DNA of 64,000 nucleotides, taken from the NCBI GenBank assembly GCA_907165135.1, contig OU015567.1:3658001-3722000 (forward strand), given 5' to 3'. The DNA is from Oikopleura dioica. Lineage: Eukaryota > Animalia > Chordata. The first letter of the stretch is position 1. The number at the start of each line of letters is the position of its first letter. Under the pieces are notes generated by a model. The model had not been told where the DNA came from and searched no databases. It was given only the letters and a program-made list of their open reading frames with translations. The translations under genes were made by a program, and so were the position numbers. Positions 1 through 64,000 of the stretch are shown here, piece by piece.

Positions 1-691
1 ATCGTCATAACACCGCTGCTCGATTTCAGTATACTCAGAGGCGACATTGATTTTAGTTCTAAGCTTTATCATTGATTTATCATCCTGATCATCAACATAA
101 TTTTGAATTTTAGGAAAAACAGTCGATTTAGTAAAGAGCGCTGGATCAAATGCTTGAACTCTGACTGCAACATCAGAACCTTCAATCTTTTCGGCAACCA
201 CTATTGCTTCTCCTCCTGTTGAAATTTTTCTTTCTTCTGTAAAATCATCAAGATTCCAATTTCCTTCTTCAGGCTGCAACTCGGATCGCTTGATTATTTT
301 ATCCCAAAGATCGGTATCTTTTTCGAGAATTTTTCTTTGAAATAAAGTTCTTTTCACTTCAACGCCATGGAAGCCGTATTTTTTCAATTCGTTGACGCCT
401 TTTTCTCTTGTATAGCACTGTTTTCTATATTTTTCACTCTCCCTCTTTTCCCACAACCATCCTTCAGTATCATTTTTTCCGGTATCAAAATATCTCCATT
501 GAGCATCAACAGGACTTTCGAAATCAACTCTCTCAACAGATAAAATTAATCTGTCCTTATCGTTTCTTGTGGTTTCTCGTTTAAGTTTCGGAATAAATGT
601 CTCAAGCCATATTTTAACGCTATCTCGTGACAACGAGGTAGGACTCATTGAAGAAAAGAACAAAAATGATAGACGATTTTTAAAAAGCGCA
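1..691 (-). CDS. Protein-kinase-like gene, large exon running off the left edge (ATG at 648; probable upstream exon ~727-822)
   Basis: Manual translation 648->1 is stop-free for 216 codons: MSPTSLSRDSV...LDDFTEERKISTGGEAIVVAEKIEGSDVAVRVQAFDP. This gives a Gly-loop-like STGGEAIV and a VAVK-like VAVR. The ORF track misses it because the stop lies outside the window. Confidence 0.65.
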
Positions 692-1389
692 CTTCAAAAT
701 GGTATTTGTTCCTCGTAATTATTAACCTGAAGCATATTTGGAAACCATGATGATCAAATAGACCTTTCTTATTCTTCTTTGATGACCCTTTCCTTTCAGG
801 ACCTTTCTTGGGTGTAGTCCTTAGTTAAAATTTTTGAAACAACCTTCTGATTTTAGGCGCGTTCGAAATGGAAATAACGGTCGGCAAAAATTTTTTTTTG
901 TAAATATGATGTTGATAATATGATATTATTTATTTCTTATTCGCATGAAATATTTTGGCTCAGCTGTTATTGTTGTCAGTGTTTTGCTCCATTCTTGGGC
1001 TAAACCTGTTGCTTATCTGATAACACCGCCGACGTGGAGCTTTTTTCTACAGGTTGAAGCACTTTCTTAAACAATAAGAAAATAAACTTTCTCCTGCTTG
1101 TTTCGAACAACTGTTGGCTGACTTCTACTGTAAAAGTTACACAGATATAAATAGGGTCTATTTAGGTTTTTCCGCGTAGACCCTAGATATAAATGAGAAT
1201 AAACTTAAAAAATAAAATAAAAAAGGAAGATCGACAAAAAAGACCACTTTGAAATAAATTGAACTATTTATTCCACGAAAGAAGTCACACCGTTGTTAAA
1301 ATTGGATCAAGCCTCGTAGAGGTATTCGTGTTCAACATGAAAGTTGTGTCAGCGCCCAGTGAATCCACATTGTTCGTTCTTAAAATAAA

Positions 1390-1880
1390 AGGATCGTAAA
1401 AACTCCTTCCCGGACTCTTTCGGAAAGGGCAGCGTTTATTTTCTTAATTTTAAAGGAAAAAGGGGTGCTAGGGCGTAATGAAATCGCCTTGCCGACGTGT
1501 TCGTGAAAATATTGAAAAAGCGGAAATTAAAAAATTTTCGACTTCGTGCAAAAAATGCAACGCGCCTGTTTGACCCTGAATAAATATTGATAAACCGTCT
1601 CATAAGAGCTCAAAATGCTGAATTTCCTTTTTTTCCTGAAAATAAGGGAAAAACATGAATTCTTGCTTTACCGCAAAAATACGTACCCAAAAATGCCTCT
1701 AAATTGAAAATTCTGATAAGGGAAGAAATATAAGCTGATAAAATATTTTCTCTCGAGCGAGGGAAAAACAGTCGGATAAAGCTCTAGAATTTGACGTGTT
1801 CTTTCCGGGTACACGTGATTGCCAAAAAAAGGATGACCTCTTTCAGCTGTGGGGATGATCAAACTTTCGTTCTGTTTCAC
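1390..1880 (-). pseudogene. Cytochrome P450 N-terminal fragment (several short exons)
   Basis: Exonic pieces read RGHPFFGN...FPSLERKY / GIFG / GKKRKFSILSSYETVYQYLF / EHVGKAISLRPS. This follows the CYP N-terminal order PxxGN...KYG-F...VVLxxYExVxEAL...FxxRP. No downstream CYP motifs were found. Confidence 0.5.
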
Positions 1881-2050
1881 GAAAAAAGAGCTTGGTTGAA
1901 AAACTGAAAGTCAGCACAATTTTTGCTTTTCTGTGAGGAGAAAAATTATCTTTCGGAAAAGATAGCTCAGGGGTTACCGCTTCAAGGGCAGTAATGGCCA
2001 AGCCAACGACATCCTTTTTTTATCTTTTGAGGATGATGATGAATGAGCTA

Positions 2051-2457
2051 CAGTCGTTTTCCATCTTTAGAGCGTTTTTCGGATGACAAGGGTTGACCAA
2101 AACGCTCTTAAGTTGGAAAATTTACGATCAAGCAACGATGACAGTGGGAAAAAATGATGCTGAAAATGCATAAAATGAGCTCTTTCCAAAACTCTAACAA
2201 TGCATCCGAAGTCATTTTTACCTATTTATGATAAAATATTTTCGATCTTTGAATCAGAGTCACTAATTTCAACTAAGAAAAAGCGTATGAACCAGCTTTT
2301 TTAAAGATTTTTTCAGGTTGAAATAGACGTTATTCTGATTTGATGATTTAAAATACCCAAAAACGCTCTAAAGTTGGAATTTTTGCAGATGACAAAATAT
2401 GGAAAATATTGGCAAAAACGCTCTTAAGTTGGGCGCTCTTAAGATGGAAAACCACGG
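2051..2457. mobile_element. Tc1/mariner-type MITE, copy 1
   Basis: TA at both flanks (2049-50, 2458-59). Imperfect TIR CAGTCGTTTTCCATCTT / AAGATGGAAAACCACGG. A near-identical copy lies at 4076-4478. Confidence 0.85.
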
Positions 2458-3624
2458 TACGTTTTTTCTGTCAACGATATTGACTCTTGAAAAAGACTCA
2501 GCTCTTGCTTTACCCCTTATCGTCATTTCTGAAGTAATACTTTTAATGAGATGGTGATATAAAATAATTTTAATAATTACAGCAATTATCATAATTTCCT
2601 TATGAAAGCATAACTTCTCCTCTGTATATATTTTCAGTGATAATCGCCAAGGAAACACGTGATCGGACACGTATTGAGGCGAACATCATCTTTTCGCGTC
2701 ATTAGGCCACTTTAGCTGTCATTTCTTCAGATTTTGGTGAGCCACTTCGATAAACAAACTTTTCAAACTCAAATCGAGTCGATTTTTCGGACGTGGTGTA
2801 TACATTTTTCTCCGCAAAGATCAATTCGTTTCGCGATCTTTCTTTTTCTGAAAGTCAAAAAGTCGGCTTATCTTAAAGAACGAGCATGTCCGGTAGCATG
2901 AGCCGTGTGCAATACCAGGCTAAGGATCGCTACTGCTCCACATTTTTGCGGGCAGAGGATTCTTTGAAGCCCCGAGTTTATGTAATTTTCTTCACAAGGA
3001 GAAAATCCGTGAACCTTGAAAAAGCTCGAATGATAAAATGAAGTCTTTCTTTCCAACGTGTCTGGTGCTATTACAGTAATCGGAAAAGTATACATACTTA
3101 GCTATAAAGATAAGATATGCTTGTCAAAACTCACTGGCGATTACGGCCAAGCCCGCTGTGCGAATTAATTTCGCTTTGATCTTTTGACAGTCAAGTCAAA
3201 AAATAATCATAGGCAGTGACCGCGGAATCGCAATAACGGAACCAGCACGTGACTGATTTTTATTCATTCAGACACGTTCGTAGGAAGAAGACATGCTGCT
3301 TCTTCAGGAAATGTGCTGTTAGAGGTCGAGGACAAGTTTAGACAGCGAATATTTCCGCTTTCAAGGGGCAATATGATGGAAAGAAAAGAAGGGTCGCCTA
3401 AGTCAGTTCAGGGCTGAACGCCGTTTGAATAAATTCGCAGATTACCACGTTCGAAGTGGCGCGATCGGGGAAAGTGCGACTAAGTCCAGGCATCTGGAGA
3501 ATTAACGGCGGATGATGCTGGAGCACAAATCGCATCAATGACGCACTCTGTCTGGATCCAGCACGGGTTTGTCAAGTTCGATCCAATTCTCTTTTTCTAG
3601 AGTTCGAATCCCTGTCGAAGTTCT

Positions 3625-3708
3625 GCTCAAAAACCTGTGTAGAAACCTGAGTAGGGGCCTGACACAGGTGGAGGACCCTGACTCAGGTTTCTTCACAGGT
3701 TTCCGAGC
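3625..3708. mobile_element. Minimal MITE of the AACCTGTG..AAACCTGAGTCAGG TIR family
   Basis: Inverted ends aaacctgtgtagaaacctgagtagggg / ccctgactcaggtttcttcacaggttt. The same ends recur at 18853, ~38660-38690 and 40144-40288. Confidence 0.6.
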
Positions 3709-4075
3709 CTAAAAAGACATCTTTTGAAAGCTTCGTTATTTTTGAATACAGAATGAATGTTGCGATTGTCAGCTTTAAAATGGTTTCCCCACGCGAGTTC
3801 GGAATCTGGCGTCTAAATAGTTTACCGGGGCATAAACCATTATCTCGAGGAACGGCGGGGGCTCACTAAATTGCCTTTGCCTACCTTGCTCAGTTTGTAA
3901 GTGACTGTTGTTATACATTTTCCATAAATATTTGACATTCACTCGGGCCGGAAAAAGCGATTTGCCAACACGAGCACTTCTAAAATAAAAGACAAGAATT
4001 TCTTTTCTACGAATGTAGACTTTTCTTAAGGCGAAATTCGAGATTTAAGTCGATCACGTGATAAACGACCGATTA

Positions 4076-4478
4076 CAGTCGTTTTCCATCTTTAGAGCGT
4101 TTTTCGGATGACAAGGGTTGACCAAAACGCTCTTAAGTTGGAAAATTTACGATCAAGCAACGATGACAGTGGGAAAAATGATGCTGAAAATGCATAAAAT
4201 GAGCTCTTTCCAAAACTCTAACAATGCATCCGAAGTCATTTTTACCTATTTATGATAAAATATTTTCGATCTTTGAATCAGAGTCACTAATTTCAACTAA
4301 GAAAAAGCGTATGAACCAGCTTTTTAAAGATTTTCAGGTTGAAATAGACGTTATTCTGATTTGATGATTTAAAATACCCAAAAACGCTCTAAAGTTGGAA
4401 TTTTTGCAGATGACAAAATATGGAAAATATTGGCAAAAACGCTCTTAAGTTGGGCGCTCTTAAGATGGAAAACCACGG
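4076..4478. mobile_element. Tc1/mariner-type MITE, copy 2
   Basis: Direct repeat of 2051-2457 with different flanks, TA at 4074-75 and 4479-80, same TIRs. Confidence 0.85.
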
Positions 4479-7400
4479 TATTTAATTCGATCGATCAGCC
4501 GCTACGAAGAGCCTCGGAAGCGACGGAAATGTTCTATTACGTTATTATGATTACATTACTTCAGAACATCAAGGTCAGAAAAGGAGACAAACTCGATCGG
4601 GTAATATTATTCGGGTTAGAGACCTTGCGGTTTCCAACTCACCGCCATCCGGCTCAAAGTTACGTGCTTCTCGGCCACGTATACTTGAAGACCAAATTGA
4701 AATTGAAGACAGGTACTACCGGTTCTATCTCTTTCCGGTTGTTGAAGAACTCAAGTTTATGAATTTCTCCGAAAACTTAAGCCCAAATAAGCGACATCAA
4801 GCGAGCATTTTTTCTTCCTTTCATTCCTGGAGGACCCTCCTACTGGAAGAATTAATTCTTGAAAGAAGAATAATGATGAATAGAGAAGATTACGCTGATT
4901 TCTTGAGAAGATCGAAAACGCTTCGAACAAGGGATTTTTTTTCGAAACATGGTTAAGCAAGTGTTGTGAGCAGAAAATTAGCGATTTTCGCAAACGTCGT
5001 GGAAGGCTAGAAAATGAACATCCTTAAACATTCGCCTACATCCTGCCCACGAAAGTCAATCTTTTTTATGCCTAATTAAAGTCACATTCTTCTTTGCCAT
5101 TTTTTTTTTCTCTGAAGAAATACAGTGGCATTTGGGCTATTTTATCTGTTTTCCTAAAAAACCACGATACCAATTTTATCGAAAAATTTAAAATAAAGTG
5201 TGTATAAAACGTATGTCCCAAAATTTTTATCAACCCGATTAGACGTTGATAAAAACCAGCTAAGGGTTTACTATCTTCTTGTTTATACACACCTTAGGTG
5301 TTTAGTATCGACATTTTAAAGCGTGTTCTTTTTGAGCTTCTGGGAGATAATGGAGGGTTCCAAAATAAAAATCCTTGCCTCTTGGGACCAAAAAAGGCCC
5401 TTGAGAAACGTTCTCCCAAAAAGTTCCAAAATGGAAATTCTAGATTTCGTAATGAAAAGCCGCGCTTTGATATAACGAGCGAGTTGATCCGAACTTTGCG
5501 ACCGCGAATCTCTAAATCGACTTTTGATGATCAGCGACCTTGAAGAACAGGGCGCGCGATGCCACCGAGATCGACCAAAATTTAATCGAGGCTGGAGTAC
5601 AACACGATTTAGACGGCCAAAAGTTGATTTGGACACGCAGGAAGAAAATTGGATTCACGATTCTCTTTGCGCAATCTGAAAAATGTATAAAATAGAAAAA
5701 AAACTACCGAGTTACATTTCTTCCAGCAGAGGGGGTCCTCCAGGGCACTTTTGAAAACGAAATCCGCTCTCTTGGTGTCGCTTATTCGGGCTTTTGTTTT
5801 CAGGCCAATCATCAAAAATCACCGGTAGTGAACTCTTTAAATTACCCTTCTGAAAGAACACTACTGTATTTCAGGCGACTATCAGTGATAGTCTATCACT
5901 TCTAAGTCACGTGATTGTGCCTCACGTTGTTGCTCTCAGAGGAAACTAGACTTGTCGGAAGCACAGCGAACTTCCCCTCCTCGTTAAGTGTCTTCCTCAT
6001 TAGCGAAAAGAGAGCATATTCTTACTGTATCTCTCGATCCCGTTTGAGCCGTTTTTTTAGAAACTTGCTTTATTCGCAATCTGAATTAAGTTTGACGCTG
6101 ATGACCCGCTTTTTCGGTTTCTTTCTTGCATTTTTTTGAATTAATCATTTTCAATGGAACGAAAGCAAAAAATGCTAAAAGAAATTTTTTCAAAAAAAAA
6201 AGATAAATTTTATTCCCCAAGCCGAGATTCAACGGTAACAGCGGTTAGAAGTCGATATCCTTAATCATTCGAGTGTCCTTAATTAGCCAAACTGCGCCTG
6301 TGTAACTCAAACCGGGCCAAGGTCATTATTCCGATAAGAACACCCGGACGTGAAATCAGAATCGCTGTTTTTTCGCCGAAGCAAAATCGCCAAAGCAAGA
6401 ATTTCACGATCCCTGTTTTCTCAAAAAACCCACTTTGAACTCAGGCTCACGAAGCGGCTTGTTCAAAATTTACGATATTCTAATTTTCCAATGCAAGAAT
6501 TTAAAATTGAAACTCATCTTCGGAGAAATAAAAGTTCATTTTTTAAATTCTAAATTTTTTGAGATATATTTTTGGAAACGTCTCTCGCTAAGATGGTCAA
6601 AAAGATTAACATGCTTTTGACGCTTTGAGCACATTCCAAAGGTTGTCCGTTAATGTTAATTGCTGACGAAAGTTCTGCATTGATTAAGTCGTAGTTCGAA
6701 ACTATGTTGACGAAGAATTCGAGCGATTAAGCGACGAATTCAACGATTTTGTTTTACGGAAGGTTGTTATGTTGAGCCACGTTTTATCCGTAGTGCCATT
6801 TTTTACGAACTAAAGAACCCCGATTCTTGTAATCGAAAAAAAACCACAGTAAGTGTACTTTCCTCGTCTCCTTGTTTTTTATCGTGTTCACGCTTATCAT
6901 TAATATGTTCGCTTGTATACGGCTTCGTGAAGCACTTTTTTCGCCCGTCCTTCAATTTTGTATAGTCGTGGTTTCGCGATAAGCGGCCTCTGATTTTGGA
7001 GCCACTAGAATACGTCGTTACTTTGTTTGGACAGATTTCAGCGCAGAAATTTGGAAAAACGCACTGGCCACCATCCAGATACCGACCACGTCAAAATAAC
7101 AAAGCTGCAACCCAGGAAAGCACTTTTCAATTTTCAGTTCTTCTTTTTTTCTCGAAATTCTGGATCATCAAATTTTTCGTTCAAATTCTGCTTTGCTCTT
7201 AGTTCTAACTTAAACTCCGCACCCCAATTTGGTCATGGTTATTTTTTGTAGTTAGCTTCCTCCGTCTGATAAAAAGTTGCAATTCTATGTTGAAATTTAC
7301 GGTTTCAAGCGAAAGTCGTTCCTGAATATGTCATCACTTTTGACACTTAAAACTTTTGCGCCCGTAAACATCAATATGAACCACTGAGGGTTAGGTTACT

Positions 7401-7907
7401 CGCCGGCTTAATTGAACATAACAAGTTCGGAGGAAAATTAAAGTGAGGAATCTAAAACGTCTAAATTTCCAGCGTTTTTTTATTATAAAAATCATTTGGT
7501 TTTTAGAATGATTTTTGTCAAAATTCTGGCTTGTCCGCAGTTTTTATAATACAAAAACATTTATAGAGATCCTTATGTAAGCTCGTCGAAAATTCCAAGT
7601 TCAAATTCCTCCGCTCAATCAACCACCCTTGACGTAAACTTACAAGCAGCTGAGCCACAAAAAGTCGCCCTCAGTAGAAGCCCAAATAAACGCTGTTCCG
7701 GTAACCACCCGCGGGTTCACATATTTCGCTTCTGAACTTGAGCACTTTTCGGTCCATTCCGAATTCCATCGCTCGACCGCAGCGAAATCAGGAATTCTGC
7801 GCAATATGTTTTTTGTTCAATAAAAATATTATTTTTTTACATTAGTTTTTGGCAAAAATTCTTGCTAGAAATTGCAATTAAAACTTTTTTATTGTCAGAA
7901 AGAATAC

Positions 7908-8686
7908 TTAGGAAATGACTGGTCGAAGTCGAATTGTTTGTTCAGGATCAGAGGCACTGGACTGAAGAGGGCGGGCATTTGGAAGGGGAGCGCTAGAAAT
8001 GATTTGCACACATTAGTCTCATTTTTAGTGAACCTGATGATCAGCATTCCATCGTAAGTGAGAGTAGATTCAACAAGCTGAGGATCGAGGCCTTCGGGAA
8101 GATGATATTTTCTGTTGAATTCTCGGCTGAAAGAAAATTCAGAAATACTCTTCCTTGATATCATCGGTTTTCTCTTACACAATATTGCTGTCGTTCTCAG
8201 ACGATTGAACAGTCTTAGCCCGAACTTCAACTGCGGCTCCGATCGTTCGAATTGAAATGTCTTCTGGATGGAAATTCTAAAAAATTCGAAAAGGTAGATT
8301 TTTAAGCTCATACTCGGCAATCCATGGTCACGACCCAACGAGAACCATCAGCAGAAATTCGCGATTGGGTTTTCTCAGGAGCAAAGTCGCCAAGAGAAAG
8401 ATTCGGAACAGGTGCAGCGGAAGGAGTTGAGCCCCAGTCTCGAAAAGGATCCCAAATGTTGTTACAGTGCTTCCGGCGATGGAATTTTAAAGGGATTAAA
8501 AATGGAAATTTTTGATTAAAAAATATAGGAAGAACTATTTTCATCCCGAAATCTCCCGTATTTTGAATTATGAAATCTCTCAAAAGTGCTTTTCCAATTA
8601 TCTTCGCTTAAATTTTCCATCGACTTTTTCTTTTTTTTTCCTTTTTCACATTTTTGAGGGTCCTTTCCTGATAGTTTTCGCGACAT
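7908..8686 (-). CDS. Small heat shock protein (alpha-crystallin/HSP20 domain), ~5 exons
   Basis: Spliced reading WDPFRDW...SRWVVTMDCR|NFHPEDISIRTIGAAVEVRAK...|REFNRKYHLPEGLDPQLVESTLTYDGMLII|APLP matches the alpha-crystallin domain. Short GT-AG introns. Confidence 0.85.
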
Positions 8687-9901
8687 CTTTCTTTATCAGA
8701 GTCTCTGTGGTTTGATCAGTCCCTCTTTCTGATTGAGTCTTTTGGGACTGAGTCAGCTTGAGTAGATTAACGTGGTATGAAAACGCGAGAGTTACAATCA
8801 GAAGACCCAGAGCGCTCAACACCTACTTAAATTAAACGCGCACGGCGGCCAATCAATCTGATAACGTTTTCTCGCTGCTGTGGATTTCGAAAACGAAATC
8901 ATGGAGGAGAATCTTCGGTCAAAATGCGTTGAGTAAAATTTTCTCTCGTTCATGACTGTAAAATGACTTAAAAACAAGCCAATTTGAAGCAAACTCGTTT
9001 TTCTTGAGTCCAATCGATTATCGTTACATTCAGAGTTGGTAGAATCGCACACTAGGCCCAACGAATCGGATCCGATGCTCCAGTCTACCTCATTTTGAAA
9101 AAAACAGATCAAGTAACTCTTGGTAATTCCCGAAATTCTTTCAGAATTATTTCGTTCACGCAATTGGTTTTCTTTACCCGAAGTATTCGTCAAAAAGATG
9201 ATCCAAAGCCTCATCATTTGCTGAAAAAATTACAAATATTACAATAATCGCAGTTATTCTCGAAAAATAATTATTTTTCTTTTTTATTACCTGTAGAAGA
9301 TTTCACTCTTGCAAGCCTCTTAAATTTGTTTGTCAGCTGATTGTTTTCTTCAAATCGTTTTGGTCGGAAGTGAGCCGGAAAGAGTTGGCAAGAAATCGAG
9401 TTGAAAAGCAAGACAGTTCCGATAAAAATTTCATTTTGACTCCTTTTTTCGAGATACTCACTCATTTCACATCTCTTTATACCTTTTTCGAGTGCATGAA
9501 TATTAAAAAATTGATGGAGAGATAATAATGGCGCTAATTAGCCATTAAAATGCGGGAAATCGCTTTCTTGAGTGATATTTTCCGTTCTGCATTGACCGCA
9601 GTTTAATCTGCTAATCTGCTGCGAAAAATGCTTCTAACATAGGTCATCCCCTTGTTACCAGGATAAACGTTGGCGAAAATCTGAATTTAGCAGGATAAAC
9701 CCCAGGCAAACTTGCCCCCATGTTAGCAGGATAAACTTTGGCAAAAGGGCTCATTGTTAGCAGGGTAAACTTTGGCACTCAATTAACAGGGTAGCGTGAA
9801 TCATCAGCGCTCGCCCAGGGCGTGACGTAACAGTTAGCCCGAGGAGGACTCAACCTGCTGGAAGAAAATGCCAATGAAAAATATATTCATAAAATCTGCT
9901 T

Positions 9902-10539
9902 GATGATTTCAAAAACTTTTGTGGGGCCGGAAATCGTAAAAACTGCAAGTGCAGTTTTCTTCAGCTCCTCGAGACGAGTTGAATGATGGGTCTAACTCTT
10001 GATAACTCTAAGGATTTACCGGTTTACCGGCTAGTTACCGGAAAATACGTTGTCACCGGCCGTTTTTGTTCTAGAAGTGGTAAACAGATGATCGACCCAG
10101 AAAATTGTTCCTTATAGTCAGTTCTACTGCAGCCTAAAAGATGAAAGTCGTATCATTATTCCGAAGAGAGTTATCACTAAAATACTATTTTTGGCGGAAA
10201 TGGGACTAGAAATCAGGAACGTGCAGCGACAACGAAATTTATGCAAAATTTACTGTTTTTAATGATAACTCTCTTCGGAATAATGATACGACTTTCATCT
10301 TTTAGGCTGCAGTAGAACTGACTATAAGGAACAATTTCCTGGGTCGATCATCTGTTTACCACTTCTAGAACAAAAACGGCCGGTGACAACGTATTTTCCG
10401 GTAACCAGCCGGTAAACCGGTAAATCCTTAGAGTTATCAAGAGTTAAACCCATCATTCAACTCGTCTCGAGAAGCTGAAGAAAACTGCACTTGCAGTTTT
10501 TACGATTTCCAGCCCCACAAAAAGTTTTTTGAAATCATC
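9902..10539. repeat. Foldback/palindromic element (arms ~275 bp, loop ~70 bp)
   Basis: 9902-~10180 is the near-perfect reverse complement of ~10258-10539. CTT flanks both sides (possible 3-bp TSD). Confidence 0.85.
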
Positions 10540-10672
10540 CTTGAAAATTTCAATATATATTTATAAATTCAGTATTTAATACAAGTTAACGATTTTATCA
10601 TTATTAATTTTAATTTTGATATTTATTCATATTTTTAAATTATTTATTTTTAGGGCTTAGGAGGGTAGGCAC

Positions 10673-10884
10673 CAGAGTTGCAAATTTGGCTTTATTTTCG
10701 CTGAGCTGAGTGAGCTGAGTTGAGCTATTTTTACTGTATTTTAGTAGTAAAATTGTGTTGAAATCATTGAGCTGAGCTGAATGATTATCGACGATAATTT
10801 ATCGTCTGAGCTGAGGAGATCAGTTCACTTTTGAAAATCACTGAGCAGTCTCAGCTCACTTAACTCAGCAAATTTGAAACTCTG
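10673..10884. mobile_element. hAT-type MITE (CTGAG-repeat family)
   Basis: TIR CAGAGTTGCAAATTT / AAATTTGAAACTCTG. Exact 8-bp TSD GTAGGCAC at 10665-72 and 10885-92. Internal (CTGAG)n repeats. Confidence 0.9.
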
Positions 10885-12113
10885 GTAGGCACATTATACA
10901 GTATTACTAATACTGTATTAGAAAGCTCAGAAGCTGAGCTTTATTTTGACTATTGATAACGGGGTGATCTCGTACCTGGCCCTTTTCGGACTCTAACCAT
11001 CTTTCAAGAAGAAAAATCTCCAAAGTTGATCCCGAGTGATCCCAGGTAACCCCAACTTGACCTCAGGTCAGCAATGATGCAGATATTATATCCAATATTA
11101 GATATATAAGATATTAGTCCCTACATTCTATAATGATATGGGCTATACTTCACCGAAGTCGCTTGATCTAATGAATGGCCTCGGAATCCTGTAAACAGGA
11201 ACAGAGACAGGAACAGGGATTTTATTTTTGGCCCATTTTAATTTAAAAAATTATATATTAAAATTAAAATTAATAACATAAAATTGTTCACTTGTATTTC
11301 AAGCAGATTTGCTTCATTGGCATTTTCTTCCAGCAGGTTGAGTCCTCCTCGGGCTAACAGTTACGTCACGCCCTGGGCGAGCGCTGATGATTCACGCAAC
11401 CCTGTTATTTGAGTGCCAAAGTTTACCCTGCTAACAATGAGCCCTTTTGCCAAAGTTTATCCTGCTAACATGGGGGCAAGTTTGCCTGGGGTTTATCCTG
11501 CTAAATTCAGATTTTCGCCAACGTTTATCCTGGTAACAAGGGGATGACCTATGTTAGTGCACGTTAGGAATCGTATCTTATGATGTAATCCTTATGGAAC
11601 GTGGAATTTTCTTATCGCATTTGCCATACTTTTACGTATGAAAGGTGAAGCATGTTATCATGCTCAAGAAGAATTAGAGAATTAGCAATTTTATTAATAT
11701 TATATTAATCAAGTCGCAAAATTGATATCGCCGATTCTTATGATTTTTAATTATATTATAAAAATATAAAAATTGAAATTTTCAAGGGAAAAATTTCTAT
11801 GAAAATAAATTTCCAAAAAATTGAGAGCAAGAAAAATTTATGAAAATTCCATGTTTGTAGGTATTTACGAAAGTGCCGTTGGCTGAAAAGGTTTGTCCCT
11901 TCGCTATTCGCCGCCTGCTGATTCTAGCGTTCTGAATCCGCTTCGGGCACCGTTCTGTGGGTCAATACGAATAGTACCGCGCCTATCACTAAGCCGCTTT
12001 TGAACAATCTAGATCTCTCTAACATATCATTTTCATTTCAATTCCCCCCAAAAAGAGCAAAAAAAAGAAGAAAAAGAGAAACTTGAATTGTTTTTGATTT
12101 GACGTAATCATAA

Positions 12114-13879
12114 ATGCGCAAAAAAGTCGATTTATTTTTGGCGCTTCTAAATTTAGCAGCAGCGCAAAAAGAATTTGAAAGCTCCAATAATGAGGTGTTT
12201 ATAAATGCTGACGGTCATCCCATTGGAATCAGGTGCACTTTTGAAGATGGCTGGTGCCCTGGATTTCATAATCAGCGAAATAGGGATCCGAAAAATCACG
12301 TGAGTAAACCTTTTTTCCCTTCTTTTAGTTTATTCTTCATTTTAGTATATGGACTGGACAGTAAGCAAGGGAGTATCAGACTCGCCAGTCACGGGGCCAG
12401 AAGTAGACCATACAATGGGAACGAAAGATGGCCACTTTTTGCATCTGAAGGCGGAAGGAAACAGATTTTTGGCGAAAGGAGAATTGCTTTCGATGAATTT
12501 CAAGTTGGAATATTCGAAATACTGCGTCGGAATGTGGTATCACATGATGGGCAAGCATGCTTTTTCGCTGAATATTTACGCGACCATTCCAAGAGAGTAA
12601 GTCCTTGAAGATGTAGCCGGTTGTCGGAATACCGGAGGATCTTTCCAAGATTCCTGTCTAGTAGACAAGGGCCCCTTGTAAATGTTTTAGAAAGTTATTC
12701 AAAAATCATATTGATTATTCTTTTAGCAAAAAGCAGCCTACCCAGCAACTCTTGAAGGCATCTGGCGCCAAATCAAGAAACAAGGTATGCACTCAATAAT
12801 TTCTCTTATCAAAGCTAGAAAATTAAAGAACAAGGAGATTTTTACTCAAAAAAATTTTTTTCAGAGCAACTGGCTTTACACTCAAAATGAAGTTACTGTG
12901 CCGCTTTATTCGCCTGAATATGTTAATTTGACGATTCATGGAGTAAGAGGACTTTCTTATTCTTCTGATATCGCTATTGACGATTTCTTCTTTCTTCCAG
13001 GTAGATTTCTTTTCCTTCTTCTTCTTCTATTTCTTTCAAGGGCCTTGTCCACAAGTCACGACAACAAAAGCACCACTACCAACGACCCTCCCTTCCTACG
13101 AACGAACAACCCCTCCAACTCTCTCACCAACAACAACGACTACAGAAGATCCAACAGAAAATCGCGAGTACATGCCATATTTCGTCACTCAACTGGAAAA
13201 ATGCACGGTCAACGGAGTAGTAGAAAGCTACCTGCCAACACTGAGCGTCTGCTGCGGCGGGAAAATCTTGAGAAGAAGTTCTGGATCGAAATGCTGTAAT
13301 GGAGTCCAGTATTTTAACCGAAAACAGGATTGCTGCGAAGATCAAGTGATCAATCGCGCCGAGAAGAGTTGCTGCGGAGGAGTCATCACCGAAAAAGTTT
13401 TCGGCGAAATTTGCTGCGGCGGTGAGAAAAGAGCCGAAAAAGAAAATGAAAAATGCTGCGGAGACAAAACTTTCTTCGATACTACCCAGATGGGCTGTTG
13501 CGGAGGAGAGACTTTTGACAGGTAAAAATTGAATGGTAAACTTGGTCGTAGTGAATTTTAAGAGCAACGGATTATTGCTGCGGCGACAAGATAATTTCGC
13601 TCGCAGATGAAAGTACCAAGTGCTGTGGAACTGGGAAAAAAGGAAAAGGTTCGTTTTTCTTAAAGTTTTCTTCTTCTAGAGCCCTTTCTAGTGGTCGGCG
13701 GGCGAGAAGGCTGCTGCAATGGAAACACCTACATGACATTCGAATACTCCTGCTGCGTGGACAAATTCATCTACCACAAAAAAGACGAAAGATGTGACGC
13801 CGAAACTGGAGTCATTACTCAAGTCTACTCGAAAAAAACTCCAAGTATCCAGTTTGGAGAGCGACACTGGTTGTTTTAG
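12114..13879 (+). CDS. Secreted protein: signal peptide + MAM domain + Thr-rich linker + tandem CC(G) cysteine repeats (galaxin-like)
   Basis: MRKKVDLFLALLNLAAAQ; CTFEDGWC; DWTVSKG...TGPEVDHTMGTKDGHFL; CVGMWYHMMGKH; RGLSYSSDIAIDDF (MAM motifs); TTTTTEDP; then repeated CCGG/CCNG/CCED/CCGD every ~13 aa. Confidence 0.85.
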
Positions 13880-15277
13880 ACATTTTTTTTTAATTTTCTT
13901 TGATTTATATTTGTTATCTGCCTCTGTAAAGCTAAAGCTATTATTCAATAAAGTTAATTGCAGTTAAATGTTTCTTTTATATAAAATATGGAAAAGGAGA
14001 AATTCTGTCGATATATTTGAAGAAACGATAAAAACGATTTGAAGCGCTTTATTTTTAATGAACCCGCGACAAATATGCCGGTAGATTATCTTGATCTTAC
14101 AATCTAGACGGCGATTAAAATACAAAATCAAATTCGAAAAGACTCGGAGAAAATTAATTGCTTAGTCGTCTTCATTGAATATGGAAAAGAAAGGTATTGA
14201 CTGTGAAAATAGATGTGGTTTGAGAGAATAAAAAGAGGACACATGGGATCCGAAAGTGGAGACCTGAATTTCTGATTTTTAGTGAGAAGACAATCGAGAG
14301 CGATGGTACCTTTTGACGGGTCATTTTTGGTTATTCCGGAGAAAATTCTGTAAGTAGTCGGTCAGGCCCTCATTGTCAGGGGTAGGGTCAGGGTTTGAAA
14401 TCTGAAAATTTTGAGTCAGAGAAAGAAAAGAATGCGGGTTTTCTTAGAAAATTTTTAAGAGCAAAAATCGGGTTTTGTTTATTTAAAGATGAATTAAGGG
14501 TATCACTTCGTATAATTAACATGTCATACTCTTCGTTGATTTCATTGATTTCAGTCTTTTTCGATCAAAATTGAAAACCTCGAATCAGCATAAAATTAAT
14601 AGCCAATTAATCTCATTTCGACAGCCACAATTATACAGCCAGTGTCTCGATCAACAAGCAGTTCAGAGACTGAACTTATCGCACATTTAACACATTATTC
14701 TTTGATGCAAAATCTGCAGCTCTGAGATTGCCATAACCGCAGAGAGGATTCAGGACCTGAATTTCAGGTATAAGAGAGGGCCAAGAATATCGTCAACCTT
14801 TCAATAGTCCATTCATTAAACATTGAGCTACTGAATCAGTACTGTACTGTATCAGATTGGATATTTTCGTCTAAAATTACCGAAAGATAAATGAGTAAAG
14901 TTTGCATTTTCCTTTAACTGTAGGAACAGATTCGAAATGGAATCGATTCAATTGAATGTTGGAAGCAACTGTATAAACCCTAATTCGCTCAAATCTGTGA
15001 GGTGTGTTTTAACTCGCCCTTTAGAAAGAATAATTTGCTCGTTCTTTTAAAATCACGCGATTTATTTTCAATCGCTCAAGCCGTTTTAATTGAAAAAAGT
15101 TGTTAGGGGCAAAAAGGCCGTGATTATTTTTAATCGGTTTTTTAATGCTCAAGTTTTTAATCTAACTAGTTTCTTACCGATTTAAAAGCACCGACGTTTG
15201 ACGAAAGCAAGGTGCATTAAGAACAAGTGAAAATAGAAATAGAAAATAAATATTTTTCCTGTAGTAAAGCGAAGGAC

Positions 15278-15864
15278 ATGTCGGAGATAGAAAATTTACC
15301 AAAGGAGCTTGTTGATGAGATTCGGACGACTTTCAAGATTTTTGATCAGGACGATGGTAGGTTTCTTCGTTGATTTTAATTGATACCAAGTTTAGATGGT
15401 AAAATAACGACGAAAGAACTTGGTACTGTTCTTCGATCCTTGGGCCAAAATCCGACAGACGGTGAGCTTCAAGAGCTGATTAATCAGGTAGCAAGAGGTT
15501 TTCTTTGATTTTTTCACTCATTTTTTATTAAATCTAGGTTGATTACAATCGAAATGGAGTCATTGAGTTTGATGAGTTTGTTGACCTTATGATGAGGTAA
15601 CTTGACTCATACTTTCTTCCCTAGTTGATTTTAAGGGACTACGCAAAAGTCGACCACGAGTCCGAAATCTCCCATGCTTTTCGCCAATTCAGCCCGGATA
15701 TAAACTTCACGATCCCGATCAAGGAAGTGATCGACACGCTAGAAATCATCGGTATACGAGAATCTGAAATTCGACAGTTTGAAACAGAATGTTCTACCGA
15801 CACGAATCGTCTTGCCAGAAGAGATTTTCTCGAAATGATTCATCGCCAAAATGTAAAAGAATAA
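15278..15864 (+). CDS. Calmodulin-like EF-hand protein, 4 exons
   Basis: Spliced [57 protein letters not shown] closely matches the calmodulin N-lobe. C-lobe loops are degenerate. Confidence 0.9.
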
Positions 15865-16037
15865 AACTTACCACTGAAATTCTCGATTTGAACAATCAAG
15901 GAAGAGAACGAGAAAAATTACGATTTTTAAGTTTTATTGAACATTCAATGTTGGCAGTGAACTTTACAGCTAACAGTTATTTTTTCTATAAACAATTAAT
16001 TATCAATGTACAGTGTGCAGGATAGTCATTAAAAGAA

Positions 16038-19000
16038 TCATCTCAGGCCGCCAGGAACGGTCGGCTGAGGGGTAGTTGGAATATTGAAGAAATTATTGTT
16101 CCCAAGTCGTTTTTTCTCGGCGATGCATTTGATATTGTATCGGTAGAACCATGTTCGGTCGATGAACTGAAGTTCCTCGTCTCCCGGCTCTCGGTATTTT
16201 TTGTAGTCGTCCGCTGCCTTTTGCGTTCGGAAGCAGCTGTGAGAGTGACCAACACTGATGTTATCGCAGAAAGCAATTTTGACGCGACCAAGAGCGTCGA
16301 GGAAGAATTCTTTGTGGCTGATTCGCTGGAAAATGCCGTCGAAGCCGATGGAACGGATGGAAAGTGTACGGGCCATGTAGAAGTTTTGAATTACATCAGC
16401 GATCTTGCAAGTTGGGTAGGAGTCCAGAACGCCGTAGGAGCCGAAGGTTCGGTAGAGGCAATCACCTTCGCTTCCTCCAGAAAGTCGGTCGAATGTCGAT
16501 GTGTAGCTGAAGATAAATTGTGAAGAAAAAATATGATTTTTGAAACTTACCCCCAATTGGATGCTCCTGCTTTCCCACCAACCAAATCCAAATCAGTCGT
16601 TTCTAGCACTTCTTTCATCCATTCGAGATTCGTGTTTTCAGTGAAGAAGAAATCATCATCGACCCAGACGAAATACTCCGTCGTCACCTAAAGCAAAATT
16701 TTGAAGAAATTGATCAGATTCAAAAGAAGATTGAAATGGCCCATTGGAGATTGAAAACTCAATCTGTCATATTTGGCGGTCGAACATCTCCCAGTTAACC
16801 CATTTGCGGTCGAATTACAACGCTCTTAGCCGCGTTTTGTGCCGACCGCAGCTTCTAATTTTAACAAAACTAGAATTTTCAAAATTTTCTTTCTGAAACG
16901 AAATTTTCGTCCAGAAGGAGAAAAGTAGGCAAAATAGGATTTTGGCCGTGTAATTTTTTTTCGCCAGGGCCAGGTGAAGGGAGGCTCTTTTGACATTTGA
17001 GGACAGACCTGCGGTCGGACAGGCGGAATTTTCCAGCAATGCCACCAGGGCAGGCTAGTTAATGTCAAATGTCAAAATGTCCAAATGTCATTTAAGATAA
17101 GGATGAATTAAATTCTTATTAGAAAATTATGATGAATTTTATGCCAAAATAGAAAGGATTTTATCGCCCTCTAAAACCCTTAATTTGAAATTTTAGTGAT
17201 TCAAAACTCATGTCGAAATGTCATTAATAATGACTCATTAAAAATAAGCTGCGTATCATAAGCATATATCTAATTCTAATTTGAAAATAATGATGATTTT
17301 TTTGCCAAAAAAAGACAGTTTTATCGCATTTTAAAACCCGAAATTCGAATTTTATGCGATTCAAAAAGCTGCGTTTTTGGAGCTGATACCCTTAATTTGT
17401 AAAACAACAAAATATTTATAAGAAGCAGTGATAGGAGCTGTGCTTTGTTATCAAATTCTCGGCAAGCTGAAAACTCTACGCGGGCGATAACAAAATAAGC
17501 CAACGGAAAGGGATTTGGTGGAGGCGAAAATTTGGTGCACGGCGTAATTGATTTGCGCTTAAAATTTTTAACCAAAAGCCAGTTTTACGCTGATCCAAAG
17601 ATAGGAGAATTTTCTTGAAAAAAGGAAGACTTTAAAACCCTTTTTCAAGAAAAAAAATATAGCAGAAAAAATCGTAATTTAAAGTCTTGAAATTGCAAAA
17701 ATGCCGGAAAAATTGGAGTCATAAATTTTTCCCGGGAAGATGTACCACTTATTTCGCTAATGATATATTTTCACAACTTGGCAACCCTGCCTGTGAATAT
17801 TTTCGGCGGATGTATTCACAGCTTGCGCGGCGTTAGATGTTTAATTAACCCGAGAGATATGCGACCGCCCGGTTGGTATACACTTTTTTTCTCAGGCGAA
17901 ATTTTGCAAATTTGCGCCAAATATCAAAAGAAAATTGAGAAAAGACTGTTATAAAATCAGGATTTTGCTGGTCTTATCAACCCTGGCCAACTTTTTTTAT
18001 AAGAATTTGATCAAACCGCAAAAGTGTTTTAAATTTTCTACTTCCCTTGCGCCGGATTAGCTTCAAGTATCAAATCGCTGATAGCGGGCTTGATTTTAAA
18101 AAGTGTGTAATCTCAGCCACAAGTATGGCGGCCGAGCTCGGATCGCATGTCGCGAAAATTTGACGGATTAGAAATATCGCTAACGCCGGATAAGACGGCT
18201 AACTTCGCTGCTTTGCAAAGCCCGGCGAAAGTCGGCGAAGTGATAAGATTTCCCGCAGAGAGTAATCCGGGGCTTATCAAGCGAAAGTGAGAAATTTGGC
18301 ATAGAAAAAGAACTGACAAGGAGCTTTTCCGAGGCAATATTTTGGAAATAATGATAAAAAAAGCGTCAGAAAAGGTGATAAAATTCGAAAAAATAAAAAA
18401 ATTACACTCATCTCGTATCAAAATCTTTCAAAACCGCAAAACTAGTACTCGAATCCGACGAATATTTCTAAAATCATGGCATTTAGCGATTTTCCGAGCA
18501 CCTGTTTTTCAGGGCGGCCGCGATAATCTCGCCATGTCGAACCAGAGTCGGGATCAAAGTTAGCCACCTTAGTTAACCACCTGGTAAAACAGATCTGTGA
18601 GATGAGCCGTCCGCGCGCCGTTTCTTTGGGAACCGGCGCTGACCCTTTTAACCGGATAAAGTGATAGCGCTCCGGTGCGGTTTTTAATCAGCCATCTTAC
18701 TCGACTTTCTCACTGATTCTCTACTGCAGAGCCATCTTTTCTAGAGCCAGGAAGGCGGCTTTGAGGCACCGCAGGACATTGATAAGGAAAACGCTTTTTA
18801 TTTCCTGTAATTATCGTTTTTTAGCTTATCAATTTTGGCTTCTCCCGGTCTGGACCCGGAAACCTGTGTAGAAAACCTGAGTCAGGGTTTTAAATATCTT
18901 TTTTAAAAAGCCGCAAAGCGGCTTTTAAAATACAAAGCCGCAAAGCGGCTTCGAAATTTGACTTTCTTATCAATTATAAAATTGTGGCGCTCCATTTGTT

Positions 19001-22000
19001 TTGAATTTCAACAATAAAATTGATTTCAATAGAAGAGGATTTGCTCTAGAAAGCGACTGTTGTAGAAGTTCTTAATTCAGAAGCGGCACAAACAAGAAGG
19101 CCGCTTGAAAATGCTCAAGTGTCAAGGAGCTAACGAGATAATGCACTTTTCAAAGCTCATAATTTGTTTTGCTTTCGATCCGCTTTGAAAGTCCACCGCC
19201 AGCAATTGGTGGTGCACATTAGCGGTAACGAGTTTGTGAAATGGGAATACCAGGCTGGGACTAGTTCCGTCCAACTGACGCCGGTCGGCTCTGGAATTCG
19301 GAAAATAGCATTTTTGGATATTCAGTCTTTCTTTTTATGTCAGCGTATATTTTTGAGCGAAAATGGATAAGATAAAAGGGAGACATAAAACTGCGCGAAT
19401 GCGGAAATGTTCTGTCAAAATTTCATGTCCCGCCCAGCTTTGAACCAAAATTGGCGGGCGCTGCAAAAAGTTATCCGTCAAAGACCCTTGCTACTTGTCA
19501 AAAACAACATATACTTTGAATTCCAAAAGTAAGAGACGTCCATTTTAAATCTTCTATTTCCATAAAAATCAATAATAATTTCGATAAAAATTAAATTTTT
19601 TTTTGAAAATTGAAGATTCTTGTTTACATTTTTGCTCAAAAAATATCTCAAAATTTTCACCTCGGCGAAAATTTTTTGCGGCCGAAAAGGCCCGGCTGTG
19701 TACCAATTCTTATCAAGTGGAACTGAAATACCTAGCGGTCAGATAAGGGACCGCTGCGATCGATTTTTCAAAATCGCAAATCGGAATTTGCGACTTTCGA
19801 TATTATATCTATCGCACGGAACGAGTGGACGTGCGAGCAGATAAGGTTGAGGGGTCATTAGCCGGCTGCGGACATTCTTCAGATGGATGCCCTTGAAGGC
19901 TCTTCGCCCGAGAGAGTATTGCCAAAATAACAATTTTATACCCACAGGAAGCGGGGCCATATGTACCAAAAACGCATACTTCAATTATTTCAATTACTTC
20001 TTCGTATTTTTGTGCGAAATAGAAGTATACAGTAGATTCGTATCCCATAATTCTTTTTCTGTTCTTCTGTTCTTGATAACTTATCAATGATGAGCCTTTT
20101 TCTTATCAGTATTTTTTCTTGAAACAAAAAAGCGGATTTCTTATAAATATTGGATAACATCGATGATTTTTTCAAAAAAAAAACTTTTCGAAGTTGATTT
20201 TATTTATTTTAAGCCAATTTTGCCTTCCGAAAAATCGTTTTGCAATAAGTACAATTGGGCATAGTAAAACGGGTGCTGGGTTGGTACCTAAATCCACATT
20301 TTGACAACAGATGATTATGCAACGGCGATAAATCGCAGGTGCACCGCTCAAGCAAAAGCCCAAATAAAAGACCCGCATTGATGGTTGAAAAATGTATTCA
20401 TCAAAACAAACAAAGCCCATTTCGAATTTTCGGCCACTTTTTTACCTGCGAAATCGCCAAGTTCTTTCCATTGTTGAATCCGATGCCTCTGGGCATTTTG
20501 AACTGGTCGACTCCTTTGATCCCAAGATCTTCATAATTGATCGAATCATCCGCAACAATGATCCGAACGTCGGGATAGACTTCTTTGACGCTTTTAATCA
20601 AATTACGAAGGCAGGGATAGCGGTCGAATGTTTTCACGCAGATCGTGACCGTGTCCGCGATGGAGCCACTTTTCGGATCCATCAGAAGAGGTTGTTTTGG
20701 GTATTTGATGTCGAGTGGGATTTGGGCCTTGTGAGGACCGTAGCGGATGGTGATGACGTCGGTGGAGCCTTTTGGGTCGTATTTGGTGGATTTGAAGGTA
20801 ATCGAAGCTGAAAAATGTAAGTTTATATTTTGTCGGAAATATCATTTTTAAAAATTCTAGAGAAAAAATTTGATTGACTAGGTGGTTTTTTGGCAATTCT
20901 GATTGGTTGAGGCCGAAATCGAAGTACCAATGTATGAACCAATCAGAATGCTCAAAACAGGCATTTGACCACTCAAAAACTGTTTTTTCAATAATAAGTG
21001 ATGGATCTACGTAAGATTTATTTTTAGAATTTGGACTGGATTGCCTTTGTCATCCCTTTCTTTTTTTCCGAGATTTTGATTATTTGAGATGGTTTGGTCG
21101 AATATAAATTCGCCTGTCATATTCGTTTGGAGCCCGTTCAACATTCAAAATATTCAAACAAAGAATTCCCCCGATCCGCGAAACTTAACCCATGGCCGGA
21201 ATTAAAACGTTTAACCCTCGCTCTTACCTAAAGCCTCGTTCATCTGCTGCAGCGTGTCGGCGAACAGCGTCACAGTTAAGCTCTCTTCTTCTTGTCGAAC
21301 GCCGGGAGTTTCTTGCAGCTCGATTTTGCCGTAGTGCGAGTAAATCACCGCGCAGACGACCTCCTGGGACCGCGAGTGACCCGCCGGTCGGCAGGTGCTT
21401 GGACCTTCGCTCGAGTTTTTTTCGTCGTCGAAAAGTGGGAGAAGTTCAATTGGCGGAATGGACAGCTTTTTCAGGGGCATGACTTCGAGGCTTTTTTCGG
21501 TTCGAAAATTTGAATTGAGAATGAAAAAAGTGTATTTTTAGAAATTTGAAAGTCATCCAAAAAAGTCGAGTTTTTTGAAAATTTGAGTCGGAACTCGAAA
21601 ATTCTAGAGAGGGACTTCAAAGAGAGAGGACCGGTGGCTATGTTTAGAATTGTCAAAACATCGAGTGAGTGGTCCCTAAGGGCGTAGAGATCGGACCCGG
21701 ATGATGAAGACTTTTGAGTTTTCGAGTGACTTTTCATGCTTTTGATGTTTCTTTTTTTATAAATTTGTTCATCAGCAATGTTTTTTTTTATAATTTAATC
21801 GGGAGCGTCAATACTTGAGACGATCAAGTATTTCCCTGGACGGAAATATTTTCAAAACCGAACCCATAGTAAGGATAAATAATTGGAATGTTCGAAGTGT
21901 AAAGAATTGTTCCATCACGAATCGGCGACTTTTTCGACGTCCTAAGTTTCCATTTCTCCAGTTGCGCGCTAAAAATAAATTGAATTTACGAAAATATAGT

Positions 22001-23801
22001 TATCATTTATTTTGAGTCTTCATATTCGCTGGATTTACGTAAGCAAACGATCAAAAATCATTCATGCATCATAAAAATTCAAAAACTCCAGTTTGTCTGA
22101 GAGATGTGGCCTAAACCTGTGATCATCCGTCGCTCGGCCAGGCTAATCACGCAGTAGCGTCGGCGGATTACCAGATCCGGCCCGGAATATCTACGGCCAG
22201 CGAATTTACAGTTTTTCTCGAAAACATAGAATTTCGCATTTCCTTCCAGAATTATTTTTTGAAAATTTTCAATTAACGACCGTTTTGGAGGGCGCCCTTC
22301 GAAGTTTGGCGACAAATATTTTTTCTGGAATCTGATTGGTTTATCGCCAAAATATCAAAATCTAGTTGGTCTGAAAGTTAACCAAAAATTTGAAGAAAAT
22401 TATCAATTTTTGAGTCAAAATTTTACGATTCGCGCCTCGCTTACAAAAATAAAAGCCGCCTGCGGCTTTGAAGAGAAAATCCGAAAAGAAAAATTTGCGG
22501 CTTTTTTAATCAGTTTGTTTTCATAAAAAATTCTCAATTTTAACTGTAACTTACTTTCTTCTTTTGATAGCATCATCATATGCATCCGCCGTCAGGAAAG
22601 AGTTTCCAAAGTAATTCACCTTCAGATCCTTGTTTCCCTTGAATTCGGTCTTACAATCGCAAGTCTCGTCGCCGAAAGATTGCGGGAAACTAAGGAGGCT
22701 TCGTGTATTGCGCCTGATGCTTTCATCCGCGGCTCGTCGAGCAGCGGGCTTTTCCGGGAAGTTTTCGAAGTGAAGATTTGCGCCTTTTGAGAAAGTTTGA
22801 TCAGCAGAAGAATCCTGAAAGGAGATTTCATGGAGAGTTGAAATCGAAATCTCTTTGATTCAAAACTGCGCTTGTTTTTGTGAAAACAAGAATCAAATCG
22901 GAAAACACAGATTTTTCAGCCTCAGAACAATTGCCGAACAAGTCGTGTTCCGCTTCCCAAAAATAGATTTACCCGTTTTATGGAAATCCATTATTAAAAC
23001 TGTTTTCGACTGGAAATAAGATAAGGAAACCGACGCTCGTAATAAGCACAAAACTTGTTTGACTGTAAAAAAAGAACAGTAAGTCTAAATGGCTGAATTC
23101 TAGCCGCTGAAATGTGTTACGACTGTTTATACATCTATTTAGTTTACTTTAGATTATAGGCTATAATTTATAGCCGAGACAGCCTTTTGAGGAAAATAAG
23201 CCAAAAAGAAATATGAAAATAAAAAATAACGTGTTTATAAACAGCCGCTCCCCCGATGCAGGTTGGAAAATCCTCGTGGGATCGGAATTTTTCACACAAA
23301 ATCGGGCAACCTGGGAATTTAAGATAGAATTACAGTGAGTCCCTAATAACGCGTGAAGGAATCTCGGTATTAGATCTTGTTAATAAAGGATGATGGAATG
23401 TTTTGACTCGAGATTTTGAGAATGGTCATTTGTCAAATGAACAAAATTCTAGTTGAAAATTATTTTCCTTTTTTCACGACAAATTGTCGAATGAAAATGA
23501 GGAGGTGGCTCAAACCGAAAAAAGAAGAGAATTTTGACAAAAATGAACGTTAGATTTTTGACCAATCAAATTTCGGTTTTCAGCCGGAAAGCCAATAAGA
23601 TTTTAAAACTAGAATTTTGATAAAAAACTTATTTTTCTTTTCAAGCTGCCCCCCTGTTTTCAGGAGAAACAATAAAGGCCTCTTGTTAAGGGTGTCACAT
23701 TGATATTGTTCGCTTACATTAAGGGACGACCACGCAAACAAATAACCAATAATTCCAGGAATAAAAACGCCAATAAATCGTTGAATTATTCTTTCGATCA
23801 T
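16038..23801 (-). CDS. Beta-1,4-N-acetylgalactosaminyltransferase-like (B4GALNT1/2 family, GT2 fold), multi-exon with a ~3.7-kb intron
   Basis: N-terminal anchor [24 protein letters not shown]; IYPYYG|LEVMPL; [21 protein letters not shown]...IIVADDS...[17 protein letters not shown]|[13 protein letters not shown]...DLDLVGG; [11 protein letters not shown]...GFD...HKEFFLD. Confidence 0.9.
18853..18953. repeat. MITE end followed by two AAGCCGC-N3-GCGGCTT hairpins
   Basis: aaacctgtgtagaaaacctgagtcaggg, then aagccgcaaagcggctt twice. Confidence 0.65.
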
Positions 23802-25527
23802 TTCTTCTTACTGTAGCTCTTCGTGTAGCTCTCTGTATGTTTATTTTGCTCTGTTTTAAAGTACTGTTTTGTTTCACGACAAGTTCGCTTTGGGCTGTGT
23901 CATTGTCGCAAAAAAGTGAGTTGATTCTGTTTACACAAAAGATTCAAAAGCGCAAGAAAAAAATCGAGCGGTTAGCGGAATTTTCAGCTTGAACGCGTCG
24001 ATCGTTGCTCAGGGGCCCCATGAGCGCGCGCGATAATGCTCACCAGCGCCACCTGTTTAGCGCAGAATTTAGACTTGCATGATAACTGGTCGGTTTTGCC
24101 ATTATTTCAAGCTTAAATTTAATGAAAAAAAAAAGATATTTCTTTTCTCAAAATTAAGGGTATCAACTCGATTTCATAAAAAAAATTTTTCATGGAAATA
24201 TTGAATTTAGCATACCCTTGATTTTTGCCTTGTAATGATTGCATAACGCGGTTTATGAACTTGCCAAAGTACAAATTTTATAACCAAGGCGTGGTTTATG
24301 AAAAAAATTTTTTTCAAACTTTCTTCAAAATGTTTCGGCGAAAAGCGACAAGTGCAAACCGCAGAGGTGTTTTTCGGAATCGCCGCTCGTGATTTGAAAA
24401 AACGCTCGACAAATGCCAAAACGATAAACGGTTTAGAATTTTCGCGCAAATGGGATTAGAAAGAAAAAAACGCCGGTGGAAGTCGTTTTTTGAGGACTTT
24501 CAGCTTTTTCCAGATTTTTTGTAGCTATGAAAGTGACACCCTTATTTTTAAATGAATTGAATGGCCGAATCATCTGTCGAAAATAAGAAAGAGAGCCCCT
24601 TAAGATTCTTCTTCGATCGAATTTATTAAAAAGAAAAAGCCGCTGCTCCGAAAACCGAGCGTGGGACCGCGCGAGTACCGGACGGTAATAGCTGCCAATT
24701 ACCGCTTTCGAGGCCGATCAATCATCAATTTCTTTCACTAAGCGGCTTTAAATTGATAAAAAAAGTCATTGGTCGACCGCTAGATTCACCGTTTTCCTTC
24801 AAAAGACCATTTAAAAAAGTATATTTTTGGGAAAAACACCTTTTCGACCCCTTAAAATCGATCTTTTCAAAACAAAGACTTAATAAAAAACATACAAAAT
24901 GACATTTTAAACTTAAAAGTACCAGGATCAAAAAGGGCTCTTATCACTGAGTGAAGCACGATAATCTGCTTTCCGATAACAATAAATTTTGGCACTCTCG
25001 CTGCCAAAAGCAACCTGTTCCGGAAGCTGCGGAATATTTTTGAAACGCGCGGGAAAGTTTTTGTTCCGGCTAAAAGGAAAACTAAGGCCGCAAGAAAAAG
25101 ACCGAGTTATTTTGATTTCAACCCAATTTTCTAGTTTTTCTTTTGTCCGAAAATCCGGCTAGATCTTCTCAAATCAACGAGAGAGATGCATATCTTCAAT
25201 ATTCAAGAGCATCGTGGAAATTCAGTTAATCTGGAAGTCGCCCTTAATTTTTGAATTTTACCATGTTTTTATTAAATTTCTGATGAAAATATCAACTGAT
25301 TAGAACCAGAAAAGGGTGAGAGCGAGCTGCAATTTTCCGCCCTTCATAAGTGTATCGCTGTGACCTTTTTTCTAGCTTCGATAAATCGGTTCATCGCCTG
25401 AGAGCTGGGCCTGGCATTCACACGGGCCCGGCCCGTCAACAACTGACGTCCGGCGCATTTGCCTTGTGCTTATCAGATTGGTTTCCATTTCGATTTGGGG
25501 ATCATTTACTGTTGTATACTCTCCATA

Positions 25528-25660
25528 AAACAATCTTGGATAAGAAATCGAGAAGCCGCTTGCGGCTTGGAGAAAAAAATTAAGCCGCGCAAAACGCGGC
25601 TTCTTATTTCATAGCTCGAAGCCGCAAGCGGCTTCTCGATTTCTTATCAAAGATTGCTTT
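25528..25660. repeat. Palindromic cluster of three AAGCCGC/GCGGCTT hairpins
   Basis: Outer inverted repeat aatcttggataagaaatcgagaagccgc / gcggcttctcgatttcttatcaaagatt encloses three hairpins. Confidence 0.7.
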
Positions 25661-25739
25661 GAAAAGAAGAAGAGAAACGGATCATTAATTTTCAGAAATA
25701 ACTGTAATTCAAAAAAAGGAAGAAAGGATGAAATTTCGC

Positions 25740-27151
25740 GGTTGGGTCTGGTCATGGCCAGTTATCGCGGCGCCAAGATGATGCTTCTCGGGACAACGGC
25801 CACTCAAAGCGTGTTTTGACGGGAAGTCTTGTCAATGGCGCTCTCACCAAGTGCCGACCAAGATTCGAAAAATATGATAAATTGACATTTACCAGCAACA
25901 ACTGCATTGCAAATCTCTTTCTCGCGGATTAACTTGTCTAGCGCTAGAATCTAAGAAAATAACTGCGAAAGATAACAGTGAGCTTAGCTCTCTTGGCCAG
26001 CTGGGTCCACTTGCAGGTGTTAGTTAGGCTCATAAAATCCTGCTTAGACGATGTTTTCATTTTTGAGCCCGAAAAATGAAGACTAAAAGTTAAAAAAATA
26101 TTTTGAAAAATTGAAAAAAATAACCAAAAAAATCCGTATTGAAAATTTTTTGCTTCGCTATCTGTCAATTCTAGAGATAGCAAAGACAAAAGCTTCTTTC
26201 TTTGATTCTGTAAGCACGTGATAGCCTGATCAGTAGCTCGACCTGTGCGTTGCTGAATAAGTAGCTCTCAGATGTGCGCGGCGGCGCATAAAATAGGATG
26301 AATAATCCACCTGTGCCCGCTTCTTCTGCGGAATTATCCGGAAGAACTTGAAATTTCCGCTTTTTTTTCTTAATTCCAACTTTCGTTTTTCGCGAAATTG
26401 GCGTCGATTTTATCTCACGCTTGTTATGAGGACGATTCAGGAAGCGATAAGTGAAGGAACTTTCCCACAATTGGAATGTCCGGGAGAAGGGCTCGCTTCT
26501 TGGGCTGATAAAATGTAGCAGGAGGCAATTAAAATTTTGCAAAAAAATGGTCTCAGATGATTTTCTTTTTCACTTGAAAAAGAAGGTTTTCGGGAATGGA
26601 ATGCAACACTTGAAATATTCGGGTTTTTGTAATATTCGTCCATTTGCTTGGCCGTGCATTATTTGAGCAATACCGAGCTGCGAGGAGGAATGCGCCTGTT
26701 TATCGCGTTGGGACAGGTTTGATTAATTGAGAAGCCCTTGCGTCGCGGCAGACCGCGGCATCAACACCACCAACGCCGGTAGCGAAAACGTTGCATTTTT
26801 CAACACTGATTGATTTTCAACAATGATTATGATCGAAACGCCCGGCTGCGGTTTTTCAAAAAGTATGGTTTAAGAAGCCTTCAATCAAATGAATTTTTTT
26901 TTAATAAAAAAAAGAGCTCAGGAAACCGCTTTTTTAATCAACATGGTCAGGTGATAGCAAGGAAGAGTACAGCATTGCAGATCTAATCGGTGAACGAGCA
27001 ACTAAAAATAACAGTAAAAAAATCTGCTTTCAAGCGCTAGAATCAAACCTCGCTGTCGTTCGTATGGCAATAGCGTCATTAAATTTCTCCTGTAATTACT
27101 GTACATTGCCTCGGAAGCAGAAACGATCGCAAAAAGCTTGAAAAAGTTCAT
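25740..27151 (-). CDS. Possible multi-exon secreted protein, unknown function
   Basis: First exon MNFFKLFAIVSASEAMYSNY... is signal-peptide-like, and several downstream stop-free exon-sized blocks exist. No consistent splice model was established. Confidence 0.3.
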
Positions 27152-27583
27152 TTTTATTTTTTTTCTCTTCTTGATGATGGGTCTAAGTGAATATCTGGCG
27201 CAGCTGTGAGCTTTTATACGAGAAAAATTAATCAACCTTGCGGTTCTTGTTTTGTCAATTATTTTTTAATAAACGACAAAAGCCAAGAAGCGTCATTGAA
27301 CTAGCACAATAAATTATTGTCAATAATTGCTTCTGTTGGAAACACTCTGACTTTCAAAATTGCAGTTTAATATTCATCAACTCTTGATTTGGAGGTCACA
27401 GTGGCAATTTTTCAATAACTGAATCTTGGTCAGAAAATAGAGCTCATCTTCCGAAGTATTTCAGTTATAAATCGCTAGTTACTCAAAATATTGAAATCAT
27501 AAAATAAACCGATGCTTCATTTTATTGATTTGAACTTTTAAAAACTTAGTCTTTCTATTCAGAATTTACTTTCCGAAGCGAAG

Positions 27584-30500
27584 ATGCCAGAGTTTTCTGT
27601 CCTTTTTGATTTCTGGCAAAGATTGTTCGACCAGATTGATGGAAATAAAGCTTCAGAGAATGACATAATTGCGCTTACTCCTGCTAGATTTCTTCTTTTT
27701 GATTCAATTGTGGCCAAAGAATCAACAGAAAAAATCTTTGCTTCTTTGGATTTGTATCGAAATGTCAACCAAATGATTGATTCTTTTCCTCAGATCAACT
27801 CGATGCTTAGCGGGGAAGAAAAAGATCTCTTCGACAATTTTAGAAAACTGGAAGATGAGCTGTTCAGTTTAGAAAACATCGAAGACATGACTTACGTTCC
27901 TGGTGGCTACTCAGGCCTTTATCTCGCCGTGAATATGCGAAATAAGCCAACGAGGTATTCGCATAAACAAGTCGATGAAAGACTCCTGGAAGAGCTCATG
28001 AGTGTAGACATGGATAGAGGAACTCCTGCCAGCCACATTTTTGTCGTCGCAGCCTTCAATCATCATTTGGATCTTTTAACAAGCTCCTTTTGGAATAAAT
28101 GTAATTTCAAGCACGCAATATTTGATTCATCAATTTTTCAGTTTCAATCGACTGGAACTATTCCATCGGGCGGCACACCGTGTTCATGGCGCCAAACGAG
28201 TTCATTCGCCGGATTCTCGTCAACAATCCATATTCAAAGGAAGATATTTATCAGCTGGTTCATAAGATGGATGATACGTACTGCATTCTCCTTGATCAAG
28301 TGCTCGAAACTGTTCCTTGCTCGAAGGTGTGCGAGATAATTTCAAAGCCAAATCTCGTCGGATACACAAGCGTATTTTACGCAACCAGGATGTGCTATCG
28401 TTTTACGAAAATGCTCCTTGACCGGTTACCTGAGCTCGAATTTAATCAAACTTGCTTCTTTGGAAACACAGTTGGACTAATTTTCACGCCCCTCATCGGC
28501 CGTATTCTTGAGCGAGGCATGAACCCCTTCATCATTCCAAGATATCGCCGAGTCCCGGAGAACTTCAACTTTGAAATTAAAAATTCAATGTTTGAAAAAT
28601 ACCCAGAACTCAGAGATATTCACGATCAGATTTTGAATCAAAAGGAAAAGTATTTTCTTTCGAGCCAATACGATGTTTTCAAGAAAGAAGTTCATGCACA
28701 AGCAGATATGAAGAAGCTGGAGCAAAAATTGGTAACAGGTTATGATAATCAAGCAGAGTTGCAAATTTTGATTATTTTTTCTGAGCTGAGCTGAGCTGAC
28801 CTGAGTAAAAATTTCTCTGAGCTGAGCTGAGCTGGCCTTTTTCAGAGGTCATTGAGTGGAGCTGAGCTGAGCAGACTTTTTGTTTAAGGATATAGCCTGT
28901 AAAATTCAACTTTCGTAGCGGCTAAACGCGAGGTCGGATCTTTTCATTTCAAGTACAATCCTACCTAAAAATGGACGGAGAATTCAATTTTGGTACTTTT
29001 TTAAAAAATTTTACTTGAATATTTCTCTCTAGAGCGATTTGAAATCTTACGATCGCGATTCCTCGAAAATTTTTCACTAAATCGGTCGAGTTTTTTGGAT
29101 AGATTGGTTCTTTAGACCTTTATCTACAAAATTGACGGTTTAGTTTTCTCTAAGTCCGAAAGAAACCGATTTTACAGCCATTTCCATGAGGCTAACTCAG
29201 CGCGCAGAAGCTATGAAAAGCGCTGCGCTCGGTGCTCGCTCTCTCGCCTCCTCTTTTCCGGGAGAGCGCGCGTGTTTTTGCGAGCGCTCTGATTGGCTAC
29301 ACGCGATAAAGCGCGCAGGGAAGAAAATCAAAAGCAAGAAAGAGGAGAATACTAGAATGAAAACATGACCGAGTTTGAGAGTTTTATTCCCTCAATTTTC
29401 TAGCTTAGCATCATGACAACAGAGAACACGGTTTAATTTTAGCAAATTAATGGAAAAATTTTGAGAAATCGCGATCGTAAGATTTCAAGTCGCTCTAGAG
29501 AGAAAAATTTAGGTGAAATTTTTATAAAATATACCAGAATTAAGTTTTTCGTGCATTTTTAGGTAGGATTGCTTTTGAAATGAAAAAGATCCGACCTCGC
29601 GTTTAGCCGCTACGAAAGTTGAATTTTACAGGCTATATCCTTAAGAGAGTTGAGCTGAGCTGAGCTGAGCGGACCCTAATAAGAGCTGAGCTGAGCTGAT
29701 TCAGCTGAGCTGGGATGTTTTTTACTGTCTTTTGGTAGTAAAATCGTATTCAAATTATTGAGCTGAGCTAAGCCAAATGAAAGTTTTCTGAGCTGAGCTG
29801 AGCAGAACAGATCAAATTCAAAAAGAATTGAGCTGTGCTGAGTGAAAATTCTCTGAGCTGAGCAGATCAGATCATTTTCCAAAATCACTGAGCTGAGCTG
29901 AGCGACTGTTCAGCTCACTCAGCCAGCTCAGCTCAACTCTCTCAGCTCAGCAAATTTGCAACTCTGTAATCAGGATTGCCTCTTACAACATTTTATTCTT
30001 CCTGGTACGACATTGATGGCGAAGAAGCAACGCAAAGGATAAAATCAATGCGCTATTTTCCCGGAAAACTTATTCAAAAACAGAAAAACTCGGAGAAGGA
30101 GGACAAGGCTCCGTTTTCAAATGTCTCTGGCACGGAAAAAATGCTGCGGCCAAGTTCATCAAAAGCAAAGACGTCGATTTGGGAAAGTATGTCATGCAAA
30201 AAGGATCAGGCGGGGATAAGAGCATGGAACAATTCTTCACAGGCCAAGCGTCGGAGTTTTATATAGGATTGAAAATTGACCACCGAAATGTTCTGAAAAT
30301 GTACGACTTTTTTCTGCAGCATGAAAATGGACTGAATGAATTTGTCATCGTCAGTGAGCTTTGCGAGAAAACACTGCTGCAGGATGAGTTTTCCATGAAG
30401 TCATTTATCCGTTATTTTCGAGAGGTTAATAAGACGTATTCTTTGTTGATTTCAAAACAATTTTTTAGGTAAATGCGGCAATCAAAGCAATCGGAGAACA

Positions 30501-32272
30501 AGGACTTTGCCATCGAGATATCAAGCCGCAGAATATCTTGCTCAAGCGAAACGAACACGGGATATTGTCTGTAAAAGTCGCCGACTTTGGACTGAGTGGA
30601 TTTTCCGGAGGAACTCCTCTTTACAATCCGCCCGAGTCGACGACAGGATCGATTCCCTTTGCCTCGGATATTTACTCCCTTGGAATAACGATGCTTTTCA
30701 CGCTCTTTGAATCAGACCTGGCATTCAAGATGTATCTCATGCCAGGTTTGCAAAAAGAGAATAATTAAATCATAAGTTCTTTTTTCTTTAGGAAATCGAC
30801 CAAATATAAAAAAGAAGTTGGCGAAATTCAACTCCATTTCTTTCATATCAAAGATGATTGCTGATGATTACAAAAAACGCCCAACTGTAGACGAAGTTGA
30901 TGATTTTCTATGTACAACAGGGCTTTGGGAAATTACTGCAAGTGATAGCATGAAGATCACTAAGGAGGATCTCGGAATATCCAAAGAAATTAATGCCATA
31001 ACCTCAACCACTGTATTTGATCATCATAATACCCAAAAGTAAAAATAATTAAGATCGGTGGCGATATTCAGCGAAGGGCAGCAAAATTCCAAAATGACGC
31101 GTTTTCTACCTTGTTGTTTCAAGAAACAGCTACTAATGCAAACTCCTATTCGACATTCTTTCAAGGAACAACTGAAGTTTCAAAGATGATAAGTCGAACA
31201 ATCCATGACCAAGTAAGCGCAAGATTTTTTCAATTATTTCATAGTTCAAGGGCGACTCTTTCAAATGCTGGGCTTTTGCGACAGCAAGCATGATTCGTTC
31301 ATCGCTCAGAGAAGCGATCTTAAATTCGAGGAGGATCGACAACTTTGAGAAGGAAGAACTTCTTGAATCGATAAAGTCAATCGATCATAAGGTACTTTTA
31401 GTATACCTAGATAATGATTATGCAGAGTGCTCAGCTTCTCCGTTCGGAATTGATGATGAATGTTATTCCTACAAAAGTCCATGCAAATTCCGAAGAAATT
31501 CAGTCGGCGATGCTTCATCACGTCATGAGAAGACTCACGGAGCCGACTCTGCTCCAGAAAGAAGGTCAGTAGACAGTCTACACACACACGTAGGATAATA
31601 AAATACCAAGGCATCTTCATGCTTGGCTGTCTGCGAGGAATATTCAAAAAGCTTGAGCCCTTCGAGGTGAAGCTGAATCTCTTTGCTCATCCAACCGACT
31701 ACGATCGATTTCCGGTTTGATTTTCTGACCCGTATAGGATTTAATTTGTTCTCTAGAAGAGTTTATCAGAAAGTGGCGTGGTTGGCGACTTCATCAATGC
31801 GCTTGAGGAGAAAAAAGTCCTCGTTTGCCCTGTTAGGTAAAAAAACAACGCAGATAAAAAAGTACAAAAAACTTAGGATGGGAAAATCGTCAATCAAACA
31901 CGCAATGTGTCTATATGGATTCAACGAAGACTCTGATTTTTTGTTCAAAAACACGTCAAATGAAACGAAGACCATTGCGATTCCACTGACAAAAGGCGAG
32001 CCTAAAATTGGATATCACATCTGTTTTCAAGAAACGGTGAGCAAAACTGCGCCGCAATAAATTTCCTCAATGAGTACCATATTTCATCCTTGGTTAGGGC
32101 AGTCTGCGTTGTCTTTTTCTTTGAATCTGCAGCCCAAATTATCATGTCTTTTCATCATATTTTTCCAGACAAGGTCATTTACTCCACTGCAGTTAATCGA
32201 TGGTTTAATCAAACAACTAATCACCCTCCTTTCTTCCTTAACTACGACTTGATTATGAGGTGCTTAGAATAA
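27584..32272 (+). CDS. Ankyrin-like repeats + protein kinase + papain-like (C1-type) cysteine peptidase fusion, multi-exon
   Basis: ANK-like [22 protein letters not shown] and [12 protein letters not shown]...KMLLD; kinase [50 protein letters not shown]; peptidase HDQ|[26 protein letters not shown]. Introns 28100-28141, 30425-30468, 30746-30791 and 31213-31244 keep frame. Confidence 0.8.
28754..29966. mobile_element. hAT-type MITE (CTGAG family) in an intron, carrying a nested insertion
   Basis: Same TIR as 10673-10884 (CAGAGTTGCAAATTT / AAATTTGCAACTCTG). 8-bp TSD TAATCAAG/TAATCAGG (7/8 match). (CTGAG)n runs. Confidence 0.85.
28888..29640. mobile_element. Kolobok-like non-autonomous element with ~190-bp TIRs
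   Basis: TTAA at 28884-87 and 29641-44; termini GGATATAGCC...GGCTATATCC. A TTAA TSD with 5'-RR ends is the Kolobok signature. GC-rich core with a CCAAT box. Confidence 0.8.
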
Positions 32273-32386
32273 GAGAATTTTAAAAAAGCAGCAACTGAGA
32301 AAAAGCATGAATTTTTCGGATTTGGATCCCTGCAGCGGTAACTTTTTGAGTTTTAAATCAAGGAAGACACTTTTTTAGGAAATGAC

Positions 32387-34042
32387 ATGGCCGTCATCGA
32401 CTATGATTTCATCGCGAAATCGGTGATTTCTGTCCTCGGAATCGCAGCTTTTATTGGAATTGGCGGCAACTTCTTCATATTGATTGTTTTGAGCTATTCT
32501 AGTTCAAAGAACCCTATCAGCATTCTTCTCATTAACTTGGCCGTGGCAAATATCGTTTTTCAAATAATAGTTTTGCCTTGTCAAATTGCCGTTTACTGGT
32601 TCCCTTATTGGAAATTGGGCAGAGTGTTGTGCAGAGTCTCGTTTTTTACCGAAGATATGGCCTCATCTCAGGTACAAAATCTTGATTTTGCCTTATTATC
32701 GACAAACATCAAAAACCATAAGCAATGAAGGAATTCTTTTATAAATAATATTTTGCGACTCATTTCCCTTTTGATTCCTATCAACTAAGTTTTTTCGCAA
32801 CAGTGTTAGTGTGAGCAGCAGTCGATTGTCATCTACATTTACCCATTTAATATCAGTCCGCATTCATCCTTGTCCTGATCGCGCTTGACCGGTTCTTATC
32901 AATCGTCGGCGTCAACGGAAAACATAGAAGACTCCCCAACCCAACACTCCTCGTCACAATTTGCTACATCGTCTCAATCTCCGGCGCTTTTCCAACCTTC
33001 CTCGGAGTCGATCAATTCGAATTTTCCCTCAACCAAACCTCCTCTGGGCAAAAGTACTGTGGTCCTGTTGTGGAATGGTTCGAACGAGTCAGACTCATCA
33101 GGACAATTTTTTGCTTCTTTTTGCCGGTCATTTTCATAATTATTTGCTATATTCCGGTTTTGAAGAAAGTGAGGGATCATTTTACGACGATGGAAAAGAA
33201 GAATGTTTCGGGCAATAATTCTAGACCGAGGAAAAAAGTGCTGAGACTCATTGTCGGACTGATGACCTGCTTCGTCTTATCATGGCTGCCTTATCACATC
33301 GGGAAGATCATCAGTCACGTGGTTGATCCAGAAAAACTCGTCTGTAGCTCCTTTCACCTTTACTTCGTCATTCTATCCCAATCAATGGCTCAGATCGGCG
33401 GCTGCTTCGACCCAATAATTTATGAACGGCTTCTCATAAACGCTCATCATGAACAAATTACTTTTTGCAATTGCTCTTTCTAAAAAGCCAGATGATTAGT
33501 TTTTCTCATCAACAGAGTTTCAAAAAGATATCAGGAAAATATTAACCTGTCAGCTGTCTGGAATATCTAATTTTTCATCTGGTAAAGAAAAAAATAATCA
33601 GTTCACGTGGAGAATCATTTCTTTTTAGAGTTGGAGAATGGTTGCTACGAAAAACGACGCCTCTTCAGTAGAATCCGGAGTAGCTTCAGTAAGGACATTC
33701 TTTTCTTTCGAATCTGACAGTTACTTCAAGATGCGATGATGTCCCCAATAATCACTCCCTTCCAAAGTCGAAGAGACTCTGCCCCAAAGAAAAAGCAAGA
33801 AACCCCGCAATATGGCAGAGTTCTCTCCCCAATCGGTAAGCTCATCCCGATAATTGGTCAACTTCATCATCCTTTCTCAAGATTGTCATTCTGCAAGAGC
33901 TTCTCCAGAGGGCCCTAGAACCCCACCAAGGCTCCTGTCGATCAAAAAGACTATCACGAGGACAGAAACAGAGGTCAAAGTCTATGAAGTACAAGCAGAT
34001 GATCTTCAAAAATATGAACAGATTTTGAAATCTGATCTGTAA
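32387..34042 (+). CDS. Class A (rhodopsin-like) peptide-receptor-type GPCR
   Basis: GIGGN (TM1), INLAVAN (TM2), WKLGRVLC, intron 32672-32856, LIALDRF (TM3), FFLPV (TM5), SWLPYH (TM6), FDPIIY (TM7), EFQKDIRKILTC (helix 8), Ser-rich tail. Confidence 0.9.
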
Positions 34043-34508
34043 ACCAAACACCATAAAATACGAATAAGTCGTTTCAATAAATTTTTTTATCACTGTGAAT
34101 GATCGATAAATAAAACTAAGCGGCATTTGTACTCTAGGCGACCTTACCCGGGAACTACTTATGCTATTATAACTACTATTTATGGCTACTGTAACAGCTA
34201 AGATACATATCTTCAATTCGGAACGAAACCGTATAAAAGAAATTTGTAATTATTAAAACAGGATAAACTCTTTATTGTCCAATATTTACAGAAAAATGAA
34301 AGAGATAAGTCTTGTTCTATAGACAGAGAAATTAAGCATGAAAATATACAGAGACTAAGAGTATTCAGATTGGGGAATTATGTAACAGGGAGGGAAAAAA
34401 GCTTGAGGTTTGAAAGCATCTCACGTTTTGTCAGGGCGACTGAAGCAGGCTTTTCTTCTGACATCTTGCAACGTGCTTGAAATGGATAACATCCGGCCTT
34501 TTGACGAT

Positions 34509-34899
34509 TTAAAAGGGATTACATAAAAGTCGATGAATTTTGACAAGGGATTTGAAGAAATCAAAGACCGTTTCTTCTACCACAAAAATTTTCATTTTGC
34601 ATTTTATCCATTCCTGTTTTTGTTGAAAATCATTAAATTTACATCACCAGATTCTTGTTTTTCAAAGATTCGAGCTTTTCACTTCTCCAATTGAACCAAG
34701 TAAGCCATCTTTTCGGATGATCTGGGTTTCTTCGCCCGTCATTACGACAAAGGTCATCCTGTCGCTCGATAACTTTCATTAGAATCTCCATTATTTTCGA
34801 AGTCGTAGTCGCAGTTTCGATTTGAATTCGGTAGAGGGAGGGAATTTCGGATGATTCAAGGGCGGCTCCTTGCTCAATCGCGCATTTTCGAAGTTTTTC
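34509..34899 (-). CDS. Probable 3' exons of a small gene, unknown product
   Basis: cag|EKLRKCAIEQGAALE...KNKNL|intron|EWIKCKMK...CNPF* reads in frame across a short GT-AG intron. Confidence 0.45.
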
Positions 34900-36060
34900 C
34901 TGAAGAATAATTTTTAGGGATCATAATTTGCTTCTAGATTGAGAAAATTTGTATTTTTCCAAATTAAACGAGACGGAAAAAATAAATTTGAAAGAAAAAA
35001 AATTTCATTACTAAGGGGAAAATCTTATTTTTATTGACCATGAAATTTTATAACATCGTCGGGGTAATTGAATTTCTAGAGCTCCTTCTAAGACGAAGCA
35101 AATAAATCCCCATCGTTTTCATTCACTTCAAAGAGCCAATTTTGATTCTCTGTTATAAACCCAATCTTAGAAAACGTACCCCCTTTTGAGAAAATGAAAC
35201 GTGTTTATTATTAGTTAATTTTGAGGACCTCTCACTTTCTTAAGCGTTCTTTCTTTCTTTATTTCTTATCAGATTTGAATATTCCATTTTAATTGCCGAT
35301 CGGACGGCTTTTTTCCCCGCATTTGTTTCTTCAGTTACGTTTTTTCTCGATCTTTTTTCTATCAGATTTTAATTGTTTTTAAGTTCGCTCGAGCCCCAGA
35401 AAGAAGTTTAGCAAAAAACACTGATTGACCAATAAGCGAAGTCGGAGTACAAGAATCCAATTATCCACCTGGGGCTGATCCGTTAATAACTTACCTGTCG
35501 ATCTTTATTGTCGAACACGTTCTCCACAAGAGTCGCAAATTTGGCTATCAGTCGACTGAAAACAAACGTTAGTTTTGACTCAAAACTCAGATGGACACCT
35601 GTAGAGTTTATTCAGATAGATTTTCACTTTATATATATTTAATTGGCTATGATTTAATTTGCCTTTTAGATAATGCAGCTAATAACAGCAAAGAATTAAA
35701 CTTTGGACAACAATACCTAGGCTCTAGAATTAATACAGTCACGTTTTTCGATTGGAAATTGAATCAGAATGGTTTAACCTTTGGAGCCTTTTTTCATCCT
35801 TGACCAATCGGCGGATCAAATTCTCGATCCCCGGTAATGCCAAAAATGATGTTTTATAAACCATCATTATTGGTCAAAAAAGGCGACGAATTCCATAAAC
35901 TAATAGCCTTCTGAAAACCTTGTTCAACCAGCCCTACTGACTATCAATTAGTAGCTCAATTGAGGATTGAGAACCACTCTGAACAAATCCCCACTTTGAA
36001 AAACAGTCAAAGCCTGGCTTGACTCCTCAAGCTGTTAATAATCGAGAGAGATTTGTACTC

Positions 36061-39000
36061 TTACCTTCGAAACGTTTTGTTTCCAGCTTTTTGTTGTCTC
36101 GCGCTGATGAGTCTTTCGTACTTGTGATTGACCAGTTCGATGAAGCCGAGTTCGCTTAATCGGTTTCGTTGCTTACCTCGATTCTTACCTTTATTTTTCT
36201 GTCTTCTTCGGGGTTCTAGAGCGAGTTTTCGAGAGGAAGGATTCAGCGGTCCGAAATCTTCCGTTGTTGGATTTGAGGTAGTTGTCGTCGTCGTCGATGT
36301 CGTCGTCGTTGTCGTTGTGGTAGTCGTCGTTGTGCTTGTGGTCGTTGTTGTACTTACCGTAACAGGCCTCCAATGCATTTTAAAACCATAATGCCCGCCG
36401 CTAAATCCATCAAAAAACACTCCAAATTGCCGCGAATCAATCTTGGTCCACTCTTGATACGGATTCTCCCCGCAGAAGACGCTCAGCATATCGTGACCAG
36501 TGTAGACTTGAATATTGTCGTACAAGCAATCTTCTGTCACTTCGAGCTTTTGGGGGGATAGAGCGCGGTTAATGGAACATGAGATGAGGGAAAATGTTCA
36601 CATTGGTAAGAGGATGAAAAAATGATGGGAAAAAACGGGAGTTTCTTTTGGTGACTTATTTTTCTAGAAAAAAAAGGATTCTGAAAGCTTTGAAAAACTC
36701 AACAGGCTCTATAAAAATCAGGGCTGATGTGGTTTAAATTAGGTAAAGAAATACGATTCGATTACGGGCAGAGCGGTTGCCGGATGAGCGGTCGGACTTG
36801 GTCAGATCGCAGCGGGAGCTTATCGGCCTGCATACGTTGCCGATGTGGTCATAAACTGATTAGAATACATCAAAACGAAAAGAACTTTCGTTTTTTGAAA
36901 GGTTTTTTGAGAATGATAAGAACCCGCCGCGGGATTATCTGTTCGACCAAAAGCTCTGGGTACTCACACACACAGGGGTAGAAACAGCTGGTTGTGGTAC
37001 AATTAGGGGGTACTATCATGACTCATGCGTGGCGAGGGGGACGAAGATAAGGAAAGTTCAAGTTGTCATTAGGGGTTCAAGGGACATCAAATAATGAATT
37101 CAAAAAAATTAAGGCCTTCTCGATAGTTAACTCGATTTTTAGGGGTTCACTTACTAGGGGGTATCTTAAGAAATTGCTTCAGCTCTCAATTTTCACCCTG
37201 GAAATTTTCGAGGCGAAAATGCGAATTGAACCCTTTTCCCCGCCACAAACTGACTTGGAGCTGTCAGTCTTTGATTTGATGTCTCTCTGATAGCTTTGAA
37301 GCTTTCTTTTAACCTTGTTCCGCTAGTGTCACTTTTTTGTCACTTGGTCGGTTCTCTAACCTCTCCTGAAGTCTCGAAACGCGAATTTCGATCTCTTCGC
37401 TGGCCGTCACGTTGTACATGCAGCTTTTTCAATGGTCAAAAATCTGATCGAAAAATTAATTGAGAAATTAGCAAAATTAAGGGATGAGTGTGGAGGGCGG
37501 AGGGAAGAATGAGAAGTAATGAGATTCGAGGGCAGAACCTCTTGACCGGAAATTATGGAATCAGAATTCTAAAACACGTGGCTAAAAAGCCTTTTTAGAG
37601 GGGAACATAAGTTTCGAATTTTTGCAATTCAAAAATCGGAAGGGGGTTATTTTAACAAGTTGTTACTTGTTGGTAGTACCAACTTGGTACTGATAACTTT
37701 TTAGCAAGTAGCTTGTTTAGGAATTCGAATATTTAGGGGAAGTAGATAGAGGTTCAAACGTAATTCTAAGCTGATAAACTAGGGGTTTCAATTTCTAGAG
37801 CTCTAAAGAAGAGCCGAAGAATATCGATTTTCATGTTTTTTTTCAAACAATTAACACATTTGTTTCCTTATTGTTCTTGAAAAGAGGGTAACTTATATCG
37901 CCTTTTATTTTGAAATAAATAAGGGTGTCAATGCATTACTTTTCTTTTTGAAAAAAAAAACTTAAAAATCAATATTTTTTTTATATTTTACGAAATTTCA
38001 GAAAATAAAAAAAATATATCAAAAATGAAAATTTTCATTTTGACCACTTTCCTAGTTCTGGCCATATAAGGATGCTCGCTTTCAAAGTATCCTTCATCGT
38101 CAAAACTGAGTCCGCACTGCGTTGGAATCGCTCCGTAGTAATTGTAATTGTAGTACGAATCGTAGTTTGAAAATAAATCGTCGTAATCCACTGGAGCTGT
38201 TCACACGTTTAATCAAAATGCGCTTATTATCGAAACATGCGGCACGCGCGAAAAGTCCACCCAAATTCCACGTTTTTCGATGCAGTTCTAGGGGCTCTGC
38301 TGGGGCAGGAAAATAAACACGGGCGGGGATCGCTAGTATTTCTTTTTATTAAATTATTTGTGATGGAACTACTAATTTGATGCTTTTATAAAAGATAGAC
38401 ACGATGTTCAAATTGACGAGTGAATAATTAATTATCATTATTTTGGAAAAATAAATTTGACAGAGGATACGCAAACTGTGGCGAAAACTGTTATAAAAAA
38501 GGCTCTATGAAAAGCCGCGTAGCGGCTATTTTAAAATCGAAGCCGCGTAGCGGCTTTGCCTGATTCTCTCAAATTATTCAGAGAGTACTTTTTCAAAGCC
38601 GCTCTGCGGCTTTCTTCTCAATAAAGCCGCTACGCGGCTTTACAAAAAGCTTTTTCAGGACCCTGATTAAAGTTTTCTATACACGGTTTCGAGCCAAAAA
38701 GTTGACTTTCTGCTCTTACTGCAACTTTATAATTGACCCCTTCTTTAAATTTCAAATTGATAAAAAGAAAGAAGAAGAAAAGAAGAAAAAGTTTCTCAGC
38801 GCTAAAAAAGTCAGTGCGCCGAGTACGAGCTGGGATCAGGTCGCGATTATGCGTCATCGGCTGCTCCGGTTTTTAAAATAAACCACTTTCGACCGACTCG
38901 ATGAAAATGAGCTTAGATCCTCAACGGAACCCACTCTAGTTCCTCAAATATTTTAATCATAAATCAAGCATCATTTTCGAAGACTCGAGTCAAAAAATCA

Positions 39001-39751
39001 AAACGTCAGCGATACCTTTTTTAGATTACAGATCATTTTAAGTAAATATAAAATTAAACTATTGGAGTCTTCCGTGAAAAATATGCAGCGCCACGTAAAA
39101 AACGGGCGATTTTATTTATTATAGCTTTCGTGAAACTAACCGCCCTGTTCAAAAGGTTATTTTTACGTAACTAAATGGCCAAATCATCTGTTCATTTATA
39201 TCAACACACGTAAAGTGTTCATCTTCAAGCGATTACAGTCAAAATTTTTCGAATAAGGGTTGATCCTTCCTTCGACGTACCGGTCTAGGTTTTGAAAAAA
39301 TTAAGGTTTTGAGGAAAACAAATTTTTAAATTTTAAGGTTCACCAGTTCCCTCGGAATAAAAGAAGAATTTTTCGAGTCGAAACTAGAAATTTTTTAGCT
39401 GGCCTCACATACCGACAAAAAAATCGATAAATTTTGCGTGGGCGGGTCTCGATCGCTGATTGGCCGATCAGCAGAATCCGGGCTTCTTATTGGTTGTAAA
39501 TTTCGACGCAAAATTTGTCGAAATTTTGTCGGTTCTGACCACTCCCCATTTTTTCTAGTCAAAAATTTCTTTAGTCAAAAAAGTCAAAAATGAGTGGCTC
39601 CTTTAATTAATCCCTTTCGTTATTATTTTTTTGATAAACGCGTTCCTTCATTTGTCTTTCCACCTGTACTCCCGAGAGTAAAAGTCGGCACTGCTTCTGT
39701 CGATTTCAAGCCAATCAGTCCAAGCAGAAAATTCAGCGCTGCGGATCTCAT
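36061..39751 (-). CDS. Secreted CUB-domain protein with Thr-rich stretch and basic tail
   Basis: Exon 39664-39751 encodes signal peptide MRSAALNFLLGLIGLKSTEA. The CUB is rebuilt as CGLSFDDEGYFESEHPYMARTS|CMYNVTASEEIEIRVSRLQ|LEVTEDCLYDNIQVYTG...FCG...GFKMHW, followed by poly-Thr. The 3' end may extend below 36061. Confidence 0.8.
38511..38690. repeat. Four AAGCCGC-N3-GCGGCT hairpins followed by the MITE right end
   Basis: aagccgcgtagcggct x2, aagccgctctgcggctt, aagccgctacgcggctt, then ccctgattaaagttttctatacacggtttcgagcc. Confidence 0.65.
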
Positions 39752-40143
39752 CTTCTCTCTCTTTCAAAAAACAATGATCGAAATAAAATAATCTTCAATT
39801 TTTTTAATTTTTTTTTATATTCAAATTCTGAAAATTGTCAAGTCGATAAAATCGAAGAGGAAACTATCATGAGCACTCACGATCCCGCGCAGCAAATAGC
39901 GCCACCTGGACCCGATAGTGCGCGCACACTTAGCGCAATTTTCATGTTTTCGGGGTAGAAGTTTTTAAATAATTGGAATTATGGAACACTTTTTCTTGAA
40001 AAAAAATGGGTACCCAAAATGACGAGATGTTTTGTGCTGAAAATTCTTATGAAAGTAGTTAAAATAAGCTGACTAGATTCGGAAAATTAAGGTTTTTTCT
40101 TGAATTTTTTCTTAATTTCGGGAGTTCACATCATCTGAGAGGG

Positions 40144-40288
40144 AAGCCTGTGCAAAAAACCTGAGTCAGGATTTTGAAAGATTTTTTGACGCCGCGGAGC
40201 GGCTTTTTTTTTGTTTAGCCGCGAAACCGCTTCCCAAAAACTAACAAAATTTCTTGAAAGAACATTTTAATAAAGCCTGACTCAGGTT
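40144..40288. mobile_element. MITE of the AACCTGAGTCAGG TIR family with internal GCCGC hairpins
   Basis: cctgtgcaaaaaacctgagtcagg / cctgactcaggtttttacacagg inverted ends. Confidence 0.65.
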
Positions 40289-40642
40289 TTTACACAGGTT
40301 CGCGAGCCTATCTATCGATTTTTCGAGAAAGAAGGGGGTCTACCGCAAATTTTGGGATCCGTGAAAATGCAAGTTAGCTCTAAAAGAAGCCGTCGTGGAA
40401 AATCTGGAATTTCCGCACGTGGAAGAGAAAAACAAAACCGCCGGGAAATACGTAACATATATCGCAGAAGACGAGAGCAAAAATAAAATTAGCTTCGTGC
40501 TTCCGGATTCAAACTCGATTTCGAACTAAGATTCTTTCCAACTCGATTCTTCTTGAGTAACATAAGCTTGTTATAAAGCCTGTGAAATAACCTTTACTGC
40601 ACCTTGAATTACAGTAATTTACTTTCGAGCAAGGCGAAATAA

Positions 40643-40712
40643 TTTTCGAGAAAATTCGAGAAATTCGAAAAAAATTCGAGAAATTCGAGAAAATTCGAGA
40701 AATTCGAGAAAA
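40643..40712. repeat. Tandem 9-10-bp repeat (A)AATTCGAGA, about 7 copies
   Basis: Directly visible. Contains TTCgaGAAaaTTCgaGAA twice. Confidence 0.8.
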
Positions 40713-41073
40713 AAGTTTTAATGAAAAATGAACAATTTGAACACTTTGTTCATTTTTCCTTTTAAAAGGAGGCGATAAGAACTTTAGACGACGCTAGAAC
40801 ACGTTTTGGCAAAACAATCGCTTCTGGCAGATCGGACGTGTACCCGGCACTATCGCACTTGTAGTCCATATTTCTTTTCGTCGAATATTTATTTTCTCAA
40901 AAAGATAAGCCGTAATGGACCCTCACTTTTATTCAATTTATTTTGTGACACGCAGGCTTCATGGTGAATGGCAACGAAAAGTACAATTAAACTCGCACTG
41001 TCTTCTCCACAAACATCTTCTTCAAAACATAAACTTAAAGAATAAACTCAATTTTTTGTACGACTTGAACTAA

Positions 41074-41309
41074 CAGTAAGCTTGGGTTAGGGATAAGGTT
41101 AGAGTTAAGGTAAGAGTTAGGGTTTGTGTTAGGGTTAGGGTTAGGATTCTTTTTAGCCCATCAGAGTCAATGGTAAGCTTAACTTTTTTCAGCCAATCAG
41201 GGGCCAGAATTCGGCTTAAGTTATTTTCAACCAATCAGAGGCCAGTATTATTTCCATCAACCAATCCCAGGCAAGCTAACCCAAGCCTAACCCTTATCTT
41301 ACCCTACTG
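41074..41309. repeat. Degenerate TTAGGG tract + four CCAAT-box repeats + CCCTAA-like tract
   Basis: gggttagggataaggttagagttaagg...gttagggttagggttagg; (t)tcagccaatcag(a/g)ggccag-like units ~38 bp apart; ctaacccaagcctaaccctt. Confidence 0.7.
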
Positions 41310-41599
41310 ACATCACCCCCTTAATTTTCGCCCCCCCCAATGAACTTACCTTGAATGAATGGAATGATTATCAGCAAAATGCTCTGAATAATGCTGAAAT
41401 TATCAATGTACTCTGCATTTTGTTGAACCAAGTGCTCATCGTATCCATGCTTCGCTCTTAAAAAATATTTCTATTTCTAAAAAGCGATAACTCCATCTCT
41501 GAGAATATTCTTTTTCGCAATTTTGTGGCGTGGTGAAACACTTATCGCGGATTCTGAAGAATTTGGCATCATTATTTTTTGCATCGCTTACCTCGATGC

Positions 41600-43660
41600 T
41601 AGAATGATTTTGAAGCATTCAAGCCATTTGATTTTGAAATTCTTGCATCAATAGACACTCGGCTCAACATCGTGGCCTCAAGTAGAAAGAAAAATAAAAA
41701 AGGTAGAGGCATGCTGTACCGAGTAAATAATCCGAGTGCTATCGATTTCCTTGAGAAGGCTGAGGAAGGTTTCTGTCTCGTCTTCCGAGTCGGATAAATT
41801 TTCTTCGTTTCTGGATGGTTTTGCTGGGTTAAATCTTTATGGGCTCGACAAATTGACCATTTCAACTCGTTTCTTCACCAAAAAACATAGCCGATTTCAA
41901 GCCTCGGGGCCTGTTTCAGCACAAAAAGTGCCAAGCGATCGGCAACAGGTTAACTAATTCATTAACCTGTCAAAAAAATCATTTTTGAAGACGCTGTCTA
42001 GTAGACAGGGTGACTTTTATGGTCTATGTTTAAGGGGTTGGTGGTCGAGAAAAAGGATTTTTTCAGCCTAAAAAACTCAATTTTTTCAAGAAAAATTTTT
42101 TTTTGTTCTCAATCTTAATAAGTTGTAAAGGGTTGAAATTGTGTGGGTGGCTTGGTTTTAAAAGAAATTAAAAAGGAAAAATGACCAAATCTAGCGTCAA
42201 ATCGACCTGAAATCGCGGTTCTTGCTATTTTAGTCGACATTTTTCGATTTTTGGTCATTTTTCGCCTTTTTTTGAAGCCGATTTCCCTGCACCATGATTT
42301 TGACGCTAAAAATAGGTTGTTCGAGAAAAAAAATTACTGTAAGTTCATAAAAAAACTATAAGTTAACGCCGAAAATTAAAATCATTTTATAATTCTCGAC
42401 CAACACCCCCTTAATATATTTTCAGAATAATCGCCCTGTAAACATTTGTGTATATAAACAAATTTCTGCATAAAACTTGCCCTGTCAGTTTTTCTCACGT
42501 TTTTAAACACATAGCTATGAACCAAATTGCCGAGCCCGTGCATCTATCCGACTTGATTTCGATCGCCATTTCGATCATATTCCTCTTCATCGAGAAAGAA
42601 TTGAGCACGCAGAGCGAATAGTACATCGGTTCGAGGCCCGTTTTGCTGAACTCCACCGCTTTGCCTTGTTTGTTTTGGGTAAGCACCTTCACGATTCCCC
42701 CTTTTTATTGCTTGAGAAAGAGAACGTTAATTGCTTTCATGTTAACACGCTTTGTTTTCATCCAGGTGTCCAAAGAACGGTTATCAAAAATAATAATAAA
42801 ACAGGTTATTATTATAAATTGTTCTTCGATTTTTCGATTGAGCACTTGGCAATTACGCTATATAAAGAAAATCACCAAGCTATACAGCCCGACAAATCTC
42901 TTTTTCAAGCTTTCCTGCAACGTCTTTTCGCATAGTCACCATACTCGTCCCTTCAGACATCAGCTGAACATTTACTGAAACATGAAATTATGAACGCCCT
43001 GGTTTACAGAGAAAAAAAAAGAAGAAGAATTGAAAAATGTATTCAAAGCTGGAAAATGATTTGAAAATATATCGGGTCTGTTTTCTGAACAAAAAGACAA
43101 AATGAGATTTTTGTGAGATTTATGCAATTTAAGGGTGTGGCGGTCTAATTGAATAAAGAGAGAATTTTCGGAAAAAATATTTTATAAAAATATGCAGTGT
43201 AAAAATATGTTAATTTAAGGGGGGCAAAATTAAAATAAACCCTAACCCTAGAAATACCGGTTAAAATGGAGGCTTTCGATTTTAACCACGTGATTGAATG
43301 ATAGAATACGTTTTAATTTTGTACGTGGAAGTCAATCAGAAAAATATAACTGTTCGTTAATTGTCATTTCCTAACGTGTTTGTAAAACAAGACTAGACAG
43401 TTTCGGAAATAGACTTACACTGATAGTCCGGCTCCAACCAAATATAGTGGCATTTTAGACCCTTGTCATCCGAGTTTATCAAATATACTCCCAATATTTA
43501 TCATAAACTCTAATTAACTCTGAGAAACTCAGTGAACTTTCTTGATCGATAATCTTCTTTCCATCGGTGAAAAATGATCGGGTTCGATTTCGATAATTTG
43601 TCAAAATCATCAACAGATCCAGAAGCCGTAAATATCAAAAAATGAATGAAGACGCGCATA
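41600..43660 (-). CDS. Possible multi-exon secreted protein, unknown function
   Basis: MRVFIHFLIFTASG signal-like start near 43660 and exon-like blocks (e.g. GVYLINSDDKGLKCHYIWLEPDYQ|gtaagt). No full splice model. Confidence 0.3.
42034..42410. mobile_element. Kolobok-like MITE
   Basis: TTAA at 42030-33 and 42411-14. Imperfect 18-bp TIR GGGGTTGGTGGTCGAGAA / TTCTCGACCAACACCCCC. Confidence 0.75.
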
Positions 43661-45144
43661 CTTATTATTTCTCTTTTACAAAGCGTTGTATTTATCGAGC
43701 TCCTCATTCAAAATCCTGCCATTTAAACAGAATTACTACTCAAACAAAACGTTTGGAAACTGTTCCAGCGCCAGAAAAGCTCGTACAGACCATTTTTTTT
43801 TATTAAATGAAAACGGTTATTTTTAAGACTCGAAGAAAATAATTGTTCAAAATTATTCATTATAAGAACCTTTCTTACAAAGTGTTTTTTAAAATATTTT
43901 AATAATTATTTCGATGAAATAATAAGATTTATTTTAATAATTATTTTTTAATAAATAAATAAAGAATATTTTAACAATTTATTTAAATATTTTTAAATAA
44001 CTATATTAAATAAACAATCAGAAAAAACACCTCTTATTTCTAAAAAAAATGAATACACTCTATTAATAGATCTACTTGTTAGCACGATGTCTCAAAACAA
44101 TCCAACAAATCGACATCGTGTAAAAAAATCGAAATTGGACTTATTGAACGAGCTTCTCCACGTTTTTCCAAGCTCTTTCTGAGCGAGGGCCCTTTGCTCT
44201 GAGCGGAAAAACGTCCGAAACTCATCCCCAAATCCCTTTGTCGTAAACAAGGAGCGCACTTTGTGAGCCAGCTGAATTCAATTATTGGAAAACAATAAAC
44301 CAAAATACGCTTTCGAACAATTGATATAAATTAATTCTTTTCCTGAGAAATTGACCCTGAACGGATGTTGCTAAGAAGCAAGAAACCTGACGATTTTGAT
44401 CTTTGACAGCTTTTCGCAGGGTTTTGTCGTCATTTCTGGCCATGAATTCTACAAATATGAAAGCAGTCTTGGCGGGTAGCGGTCTGACCTGTTTTCAAAT
44501 ATTGAATTTTTGAATTATTTTGGCTCATGGGTCATGATAAATATTAAGTGCCGAATATATGTCCCCTCTCCTATAAAAACGTATCTGCACTTTGATTATG
44601 ACAGTTATCCAAGATGGTATTAGCCTTTATTTTGACATTTTTCACTGCCTCAACGAGTTCAAAATTTGCAGATATGTGGCAAGGTAGTTCTGTTATTAAT
44701 TTGAATGTGAGTTTTATTAAATCAAAATTAAGATTTGATTTGGGCTCGCGAGGAAACAGATCACTGGCTGAGAACAATGAATAATGCTGACGACTTTATC
44801 AACCGTAATTTAGATTAATTCGTTTTTAAATGAGATCTCATACTTAGTATTCAGATGATTCATCACAACGAGGAAATTTCTTACAGAACTCCGTTCCGAA
44901 CCGATTCAAAAGAATAACCTATGAATAAAAAGAAAAAAAGCGTTTTGAAATTATTTTATGAGATGAAGCACCGATATTATCTCCGATATCCGACGCCGCT
45001 GAACCGACCTATCGAATTGAGATATTTTGTTGTCAGTCATTTATTTGAAAAAACAAAGAAAAACTCATTTTACGAGGCATAAACAAGGCTGTAATACAAA
45101 ATGAAGATGTCTGGAAAATAATATCCCAGAAAGAGATTTGGTAA

Positions 45145-46566
45145 ATGCTCCAGAGAAAGTTAGACAAGAACACGATTTTGATTCAAATTGGCGAAAATGG
45201 ATTGGGAAGAAAGTATCACTCCTTTCTTCTGCGCAGAGTATTTTTGCTGTTAGCGATTTTATGCTTTATCTCGGTCGGCTGGTTCTTTGCCCGCGGAAAA
45301 CTCATTGTCGGATTTCAAGTTCGACTTGAAACTGGTCCCGAAAAAGTATCTCCGAACGGAAACAAAGAATCAAATGAAATCGACTACGATGCGACCCCAG
45401 AACATTGCGTTCGACAAAAAGAAAGGGCATTCTTGCTTTTCTGGGCAAAAAAATTAGATTTATTTCGCAAAGCCCATTGAAGAACGACTCTACTTTTTGA
45501 AAACCCACAAAACAGCGTCATCTGTTATTGAAAATATCCTCTACAGATATGGACTGCGAACGAACAAGACCTTTGGCTTTCCGTTGAATGGGGCTCTTAT
45601 CTTTGACTACCGAAAGCCTTTTTCAAAAAGCATGATGTTCCCCTTGCGTGACGGAAGTCGCCCAGATATCTTGCAGCAGCACACGAGATATTCAAAGGAG
45701 CTCGCGGATATCTTTCCAAAATCCGACTCTTTCAGAATAACGATTTTTAGGTTAGTGAAATTAATGCTTATTTTCATTCTTTATGCAACCAGAGACCCAG
45801 GGACACTTCTTCCATCGCTGTTCGAATACTTTCCTCGGAATCCGCCTTTCAAAGAAGCCAAGACTGTGGAGAACTTTATTTCGTCGCCTGAAAAATACAG
45901 GTAATCCCTTTTCTTTTGAAGGGAAATATATCTGATTTTAGTAGTGTTGGTGCTGCCGATTTCGTGACACGGAATTCGATGACTTTTCAAATGGGATTCG
46001 AAAATTTTTTGAAATCTGAACCGACCGATGAGCAAATCGCTGAAATCATTTCGACAGTAGAAAACGACTTCGACCTCGTCTTGCTTTCCGAGTATTTACC
46101 ACAATCGCTGATTTTGCTGAGACATCTTTTGTGTCTGAAGTGGAGCGACATTGCAACCATGTCCAAGAATATTTCCAAACGAAAGCATATTGAGGAAAGT
46201 GTGAAGGAAAAAATCCGACGCTGGCAGAATGTGGATATGAGAGTTTACGAAGCGGCGAACAGAACACTTTGGCAAAAGATTAGAGATTTTGGCGAAGAGA
46301 AAATGGCCACGGAAATGAGCATTCTGGAGAAAATGAATAGCGAAAATGCCGAAAAGTGCGTCAAGGGATACCGCCCGGTGAAAGAACTGGCCGTCGAGTT
46401 CCGTGACTACGAGCCGCCAGGACTGACCATCGAGGGAATCGACCTGAAAGACGGCTACTCAGATGTTTGCTACGACATTGCTTTGTCACCTTTTGCTCTG
46501 GCGATTGATATACTTGATAAACAATGTCAAAGCTCTCACGTAAGAATACTTGCGACAATTTCATAA
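45145..46566 (+). CDS. Galactose-3-O-sulfotransferase-like (GAL3ST family)
   Basis: Type II TM anchor VFLLLAILCFISVGWFF; HC|PIEERLYFLKTHKTASSVIENILYRYG (5'-PSB); R|DPGTLLPSLFEYF (3'-PB); FDLVLLSEYLPQSLILLRHLLC; WQNVDMRVY. Confidence 0.9.
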
Positions 46567-47421
46567 AAAATTTTAGTTCTTGCGAAAATACATGAATATG
46601 GAAGACAGACCAAAGCGATTCAAAACTGATTGTAAAAAATAAATCAAAAAAGGACTTTCGAATTGAAAAAAATGAACTTTGGACCTCGGTAGAGAAAGAT
46701 GAGTGAATGCAGAAATTTAACCCTGGCTCGTCAGGCGCGCATTTTAACAAAAAACGTTGCGCCATAACGGCTGCATTCTAGTTAGAGAAAATGAAATCTG
46801 CGTTAATTAGGTTGTACCACCGTTATTCTTTTATTTTGGCAAATAAAAGGGAAGATGAAAATTATGATTATACGCTCTTATCGTTTGCAAATTATGAATC
46901 AAAAGCAAAATGCGTTTCATTTGAATAATTATGGAATAATGATTTGAACGAAATCGTTGTTGTCTCATTATTTCCTATTTATGGCCAATCAGTTGAGCTA
47001 TTTTGTTATTTTGCTTGTCACAAAACATCTTTTACCTTCTACTTATTCCCTCAATAACTCATTAAAAGGTTGAATAACGGCAACTTCGAGTGGTTTCACG
47101 TTTTTTGTTTTCACCGAGCGCACTCTTTGTTTTTACTCAAGTCAGTTGAAATTAACTCCACGTTAACGCCTATTGTTACCGTAAATATGAATTAAACGAG
47201 GGAGAGGTTGAGTTCCGGTTCCATCAATCAAAAAATGAAAGCGAAAGTTTTTGAGATATTTTTATTCTATTATTCTCTCAAAAAGTCAGTCAGTCACTAG
47301 AATTAAGTCTATTTACAGTGAGTATAAAAGTGAGAAGAAAGATAAGGAAAAGGTTTTGTTTCGCTTGGTCTGTTCAAAGTGTTGTTCAAAAATCGGTCAT
47401 CCAGTGCACGCGATAGATCAT

Positions 47422-48453
47422 TTATCGTCGTCGTCGGGATTTCTTGGATTTGTCGGGCTTGTCAGCTGGGGCAGCATCGGGTCCGGCAGCGGCGTCGGGA
47501 GCTGGGGGACCTTGTCCGGGAGCGCCAAAAGCTTGGGGAGCTGGGCCAGGGCCGAATCCTCCTGGGCCACCTGGTCCTCCGAATCCAGGACCGCCGGGGC
47601 CGCCGGGGCCACCAAAGCCAGGGCCGCCGGGGCCACCAAAACCAGGGCCGCCTGGACCGCCAAGGCCTGGGCCGCCTGGACCACCGAGACCAGGGCCGCC
47701 GGGACCGCCAAAGTCAGCAGCATCCTCAGCTGGAGGAGGGCCAGCAGGGAAACCGCCAGGGAATCCACCTGGGAAGCCACCGGGGAAACCGCCGAAGTCA
47801 GTAGCATCACCCTGAGGAGGAGGGCCAGCGGGGAAACCACCAGCGGGGAATCCGCCAGGGAATCCACCGAATCCACCGGGACCGCCAAAGTCAGCAGCGT
47901 CTTCAGCTGGGGGAGGTCCTGCTGGGAATCCACCGGGGAATCCACCAGGGAATCCACCTGGGAAACCACCGAAGTCGGCAGCGTCACCTTGTGGGGGAGG
48001 TCCAGCAGGGAAGCCACCAGGGAATCCTCCTGCGGGGAATCCACCAGCAGGGAATCCACCGAAATCAGCGGCATCGGCGGCGGGTGGGGGGCCGAATCCT
48101 GGGAAGCCACCTGGGAATGGGAATGGAGATGGGCCGAATCCCTGAGGAGCTTTGGGAGCTTCTTCAGCGTTGTCGGTCTTGTCGCCTTCCTTTGGAGGAG
48201 CGGGGAAAGCGCCGGGGAAAGCACCAGGGAAAGCACCGGGGAATCCGCCGAAGAATGGCTGAGCAGCGGGAGCAGCGGCTTCAGCGTTATCTGTCTTGTC
48301 GCCTTCTTTGGGTGGCTGGGCGAAGGGGAAGGCTTAAATAAACGATAAAGATTTGCTCTCGAAGGATACTTGCTCACCTGGGAAACCTCCGGGTTGTCCG
48401 GGGAAGCCAAATGGCACTGGGGCTGCTGGTGGTGCTTTAGTCTCTTCTGACAT
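47422..48453 (-). CDS. Gly/Pro/Phe low-complexity protein (~328 aa), two exons, basic C-terminus
   Basis: Exon 48378-48453 (MSEETKAPPAAPVPFGFPGQPGGFP) spliced GT-AG in frame to 47422-48332: (GGFP)n, AGPPP(Q/A)xDAADF, (GGPG[L/F])n, ending DKSKKSRRRR*. Third-position variation fits coding in this frame. Confidence 0.85.
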
Positions 48454-48799
48454 ATCTCAAGTTATGTGGAAATGGATAAATATCATCGAATTATATGTTA
48501 TTTTCATTTCCTGGCTATATTTTTAAAGATGATAAAAATTCTTGATTTAGTGATTCAAAACGGAAACGATTTTGCTTGAAAAAAATAATAGAAAAAGGAA
48601 GCCATTGAGTCTAAATTTTATTATCTGACATAGATAGAACTTTTTAGACATACCGTACTTCCATCATAGAATTTTGATGTCGATTTTTATGGAGAAAAGG
48701 TGGTTGTTCAGAAATGGCTCTTTGAGAAATGTGCATATGCTCCGGCGGTCTACGAAATAAAATTTGTCCATTTCAAGTCTCTTAGATAATAAGTGAAAA

Positions 48800-50074
48800 A
48801 TGAAGCTTTCTTTAGCTTTTGGTGCCGTTTCTGCTTTTGAGCTTGCTGCAGTTACTCCCCCTCCCGGATGCCCGTAAGTTTCAAGACTCTTTATATTTCT
48901 ATTTTGATTCTAGAGACCTTGATAAATACGAGATTTGCACGGCAAAATGCTCAGCCGATCTCGACACTTGCAAAGAAGCTTGCAACCCCGACGACTTCAC
49001 ATGTGCCAGTCGTTGTGATGCCGCTGCTCTCGATTGCAACAACGACTGTCCCTGCAGCAACGGTTGTCCCAGCGGCTGCCTAGGCTGTGAAAACCCTATT
49101 TGCTCGACTGACGGAGAGCACCTTTTGATCCTCAATACATACGCCGGTATGGACAATCAGTCTTTCTTGATCGAACTTGCTACCGACATCCACAAAATGG
49201 GCAACTTCAACTACAACATGGAGATCCACGACATTGAGGACTCCTGTTACGCTTTCATGAAGGGCGAGCACTGGTTCCTCGGTGGTTACTACAACGAGCG
49301 AATGATCGCCAAAGTCAACCTTGGTGGCTGCGCAATCGAGCCTCAACAGAAACTTCTCGCCATCACCCACGTTGACGGCTTCTGGGGATCTTGCTCTGTC
49401 TATAATGACCTAACCCACATGTGTTTTGATGCCAATGGCGTTGGTGGCGATCGATGCCAGACTTTCGACGGTGAAGAGGGAGGTCAAGCTGTTCTTCCAT
49501 CTCGATCAAATGCTCCTCATGACTACACTGCCATGGCCGTCTATGACAACAAAATGTGGGTTGTTGGAGGATGCGATCCTGACGGCTTTGACTGCCATAA
49601 TGTCGTTGAGTCATTTGACGGGTCAAGCTGGACTGTTGCCCCTAACCTACCAGTAGCAGAAATTTATGCTCAGACTGTTCTTGGAGATGTGAATGGGCTC
49701 TACTCTATTTCTGGTCGACCAAGCTCTAATAGCCAGAATGTAAGAATCGAATTCAAAAAAATCGTGAATACTTTTCAAGGTGTACAAATTCAATGGAAGC
49801 TCCTGGAGCCTTCTCGGTCTGATGTCTTCCGCTCAAGCAGACGCATTCTACTTTACTTCTGGCAAAATTGTCAGCAATGGACTCGCATATGGCGGAGAAG
49901 AGTAAATAAGGTTACGATTTTCCGGTAATTTATTTTTCTTTAAGCTACATGGAAAAGATTCAATTGAGCGACACTGAATTTTCCTCCGTCAACATTGGAG
50001 TTGCAGCAAACGGTGAAGTGTTCGATCTCTACTACGCGGCGATGATCTTGGTTGATGGAGCAATCTGTATGTAA
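48800..50074 (+). CDS. Secreted Cys-rich N-domain + Kelch-like beta-propeller protein, copy 1
   Basis: MKLSLAFGAVSAFELAA signal; CTAKC..C...C...C..RC...C...CPCSNGCPSGC; Kelch-like HWFLGG and AMAVYDNKMWVVGG...VESFDGSSWTVAPNLP; last exon ends GAICM*. Confidence 0.85.
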
Positions 50075-50324
50075 AACATCTTCTCTCTTGACAATTCTTA
50101 TGCAGCATAAATTTTGCTTAACTTTTACTAAATAAATAAGATATTCATCAATGTATTTGTAAATAATGTGTCATGCGTTTGTTATTTTGTCGACAATAAT
50201 CGTTCAAAATTGGTCTTTGGGAAAAAGCAGATGGCAAGCCCGTCTCAAGACATAAACCGTCAATCATAAGTTTGTTAGACAATTAGACAATAAATTATCG
50301 TTGATAATGATAATTTTTGAAGCA

Positions 50325-51582
50325 ATGAGCGCCGTTTCCGCTTTTGAGCTTGCTGCAGTCACTCCTCCTCCTGGATGCCCGTAAGTAAAAATGGCGGATA
50401 AAGATAAAATAGTAAATTGAATAAGTGACCTTGACAAATTTGAAATTTGTACGGCGAAATGTTCAGCTGATCATGATGCTTGCAAAGCTGGCTGCAGCTC
50501 GGACGATTTCACATGCGTTAGCCGGTGCGATGCTGCTGCTCTTGATTGCAGCAACGCTTGTCCTTGTAACAATGGTTGCCCAAGTGGATGCCTTGGCTGC
50601 GAGAATCCGGTTTGCTCTAGCGAAGAAGAGCATCTCATGATTCTCAACGCTTATTCTGCAATAAGGGATCAGGCGTTTTTGATCGAGCTTGCTTCCGATA
50701 CTCACAAGATTGCCAACTTCAACTACAACGACTTTTTATTTGAAATTGAGGACTCCTGCTATGCATTCATGAATGGCGAGCACTGGTTCCTCGGCGGTTA
50801 CTACAATGAACGACTGGTCGCCAAGGTCAACCTCGGTGGCTGCTCAATCGAGCCTCAGCAAAGTCTTCTCGCCATCACTCATGTCGACGGCTACTATGGA
50901 TCTTGTGCTGTCTACAACGAAATTACACACATGTGTTTCGACTCAAATGGCGTTGGTGCCAATCGTTGCCAAACTTTTGACGGAGAAGACGGTGGTCAAG
51001 CTGTGGTCCAAACTCAATCAAATGCTCCTCACGACTACGCTGCAATGGCCATCTACGACAATAAGATGTGGGTTGTTGGAGGATGCGATCCCGCCGGCTT
51101 CGATTGTCATAATATCGTTGAATCATATGACGGATCGACATGGACCGTCGCTCCGAACATTCCTGTCGAAGAAATTTACTCTCAGACTGTTCTTGGAGAT
51201 GTTTATGGGCTCTACTCAATCTCTGGTCGCTTCAATGGCCGAAATGTAAGATGAAGATTGTAAATAATTCTTCACCATGTCACATGTTTCAGGTCTTCAA
51301 ATTTGATGGAAATTCCTGGTCGCTCCTTGGTTTGATGTCTGAAGCTCAAGCCGGTGCATATTTCTTCACTTCTGGCAAAATTGTTAACAACGGACTTGCA
51401 TATGCTGGAGAAGAGTAAGTATAAAGGATTTGAGTACAAATTTAGTCATTGGTTTTATTTTATATGACTCTATTGTCATCTTTAGCACCATGGAAAAGAT
51501 CCAATTGAGCGACACAAATTTTTCTTCGATCAACATCGATCGATCATCAAAAAAAAACTCTCTCTGCATCCGTGCGGAGTAA
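50325..51582 (+). CDS. Tandem paralogue (copy 2) of the Cys-rich/Kelch-like gene, shortened N-terminus and truncated last exon
   Basis: Colinear with copy 1 exon by exon. Homology stops at 51538, where unrelated sequence replaces the last 25 codons. Confidence 0.8.
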
Positions 51583-51744
51583 GCAGTTTTTGGATTTTTT
51601 GAAGCTAGAGAACTAAGTCACCCCCTCTGCTGGGGGTGAGGAATTATAGAGAATAGAAGTTGAAGATCATCTTTGTAAGTACACCTAGTTGTCGGCTGCT
51701 CTCAATCAGGCGTTAATTGGCAATTAATTTTAGCTCATTAGCTA

Positions 51745-51835
51745 GCCTCAGGGCAAAATTGCGTGCGTGGCGCTGACGCAGCGCATTATCGCAGCCAATC
51801 ACGTCTCTTGAGAGCAGAAGGGAGGTCACGTACCT
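51745..51835 (+). promoter_or_regulatory. Putative internal promoter of the retroelement
   Basis: GC-rich patch with CGCTGACGCA (CRE-like), CAGCCAATCA (CCAAT box) and GTCACGT, upstream of a G-poor leader. Confidence 0.3.
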
Positions 51836-52293
51836 GTCTAGCCGACCGTGTTCGCCTAACATCTTATGATCTTTTGCTTCCACTCGTAATCTCCTCGACT
51901 TAGTCTGATCATCCCTCAGCAATCACTTTTTCATTAGAGTGATTTCTTGGTCTCACTCTTCTCAACTACCACCGTCACCTTTACTTTGTATTATTTTCCC
52001 TTTCAACGTAAACCTTATTAGTTAAAATTTAAAATTCACAATATAGCTTACCCCCGTATCACTCACGCTACCTGCTTGTTACGCTATTCACTTATCACTA
52101 CTCTCGCTTACTTTATTTTCTTAATTCTATTCCTATTACTGTTGGAAGAGCATGTTCTTTTCGCCCATTCGCAGATGTTGTAATGAGTACAGAAGATATG
52201 CTATTTCTTTTCCCAGCTACTTGTAGCTGAAGTGGGTAGGAGACTACCACAAAAGGGCGAGCTGGGTAATTTAAATGCCATCGTGATCCCCTT

Positions 52294-53307
52294 TTGAGCG
52301 AGTATCAGGAGCTGTCTGTTCACAGAAACGTGCTCTACTCTGCTCTGAGACAAATTGGAGCCAGGACTGAGCTGTCTTTTGTTAAGAATGTGATCGTCCC
52401 GCTCTTTGTCAATCCGTGCCATGTCAGCAGAATTGCCGCGCTGTGGGATGGACGGAAAATGCACGTGAGGTTCATCGACAGATGTAAGTCGCTCACCTCC
52501 ATTGTGTTTGCGAACGCATTTTTAAGCACAATTCCGCATGGCAAAGCCAGGAAGACAGACAGCCACAAAACATCATTTAGCAAGTTTGTGGAGAAACTCA
52601 TATGGTGCCTCAGCAGAATTATTTCAGTCAGATCTTGCAAGAGGACTTGCGCAATTCTAGACTGTTCTTTGAAACTGTCCAAAACTGTTAATAAATCCTA
52701 CCCAGAAGGAAACTCTACGTCTGTCTCTCAAGTTCCCCTGGGAGTTGTTATTTGCGTCCCACTTCTTGCTGACCTTAAAAATTTGGTCCTTTCAGAAAGT
52801 GATAAAAGCCATCACGTGATGGCAAGGGTTTTCTCAGTAACTAACTTAGTTCAGGCCTTGGCTCGGATTGTCGTTACGGGAGGAAACTCGGTTGCTGCCG
52901 GCGCAGAATCTCTAGCAGAAGCCATGTTTAATGGATTTGAAATTACCACTCTTGGCTCAGCAAAGCCCGATAAGGTAGGTCATTTACCTCTCGCGGAACT
53001 GATCATGAGTGGTTTTCAGCCCAAAAAGCCCCGCCAAAATCTCAAGCGGCCCAAAACGCTAGCCAAGCTGAAAACTTGGAGAAGTCGATTACGAAAGTCA
53101 TCGATGATCGCGGCAACAAAGGACCGGCTCCGTCAAAGAGTGCGGCAAAGAAACCCGCTGCTAACTCTGCCACATCCAATTCCCAGGATCAAAGGGGAAA
53201 TCGCCCTGCCCGAGGCGGTGGAGCAAAGCGTGGTCGTGGTGGAAAAAGAAGAGGTAGTTGGAATACCAACCCTGATGGTGGTTCGCGAGGAGGGAAGCGA
53301 AATGTAG
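52294..53307 (+). CDS. Retroelement 5' ORF segment a (unknown; probably continues into the -1 frame near 53025)
   Basis: 337-codon open frame with no recognisable motif. The first in-frame ATG is only at ~52459. Confidence 0.4.
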   Translation: MSEYQELSVHRNVLYSALRQIGARTELSFVKNVIVPLFVNPCHVSRIAALWDGRKMHVRFIDRCKSLTSIVFANAFLSTIPHGKARKTDSHKTSFSKFVEKLIWCLSRIISVRSCKRTCAILDCSLKLSKTVNKSYPEGNSTSVSQVPLGVVICVPLLADLKNLVLSESDKSHHVMARVFSVTNLVQALARIVVTGGNSVAAGAESLAEAMFNGFEITTLGSAKPDKVGHLPLAELIMSGFQPKKPRQNLKRPKTLAKLKTWRSRLRKSSMIAATKDRLRQRVRQRNPLLTLPHPIPRIKGEIALPEAVEQSVVVVEKEEVVGIPTLMVVREEGSEM

Positions 53308-53633
53308 GTAGCAAACCTACGTCACGCCCTCCGCCCAATAATGGAAAAACGAAACAAAATCAGAACCCCCTCGACGCCGCCGAAGCCGATGTTCCGGTAG
53401 CTGAAACAGTATCGAAAGACAAGCTTAACAGGCGCAAAGCCACAAGAAATAAGCTGAAGCCTACTCTTCTTAAACCCAAAATGGATGAAATCGAAGAGGA
53501 CGTTAAGTTGAATCTTAACGAAGATGACATCGGGAGAAGCGATGAAGAGAATCTCACTCCTTTTCCGCAAGGTGGAACACCGCTCAAAGCGATGCCGGGT
53601 GACTCTCAAGACCTCTCCCCGAACACAGGTTGA
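52974..53633 (+). CDS. Retroelement 5' ORF segment b: basic RG/RGG-rich disordered region
   Basis: Frame open from 52974: RPARGGGAKRGRGGKRRGSW...GGSRGGKR, followed by an acidic patch. This resembles a nucleic-acid-binding ORF1 region. Confidence 0.6.
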   Translation, partial: GRSFTSRGTDHEWFSAQKAPPKSQAAQNASQAENLEKSITKVIDDRGNKGPAPSKSAAKKPAANSATSNSQDQRGNRPARGGGAKRGRGGKRRGSWNTNPDGGSRGGKRNVGSKPTSRPPPNNGKTKQNQNPLDAAEADVPVAETVSKDKLNRRKATRNKLKPTLLKPKMDEIEEDVKLNLNEDDIGRSDEENLTPFPQGGTPLKAMPGDSQDLSPNTG

Positions 53634-56281
53634 GGAAGGCTCCTGGTGGTGGTAAGTTCTACACCAACGAAAGTGATGCCATCGACAAAGTACCGTACGC
53701 CGACTCTTTCGTCGGCGACGATGCCGCTTCCTCCTACATGTCCCTTGAAACCCCTACGCCAGTGGGAGAAACCAAGCAATTGTTTTCCCAGAAGGACGAA
53801 GGGGTGAACTATATGCTGGAATCAATTAGCGATCTTCTCCAATTTAAACACACCGTCAAGACAATAACCACTGATGAGGTGGCGTTTCATGTGGACAATC
53901 GTTACAAGCGATTCCAGGGACTGGCCCTCAACTTCATCAAAGCTAGCTCGGCTGGAAACGATGAACTCCTAATGGATATCCCTGCAATTTATCCACCGCA
54001 ATGGCGGGAAGAGAAGTATAACGGTCATATTCTCACCAAAGTTAGCCTTTTGGTCTTTTACAACACGCTAAAACGGCTCGCAATTCCAACTGAGAATATC
54101 CAGACCATTATTATCCAACGTACGGATGGCACGATGGTCGAAGATGGCGACACTGATTGGAAAAGAAACTCCGATGCAGTGGTGCGTGGAGTAAGGTTTA
54201 AATTCCTATTGGACTTCATCAAATACATCTTCTTCGCAGTTAAAACGCTGCAGCTTTTTGATCCTGCCAGACTCATGGCAAACACCACTGCTTGGGCAAC
54301 TATCTTCTCCATGCGCGAGTTCGATGGTCAGGGAAAATTTGTGATCAATAATGCTGATGACAAAGGGCTCTACAAGAAGATAAAATATTTCTTCACTCGC
54401 TTCAAATCCTACGTGAATAGCTCTCAAGCGCCAAACTTCACCTTCAAGGAACACTCGATGACCGTAGGTATCTTACCTATGGCGGAGATTTTCTCCTCCG
54501 AGCTGAAGAAAATGAAGTTTGTTAACCCGAATGTTGAAAGCTGCAAAGAAGCACTCGGAGTTGCTTATGATAATCACCATAACCCTCTCTCCGAAGACAA
54601 CCTGGTCAAAAAAGGTCGAGGAAACCTAGGGAAGGCCTATCAGCTCATCCTGGACGCAATTGATAACGAGATCTTTCGCGTGGAAGGAAATGAGCTCTAC
54701 AAGCTTGACGCCCGTCAGCACTTTGATAATAAAATTGAAGAGCAACGAAGCGGCCTGATGCGCGTCACGTTAGGAGACGCCAAAACTCTGGTGGAAGGGC
54801 GAAGCGCCGCCAAAGTACAGAGAAGTAAGATCCGTTTCTTGGGCAGAACCCTGAAAGCCGGAGCTGGTTCCAAATTCATGAACGATGCCCTGTACACCGC
54901 GTCGACAGCAGCTGGAGTGGTGGAGTGCAACCCTGAGTTTAGAAAGGTTGCTAATACTACCGAAGCTTCTGCCTCGAAACTTCAGAAAATGGACGCAGCA
55001 GCCAAGAAGTTGCGAATTGATTTTGGAAATTCTCAAAAAGATATTCGTAAAACCCTTCGGCTAGCGCAGAGAAACCAGGTAGAATCGTCCACCCTGCATT
55101 ATGGAGGTGCTCAGGCACTGAAAAGCATGCAAGAACAAATGGTAGCGATACTCCAGGGGAAAGAAAAGAGCGACATTCTGGAAGAGGCGGCAATCAACGA
55201 CCGCAACGTCAATCAACTAATTGGTGGCGCCAAGTTCATGGCTTTCAATACTAAATTGGAAGACACTACAAATGAACCCTATCTTGTCCTCAAGGATAGA
55301 GTTATCGACCGCCACCAAACTGTTGACCTGATGGGGAAAGAAGCGAATGTTGGTACGATCTTGAAGTCAGTCTTCGAAGGTGTGCCTGAGAAGGAGATAC
55401 CCCAAGGAGAAAAAGACCTCCAACTAGCCATTCATTTGGATTCAGCCGTTAAAAAGTCGGACCAGCAAGCGTCAGATGAAGAAGAAGTCGATATCGACAT
55501 GACGGAACTCGAAGAGCCAGAAAAGGCAAAGCCGGGACCTACCTTCGTATCACCTCCGAGTTCGATCCCCGGAGCCATTAATTCCAACAATGTGTTCGAA
55601 TCTGATGGCCTACCTAGGCCGGTCTTGGATAAGTCGAGCTCAACCCTCAACATGGACGACATGGACGACGATGATCCAGGTTCAAGCTTTTCCATCACGA
55701 GTACGCAATCTCTAGCGTTTGAAATTCCCAATAAGAGTGAATGGGAGGCGCTGGAGTCAATGACCGATATTCCATTGAAGCTAATTGCCTCCACCCCAGC
55801 TAGAAGGCAAGGAATTGTGGTACGCCGACTGGAAACGGCGGGGTCTACAAGCATGAAAGTCATCCCCTTGGACGAATTCGACAAGAGTGAAGTTGCCAGA
55901 TATTCAAGTCCACAAGACTACGTTAAAAAACGTAAGCCGCCGATGTTTGAATCCTGGGACAAGCTCATGCAGCTGGAAAGTTCCGGCGAAAGAAGAGTGG
56001 CCGACATTGAAAATGTCATGATGAAGCTCGCTAAGGTTCCGAAAGGATCCAAACATCAGCAAGCTAGAAAATGGATCTTTGTCTTAGCCGACAACTCCAT
56101 CAAAATCTTCAAGCAGTTTATCCAGCTCTTGAAAGAACCCTCGGGAACTTGGACTAGTCTTGGCTTGGACCAGGACGTGGAGCAGATCGAGGACGGCTTT
56201 AAATTCAAAGAAGGTTCCGCTTGGAAAGCCTTTTATGAAGAAGTGAAATATTTTATACGAGCTTATGAACGACCGCAGTAA
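53630..56281 (+). CDS. Retroelement ORF1-like protein (883 codons), no recognised domain
   Basis: Long intact ORF directly upstream of the APE ORF, with a coiled-coil-like stretch (ASKLQKMDAAAKKLRIDF...) and acidic linkers. Confidence 0.8.
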   Translation: MRKAPGGGKFYTNESDAIDKVPYADSFVGDDAASSYMSLETPTPVGETKQLFSQKDEGVNYMLESISDLLQFKHTVKTITTDEVAFHVDNRYKRFQGLALNFIKASSAGNDELLMDIPAIYPPQWREEKYNGHILTKVSLLVFYNTLKRLAIPTENIQTIIIQRTDGTMVEDGDTDWKRNSDAVVRGVRFKFLLDFIKYIFFAVKTLQLFDPARLMANTTAWATIFSMREFDGQGKFVINNADDKGLYKKIKYFFTRFKSYVNSSQAPNFTFKEHSMTVGILPMAEIFSSELKKMKFVNPNVESCKEALGVAYDNHHNPLSEDNLVKKGRGNLGKAYQLILDAIDNEIFRVEGNELYKLDARQHFDNKIEEQRSGLMRVTLGDAKTLVEGRSAAKVQRSKIRFLGRTLKAGAGSKFMNDALYTASTAAGVVECNPEFRKVANTTEASASKLQKMDAAAKKLRIDFGNSQKDIRKTLRLAQRNQVESSTLHYGGAQALKSMQEQMVAILQGKEKSDILEEAAINDRNVNQLIGGAKFMAFNTKLEDTTNEPYLVLKDRVIDRHQTVDLMGKEANVGTILKSVFEGVPEKEIPQGEKDLQLAIHLDSAVKKSDQQASDEEEVDIDMTELEEPEKAKPGPTFVSPPSSIPGAINSNNVFESDGLPRPVLDKSSSTLNMDDMDDDDPGSSFSITSTQSLAFEIPNKSEWEALESMTDIPLKLIASTPARRQGIVVRRLETAGSTSMKVIPLDEFDKSEVARYSSPQDYVKKRKPPMFESWDKLMQLESSGERRVADIENVMMKLAKVPKGSKHQQARKWIFVLADNSIKIFKQFIQLLKEPSGTWTSLGLDQDVEQIEDGFKFKEGSAWKAFYEEVKYFIRAYERPQ

Positions 56282-58232
56282 AAACTCGCAGATGTTCAAT
56301 GCTGCTACCAACTACACTGTGCTTAACTGGGTTCCTAAACCAAGTGTGAGGGGGCATATTACATTCATCAATGGAATCGACGGCCTGGTGTCTAACAAAG
56401 GGCTGAAGTTCTCTCACATTCCAATGAGAGCGCTGTGTAGGTCCTTTACCTACTTTGTCTGTCGAGGCGATGGTATGAGAGCCACTTTTGGGCAAATCGA
56501 CCATGGCCTGGCGGGCAATCATATTACTGGAACACCCGACAACGTCATCGTTGAGCCGGTAAGCCCTCTTGAAAGAGAGACAAGAGTTGAAATGGTTAAA
56601 AATCTTATAAAGTGTAGATATATGAGAGATAACTGCTCGGAATGGAATATACCAGTTGACGTCATTCTTAAAAAGGCGGAAACTGACATTTACCTTAAAG
56701 ATTTTGTCACCCAGGTCAACTCTTTTCTGCTCAAGGATGTCACATCGATAAATTTTCATCGATGGATGCATTCCCCTGATTGTTTTAAAAATTTCAATCC
56801 TAGGGGAATTCTTAAACCGTCGGTCCATGAAGATGAAATTTCACGCAGCAAAGAAAAAATTACAATCAAATCACTTGTTAGGGAAAAGCGAGAGGCAATA
56901 CTCTTGGCGCGTACAAATGATCTGTTAAAAAAAGCAATCGTCCCCTTCTCACCCTTCATCTCTTACAATATTCTCTCACCAATGGACTTCATTCACGCCT
57001 GCAACCTGCCCCCTGAAGTTACTCAACTAATGGAGGTCACGGACCTATCTTACAGAGGTAAGGCGTTACCTTCGAATGAAGACCCTTGCGAACTTGAGCG
57101 AAAAGTCAATGAGCACAATAATGCGCTTATAACTAAATCCCCAAAACTCAAGATTGTTTTTGCCAACCTGGGCAAAGTGGGTTTGGCAAGAATTCATGAA
57201 CTCACGAATGAGCTCTTTGACATCCCAATCATCGTGCTCAGTGAAATGTATGCCGACCATGATCTCCTGTCAAACCGTAAGCACTGGCCGAACGGTTACA
57301 CCATTTTCCTTCCTGATCCCTCTCCGACGGGCAATTTAGTGTTCGTCTGCCTCATAGTAAGAAATGAGATTAAGCTCATCCAAAGGCACTCATTAGCACA
57401 AAATCTCCTGTGCAAGTTGGACTTTAAAGGCACGAACCTTTGGGTTTGCGGCATATATCACTTCATCGATAACAAATTCGACGGATACGCAACCAAGTTC
57501 AATTTGGACAGGAGCGTCTTTCTGGACAGCTTACAGGCAGTCAATAACATCTGCAAGGATGAGCCACAAATAATTGGGGGTGACTTTAATAACTCAATCT
57601 TAGACCCGAGGAATCCTAAGGAAGAAAGGGAGGCCAACCTTATCCTAAATTCACTTTCAAACCACCTTATCCACTCGGGTATGGTGAGCTTTAGGAAGAC
57701 GGTTGGGGAGAAAAATAGACTGATCGAGTCGGCAATCGATCATGTCTTCAGTAAAAACATTGTTCATCTTACAACAACTAATTTGGATTTAGTCACGAGA
57801 CTCAGGGCCGATGGGCACATTGGCCTCAAATCCACTTTCAATGTTCAAGGGCCGGACGATGTTTACTGGGAAATTAGAAGAGTGCGTCTTAAGCCTGATC
57901 CTGTGACGTTTTATCAAGAATCCATGAAGGTAGATCACTTACTTACCAAAAATAGGATTCTGCACGATAGAGGTCTCCTCCCAGACTTTTGTATCACAAA
58001 TGCAGGTGTGGAAGCACTAAATGAGCTTTCTGAAAGAATGCAGCCATATGTCGAGAAAGTAATTGCGGTTAAACCCGACAATCCGCGCAGATCACCTCTC
58101 GCGTCCGACTATTTAAAACATACTTTCGCGTTACAAGCTGTTTTAGTGCAATTATTGGCTGCTAGTTTCAGAGTTAGGAATAAGAATAGGGTTATCAGGC
58201 GGGTGCGTGAATGTATTAAAAACTACAACTGA
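56265..58232 (+). CDS. Apurinic-endonuclease-like (EEP) domain preceded by ~290 aa of unknown sequence (ORF2 5' half)
   Basis: LKIVFANLG, IIVLSEM, IIGGDFN, SAIDHVF: the four catalytic blocks of LINE APE. Confidence 0.9.
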   Translation: MNDRSKNSQMFNAATNYTVLNWVPKPSVRGHITFINGIDGLVSNKGLKFSHIPMRALCRSFTYFVCRGDGMRATFGQIDHGLAGNHITGTPDNVIVEPVSPLERETRVEMVKNLIKCRYMRDNCSEWNIPVDVILKKAETDIYLKDFVTQVNSFLLKDVTSINFHRWMHSPDCFKNFNPRGILKPSVHEDEISRSKEKITIKSLVREKREAILLARTNDLLKKAIVPFSPFISYNILSPMDFIHACNLPPEVTQLMEVTDLSYRGKALPSNEDPCELERKVNEHNNALITKSPKLKIVFANLGKVGLARIHELTNELFDIPIIVLSEMYADHDLLSNRKHWPNGYTIFLPDPSPTGNLVFVCLIVRNEIKLIQRHSLAQNLLCKLDFKGTNLWVCGIYHFIDNKFDGYATKFNLDRSVFLDSLQAVNNICKDEPQIIGGDFNNSILDPRNPKEEREANLILNSLSNHLIHSGMVSFRKTVGEKNRLIESAIDHVFSKNIVHLTTTNLDLVTRLRADGHIGLKSTFNVQGPDDVYWEIRRVRLKPDPVTFYQESMKVDHLLTKNRILHDRGLLPDFCITNAGVEALNELSERMQPYVEKVIAVKPDNPRRSPLASDYLKHTFALQAVLVQLLAASFRVRNKNRVIRRVRECIKNYN

Positions 58233-60943
58233 TCACAGCCAAAGTCAGGCAACTTGATCGCAAAATGCTTGTAGTTGGAAATGACTGTATATCTACAATT
58301 ATTTCCCAAAATCAAGCCTGGAAAATCGCGCGCAGATGGATGAAAAATGCCTCCCCGGGAACTTTCGAGAAACCGGTTAATCTGATCGCTGACGAACTTC
58401 TAGGCCTCCAGCTATCAACGGTCCCGCCGTCGAGCGACAGGGGTTTTAACGCTCACCCAGTCTTGCCGCCAGAGAAACGTTTTCGGCTAACTAAGGTGAG
58501 CTTTCGCAAAATTAGCCCAAATCCCGCCTTCTTAGACTTCTATAAAAGGAGCAAAGCGAAAACCGCCGACCTTAAGGGAATTTCTAGAGAAATGACGGAA
58601 AAGCTGCCGCTCCAGTCGTTCGTCAACCTCATCCTAGAGCCCTTCCGCGATGGCACCACTAACTGTAAGTTTGTTGATAGTTGGAGGGAAAATAAGGTGG
58701 TACCTATTCCTAAGCCAGACGGTCGCGCCAGACCAATTACTGTTGTGCCTTTTCACCTGGGGCACCAGGAGAAGGCACAATGCGAGCTCTTTGCCGCATT
58801 TGTCGAGCATTATGGGCTTGTACCACGTGAACAATTTGGTTTTCGACGCAGTAGAAGCTGCGGTGGTGCAGCCTTTGCCGCCAAATTCGCCATCGACTCG
58901 CTTTCAGGGGATTTGGACGATGATGGTAAGTCATTGACCTACCCTGCTTGGGCAATGGTCAGTTGTGATGCCAAAAACGCCTTCGGAGTTATTCCACATG
59001 ATAAATTATTACTTGCGTTGAGCGGAATAGTCTCCGAGGCGTTTTTGGCATACATCAAAGAATTCCTCCCCCGGAGTTTTAGAGCGGTTATGAACGGGTT
59101 TGTCAGCGACAAAAAGGTCTTACCCCCTTGGGGCCTTCCACAAGGCTCAAGTTTAAGCCCTGTCTTTTACATCTACTACTGCTCGATCCTCAATAACAAA
59201 ATGATTATAGATCCAATTGATGAGGAGGCGCAGGAAATGGATGCTGAAATCGACTCACAAGTCGCTGAAGAAGGTTGCAAACCTACCTCTCACCAGCTGC
59301 TTGGCCTAGCGCTAAGCTCAGGTGAGCAAAAAGTCAAAATGGGTACAAGGCTGTGCCCGCACGGCATCAGTACTCATGTTGGCTTATCAGTTTCATTCGC
59401 AGATGATTACATTGCTATAGTTGGTGGATTCACGAGAGCCGCCACGTTCCGAGCAATCAAAACCTCCAGCAACAATGTACTCTGCGAACTGCAAAGAAGC
59501 GGAATCCGCACTGCACCCCACAAATCCAGCTTGGTCATGTTCTGTAAGTCAACGTTTTCGGAGCGGGACAATGCCCTAACAGAAAAATACTTTACAGATA
59601 AATCCGGCCAAACAGGAATTTCACTTGGTGGGGTTTTTGTAAAAACTTCAGAGAAGGTTAAGTACTTAGGAATCTGGCTTGAATCAGTCAATGGAACGGT
59701 CTCTTTTGACCTTCACCATAAGACGATTCGAGGCAGATTTCGAAATGTGGTGGAACAAATTAGCATACTTTTCGGTGCAATGCCCCGAGAGCTTCTGGCC
59801 TGCATTGTCAGAGCGCAACTAGGGGGCCTAGCCTTACATGGTGCTGATTATATTAACCCTCCAAAAAAGCACATGATGATTGGAATGCAAAGCCTCTATT
59901 CGAACGCCCTCTGGCAACGTAGGTCAGTGCCCTATTTTCTGGAGAGTAAACGTCTTGAGCTGAAGTGGAAAGATGCCCAATTTTTTCAAAAATTCAAGGA
60001 ATCATTTCATGAGAGATTTCATGGCCATTGCCCTGAACAGGAGTTTATGGCTGTTCGAATTTTTGGACAAATCCCCCTTCACCTTATGTATCTAAAGCAA
60101 GCCACCATGTCCATCTACAAAGCTTTTCGGTACAACACTCCAGAGTTGCCCGCCGAGCTTGTGCGCTCTGCACTAATGGTCTGTAATAGATTTGGTGAAC
60201 CCATTTGTAAACTGCCGGAGTTATTTCTTGCTGAAAGACTGGAACGGACTTTCATCGACCGCTCGAGATTTACGGAAGGTAGAATACCTGGCCGTTTAAC
60301 TCGAAGTGAGCAAGAAGCAATCTTCGCGGCAAAAACCTTTCACCTAAGATTCTCAGCACTAATCGACACTGATGTTGTCGAGATCAAGTTCATCACCCCC
60401 AAGTGTAGTGCCGATGACCATTATAAGATCGATAAAAAGGCCTGGCCGTGGTACCTAGAAGGATTCTTTAATAGCCTACCTACTGACATTAGGAAAGCTT
60501 TTATCACCTTTAGCTTCGGCTCGGAGCTGAAGGCAGCATTAGCAACAGCACACTTCCATAATGAAGACAGCTTTGTTTGTAATGTATGCGTTCGACCAGT
60601 CGGTGTTAAACATGATAACGGACTTAGGATACCCCTCGTATTACACAACCCAGATGAACATGATCGCAACGCTTACGACTTGCTTACCAAAAACCAGAGA
60701 GCAGCAGGGATCCAAGCTCTCATTGCGTGGTTCTTTGCCACAAAGCAAGAGAGATTGCGCATCTCATCTGCTCTGAAGTTTAACAGCTTTTTCCAGTTAA
60801 TGGACAAGATCTCTCTGGTGGAAGGCCTTAACAATATCATTAAAGGGCTACTCTTTGACCCGAAATTTAGAGAAGGGGTTAGGAAGGTAATTTACCTACA
60901 GGACAATGAACTGTTCGGCCCTGTCAACAATAAGGATTACTGA
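58220..60943 (+). CDS. Non-LTR reverse transcriptase (ORF2 3' half; frame open from 58220, ATG 58265)
   Basis: WRENKVVPIPKP, RPITVV, QFGFRRSRSC, CDAKNAFGVIPH, PQGSSLSP, FADD, HKSSLVMF, KYLGIWL. C-terminal HFH..CNVC..H. Confidence 0.95.
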   Translation, partial: KLQLITAKVRQLDRKMLVVGNDCISTIISQNQAWKIARRWMKNASPGTFEKPVNLIADELLGLQLSTVPPSSDRGFNAHPVLPPEKRFRLTKVSFRKISPNPAFLDFYKRSKAKTADLKGISREMTEKLPLQSFVNLILEPFRDGTTNCKFVDSWRENKVVPIPKPDGRARPITVVPFHLGHQEKAQCELFAAFVEHYGLVPREQFGFRRSRSCGGAAFAAKFAIDSLSGDLDDDGKSLTYPAWAMVSCDAKNAFGVIPHDKLLLALSGIVSEAFLAYIKEFLPRSFRAVMNGFVSDKKVLPPWGLPQGSSLSPVFYIYYCSILNNKMIIDPIDEEAQEMDAEIDSQVAEEGCKPTSHQLLGLALSSGEQKVKMGTRLCPHGISTHVGLSVSFADDYIAIVGGFTRAATFRAIKTSSNNVLCELQRSGIRTAPHKSSLVMFCKSTFSERDNALTEKYFTDKSGQTGISLGGVFVKTSEKVKYLGIWLESVNGTVSFDLHHKTIRGRFRNVVEQISILFGAMPRELLACIVRAQLGGLALHGADYINPPKKHMMIGMQSLYSNALWQRRSVPYFLESKRLELKWKDAQFFQKFKESFHERFHGHCPEQEFMAVRIFGQIPLHLMYLKQATMSIYKAFRYNTPELPAELVRSALMVCNRFGEPICKLPELFLAERLERTFIDRSRFTEGRIPGRLTRSEQEAIFAAKTFHLRFSALIDTDVVEIKFITPKCSADDHYKIDKKAWPWYLEGFFNSLPTDIRKAFITFSFGSELKAALATAHFHNEDSFVCNVCVRPVGVKHDNGLRIPLVLHNPDEHDRNAYDLLTKNQRAAGIQALIAWFFATKQERLRISSALKFNSFFQLMDKISLVEGLNNIIKGLLFDPKFREGVRKVIYLQDNELFGPVNNKDY

Positions 60944-60981
60944 ACTAAAACCTCGTTGACTAACTCCCACCTTCCTCGTTC

Positions 60982-62847
60982 TTGTTTAAGGGCCACTCGC
61001 GGATACTTTTGGTGGACTCAGTTGTAATTCAACCTCTTTTAGGCACATATATCGGTGCGCAGAGGCTGATGGCAATGAAACTTCGAATTCCACCTATATT
61101 CGTGGATGAAATCGCTCTCTATTCTCCATCATCGCGAACCATTTCCCTGTGGCCGGTTTTCGTCCTTCGCAGTCCTATCTTCACGGAATTACTCCAAGGA
61201 AAGAATATAATCCCGTCCGGCATGATCGACTCTCCAGAAAGGTCTACTGCATCGATCAGGAGCTTCGCTTCAACAGACCAAAGAGAGCTTCATCTTTACG
61301 CGGGCGCCTTCCCGAACTTCTTCTCCTCGGAGTTCGACGTAGCCGAATGGATTGCAGGCAAACCTTTGCTAGCAGACGTGATCGATGAGGCACCGCTTGA
61401 ACTCGTCGACGAGTGGTACAATATCTGGCGCTCGGGTAAGCTGCTCAAGCTGAAAAATGCCAACAACGGTCGTCCGCTGGGCGATGCTGATGCGACAGCT
61501 CTAATTGCAAGCATGCTTGCGAACCAGAAGGAAGGTCCGGTACCTACCTTCGACCGCCGGCTTGCGAAGATCGCTGGAAGACTTGTCACTGCGACTTATG
61601 ATGCCGACTTTGGTTGCCAACTCATTGACTTTGCCCTCCAATCGAATGATTTCCGCTTTGTCGACAGTCTCGACGCGTTGTGGAGATCAAACGGCATTAG
61701 CTGGAAGACAACTGAAGCTGTACTGAGCCGACCACTCGGCTGGCTCTGCCTCGACTCAATCAACAAAGCCAACCTAATTGAACAGGCAACCTCCCTGGTA
61801 ACGCCGCTGTCTAGTCAAGCCATCGAAGCCCTAATGCGCATTACCTGTCAGCCGACAGTGTACGAGATGATCAAAGCGCGAGACCTCATGGCGTCGTCGC
61901 TCTGGGAGGAAGGCTTATCCGAAATGCATCAATTTCTCGCCAATCCGCAAAACTTCACCGAGGAGTCGCGAATTGAGCGTTTAGCGGCCTTCACAAATTT
62001 CAACGAAGATACCCTCAAAGTAGTCTCAGATGTCTTTGAAGCTAACATCGGGATGTCAGCTGTGGACTTCTTCGATGAAGCCATAGTCTGGGCTACCAGA
62101 AATTTCTGTCAGTGTGGAAAGGTGATCAACTCGCACGAAGCAACTAATGGAGACGACTTGGCTGAAGCAGCCTTCATGGCCAAAATGTGGGCGATGGAGG
62201 TTTTCCAGATCTCGTATGACATCGAAAAGAAGGACAAAGAATTCGACCACAGAGTCTTCCACAGAATCGCCGCTAGACGTGAGTTTAAAAATGCCCACCT
62301 CAGCTGCTTCTCTTACTACATCACTCGTGGCCTGGGACTAGTTGGTTGCTTCGGTTCGATTATGAAGTGGTCGACCGAAATTATAGTTAAACATATGTTT
62401 ATTACCTACTTTACTAAAGCCCAGGCAATTCTCTCTGAAAAACCTTTCGGCAACTTCTCCAAATGGGCAGCAATTGCCACACTCCGTTTCTCAACACCGT
62501 TCTACGGTTCACCATCTTCAACCGGATTAATTTCGCACACGGTTGAGGAATTGGCTGAATTGGGAGAGGGCGAGTTACTTGAATGGCTCACCAGTAATAT
62601 CCAAGGCTTGACCGTTCTGGTTACTAATCGGTCCTCGAACGGTCCAACAGTGCTCAATAACTGCGCTTTCCCAACTAGCCCCACTTTCTCGTCTTTAGTT
62701 ATCTACAATAATGCCAAAAATCTGATTACGAGGTGGATCTTTATATACAAGCTCCAAAGTCCTCCGAGCCTAATGGCCTGGGGAAAGGTCGATTCCCGCG
62801 TTCAGACATGTGAGCTTTTCTCATATCGCCATGAACACCCACGGTAA
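60982..62847 (+). CDS. Orphan ORF3 downstream of RT (first ATG 61069, 592 aa)
   Basis: Intact intronless ORF on the same strand and with similar composition. The frame opens 20 nt after the RT stop. No recognised motif. Confidence 0.8.
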   Translation: MFKGHSRILLVDSVVIQPLLGTYIGAQRLMAMKLRIPPIFVDEIALYSPSSRTISLWPVFVLRSPIFTELLQGKNIIPSGMIDSPERSTASIRSFASTDQRELHLYAGAFPNFFSSEFDVAEWIAGKPLLADVIDEAPLELVDEWYNIWRSGKLLKLKNANNGRPLGDADATALIASMLANQKEGPVPTFDRRLAKIAGRLVTATYDADFGCQLIDFALQSNDFRFVDSLDALWRSNGISWKTTEAVLSRPLGWLCLDSINKANLIEQATSLVTPLSSQAIEALMRITCQPTVYEMIKARDLMASSLWEEGLSEMHQFLANPQNFTEESRIERLAAFTNFNEDTLKVVSDVFEANIGMSAVDFFDEAIVWATRNFCQCGKVINSHEATNGDDLAEAAFMAKMWAMEVFQISYDIEKKDKEFDHRVFHRIAARREFKNAHLSCFSYYITRGLGLVGCFGSIMKWSTEIIVKHMFITYFTKAQAILSEKPFGNFSKWAAIATLRFSTPFYGSPSSTGLISHTVEELAELGEGELLEWLTSNIQGLTVLVTNRSSNGPTVLNNCAFPTSPTFSSLVIYNNAKNLITRWIFIYKLQSPPSLMAWGKVDSRVQTCELFSYRHEHPR

Positions 62848-63046
62848 AATTACCGCCGGTGTTAACACAACCGTTTCAGAGTTCTTCCCGGTACCTTCGG
62901 AGGTCGCTGACCTACTCCGGCACCTTCGTGCAGTCAGTGCTCCGGGGTTTTCCCACTGTTTGAAGAAGAGAGCAATCGAGCGGATTCAATCCCACAGTTG
63001 GAACTCTTGTCTCCGTGAGTTTTGCCGGCTCTTCAGGCTCTGGTAA
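62831..63046 (+). CDS. Small ORF4 (71 aa) overlapping the ORF3 stop
   Basis: The ATG at 62831 sits in a 17-nt overlap that nearly copies the ORF1/ORF2 overlap. MNTHGKITAG...CLREFCRLFRLW*. Confidence 0.45.
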   Translation: MNTHGKITAGVNTTVSEFFPVPSEVADLLRHLRAVSAPGFSHCLKKRAIERIQSHSWNSCLREFCRLFRLW

Positions 63047-63781
63047 TGGCGAAGATATCTTCAATCGTTTTATTTAATCCCAATACTCTACGTCATTAAA
63101 GAATTTTACCATCCTCCCTGAAAACCATCAAATCGCTCTCATCTCCTTTTCCTCTTTTCGGTCAGGGTGACGGAGTACATTGTAATTACCGTAGCCCTTT
63201 ATAAACCCTCGCTCTTGCAGCTGGACCAGGAAATGTAGTCTAAGTTATGCTTTTGTCAACCGTATTTTATCTTAAAAATTGTTTTTTTACACGCCCTTTT
63301 GCGTCCTTCCCAGTTTATTTCATCGTCCGGCCTTAAACCAGCTCCCTGTGTTTTATTTTAGCTTCCAGATTCCATAACTAACTTATTCTTTTTCTAATTT
63401 ATTACCAACTATAAATAGCAATCACCCTAAATCAGGGTTAGGCCCCTTTTGCGATCTCTCCGCTAACCTTAAATTAAAACCAAATACTTCTGCTTCGCCC
63501 CTTTTTGCTGCTCGTTCTATAATTTACTCTTATGCCGCGCTAACTCACTCAAATGCATAAATAAAATTTCTTTGCTCAATTTAAGTAATACTTCAACAAA
63601 ACCGGCAGTCAAGATTTCTGACTGTTGGGACGGGGTTTGCTTTTATTTGCATTTATTGAGTTATACTGGAGATCTTGCAGGTTTGCAAGTAATCGCAGGC
63701 ACAGCTTTTCTTTAGAACAGGAGATTAAACAGCAACTGAACTTCCATAGGAATATAATGGTAGGTCAGTGTCATACCTCAA

Positions 63782-64000
63782 TCAAGTGGTTTTCAAGATG
63801 CTGGTTTCGAGTAGCATAAAGCGATCTGGCAACGCGAGGGGCACATCAGATGACAGGGACACTGTGTAGGTGCGCCCCTGGCCAGAATAGTAGAAAGTGT
63901 TGTCAGTCATGTCGGGTGCCGTTCGTGGTTTCCGGGAGCTGACGATTCCGCCCTTTCGGTAGAATCCGACGACGGTAAGAGCAAATATGCTCATCATGCG
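63782..64000 (-). CDS. 3' end of a convergent ORF entering from beyond the window
   Basis: The frame is open to the window edge (...FALTVVGFYRKGGIVSS...LETSILKTT*). GC-richer, no intron seen. Confidence 0.35.
   Translation of the reverse strand, partial: RMMSIFALTVVGFYRKGGIVSSRKPRTAPDMTDNTFYYSGQGRTYTVSLSSDVPLALPDRFMLLETSILKTT

What the first reader, a model, noticed from the sequence alone, without database searches (positions are those of the whole stretch)
51540..63600. ~12-kb LINE-type retroelement with a polycistronic, virus-like gene array
Seen: one intronless block with ORFs at 52294-53307, 52974-53633, 53630-56281, 56265-58232 (APE), 58220-60943 (RT), 60982-62847 and 62831-63046. All are on + and abut or overlap, with no internal stops over ~10.7 kb. 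Established: APE-RT LINEs usually carry one or two ORFs (about 3-8 kb) with RT last; Odin is the LINE family described from Oikopleura. Inference: this is a young or still-selected, unusually large lineage carrying extra genes on both sides of the pol region.
Basis: partly seen in the sequence, partly recalled or inferred. Interest (0 to 1): 0.85.

Follow-up and report, generated by a model that had tools for sequence, protein, structure and literature searches.

The report
Giant LINE carrying an antisense gene
The ORF block is real and belongs to a LINE-type retrotransposon of Oikopleura dioica, but the element is about 18.4 kb long, runs past the window end, and carries a conserved, intron-containing gene on the opposite strand, an architecture I know of in no other LINE.

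Summary
The seven + strand open frames exist as listed. The window is O. dioica OKI2018_I69 chr2.

- **Boundaries.** A paralogous, uninterrupted copy of the host Kelch-motif gene serves as an empty site. The insert starts at window 51537. It ends 5.9 kb beyond the window, at window-equivalent 69911, with AATAAA plus A17. That makes 18,375 bp, with no LTR or TIR and a TSD of 0-1 nt.
- **Family layout.** Eight relatives were found (O. dioica Okinawa and Bergen, marine metagenomes). They share a giant ORFa (N-terminal region, novel N domain, APE, RT; one frame in two relatives), a separate post-RT ORFb, and a convergent multi-exon gene of about 1,300 aa. A conserved 3' terminus follows.
- **This copy.** ORFa is spread over five frames: four frame changes and no stops. 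ORF boundaries differ between relatives, so the seven-cistron reading is not an ancestral design.
- **Similarity.** No viral similarity was found. The extra proteins match no known family.
- **Extra feature.** A conserved RNA hairpin lies in the RT-coding region.

Whether published Odin descriptions already include this layout could not be checked.

The parts
51537..64000 (+). Window part of the inserted retroelement. The whole insert is window 51537 to window-equivalent 69911 (L002 2946-21320; OU015567.1 about 3,709,537-3,727,911), 18,375 bp.
   Evidence: Empty-site comparison with the paralogous tandem unit. AATAAA plus A17 at L002 21291-21320. No terminal direct or inverted repeats.
51537..52269 (+). 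5' leader, with no long open frame. It starts with a short stretch (including an A9 run) that may be junction filler.
   Evidence: No DNA similarity to the 5' regions of relatives.
52270..60943 (+). ORFa-equivalent: variable N-terminal region, conserved N domain, APE and RT. It is one ORF of 2872 aa in L003 and 2623 aa in L005. In this copy it is spread over five successive open frames (four frame changes, no in-frame stop, no large indel).
   Evidence: Length 8.65 kb against 8.62 kb in L003.
53714..54910 (+). Conserved N domain of unknown fold or function (about 400 aa). It is the part of ORFa shared by all family members.
   Evidence: phmmer hits P0009-P0014. The AF2 model is confident for about residues 51-350. 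No PDB, BFVD or Pfam match.
57114..57824 (+). APE (EEP-type) endonuclease core.
   Evidence: Pfam. Invariant N/E/D-N/D-H motif columns in 6 members.
58706..59191 (+). Reverse transcriptase: the Pfam-matched stretch. The RT-bearing part of ORFa continues to 60943, with a conserved C-terminal region.
   Evidence: RVT_1 at 2e-10, 7 of 7 members. The profile's only PDB hits are R2 proteins.
58968..59051 (+). Stable RNA hairpin inside the RT-coding region (28-nt arms). It is conserved at the homologous position in L003, L006 and L001.
   Evidence: -44.8 kcal/mol, z -8.2; 7 pairs with compensatory double changes.
60964..62847 (+). ORFb: a separate post-RT cistron of about 590-627 aa and unknown function. 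Cys-x-Cys...His columns are invariant.
   Evidence: Homologous intact ORFs of 631-777 aa sit directly after pol in L001, L003, L004, L005, L006, L007 and L010. No Pfam or PDB match.
62774..63046 (+). Short seventh open frame of unproven status.
   Evidence: No homologue. Its length is within chance for a 90-codon frame.
63047..63781 (.). Spacer between the convergent genes. It holds an internal AATAAA at 63560.
63782..64000 (-). Last coding exon of the antisense multi-exon gene (gene model L002 15191-20280, window-equivalent 63782-68871, 1266 aa). The rest lies beyond the window.
50306..51536 (+). Host neighbour: the second unit of a tandem Kelch-motif gene array, cut by the insertion. Its remainder resumes at L002 21321.

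Best explanation
The block is the 5' two-thirds of one 18.4-kb non-LTR (LINE-type) retrotransposon that inserted into a tandem Kelch-motif gene of O. dioica.

Shown:
- The insert is bounded by host sequence on both sides and ends in AATAAA plus a pure A17 tail on the + strand.
- Its family has a fixed layout: leader, giant ORFa (variable N-terminal region, novel N domain, APE, RT), a separate ORFb, then a convergent, intron-containing gene of about 1,300 aa, about 0.6-1 kb of further sequence, and a conserved 30-nt terminus.

Inferred mechanism:
- A full-length sense RNA of about 18 kb is made and reads through internal AATAAA motifs.
- ORFa supplies APE and RT for target-primed reverse transcription primed at the poly(A) tail.
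- ORFb is translated as a second cistron by an unknown route.
- The antisense gene is expressed from its own promoter in the 3' end of the element and is spliced. Its introns survive copying because they are antisense to the template RNA.

The window copy has four frame changes in ORFa, so as assembled it would not yield the single ORFa product that L003 and L005 encode.
For: - **Source.** The window is identical to OKI2018_I69 chr2.
- **Insertion.** Empty-site alignment and poly(A) junction. No LTR or TIR.
- **Enzymes.** APE and RT.
- **Conserved order.** N domain, APE and RT sit in one frame in L003 and L005, with ORFb after pol in all members.
- **Antisense gene.** It is homologous, in the same orientation, downstream of WIN, L001, L004, L005, L006 and L010. 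Its similarity ranking matches that of RT: L004-L005 are closest and WIN-L001 next.
- **Introns.** Between L004 and L005, 9 of 11 gaps between conserved blocks are interrupted in both loci, several with the same frame transition and with GT-AG candidates of 40-70 nt. The gene is fragmented even in L005, whose sense ORFs are intact.
- **3' terminus.** AATAAA plus an A-run also follows the antisense gene in L001 and L004. The last 30 nt are 90% identical between WIN and L001 despite only 34% RT identity.
Against: - No near-identical second copy and no allelic empty site was available. The empty site is a paralogue at about 75-83% identity.
- The TSD is 0-1 nt.
- No transcript data exist, so the 18-kb RNA, ORFb translation and antisense expression are all inferred.
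- The antisense gene could not be shown for L003 (the contig ends) or L007-9 (no detectable similarity in the 2.5 kb available).
- All extra proteins lack any known domain, so their roles are unknown.
- The frame changes could be assembly errors in a Nanopore-based assembly. They are not enriched in homopolymers.
Confidence: 0.8

Rival explanations
1. One reading: a 12-kb LINE ending near 63.6 kb whose seven frames are separate cistrons of a polycistronic, virus-like array.
For: The seven frames exist. An AATAAA lies at 63560. L007-9 carry a four-ORF array that is identical in three independent assemblies. No stop codon occurs in 10.7 kb although the frame changes four to five times, which is somewhat unexpected for random decay (inference).
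Against: Host sequence resumes only at window-equivalent 69912, after A17. L003 and L005 have the first five frames as one ORF, and boundaries in L004, L006, L007 and L010 lie at different places. The second frame has no ATG in its first 169 codons. There is no viral similarity.
Confidence: 0.08
2. A LINE of about 12 kb plus a 3' transduction: the antisense gene is flanking host DNA carried along by read-through in this copy only.
For: Read-through past a weak internal poly(A) signal is a known LINE behaviour (established for L1; own knowledge). An AATAAA lies at 63560. The antisense gene has introns, like a host gene.
Against: The same gene sits in the same orientation behind at least five other, deeply diverged members in two cryptic species, and it co-diverges with RT. 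The terminal 30 nt beyond it are conserved. A single ancient transduction at the origin of the family remains possible and is compatible with the best explanation.
Confidence: 0.05
3. Not a mobile element but an old host gene cluster (domesticated RT, partner genes and a convergent gene) spread by segmental duplication.
For: Copy number is low. All known copies are 25-45% identical at protein level, yet several keep very long intact ORFs, implying long-term selection. Only paralogous evidence exists for the insertion.
Against: The insert is precise, poly(A)-terminated and splits a tandem gene unit. Flanking genes differ at every locus: trypsin, C2/MUN and SET-domain neighbours. The APE catalytic columns and the RT motifs are retained. 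One member is identical across three metagenome and Logan assemblies, with contigs breaking at its 5' end.
Confidence: 0.05

Closest known systems
Odin, the non-LTR retrotransposon clade described from O. dioica (Volff et al. 2004, as cited in PMC4122922 and PMC8008620)
   Same: Same host. It is an APE+RT non-LTR element. The reviews name only one non-LTR clade in this genome, so the Bergen relatives L001 and L010 are probably Odin-type (inference).
   Different: Membership was not tested. No Odin reference sequence or structural description was available. PMC8008620 reports LINE/Odin as almost absent from this very assembly, so these copies were not recognised as Odin by repeat annotation.
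Canonical APE-type LINEs (L1, RTE, CR1, I, Jockey)
   Same: APE upstream of RT, a Cys/His-rich region after RT, no terminal repeats, a poly(A) 3' end and insertion into host DNA.
   Different: Those are typically 3-8 kb with one or two ORFs and RT last (own knowledge). Here the element is 18.4 kb, has an unknown N-terminal part of about 1,300 aa, a post-RT ORFb and an antisense spliced gene. By profile search the RT is so divergent that its only PDB hits are R2 proteins, at E 0.003.
Drosophila TART telomeric LINE and Dictyostelium TRE5-A (own knowledge, not tested here)
   Same: Long non-LTR elements with a promoter at the 3' end that drives antisense transcripts. TART antisense RNA is spliced.
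   Different: No large conserved antisense protein-coding gene is described for them.
Human L1 ORF0 (own knowledge)
   Same: An antisense ORF within a LINE.
   Different: ORF0 is about 70 aa, lies in the 5' UTR, is primate-specific and has no introns of its own. Here the gene is about 1,300 aa, multi-exon, at the 3' end and conserved across the family.
Antisense genes of LTR retroelements (extra ORFs of plant Tat/Ogre Ty3-gypsy lineages; deltaretrovirus antisense genes) (own knowledge)
   Same: The principle is the same: an antisense gene, sometimes spliced, is carried through reverse transcription because its introns are not spliced from the sense genomic RNA.
   Different: Those are LTR elements or retroviruses with gag, protease and integrase. 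None of these is present here.

Membership tests
APE-type non-LTR retrotransposon (LINE) | Reverse transcriptase of the non-LTR type | tested here: met
   RVT_1 at 2e-10 in the window and 7 of 7 members. The YxDD-type box is present in the translation. The profile's only PDB hits are R2 retrotransposon proteins.
APE-type non-LTR retrotransposon (LINE) | EEP/APE endonuclease N-terminal to RT | tested here: met
   The window copy is below the Pfam cut-off (19.2 against 27.4 bits), but relatives pass Exo_endo_phos. The catalytic-motif columns are invariant in 6 members, including the window copy.
APE-type non-LTR retrotransposon (LINE) | No LTRs or TIRs; the 3' end is a poly(A) tail at the junction with host DNA | tested here: met
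   No terminal repeats in L002 2700-21600. AATAAA plus A17 abuts the resumed host sequence. The same is seen in L001 and L004.
APE-type non-LTR retrotransposon (LINE) | Target-site duplication flanking the insert | tested here: inconclusive
   The paralogue comparison allows 0-1 nt only. An allelic empty site was not available.
APE-type non-LTR retrotransposon (LINE) | Dispersed copies at unrelated sites | tested here: met
   Four loci on four chromosome records of OKI2018_I69, two Bergen contigs and metagenome contigs, with different neighbours. All are deeply diverged and no recent sister copy was seen.
Odin clade | RT groups with Odin reference sequences in a phylogeny | not testable with these tools
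   No Odin sequence or Repbase/Dfam library was at hand. The papers that describe Odin are not held.
Odin clade | Published ORF set and length match | not testable with these tools
   Held papers give only the name and host.
Retrovirus-like or virus-like element | Capsid, protease, integrase or envelope-like genes, or LTRs | tested here: not met
   No such Pfam domain. No PDB or BFVD fold match for the N-domain model. No relative in IMG/VR. No LTRs.
Designed polycistronic array of seven cistrons | ORF boundaries conserved among relatives | tested here: not met
   Boundaries within the ORFa-equivalent: 0 in L003 and L005, 1 in L006 and L010, 2 in L004 and L007-9, 4 in the window copy, at non-corresponding places. 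Only the pol/ORFb boundary is shared by all.

The most novel reading that the evidence does not exclude
This is a previously undescribed architecture of autonomous non-LTR retrotransposon. The elements are about 18 kb, to my knowledge the largest LINEs. Their unit includes, besides a roughly 2,600-2,900-aa ORFa and a post-RT ORFb, a large conserved antisense protein-coding gene. That gene's spliceosomal introns are propagated through retrotransposition because they are antisense to the template RNA. There is also a conserved RNA hairpin in the RT-coding region. All of this persists as several ancient low-copy lineages in the most compact animal genome known.
Probability: 0.5. Interest if true: 0.9.

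Novelty: new variant of a known kind. Interest (0 to 1): 0.78.

Why it matters
LINEs are regarded as minimal elements of one or two sense ORFs. A lineage that stably carries about 2,000 aa of extra sense coding sequence plus a spliced antisense gene of about 1,300 aa would widen what a non-LTR element can carry. It would be a natural counterpart of the antisense-intron cassettes used as laboratory reporters.

It also raises the question of what the three unknown proteins do for the element or against host control, in a genome under extreme pressure for compaction.

In practice, the public OKI2018_I69 gene models fuse host Kelch exons and element ORFs (the 1899-aa and 927-aa models), and repeat annotation missed the family. 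These loci therefore need re-annotation.

Tried and rejected
- **Pfam.** Nothing for the first three frames, ORFb, the seventh frame or ten antisense exon pieces.
- **PDB by sequence.** Nothing useful for the RT and APE frames singly, nor for profiles of the N domain, APE and ORFb.
- **Word-indexed protein search.** Nothing for the third frame or ORFb apart from the locus's own gene model. Only the exhaustive phmmer run found relatives.
- **Structure.** Single-sequence AF2 of ORFb was unusable (pLDDT 36). The N-domain model found no fold neighbour in PDB or BFVD.
- **Collection scans.** The metagenome scans returned nothing, or only the known contig. The viral-contig scan returned nothing.
- **Non-coding RNA.** Rfam and tRNA scans of the element found nothing inside it.
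- **Other comparisons.** The 5' leaders of family members share no DNA similarity. The first two frames and the seventh have no homologue in relatives. The large antisense exons are S/T/P/E-rich and unalignable.
- **Assembly-error test.** The frame-overlap zones are not enriched in homopolymers.
- **Coding test.** The codon-usage test for the first two frames favours their open frames. It is biased by stop codons in the other frames, so I give it little weight.
- **Literature.** Volff 2004 and Denoeud 2010 are not held, and no search returned Naville 2019.
Full report
**Source and observation.** The RT frame's best database hit is an O. dioica OKI2018_I69 chr2 gene model. The locus fetched for it, L002 (OU015567.1 3,706,592-3,730,910), is 100% identical to window 48592-64000 and adds 8,910 bases beyond the window end. 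Below, 'window-equivalent' means the L002 position plus 48,591. All seven + strand open frames named in the finding exist at the stated coordinates and abut or overlap. Upstream, no ORF exceeds 369 aa in 51.5 kb. Pfam finds a sub-threshold APE match in the fourth frame and RVT_1 (2e-10) in the fifth. It finds nothing in the others.

**Relatives.** Word-indexed searches found only the locus's own gene model and one Bergen protein, P0002, which is 34% identical. The exhaustive phmmer run with the third frame found six relatives. Three of them are 2,500-2,900-aa proteins that also carry APE and RT. Their loci and tblastn with the window's frames give eight further loci:
- L003: a JGI marine metagenome contig.
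- L004, L005, L006: three other chromosome records of the same Okinawa genome.
- L001, L010: two Bergen assemblies.
- L007-L009: one element, 99.9-100% identical in two ENA metagenome assemblies and one Logan assembly.

The order N domain, APE, RT, ORFb is the same in all of them, at 20-36% identity to the window.
- In L003 (2872 aa) and L005 (2623 aa), everything up to the end of RT is one ORF.
- L006 and L010 have two ORFs there.
- L004 and L007-9 have three.
- The boundaries do not correspond between members.
- Only the pol/ORFb boundary is universal, with an ATG 53-545 nt after the pol stop.

The window's first five frames, 8.65 kb, equal ORFa of L003, 8.62 kb. As assembled, this copy has four frame changes in ORFa, no in-frame stop and no large indel. 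The frame-overlap zones are not enriched in homopolymers, so a simple homopolymer assembly error is not indicated. Read-level data are needed. The second frame has no ATG in its first 169 codons, which argues against seven independent cistrons. The first two frames and the seventh have no detectable homologue. They occupy the position of the variable N-terminal part of ORFa, which is 160-478 aa in relatives.

**The element is longer than the finding.**
- Minus-strand genes directly downstream of the + strand block are homologous between the window locus, L001, L004, L005, L006 and L010, always in the same relative orientation.
- Their similarity ranking mirrors that of RT. L004-L005 are closest in both (45% RT identity; 540 bits), and WIN-L001 come next.
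- The gene is in pieces of 90-430 aa in every copy, including L005, whose sense ORFs are intact.
- Between L004 and L005, 9 of 11 gaps between conserved blocks are interrupted in both, several with the same frame transition and with GT-AG candidates of 40-70 nt.
- These are therefore conserved introns, not decay.
Exon pieces were searched separately by reference and matched nothing in Pfam.
- The conserved part is the C-terminal half and includes a Cys-rich motif. The N-terminal half is low-complexity.

**Boundaries.**
- The upstream neighbour is a tandem array of Kelch-motif genes, and a further unit lies after the element.
- Aligning the end of unit 1 with unit 2 shows that host sequence stops at window 51536.
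- It resumes at L002 21321, immediately after AATAAA, 8 nt and a pure A17 run.
- The insert is therefore 18,375 bp, window 51537 to window-equivalent 69911.
- It allows a TSD of 0-1 nt and has no terminal direct or inverted repeats.
- L001 and L004 also show AATAAA plus A12 and A15, 0.7-1.0 kb beyond the antisense gene.
- The last 30 nt are 90% identical between WIN and L001 although their RTs are only 34% identical.
- The antisense gene thus lies inside a poly(A)-terminated retroelement.

**What the parts are.**
- APE: the catalytic-motif columns are invariant across six members, and relatives pass the Pfam cut-off.
- RT: 7 of 7 members match RVT_1. A family profile reaches only R2 proteins in the PDB, at E 0.003, so the RT is a very divergent non-LTR type.
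- N domain: AF2 with seven sequences gives a confident alpha/beta domain at about residues 51-350. It has no neighbour in PDB or BFVD and no PDB sequence match.
- ORFb: homologous in eight members, with invariant Cys-x-Cys and His columns, but no Pfam or PDB match.
- Nothing supports a viral affinity.

**Mechanism (inferred).**
- A full-length sense RNA must pass five internal AATAAA motifs and the convergent gene, then end at the terminal signal.
- ORFa provides APE and RT for target-primed reverse transcription.
- ORFb is a downstream cistron. Its route of translation is unknown. In this trans-splicing, operon-rich species a spliced-leader route is conceivable, but that is my speculation.
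- The antisense gene would be transcribed from the last 0.6 kb or so of the element and spliced. Its introns are retained in new copies because they are antisense to the template.
- An ancient 3' transduction is a plausible origin of that gene.

**Age.** The pure A17 tail and the absence of stops suggest a recent copy. The four frame changes are then either inherited from a source that worked with them, errors of the assembly, or fast decay. I cannot tell which.

**Comparison with the known.**
- Held papers say only that Odin is the Oikopleura-specific non-LTR clade (PMC4122922).
- They also say that LINE/Odin is almost absent from this assembly's repeat annotation, with 44% of repeats unclassified (PMC8008620).
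- The papers that describe Odin's structure are not held, so the finding's refutation clause ('Odin already has this ORF set') remains untested.

**Noticed in passing.** A very stable hairpin lies in the RT-coding region at 58968-59051, with -44.8 kcal/mol and z -8.2. It recurs at the homologous codons in L003, L006 and L001 with compensatory changes. It is absent in L004, L005, L007 and L010.

- Each frame was translated and searched on its own.
- In one search I put window 40001-64000 and the adjoining bases of the same record (from L002) into one file, to have a single coordinate system. This is the natural contiguous sequence, unaltered.
- The tblastn and tblastx tables print bounds of separate matches and no residue paths.
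- Early on, I reasoned from such bounds about the interval in which one frame change lies. I stopped there, and this report gives counts only.

Noticed in passing
window 58968-59051; L003 7655-7755; L006 16052-16152; L001 1901-2001: A long, near-perfect RNA hairpin sits inside the RT-coding region. Its 5' arm is formed by the codons of the D-A-x-N-A-F-G motif. It is conserved with compensatory changes in one sub-lineage of the family (z -8.2, -8.7, -5.1, -3.8) and absent in L004, L005, L007 and L010. Its function is unknown.
   Followed up: partly
window 48799-51536 and L002 21321-22924: A tandem array of Kelch-motif genes with a period of about 1,512 bp and 74-83% identity. Unit 2 is split by the insertion. 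Another family member lies about 5 kb upstream of the L004 element in the opposite orientation, which is either coincidence or a target preference.
   Followed up: partly
window 47251-48410: A 62% GC stretch of nested 12/24/84/177-nt tandem repeats, open on both strands (365 and 330 aa), Gly/Pro-rich, with no Pfam match. It is probably a repetitive structural protein gene.
   Followed up: no
window 45916-46566: An exon-sized ORF matching galactose-3-O-sulfotransferase (3e-25).
   Followed up: no
L002 209-7690 and 10001-14319 (window 48800-56281 and 58592-62910): The public OKI2018_I69 gene models are artefacts here. One 1899-aa model fuses host Kelch exons with element frames. Another, of 927 aa (P0001), joins part of the RT-bearing frame to ORFb across an invented intron.
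   Followed up: partly
L007 1-291, L008 1-219; L008 about 4560-5350: The metagenome member has tandem repeats of about 50 nt at its 5' end, where three independent contigs all break. One assembly has an internal duplication of about 0.8 kb.
   Followed up: no
window 61051-61068 against L001 3910-3927: The protein-level similarity of ORFb to its L001 homologue begins a few codons upstream of the first ATG in both. This hints at a non-ATG start or a conserved nucleotide signal.
   Followed up: no
L002 23202-23273 (beyond the window): A tRNA-Pro(AGG) gene lies downstream of the third Kelch unit.
   Followed up: no

What the first reader, a model, noticed from the sequence alone, without database searches (positions are those of the whole stretch)
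60982..62847. Intact ~600-aa orphan ORF downstream of the reverse transcriptase
Seen: the frame opens at 60964, 20 nt after the RT stop; the first ATG is 61069. There are no introns, unlike every host gene here. The protein looks helical, with no signal peptide, C-terminal TM anchor or recognisable catalytic motif. Established: a long sense-strand ORF 3' of RT is exceptional for non-LTR elements. Inference: a captured or novel accessory protein (e.g. anti-silencing, targeting or particle function).
Basis: partly seen in the sequence, partly recalled or inferred. Interest (0 to 1): 0.8.

Follow-up and report, generated by a model that had tools for sequence, protein, structure and literature searches.

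The report
Conserved extra gene behind LINE reverse transcriptase
The open reading frame is real: it is a conserved, selected, so far uncharacterised extra gene that sits directly behind the reverse transcriptase in a family of jumping genes (LINEs) of the tunicate Oikopleura, an unusual layout for this kind of element, but what the protein does remains unknown.

Summary
The window is Oikopleura dioica (Okinawa) chr2.

It is not a lone orphan. An exhaustive HMMER search of 1.84 billion proteins found only two other clusters. Including unannotated ORFs, there are seven other loci, making four deeply diverged lineages at 21-29% identity. In every one the homologue lies 96-137 nt downstream of the stop of an EN-RT polyprotein.

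Copies at different insertion sites give dN/dS of 0.10 (32 synonymous against 11 nonsynonymous changes, p=7e-12) and 0.07-0.47. No host paralogue, Pfam, NCBIfam or PDB match exists, and AlphaFold models are unusable (pLDDT about 40).

The conserved core is an acidic N-terminal domain of about 300 aa, predicted helical, with no invariant catalytic-type residues. One lineage keeps only this core.

The spacer carries a branch-point, polypyrimidine and AG motif in three of four lineages and is poor in ATGs. This points to expression from a spliced or SL-trans-spliced 3' mRNA, which is an inference.

In this copy the upstream polyprotein is split into five frames, whereas relatives have one 2876-codon ORF.

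Verdict: a genuine element-encoded accessory gene whose molecular function is open.

The parts
61069..62847 (+). ORFX coding sequence (592 aa plus stop). The open frame starts at 60964. The Met at 61069 aligns with the start Met of the L002 homologue.
61069..62000 (+). Conserved N-terminal core domain (about aa 1-310, pI 4.8), present in all four lineages. The 21 invariant residues are mostly aromatic or hydrophobic, plus R171, R221, three Pro and one Gly. Motif blocks: IIPSG 61207-61221, YAGAFPNFF 61297-61323, TFDRRLAKIAGRL 61546-61584, SRPLG 61726-61740, CQPTVYE 61846-61866.
62101..62307 (+). Middle region with C-x(1,2)-C (62101-62118) and H-x2-C (62293-62307), conserved in the three long lineages and absent from the short one. 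A possible metal site; this is inference only.
60944..61068 (+). 125-nt spacer between the RT stop and the ORFX ATG. It holds CTAAC (60960-60964), a polypyrimidine tract and AG (60989-60990), together a 3' splice or trans-splice acceptor-like motif. There is no ATG in the spacer.
58220..60943 (+). RT open frame (RVT_1, FADD motif, long C-terminal region). It is 34% identical to the Bergen O. dioica elements and 50-54% identical to lineage D over the C-terminal part.
56247..58232 (+). Endonuclease-containing open frame (weak, sub-threshold APE-type Pfam hits). It is continuous with the RT in L002, L003 and L005, but here it is in another frame. The frame change lies within 58220-58232, at or next to an A5 run.
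53603..56281 (+). ORF1-like N-terminal part of the polyprotein (homologous to L003 polyprotein aa 465-1298), in a third frame.
52270..53633 (+). Two overlapping open frames (52270-53307 and 52974-53633, the latter RG/K-rich). They are presumed to be the fast-evolving 5' part of the polyprotein. This is placed by position and length only; no significant similarity was found.
62848..63720 (+). Presumed 3' UTR. The only AATAAA is at 63560. The 3' end is not defined: no poly(A), no TSD, and only weak colinear matches to the lineage D 3' UTR. The neighbouring minus-strand host gene starts at about 63782.

Best explanation
ORFX is the conserved terminal gene of an Oikopleura-specific LINE, most probably the 'Odin' group, whose other product is a giant ORF1-like/endonuclease/RT polyprotein. 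SHOWN: it has kept its position directly 3' of the polyprotein stop in four lineages that have diverged to 21-29% identity. It is a separate cistron in all of them: a different frame, or two in-frame stops, plus a 96-137-nt spacer. It is under purifying selection in copies at different insertion sites. It has no relatives outside these elements. INFERRED, protein: an acidic, predicted-helical, non-enzymatic core of about 300 aa whose invariant residues are aromatic or hydrophobic plus two Arg. This suggests a binding or scaffold subunit of the element's RNP, or an adaptor to a host factor, that the element needs to propagate. The C-terminal half, with a possible Cys/His metal site, is dispensable in one lineage. 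The protein evolves much faster than the polyprotein (28% against 54% identity for the same pair). INFERRED, expression: reinitiation after a 2876-codon ORF across more than 100 nt is improbable, and frameshifting or read-through is excluded by the stops. The spacer carries a branch-point, polypyrimidine and AG acceptor-like motif followed by an ATG-poor stretch. ORFX is therefore most likely translated from a 3'-coterminal processed mRNA made at that acceptor. This could be by SL trans-splicing (the host resolves its operons this way) or by cis-splicing from a 5' leader donor, as the Tor3a env mRNA is made in the same host.
For: Identity and position. Host and gene model. Relatives: P0009 E=2.5e-23, P0010 E=5.9e-15; only 3 clusters in 1.84 billion; unannotated L002 ORF, E=1e-26; two metagenome loci. 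Linkage to the RT in all 8 loci. Selection: (lineage C omega 0.10, p=7e-12; N-domain 0.09 and aa 301-470 0.16; polyprotein 0.075; lineage D 0.07-0.47). Copies lie at different loci. Protein features. Faster evolution than the polyprotein. Acceptor-like motif scoring 12/15 in 3 of 4 lineages, each with a 5-10% chance in a window of equal length. ATG depletion of the spacer, 2 observed against 6.7 expected, P=0.04. GTAAGT 117 nt from the 5' end is conserved in both lineage C copies, and that leader has no ATG. Host precedents: an unpaired acceptor suffices for SL trans-splicing (PMC6883708). Tor env is expressed by splicing or from an internal promoter (PMC4402516).
Against: There is no expression data of any kind. 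The acceptor motif is weak in L002 (score 9/15, 62% chance). GTRAGT counts in the elements equal chance expectation. The ATG depletion of the spacer is marginal and would equally fit post-termination scanning. No fold, domain or motif assigns a biochemical role, and the AlphaFold models are unusable (pLDDT 41 and 39). In the window copy the polyprotein is split into five frames, so this particular copy may not be autonomous. Only lineage C gives a statistically strong dN/dS. The primary descriptions of Odin could not be read, so the clade assignment and the novelty are not verified.
Confidence: 0.62

Rival explanations
1. Same accessory gene, but expressed without splicing. Either ribosomes that terminate on the polyprotein resume scanning and reinitiate at the ORFX ATG (as L1 ORF2 is reached unconventionally), or an internal promoter in the RT 3' region or spacer makes a capped ORFX mRNA (as Penv does in Tor3b/4b).
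For: The spacer is ATG-poor, which also fits scanning from the stop codon. An internal promoter is documented for the third ORF of Tor elements in this host. The acceptor motif is weak in L002.
Against: Reinitiation after very long ORFs across about 100 nt is generally inefficient (established knowledge). Three of four lineages keep a strong acceptor-like motif.
Confidence: 0.3
2. ORFX is a fast-evolving counter-defence or host-interaction factor (for example against small-RNA or other silencing) rather than a structural RNP subunit.
For: It diverges far faster than the polyprotein (28% against 54% identity for window and lineage D). Its C-terminal half is variable and was lost in one lineage. 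It is acidic and therefore unlikely to coat RNA.
Against: Within lineages dN/dS is 0.07-0.47, with no sign of positive selection. There is no similarity to any known suppressor.
Confidence: 0.25
3. In this Okinawan locus the element is dead (frame-broken polyprotein) and the intact ORFX has been, or is being, co-opted as a host gene.
For: There are five frames upstream against one ORF in relatives, while ORFX is whole. The public annotation calls a gene here. Odin is reported as almost absent from this assembly (PMC8008620).
Against: No frame carries internal stops, so the breaks could be recent or could be homopolymer errors of a Nanopore-based assembly (the EN/RT break is at an A5 run). There is no evidence of orthologous conservation. 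The gene model is an obvious chimera.
Confidence: 0.06
4. ORFX is really the C-terminal part of the polyprotein, separated here by mutation or assembly error, or is read through or frameshifted into.
For: The frames are adjacent (20-nt gap), and L002 has both ORFs in the same frame.
Against: The ORFX frame has its own upstream stop after the RT stop, so no overlap exists for a frameshift. L002 has two in-frame stops. L003 and L005, with a fully intact and selected 2876-codon polyprotein, keep ORFX in another frame behind a 46-nt closed gap. All four lineages keep the separation.
Confidence: 0.03
5. Chance or non-functional ORF, or an unrelated host gene that merely neighbours the element.
For: None beyond the lack of known domains.
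Against: 628 open codons; homologues in 7 other loci, always RT-linked; dN/dS well below 1.
Confidence: 0.01

Closest known systems
Odin, the only non-LTR retrotransposon clade reported from Oikopleura dioica (Volff et al. 2004, cited in PMC4122922 and PMC8008620)
   Same: Same host genus. A non-LTR element with an RT (and an endonuclease region). The Bergen relatives (CBY22502.1, CBY13566.1) are the annotated RT proteins of that genome.
   Different: No Odin reference sequence or primary description was available, so membership is inferred. PMC8008620 says LINE/Odin is 'almost absent' from this Okinawan assembly, yet this roughly 11-12-kb copy is there, only 34% identical in RT to the Bergen copies. 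Whether the 3' ORF was ever described is unknown to me.
Tor (Ty3/gypsy) elements of O. dioica with a third, env-like ORF (PMC4402516)
   Same: Same host. An extra ORF 3' of the polymerase gene, expressed from its own mRNA by splicing (donor near the start of gag, acceptor upstream of env) or from an internal promoter.
   Different: Tor elements are LTR elements. Env is a furin-cleaved transmembrane glycoprotein. ORFX has no signal peptide or TM segment, shows no similarity to Env, and sits in a non-LTR element.
Bicistronic LINE-1 (ORF1p chaperone plus ORF2p EN-RT)
   Same: A LINE with a separately translated non-enzymatic partner protein and a short inter-ORF spacer.
   Different: In L1 the partner is upstream, basic, RNA-binding and trimeric through a coiled coil. 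Here the extra ORF is downstream of the RT, is acidic, and has no RRM, CCHC or Transposase_22 signature. The ORF1-like part is fused to EN-RT in relatives.
Additional ORF3s of bdelloid rotifer LTR and Penelope-like (Athena) elements; esterase ORF1 of CR1/L2/RTEX LINEs (PMC5408684)
   Same: [quoted passage not shown]
   Different: Those ORFs have recognisable origins (GDSL esterase, DEDDy exonuclease, paramyxovirus F). In LINEs they occupy the upstream position. ORFX has no recognisable origin and lies downstream.

Membership tests
Non-LTR (LINE) retrotransposon, APE type | LINE-type reverse transcriptase domain | tested here: met
   RVT_1 E=2.3e-10, above the gathering score. FADD motif in the translation. 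Relatives give RVT_1 E=4e-22.
Non-LTR (LINE) retrotransposon, APE type | Apurinic/apyrimidinic-type endonuclease N-terminal to the RT | tested here: inconclusive
   Exo_endo_phos_2 E=0.0012 and Exo_endo_phos E=0.024, both below the Pfam cut-offs. No PDB sequence hit. The region is conserved at 36% with L003 and L005.
Non-LTR (LINE) retrotransposon, APE type | No long terminal repeats | tested here: met
   No direct repeats flank 52-64 kb in the window or in L001.
Non-LTR (LINE) retrotransposon, APE type | Defined 3' end (poly(A) or short repeat) and target-site duplication | tested here: not met
   No TSD of 10 nt or more and no poly(A) in the window copy. Lineage D ends without poly(A). L002 has an A-rich tail. 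The ends of the window copy remain undefined.
Odin clade | RT groups with Odin reference sequences in a phylogeny | not testable with these tools
   No Odin reference is held, and Volff 2004 and Naville 2019 are not in the library. The assignment rests on the host and on Odin being the only non-LTR clade reported.
Retroviral or Tor-type Env (third ORF) | Signal peptide, transmembrane anchor, furin site or fusion peptide | tested here: not met
   The maximum 19-residue Kyte-Doolittle mean is 1.31 in the window protein. There is no conserved hydrophobic segment and the protein is acidic and soluble-like. No Pfam hit.
LINE ORF1p / gag-like nucleic-acid chaperone | Basic RNA-binding protein with an RRM/CTD, CCHC knuckle or Transposase_22 domain | tested here: not met
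   pI is 5.5 (N-domain 4.8). No Pfam family in any of the 6 members. No similarity to the ORF1-like part of the polyprotein (hhalign probability 0.9%).
Host (cellular) gene family | Homologues unlinked to the RT, with introns, in host genomes | tested here: not met
   An exhaustive phmmer search found only 3 clusters, all element-linked. Every locus has the polyprotein C-terminus immediately upstream.
SL-trans-spliced downstream cistron (operon-like) | Unpaired 3' splice acceptor upstream of the ATG, and SL-joined transcripts | tested here: inconclusive
   An acceptor-like motif is present in 3 of 4 lineages. Transcripts could not be examined.

The most novel reading that the evidence does not exclude
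A LINE organised like a small operon or a retrovirus. Its full-length RNA makes the polyprotein through an ATG-free 0.9-kb leader. A second, 3'-coterminal mRNA is made by SL trans-splicing (or by leader-to-acceptor cis-splicing) at a conserved acceptor just behind the RT stop, and this mRNA makes a lineage-specific accessory protein of a new fold or family. That short mRNA would keep the element's 3' end and so could itself be reverse-transcribed. This predicts ORFX-only retrocopies beginning at the acceptor, possibly carrying the SL.
Probability: 0.3. Interest if true: 0.75.

Novelty: new variant of a known kind. Interest (0 to 1): 0.55.

Why it matters
LINEs are normally described as one- or two-ORF elements with the RT gene last. 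A conserved, selected and separately encoded gene behind the RT would add an accessory function to the LINE repertoire, and it belongs to no known protein family. It occurs in the animal with the most compact and TE-purged genome known.

If the gene is expressed through the host's SL trans-splicing or through retrovirus-like splicing, that would be a new way for a non-LTR element to exploit host RNA processing.

Practically, the result flags two chimeric gene models in the public annotation. It gives a name-worthy family to UniProt E4WZA6/CBY22501.1. It also shows that divergent Odin-like copies exist in an assembly reported to lack them.

Tried and rejected
**Searches for relatives**
- The word-index protein search with ORFX and with the 4-sequence profile returned only the window's own gene model. 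It missed P0009 and P0010, which the exhaustive search found, so the word search is blind here.
- IMG/VR scan with the profile found nothing.

**Domain and fold searches**
- Pfam, NCBIfam, PHROGs, PDB sequence and PDB profile searches found nothing above noise.
- AlphaFold2 with a 6-sequence MSA (full length) and an 8-sequence MSA (N-domain) gave pLDDT 41 and 39.
The viral library was not tried for that reason.
- ORFX as a duplicate of the polyprotein N-terminus is rejected: hhalign probability 0.9%.

**Element ends and non-coding features**
- LTRs and terminal repeats: none. TSD: none of 10 nt or more.
- Rfam on 51.5-64 kb found nothing. Tandem repeats: nothing relevant.
- The bacterial promoter/terminator scan is irrelevant for a eukaryote.
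- Alignment of the 5' leaders of the window and lineage C is not convincing. The 5' frames against the L003 N-terminus show no significant similarity.
- A conserved 3'-UTR motif across lineages: only short matches with E above 0.2.
- A programmed -1 frameshift at the EN/RT break: the sequence is not a canonical X_XXY_YYZ heptamer, and relatives are continuous there.

**Literature**
- The primary Odin papers are not held. No paper in the library describes the Odin ORF structure.

**What was deliberately not built**
The public spliced gene model was not rebuilt, and the ORFs were searched separately by reference.

Full report
**1. What the window is**

The word search with the ORF returned one protein, a 927-aa gene model of Oikopleura dioica OKI2018_I69 chr2. 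Its contig (OU015567.1, about 3.70-3.73 Mb) matches the window base for base, with window coordinate = L001 coordinate + 48591. It is not human. No contig was withheld.

**2.

- Stop-to-stop frames on the + strand are 52270-53307, 52974-53633, 53603-56281, 56247-58232, 58220-60943 (RT; RVT_1) and 60964-62847.
- The RT stop is at 60941-60943 and the next frame opens 20 nt later.
- The first ATG is at 61069 and the stop at 62845-62847. That gives 592 aa from the ATG.
- 60982 is only the first TTG of the bacterial-code ORF lister.
- The public gene model P0001 is a chimera. It joins RT residues to ORFX through a 1.5-kb 'intron' (GTAAGT at 59544 to TTTTAG at 61043) and adds a short spliced tail. 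I searched the ORFs separately by reference and built no joined sequence.

**3. The ORF is not a lone orphan, and every relative is RT-linked**

The exhaustive phmmer search of 1.84 billion representatives found only three clusters:
- the window's own model;
- P0009 (611 aa, E=2.5e-23), which is CBY22501.1/E4WZA6, 'uncharacterized protein' of Bergen O. dioica;
- P0010 (306 aa, E=5.9e-15), from a Logan assembly.

The RT ORF found a Bergen relative, P0002 (34% identity, 98% coverage). In its contig an unannotated 631-aa ORF lies 28 nt behind the RT stop and is homologous to ORFX (E=1e-26). P0009 lies 46 nt (frame to frame) behind a single 2876-codon RT ORF. P0010 lies behind the C-terminus of a polyprotein.

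A profile scan of JGI metagenomes added L005 (the same architecture: a 2876-codon ORF and then the homologue) and L006. Cluster members added L007 and L008.

tBLASTN of all parts against all loci shows the polyprotein C-terminus immediately upstream of the ORFX homologue in all eight loci.

The loci form four lineages, 21-29% identical to one another over 265-470 aa:

| Lineage | Loci | Length |
|---|---|---|
| A | window | 592 aa |
| B | L002 | 608 aa |
| C | L003, L005 | 643 aa |
| D | L004, L006, L007, L008 | 306 aa |

**4. Selection**

- L003 and L005 differ in their flanks upstream of a shared 5' end. L006 and L008 differ beyond a shared 3' end. They are therefore copies at different insertion sites.
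- Nei-Gojobori counts for ORFX in lineage C give 32 synonymous against 11 nonsynonymous changes: omega 0.10, one-sided binomial p=7e-12. The value is 0.09 for aa 1-300 and 0.16 for aa 301-470.
- The polyprotein of the same pair gives 0.075.
- Lineage D pairs give 0.07-0.47 with few changes.
- The separate-cistron arrangement is ancestral. The stops and the 96-137-nt spacer are present in all lineages, including the fully intact lineage C. In the window the two frames do not overlap, which excludes a simple frameshift fusion.

**5. The protein**

- No Pfam, NCBIfam, PHROGs or PDB match was found, by sequence or by profile.
- No host paralogue exists.
- It shows no relation to the ORF1-like part of the polyprotein.
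- It is acidic (pI 5.5; N-domain 4.8), with no TM-grade hydrophobic segment and no conserved basic cluster.
- All four lineages share an N-terminal domain of about 300 aa. Its 21 invariant positions are L, S, I, P, Y, F, F, V, W, G, L, P, L, R, Y, A, R, P, L, P, L. There is no invariant D/E/H/K/C set that would suggest catalysis.
- The three long forms also share C-x(1,2)-C and, about 65 residues on, H-x2-C. This is a possible metal site, by inference only.
- AlphaFold2 with the shallow alignments gave all-helical but unusable models (pLDDT 41 and 39). Foldseek against the PDB gave only noise.
- ORFX evolves much faster than the polyprotein. Window against lineage D is 54% identical over the polyprotein C-terminus but 28% over the ORFX N-domain.

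**6. How it may be expressed (inference)**

- The spacer holds a branch-point-like CTAAC, a polypyrimidine tract and an AG in lineage A (AG at 60989-60990), and comparable acceptor-like motifs in lineages C and D. The acceptor score is 12/15 in each. Only 5-10% of equal-length windows of each element hold one as good. In lineage B it is weak.
- There is no ATG between that AG and the ORFX ATG in A, B and C. Over all spacers, 2 ATGs are seen against 6.7 expected (P=0.04).
- Lineage C has a 911-nt 5' leader with 1 ATG against 16 expected (P about 1e-6). It also has a GTAAGT 117 nt from the 5' end in both copies, and that 117-nt leader has no ATG.
- O. dioica resolves operons by SL trans-splicing, for which an unpaired acceptor is enough (PMC6883708). 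Its Tor elements express their third ORF by leader-to-env splicing or from an internal promoter (PMC4402516).
- I therefore favour a processed 3'-coterminal mRNA. Reinitiation or an internal promoter remains a serious rival. No transcript data could be examined.

**7. State of this copy**

- In L003 and L005 the ORF1-like, endonuclease and RT parts form one 2876-codon ORF, and in L002 the endonuclease C-terminus and the RT are fused. In the window the same homologous segments lie in successive frames.
- The EN/RT change is confined to 58220-58232, at or next to an A5 run.
- No frame has internal stops.
- Real mutations, Nanopore homopolymer errors and, less likely, programmed shifts cannot be told apart here. 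I only locate the breaks. No repaired or consensus sequence was made.
- The ends of the copy are not defined: there is no TSD or poly(A), and the only AATAAA is at 63560. An ATG-poor stretch at 51600-52150 may be its 5' UTR.

**8. Comparison and novelty**

- The element is most probably of the Odin group, the only non-LTR clade reported from O. dioica (PMC4122922). That membership could not be tested, and the primary papers are not held.
- PMC8008620 states that LINE/Odin is almost absent from this assembly. This divergent copy shows that at least one Odin-like element is there.
- A conserved, selected cistron downstream of the RT is unusual for LINEs (my knowledge). The nearest analogues are the third ORFs of LTR and Penelope-like elements.
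- I rate it a new variant of a known kind. I could not exclude that the ORF was noted in the 2004 description.

Noticed in passing
window 52270-60943: The polyprotein of this copy is split into five successive reading frames (junction overlaps of 334, 31, 35 and 13 nt), with no internal stops. Relatives have a single 2876-codon ORF. The EN/RT break is at or next to an A5 run (58218-58222), so it may be a Nanopore homopolymer error or a real frameshift.
   Followed up: partly
window 58592-62910 and 48800-56281 (L001 209-7690 and 10001-14319): The public gene models are chimeras. g4892 joins part of the RT to ORFX across a 1.5-kb 'intron'. The 1899-aa model upstream joins host kelch-like genes to the element's ORF1-like region.
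   Followed up: partly
L003 239-1149; L005 121-1029: The 911-nt 5' leader of the lineage C element has 1 ATG against about 16 expected (P about 1e-6). It also has a consensus GTAAGT 117 nt from the 5' end in both copies. This is a strongly scanning-adapted leader.
   Followed up: partly
window 48799-50300, 50306-51560; L001 21590-22924: Three tandem paralogues of a host gene (Cys-rich N-terminus plus a kelch-like region, 74-83% nt identity). The LINE and a minus-strand intron-bearing gene (window 63782-68871) lie between copies 2 and 3.
   Followed up: no
window 41129-41146 (+) and 43240-43251 (-): Short TTAGGG telomere-type runs in inverted orientation, 2.1 kb apart (0.06 expected by chance). 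These may be interstitial telomeric sequence or the ends of some element.
   Followed up: no
window 47250-48410: A GC-rich stretch of 9-, 12- and 24-nt periodic repeats, open on both strands. It reads as Gly/Pro-rich (collagen-like) on one strand. It is probably a low-complexity host gene.
   Followed up: no
L004, L006, L007, L008: Lineage D, known only from metagenome and Logan contigs (39% GC), has an RT C-terminus 50-54% identical to the window's but only a 306-aa ORFX, followed by a 189-nt 3' UTR without poly(A). Its source organism is unknown.
   Followed up: partly
window 53076-53633: An RG/K-rich, strongly basic stretch in the 5' part of the element. L003 has a basic R/K stretch at a similar position. 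It is a candidate nucleic-acid-binding region of the polyprotein.
   Followed up: no
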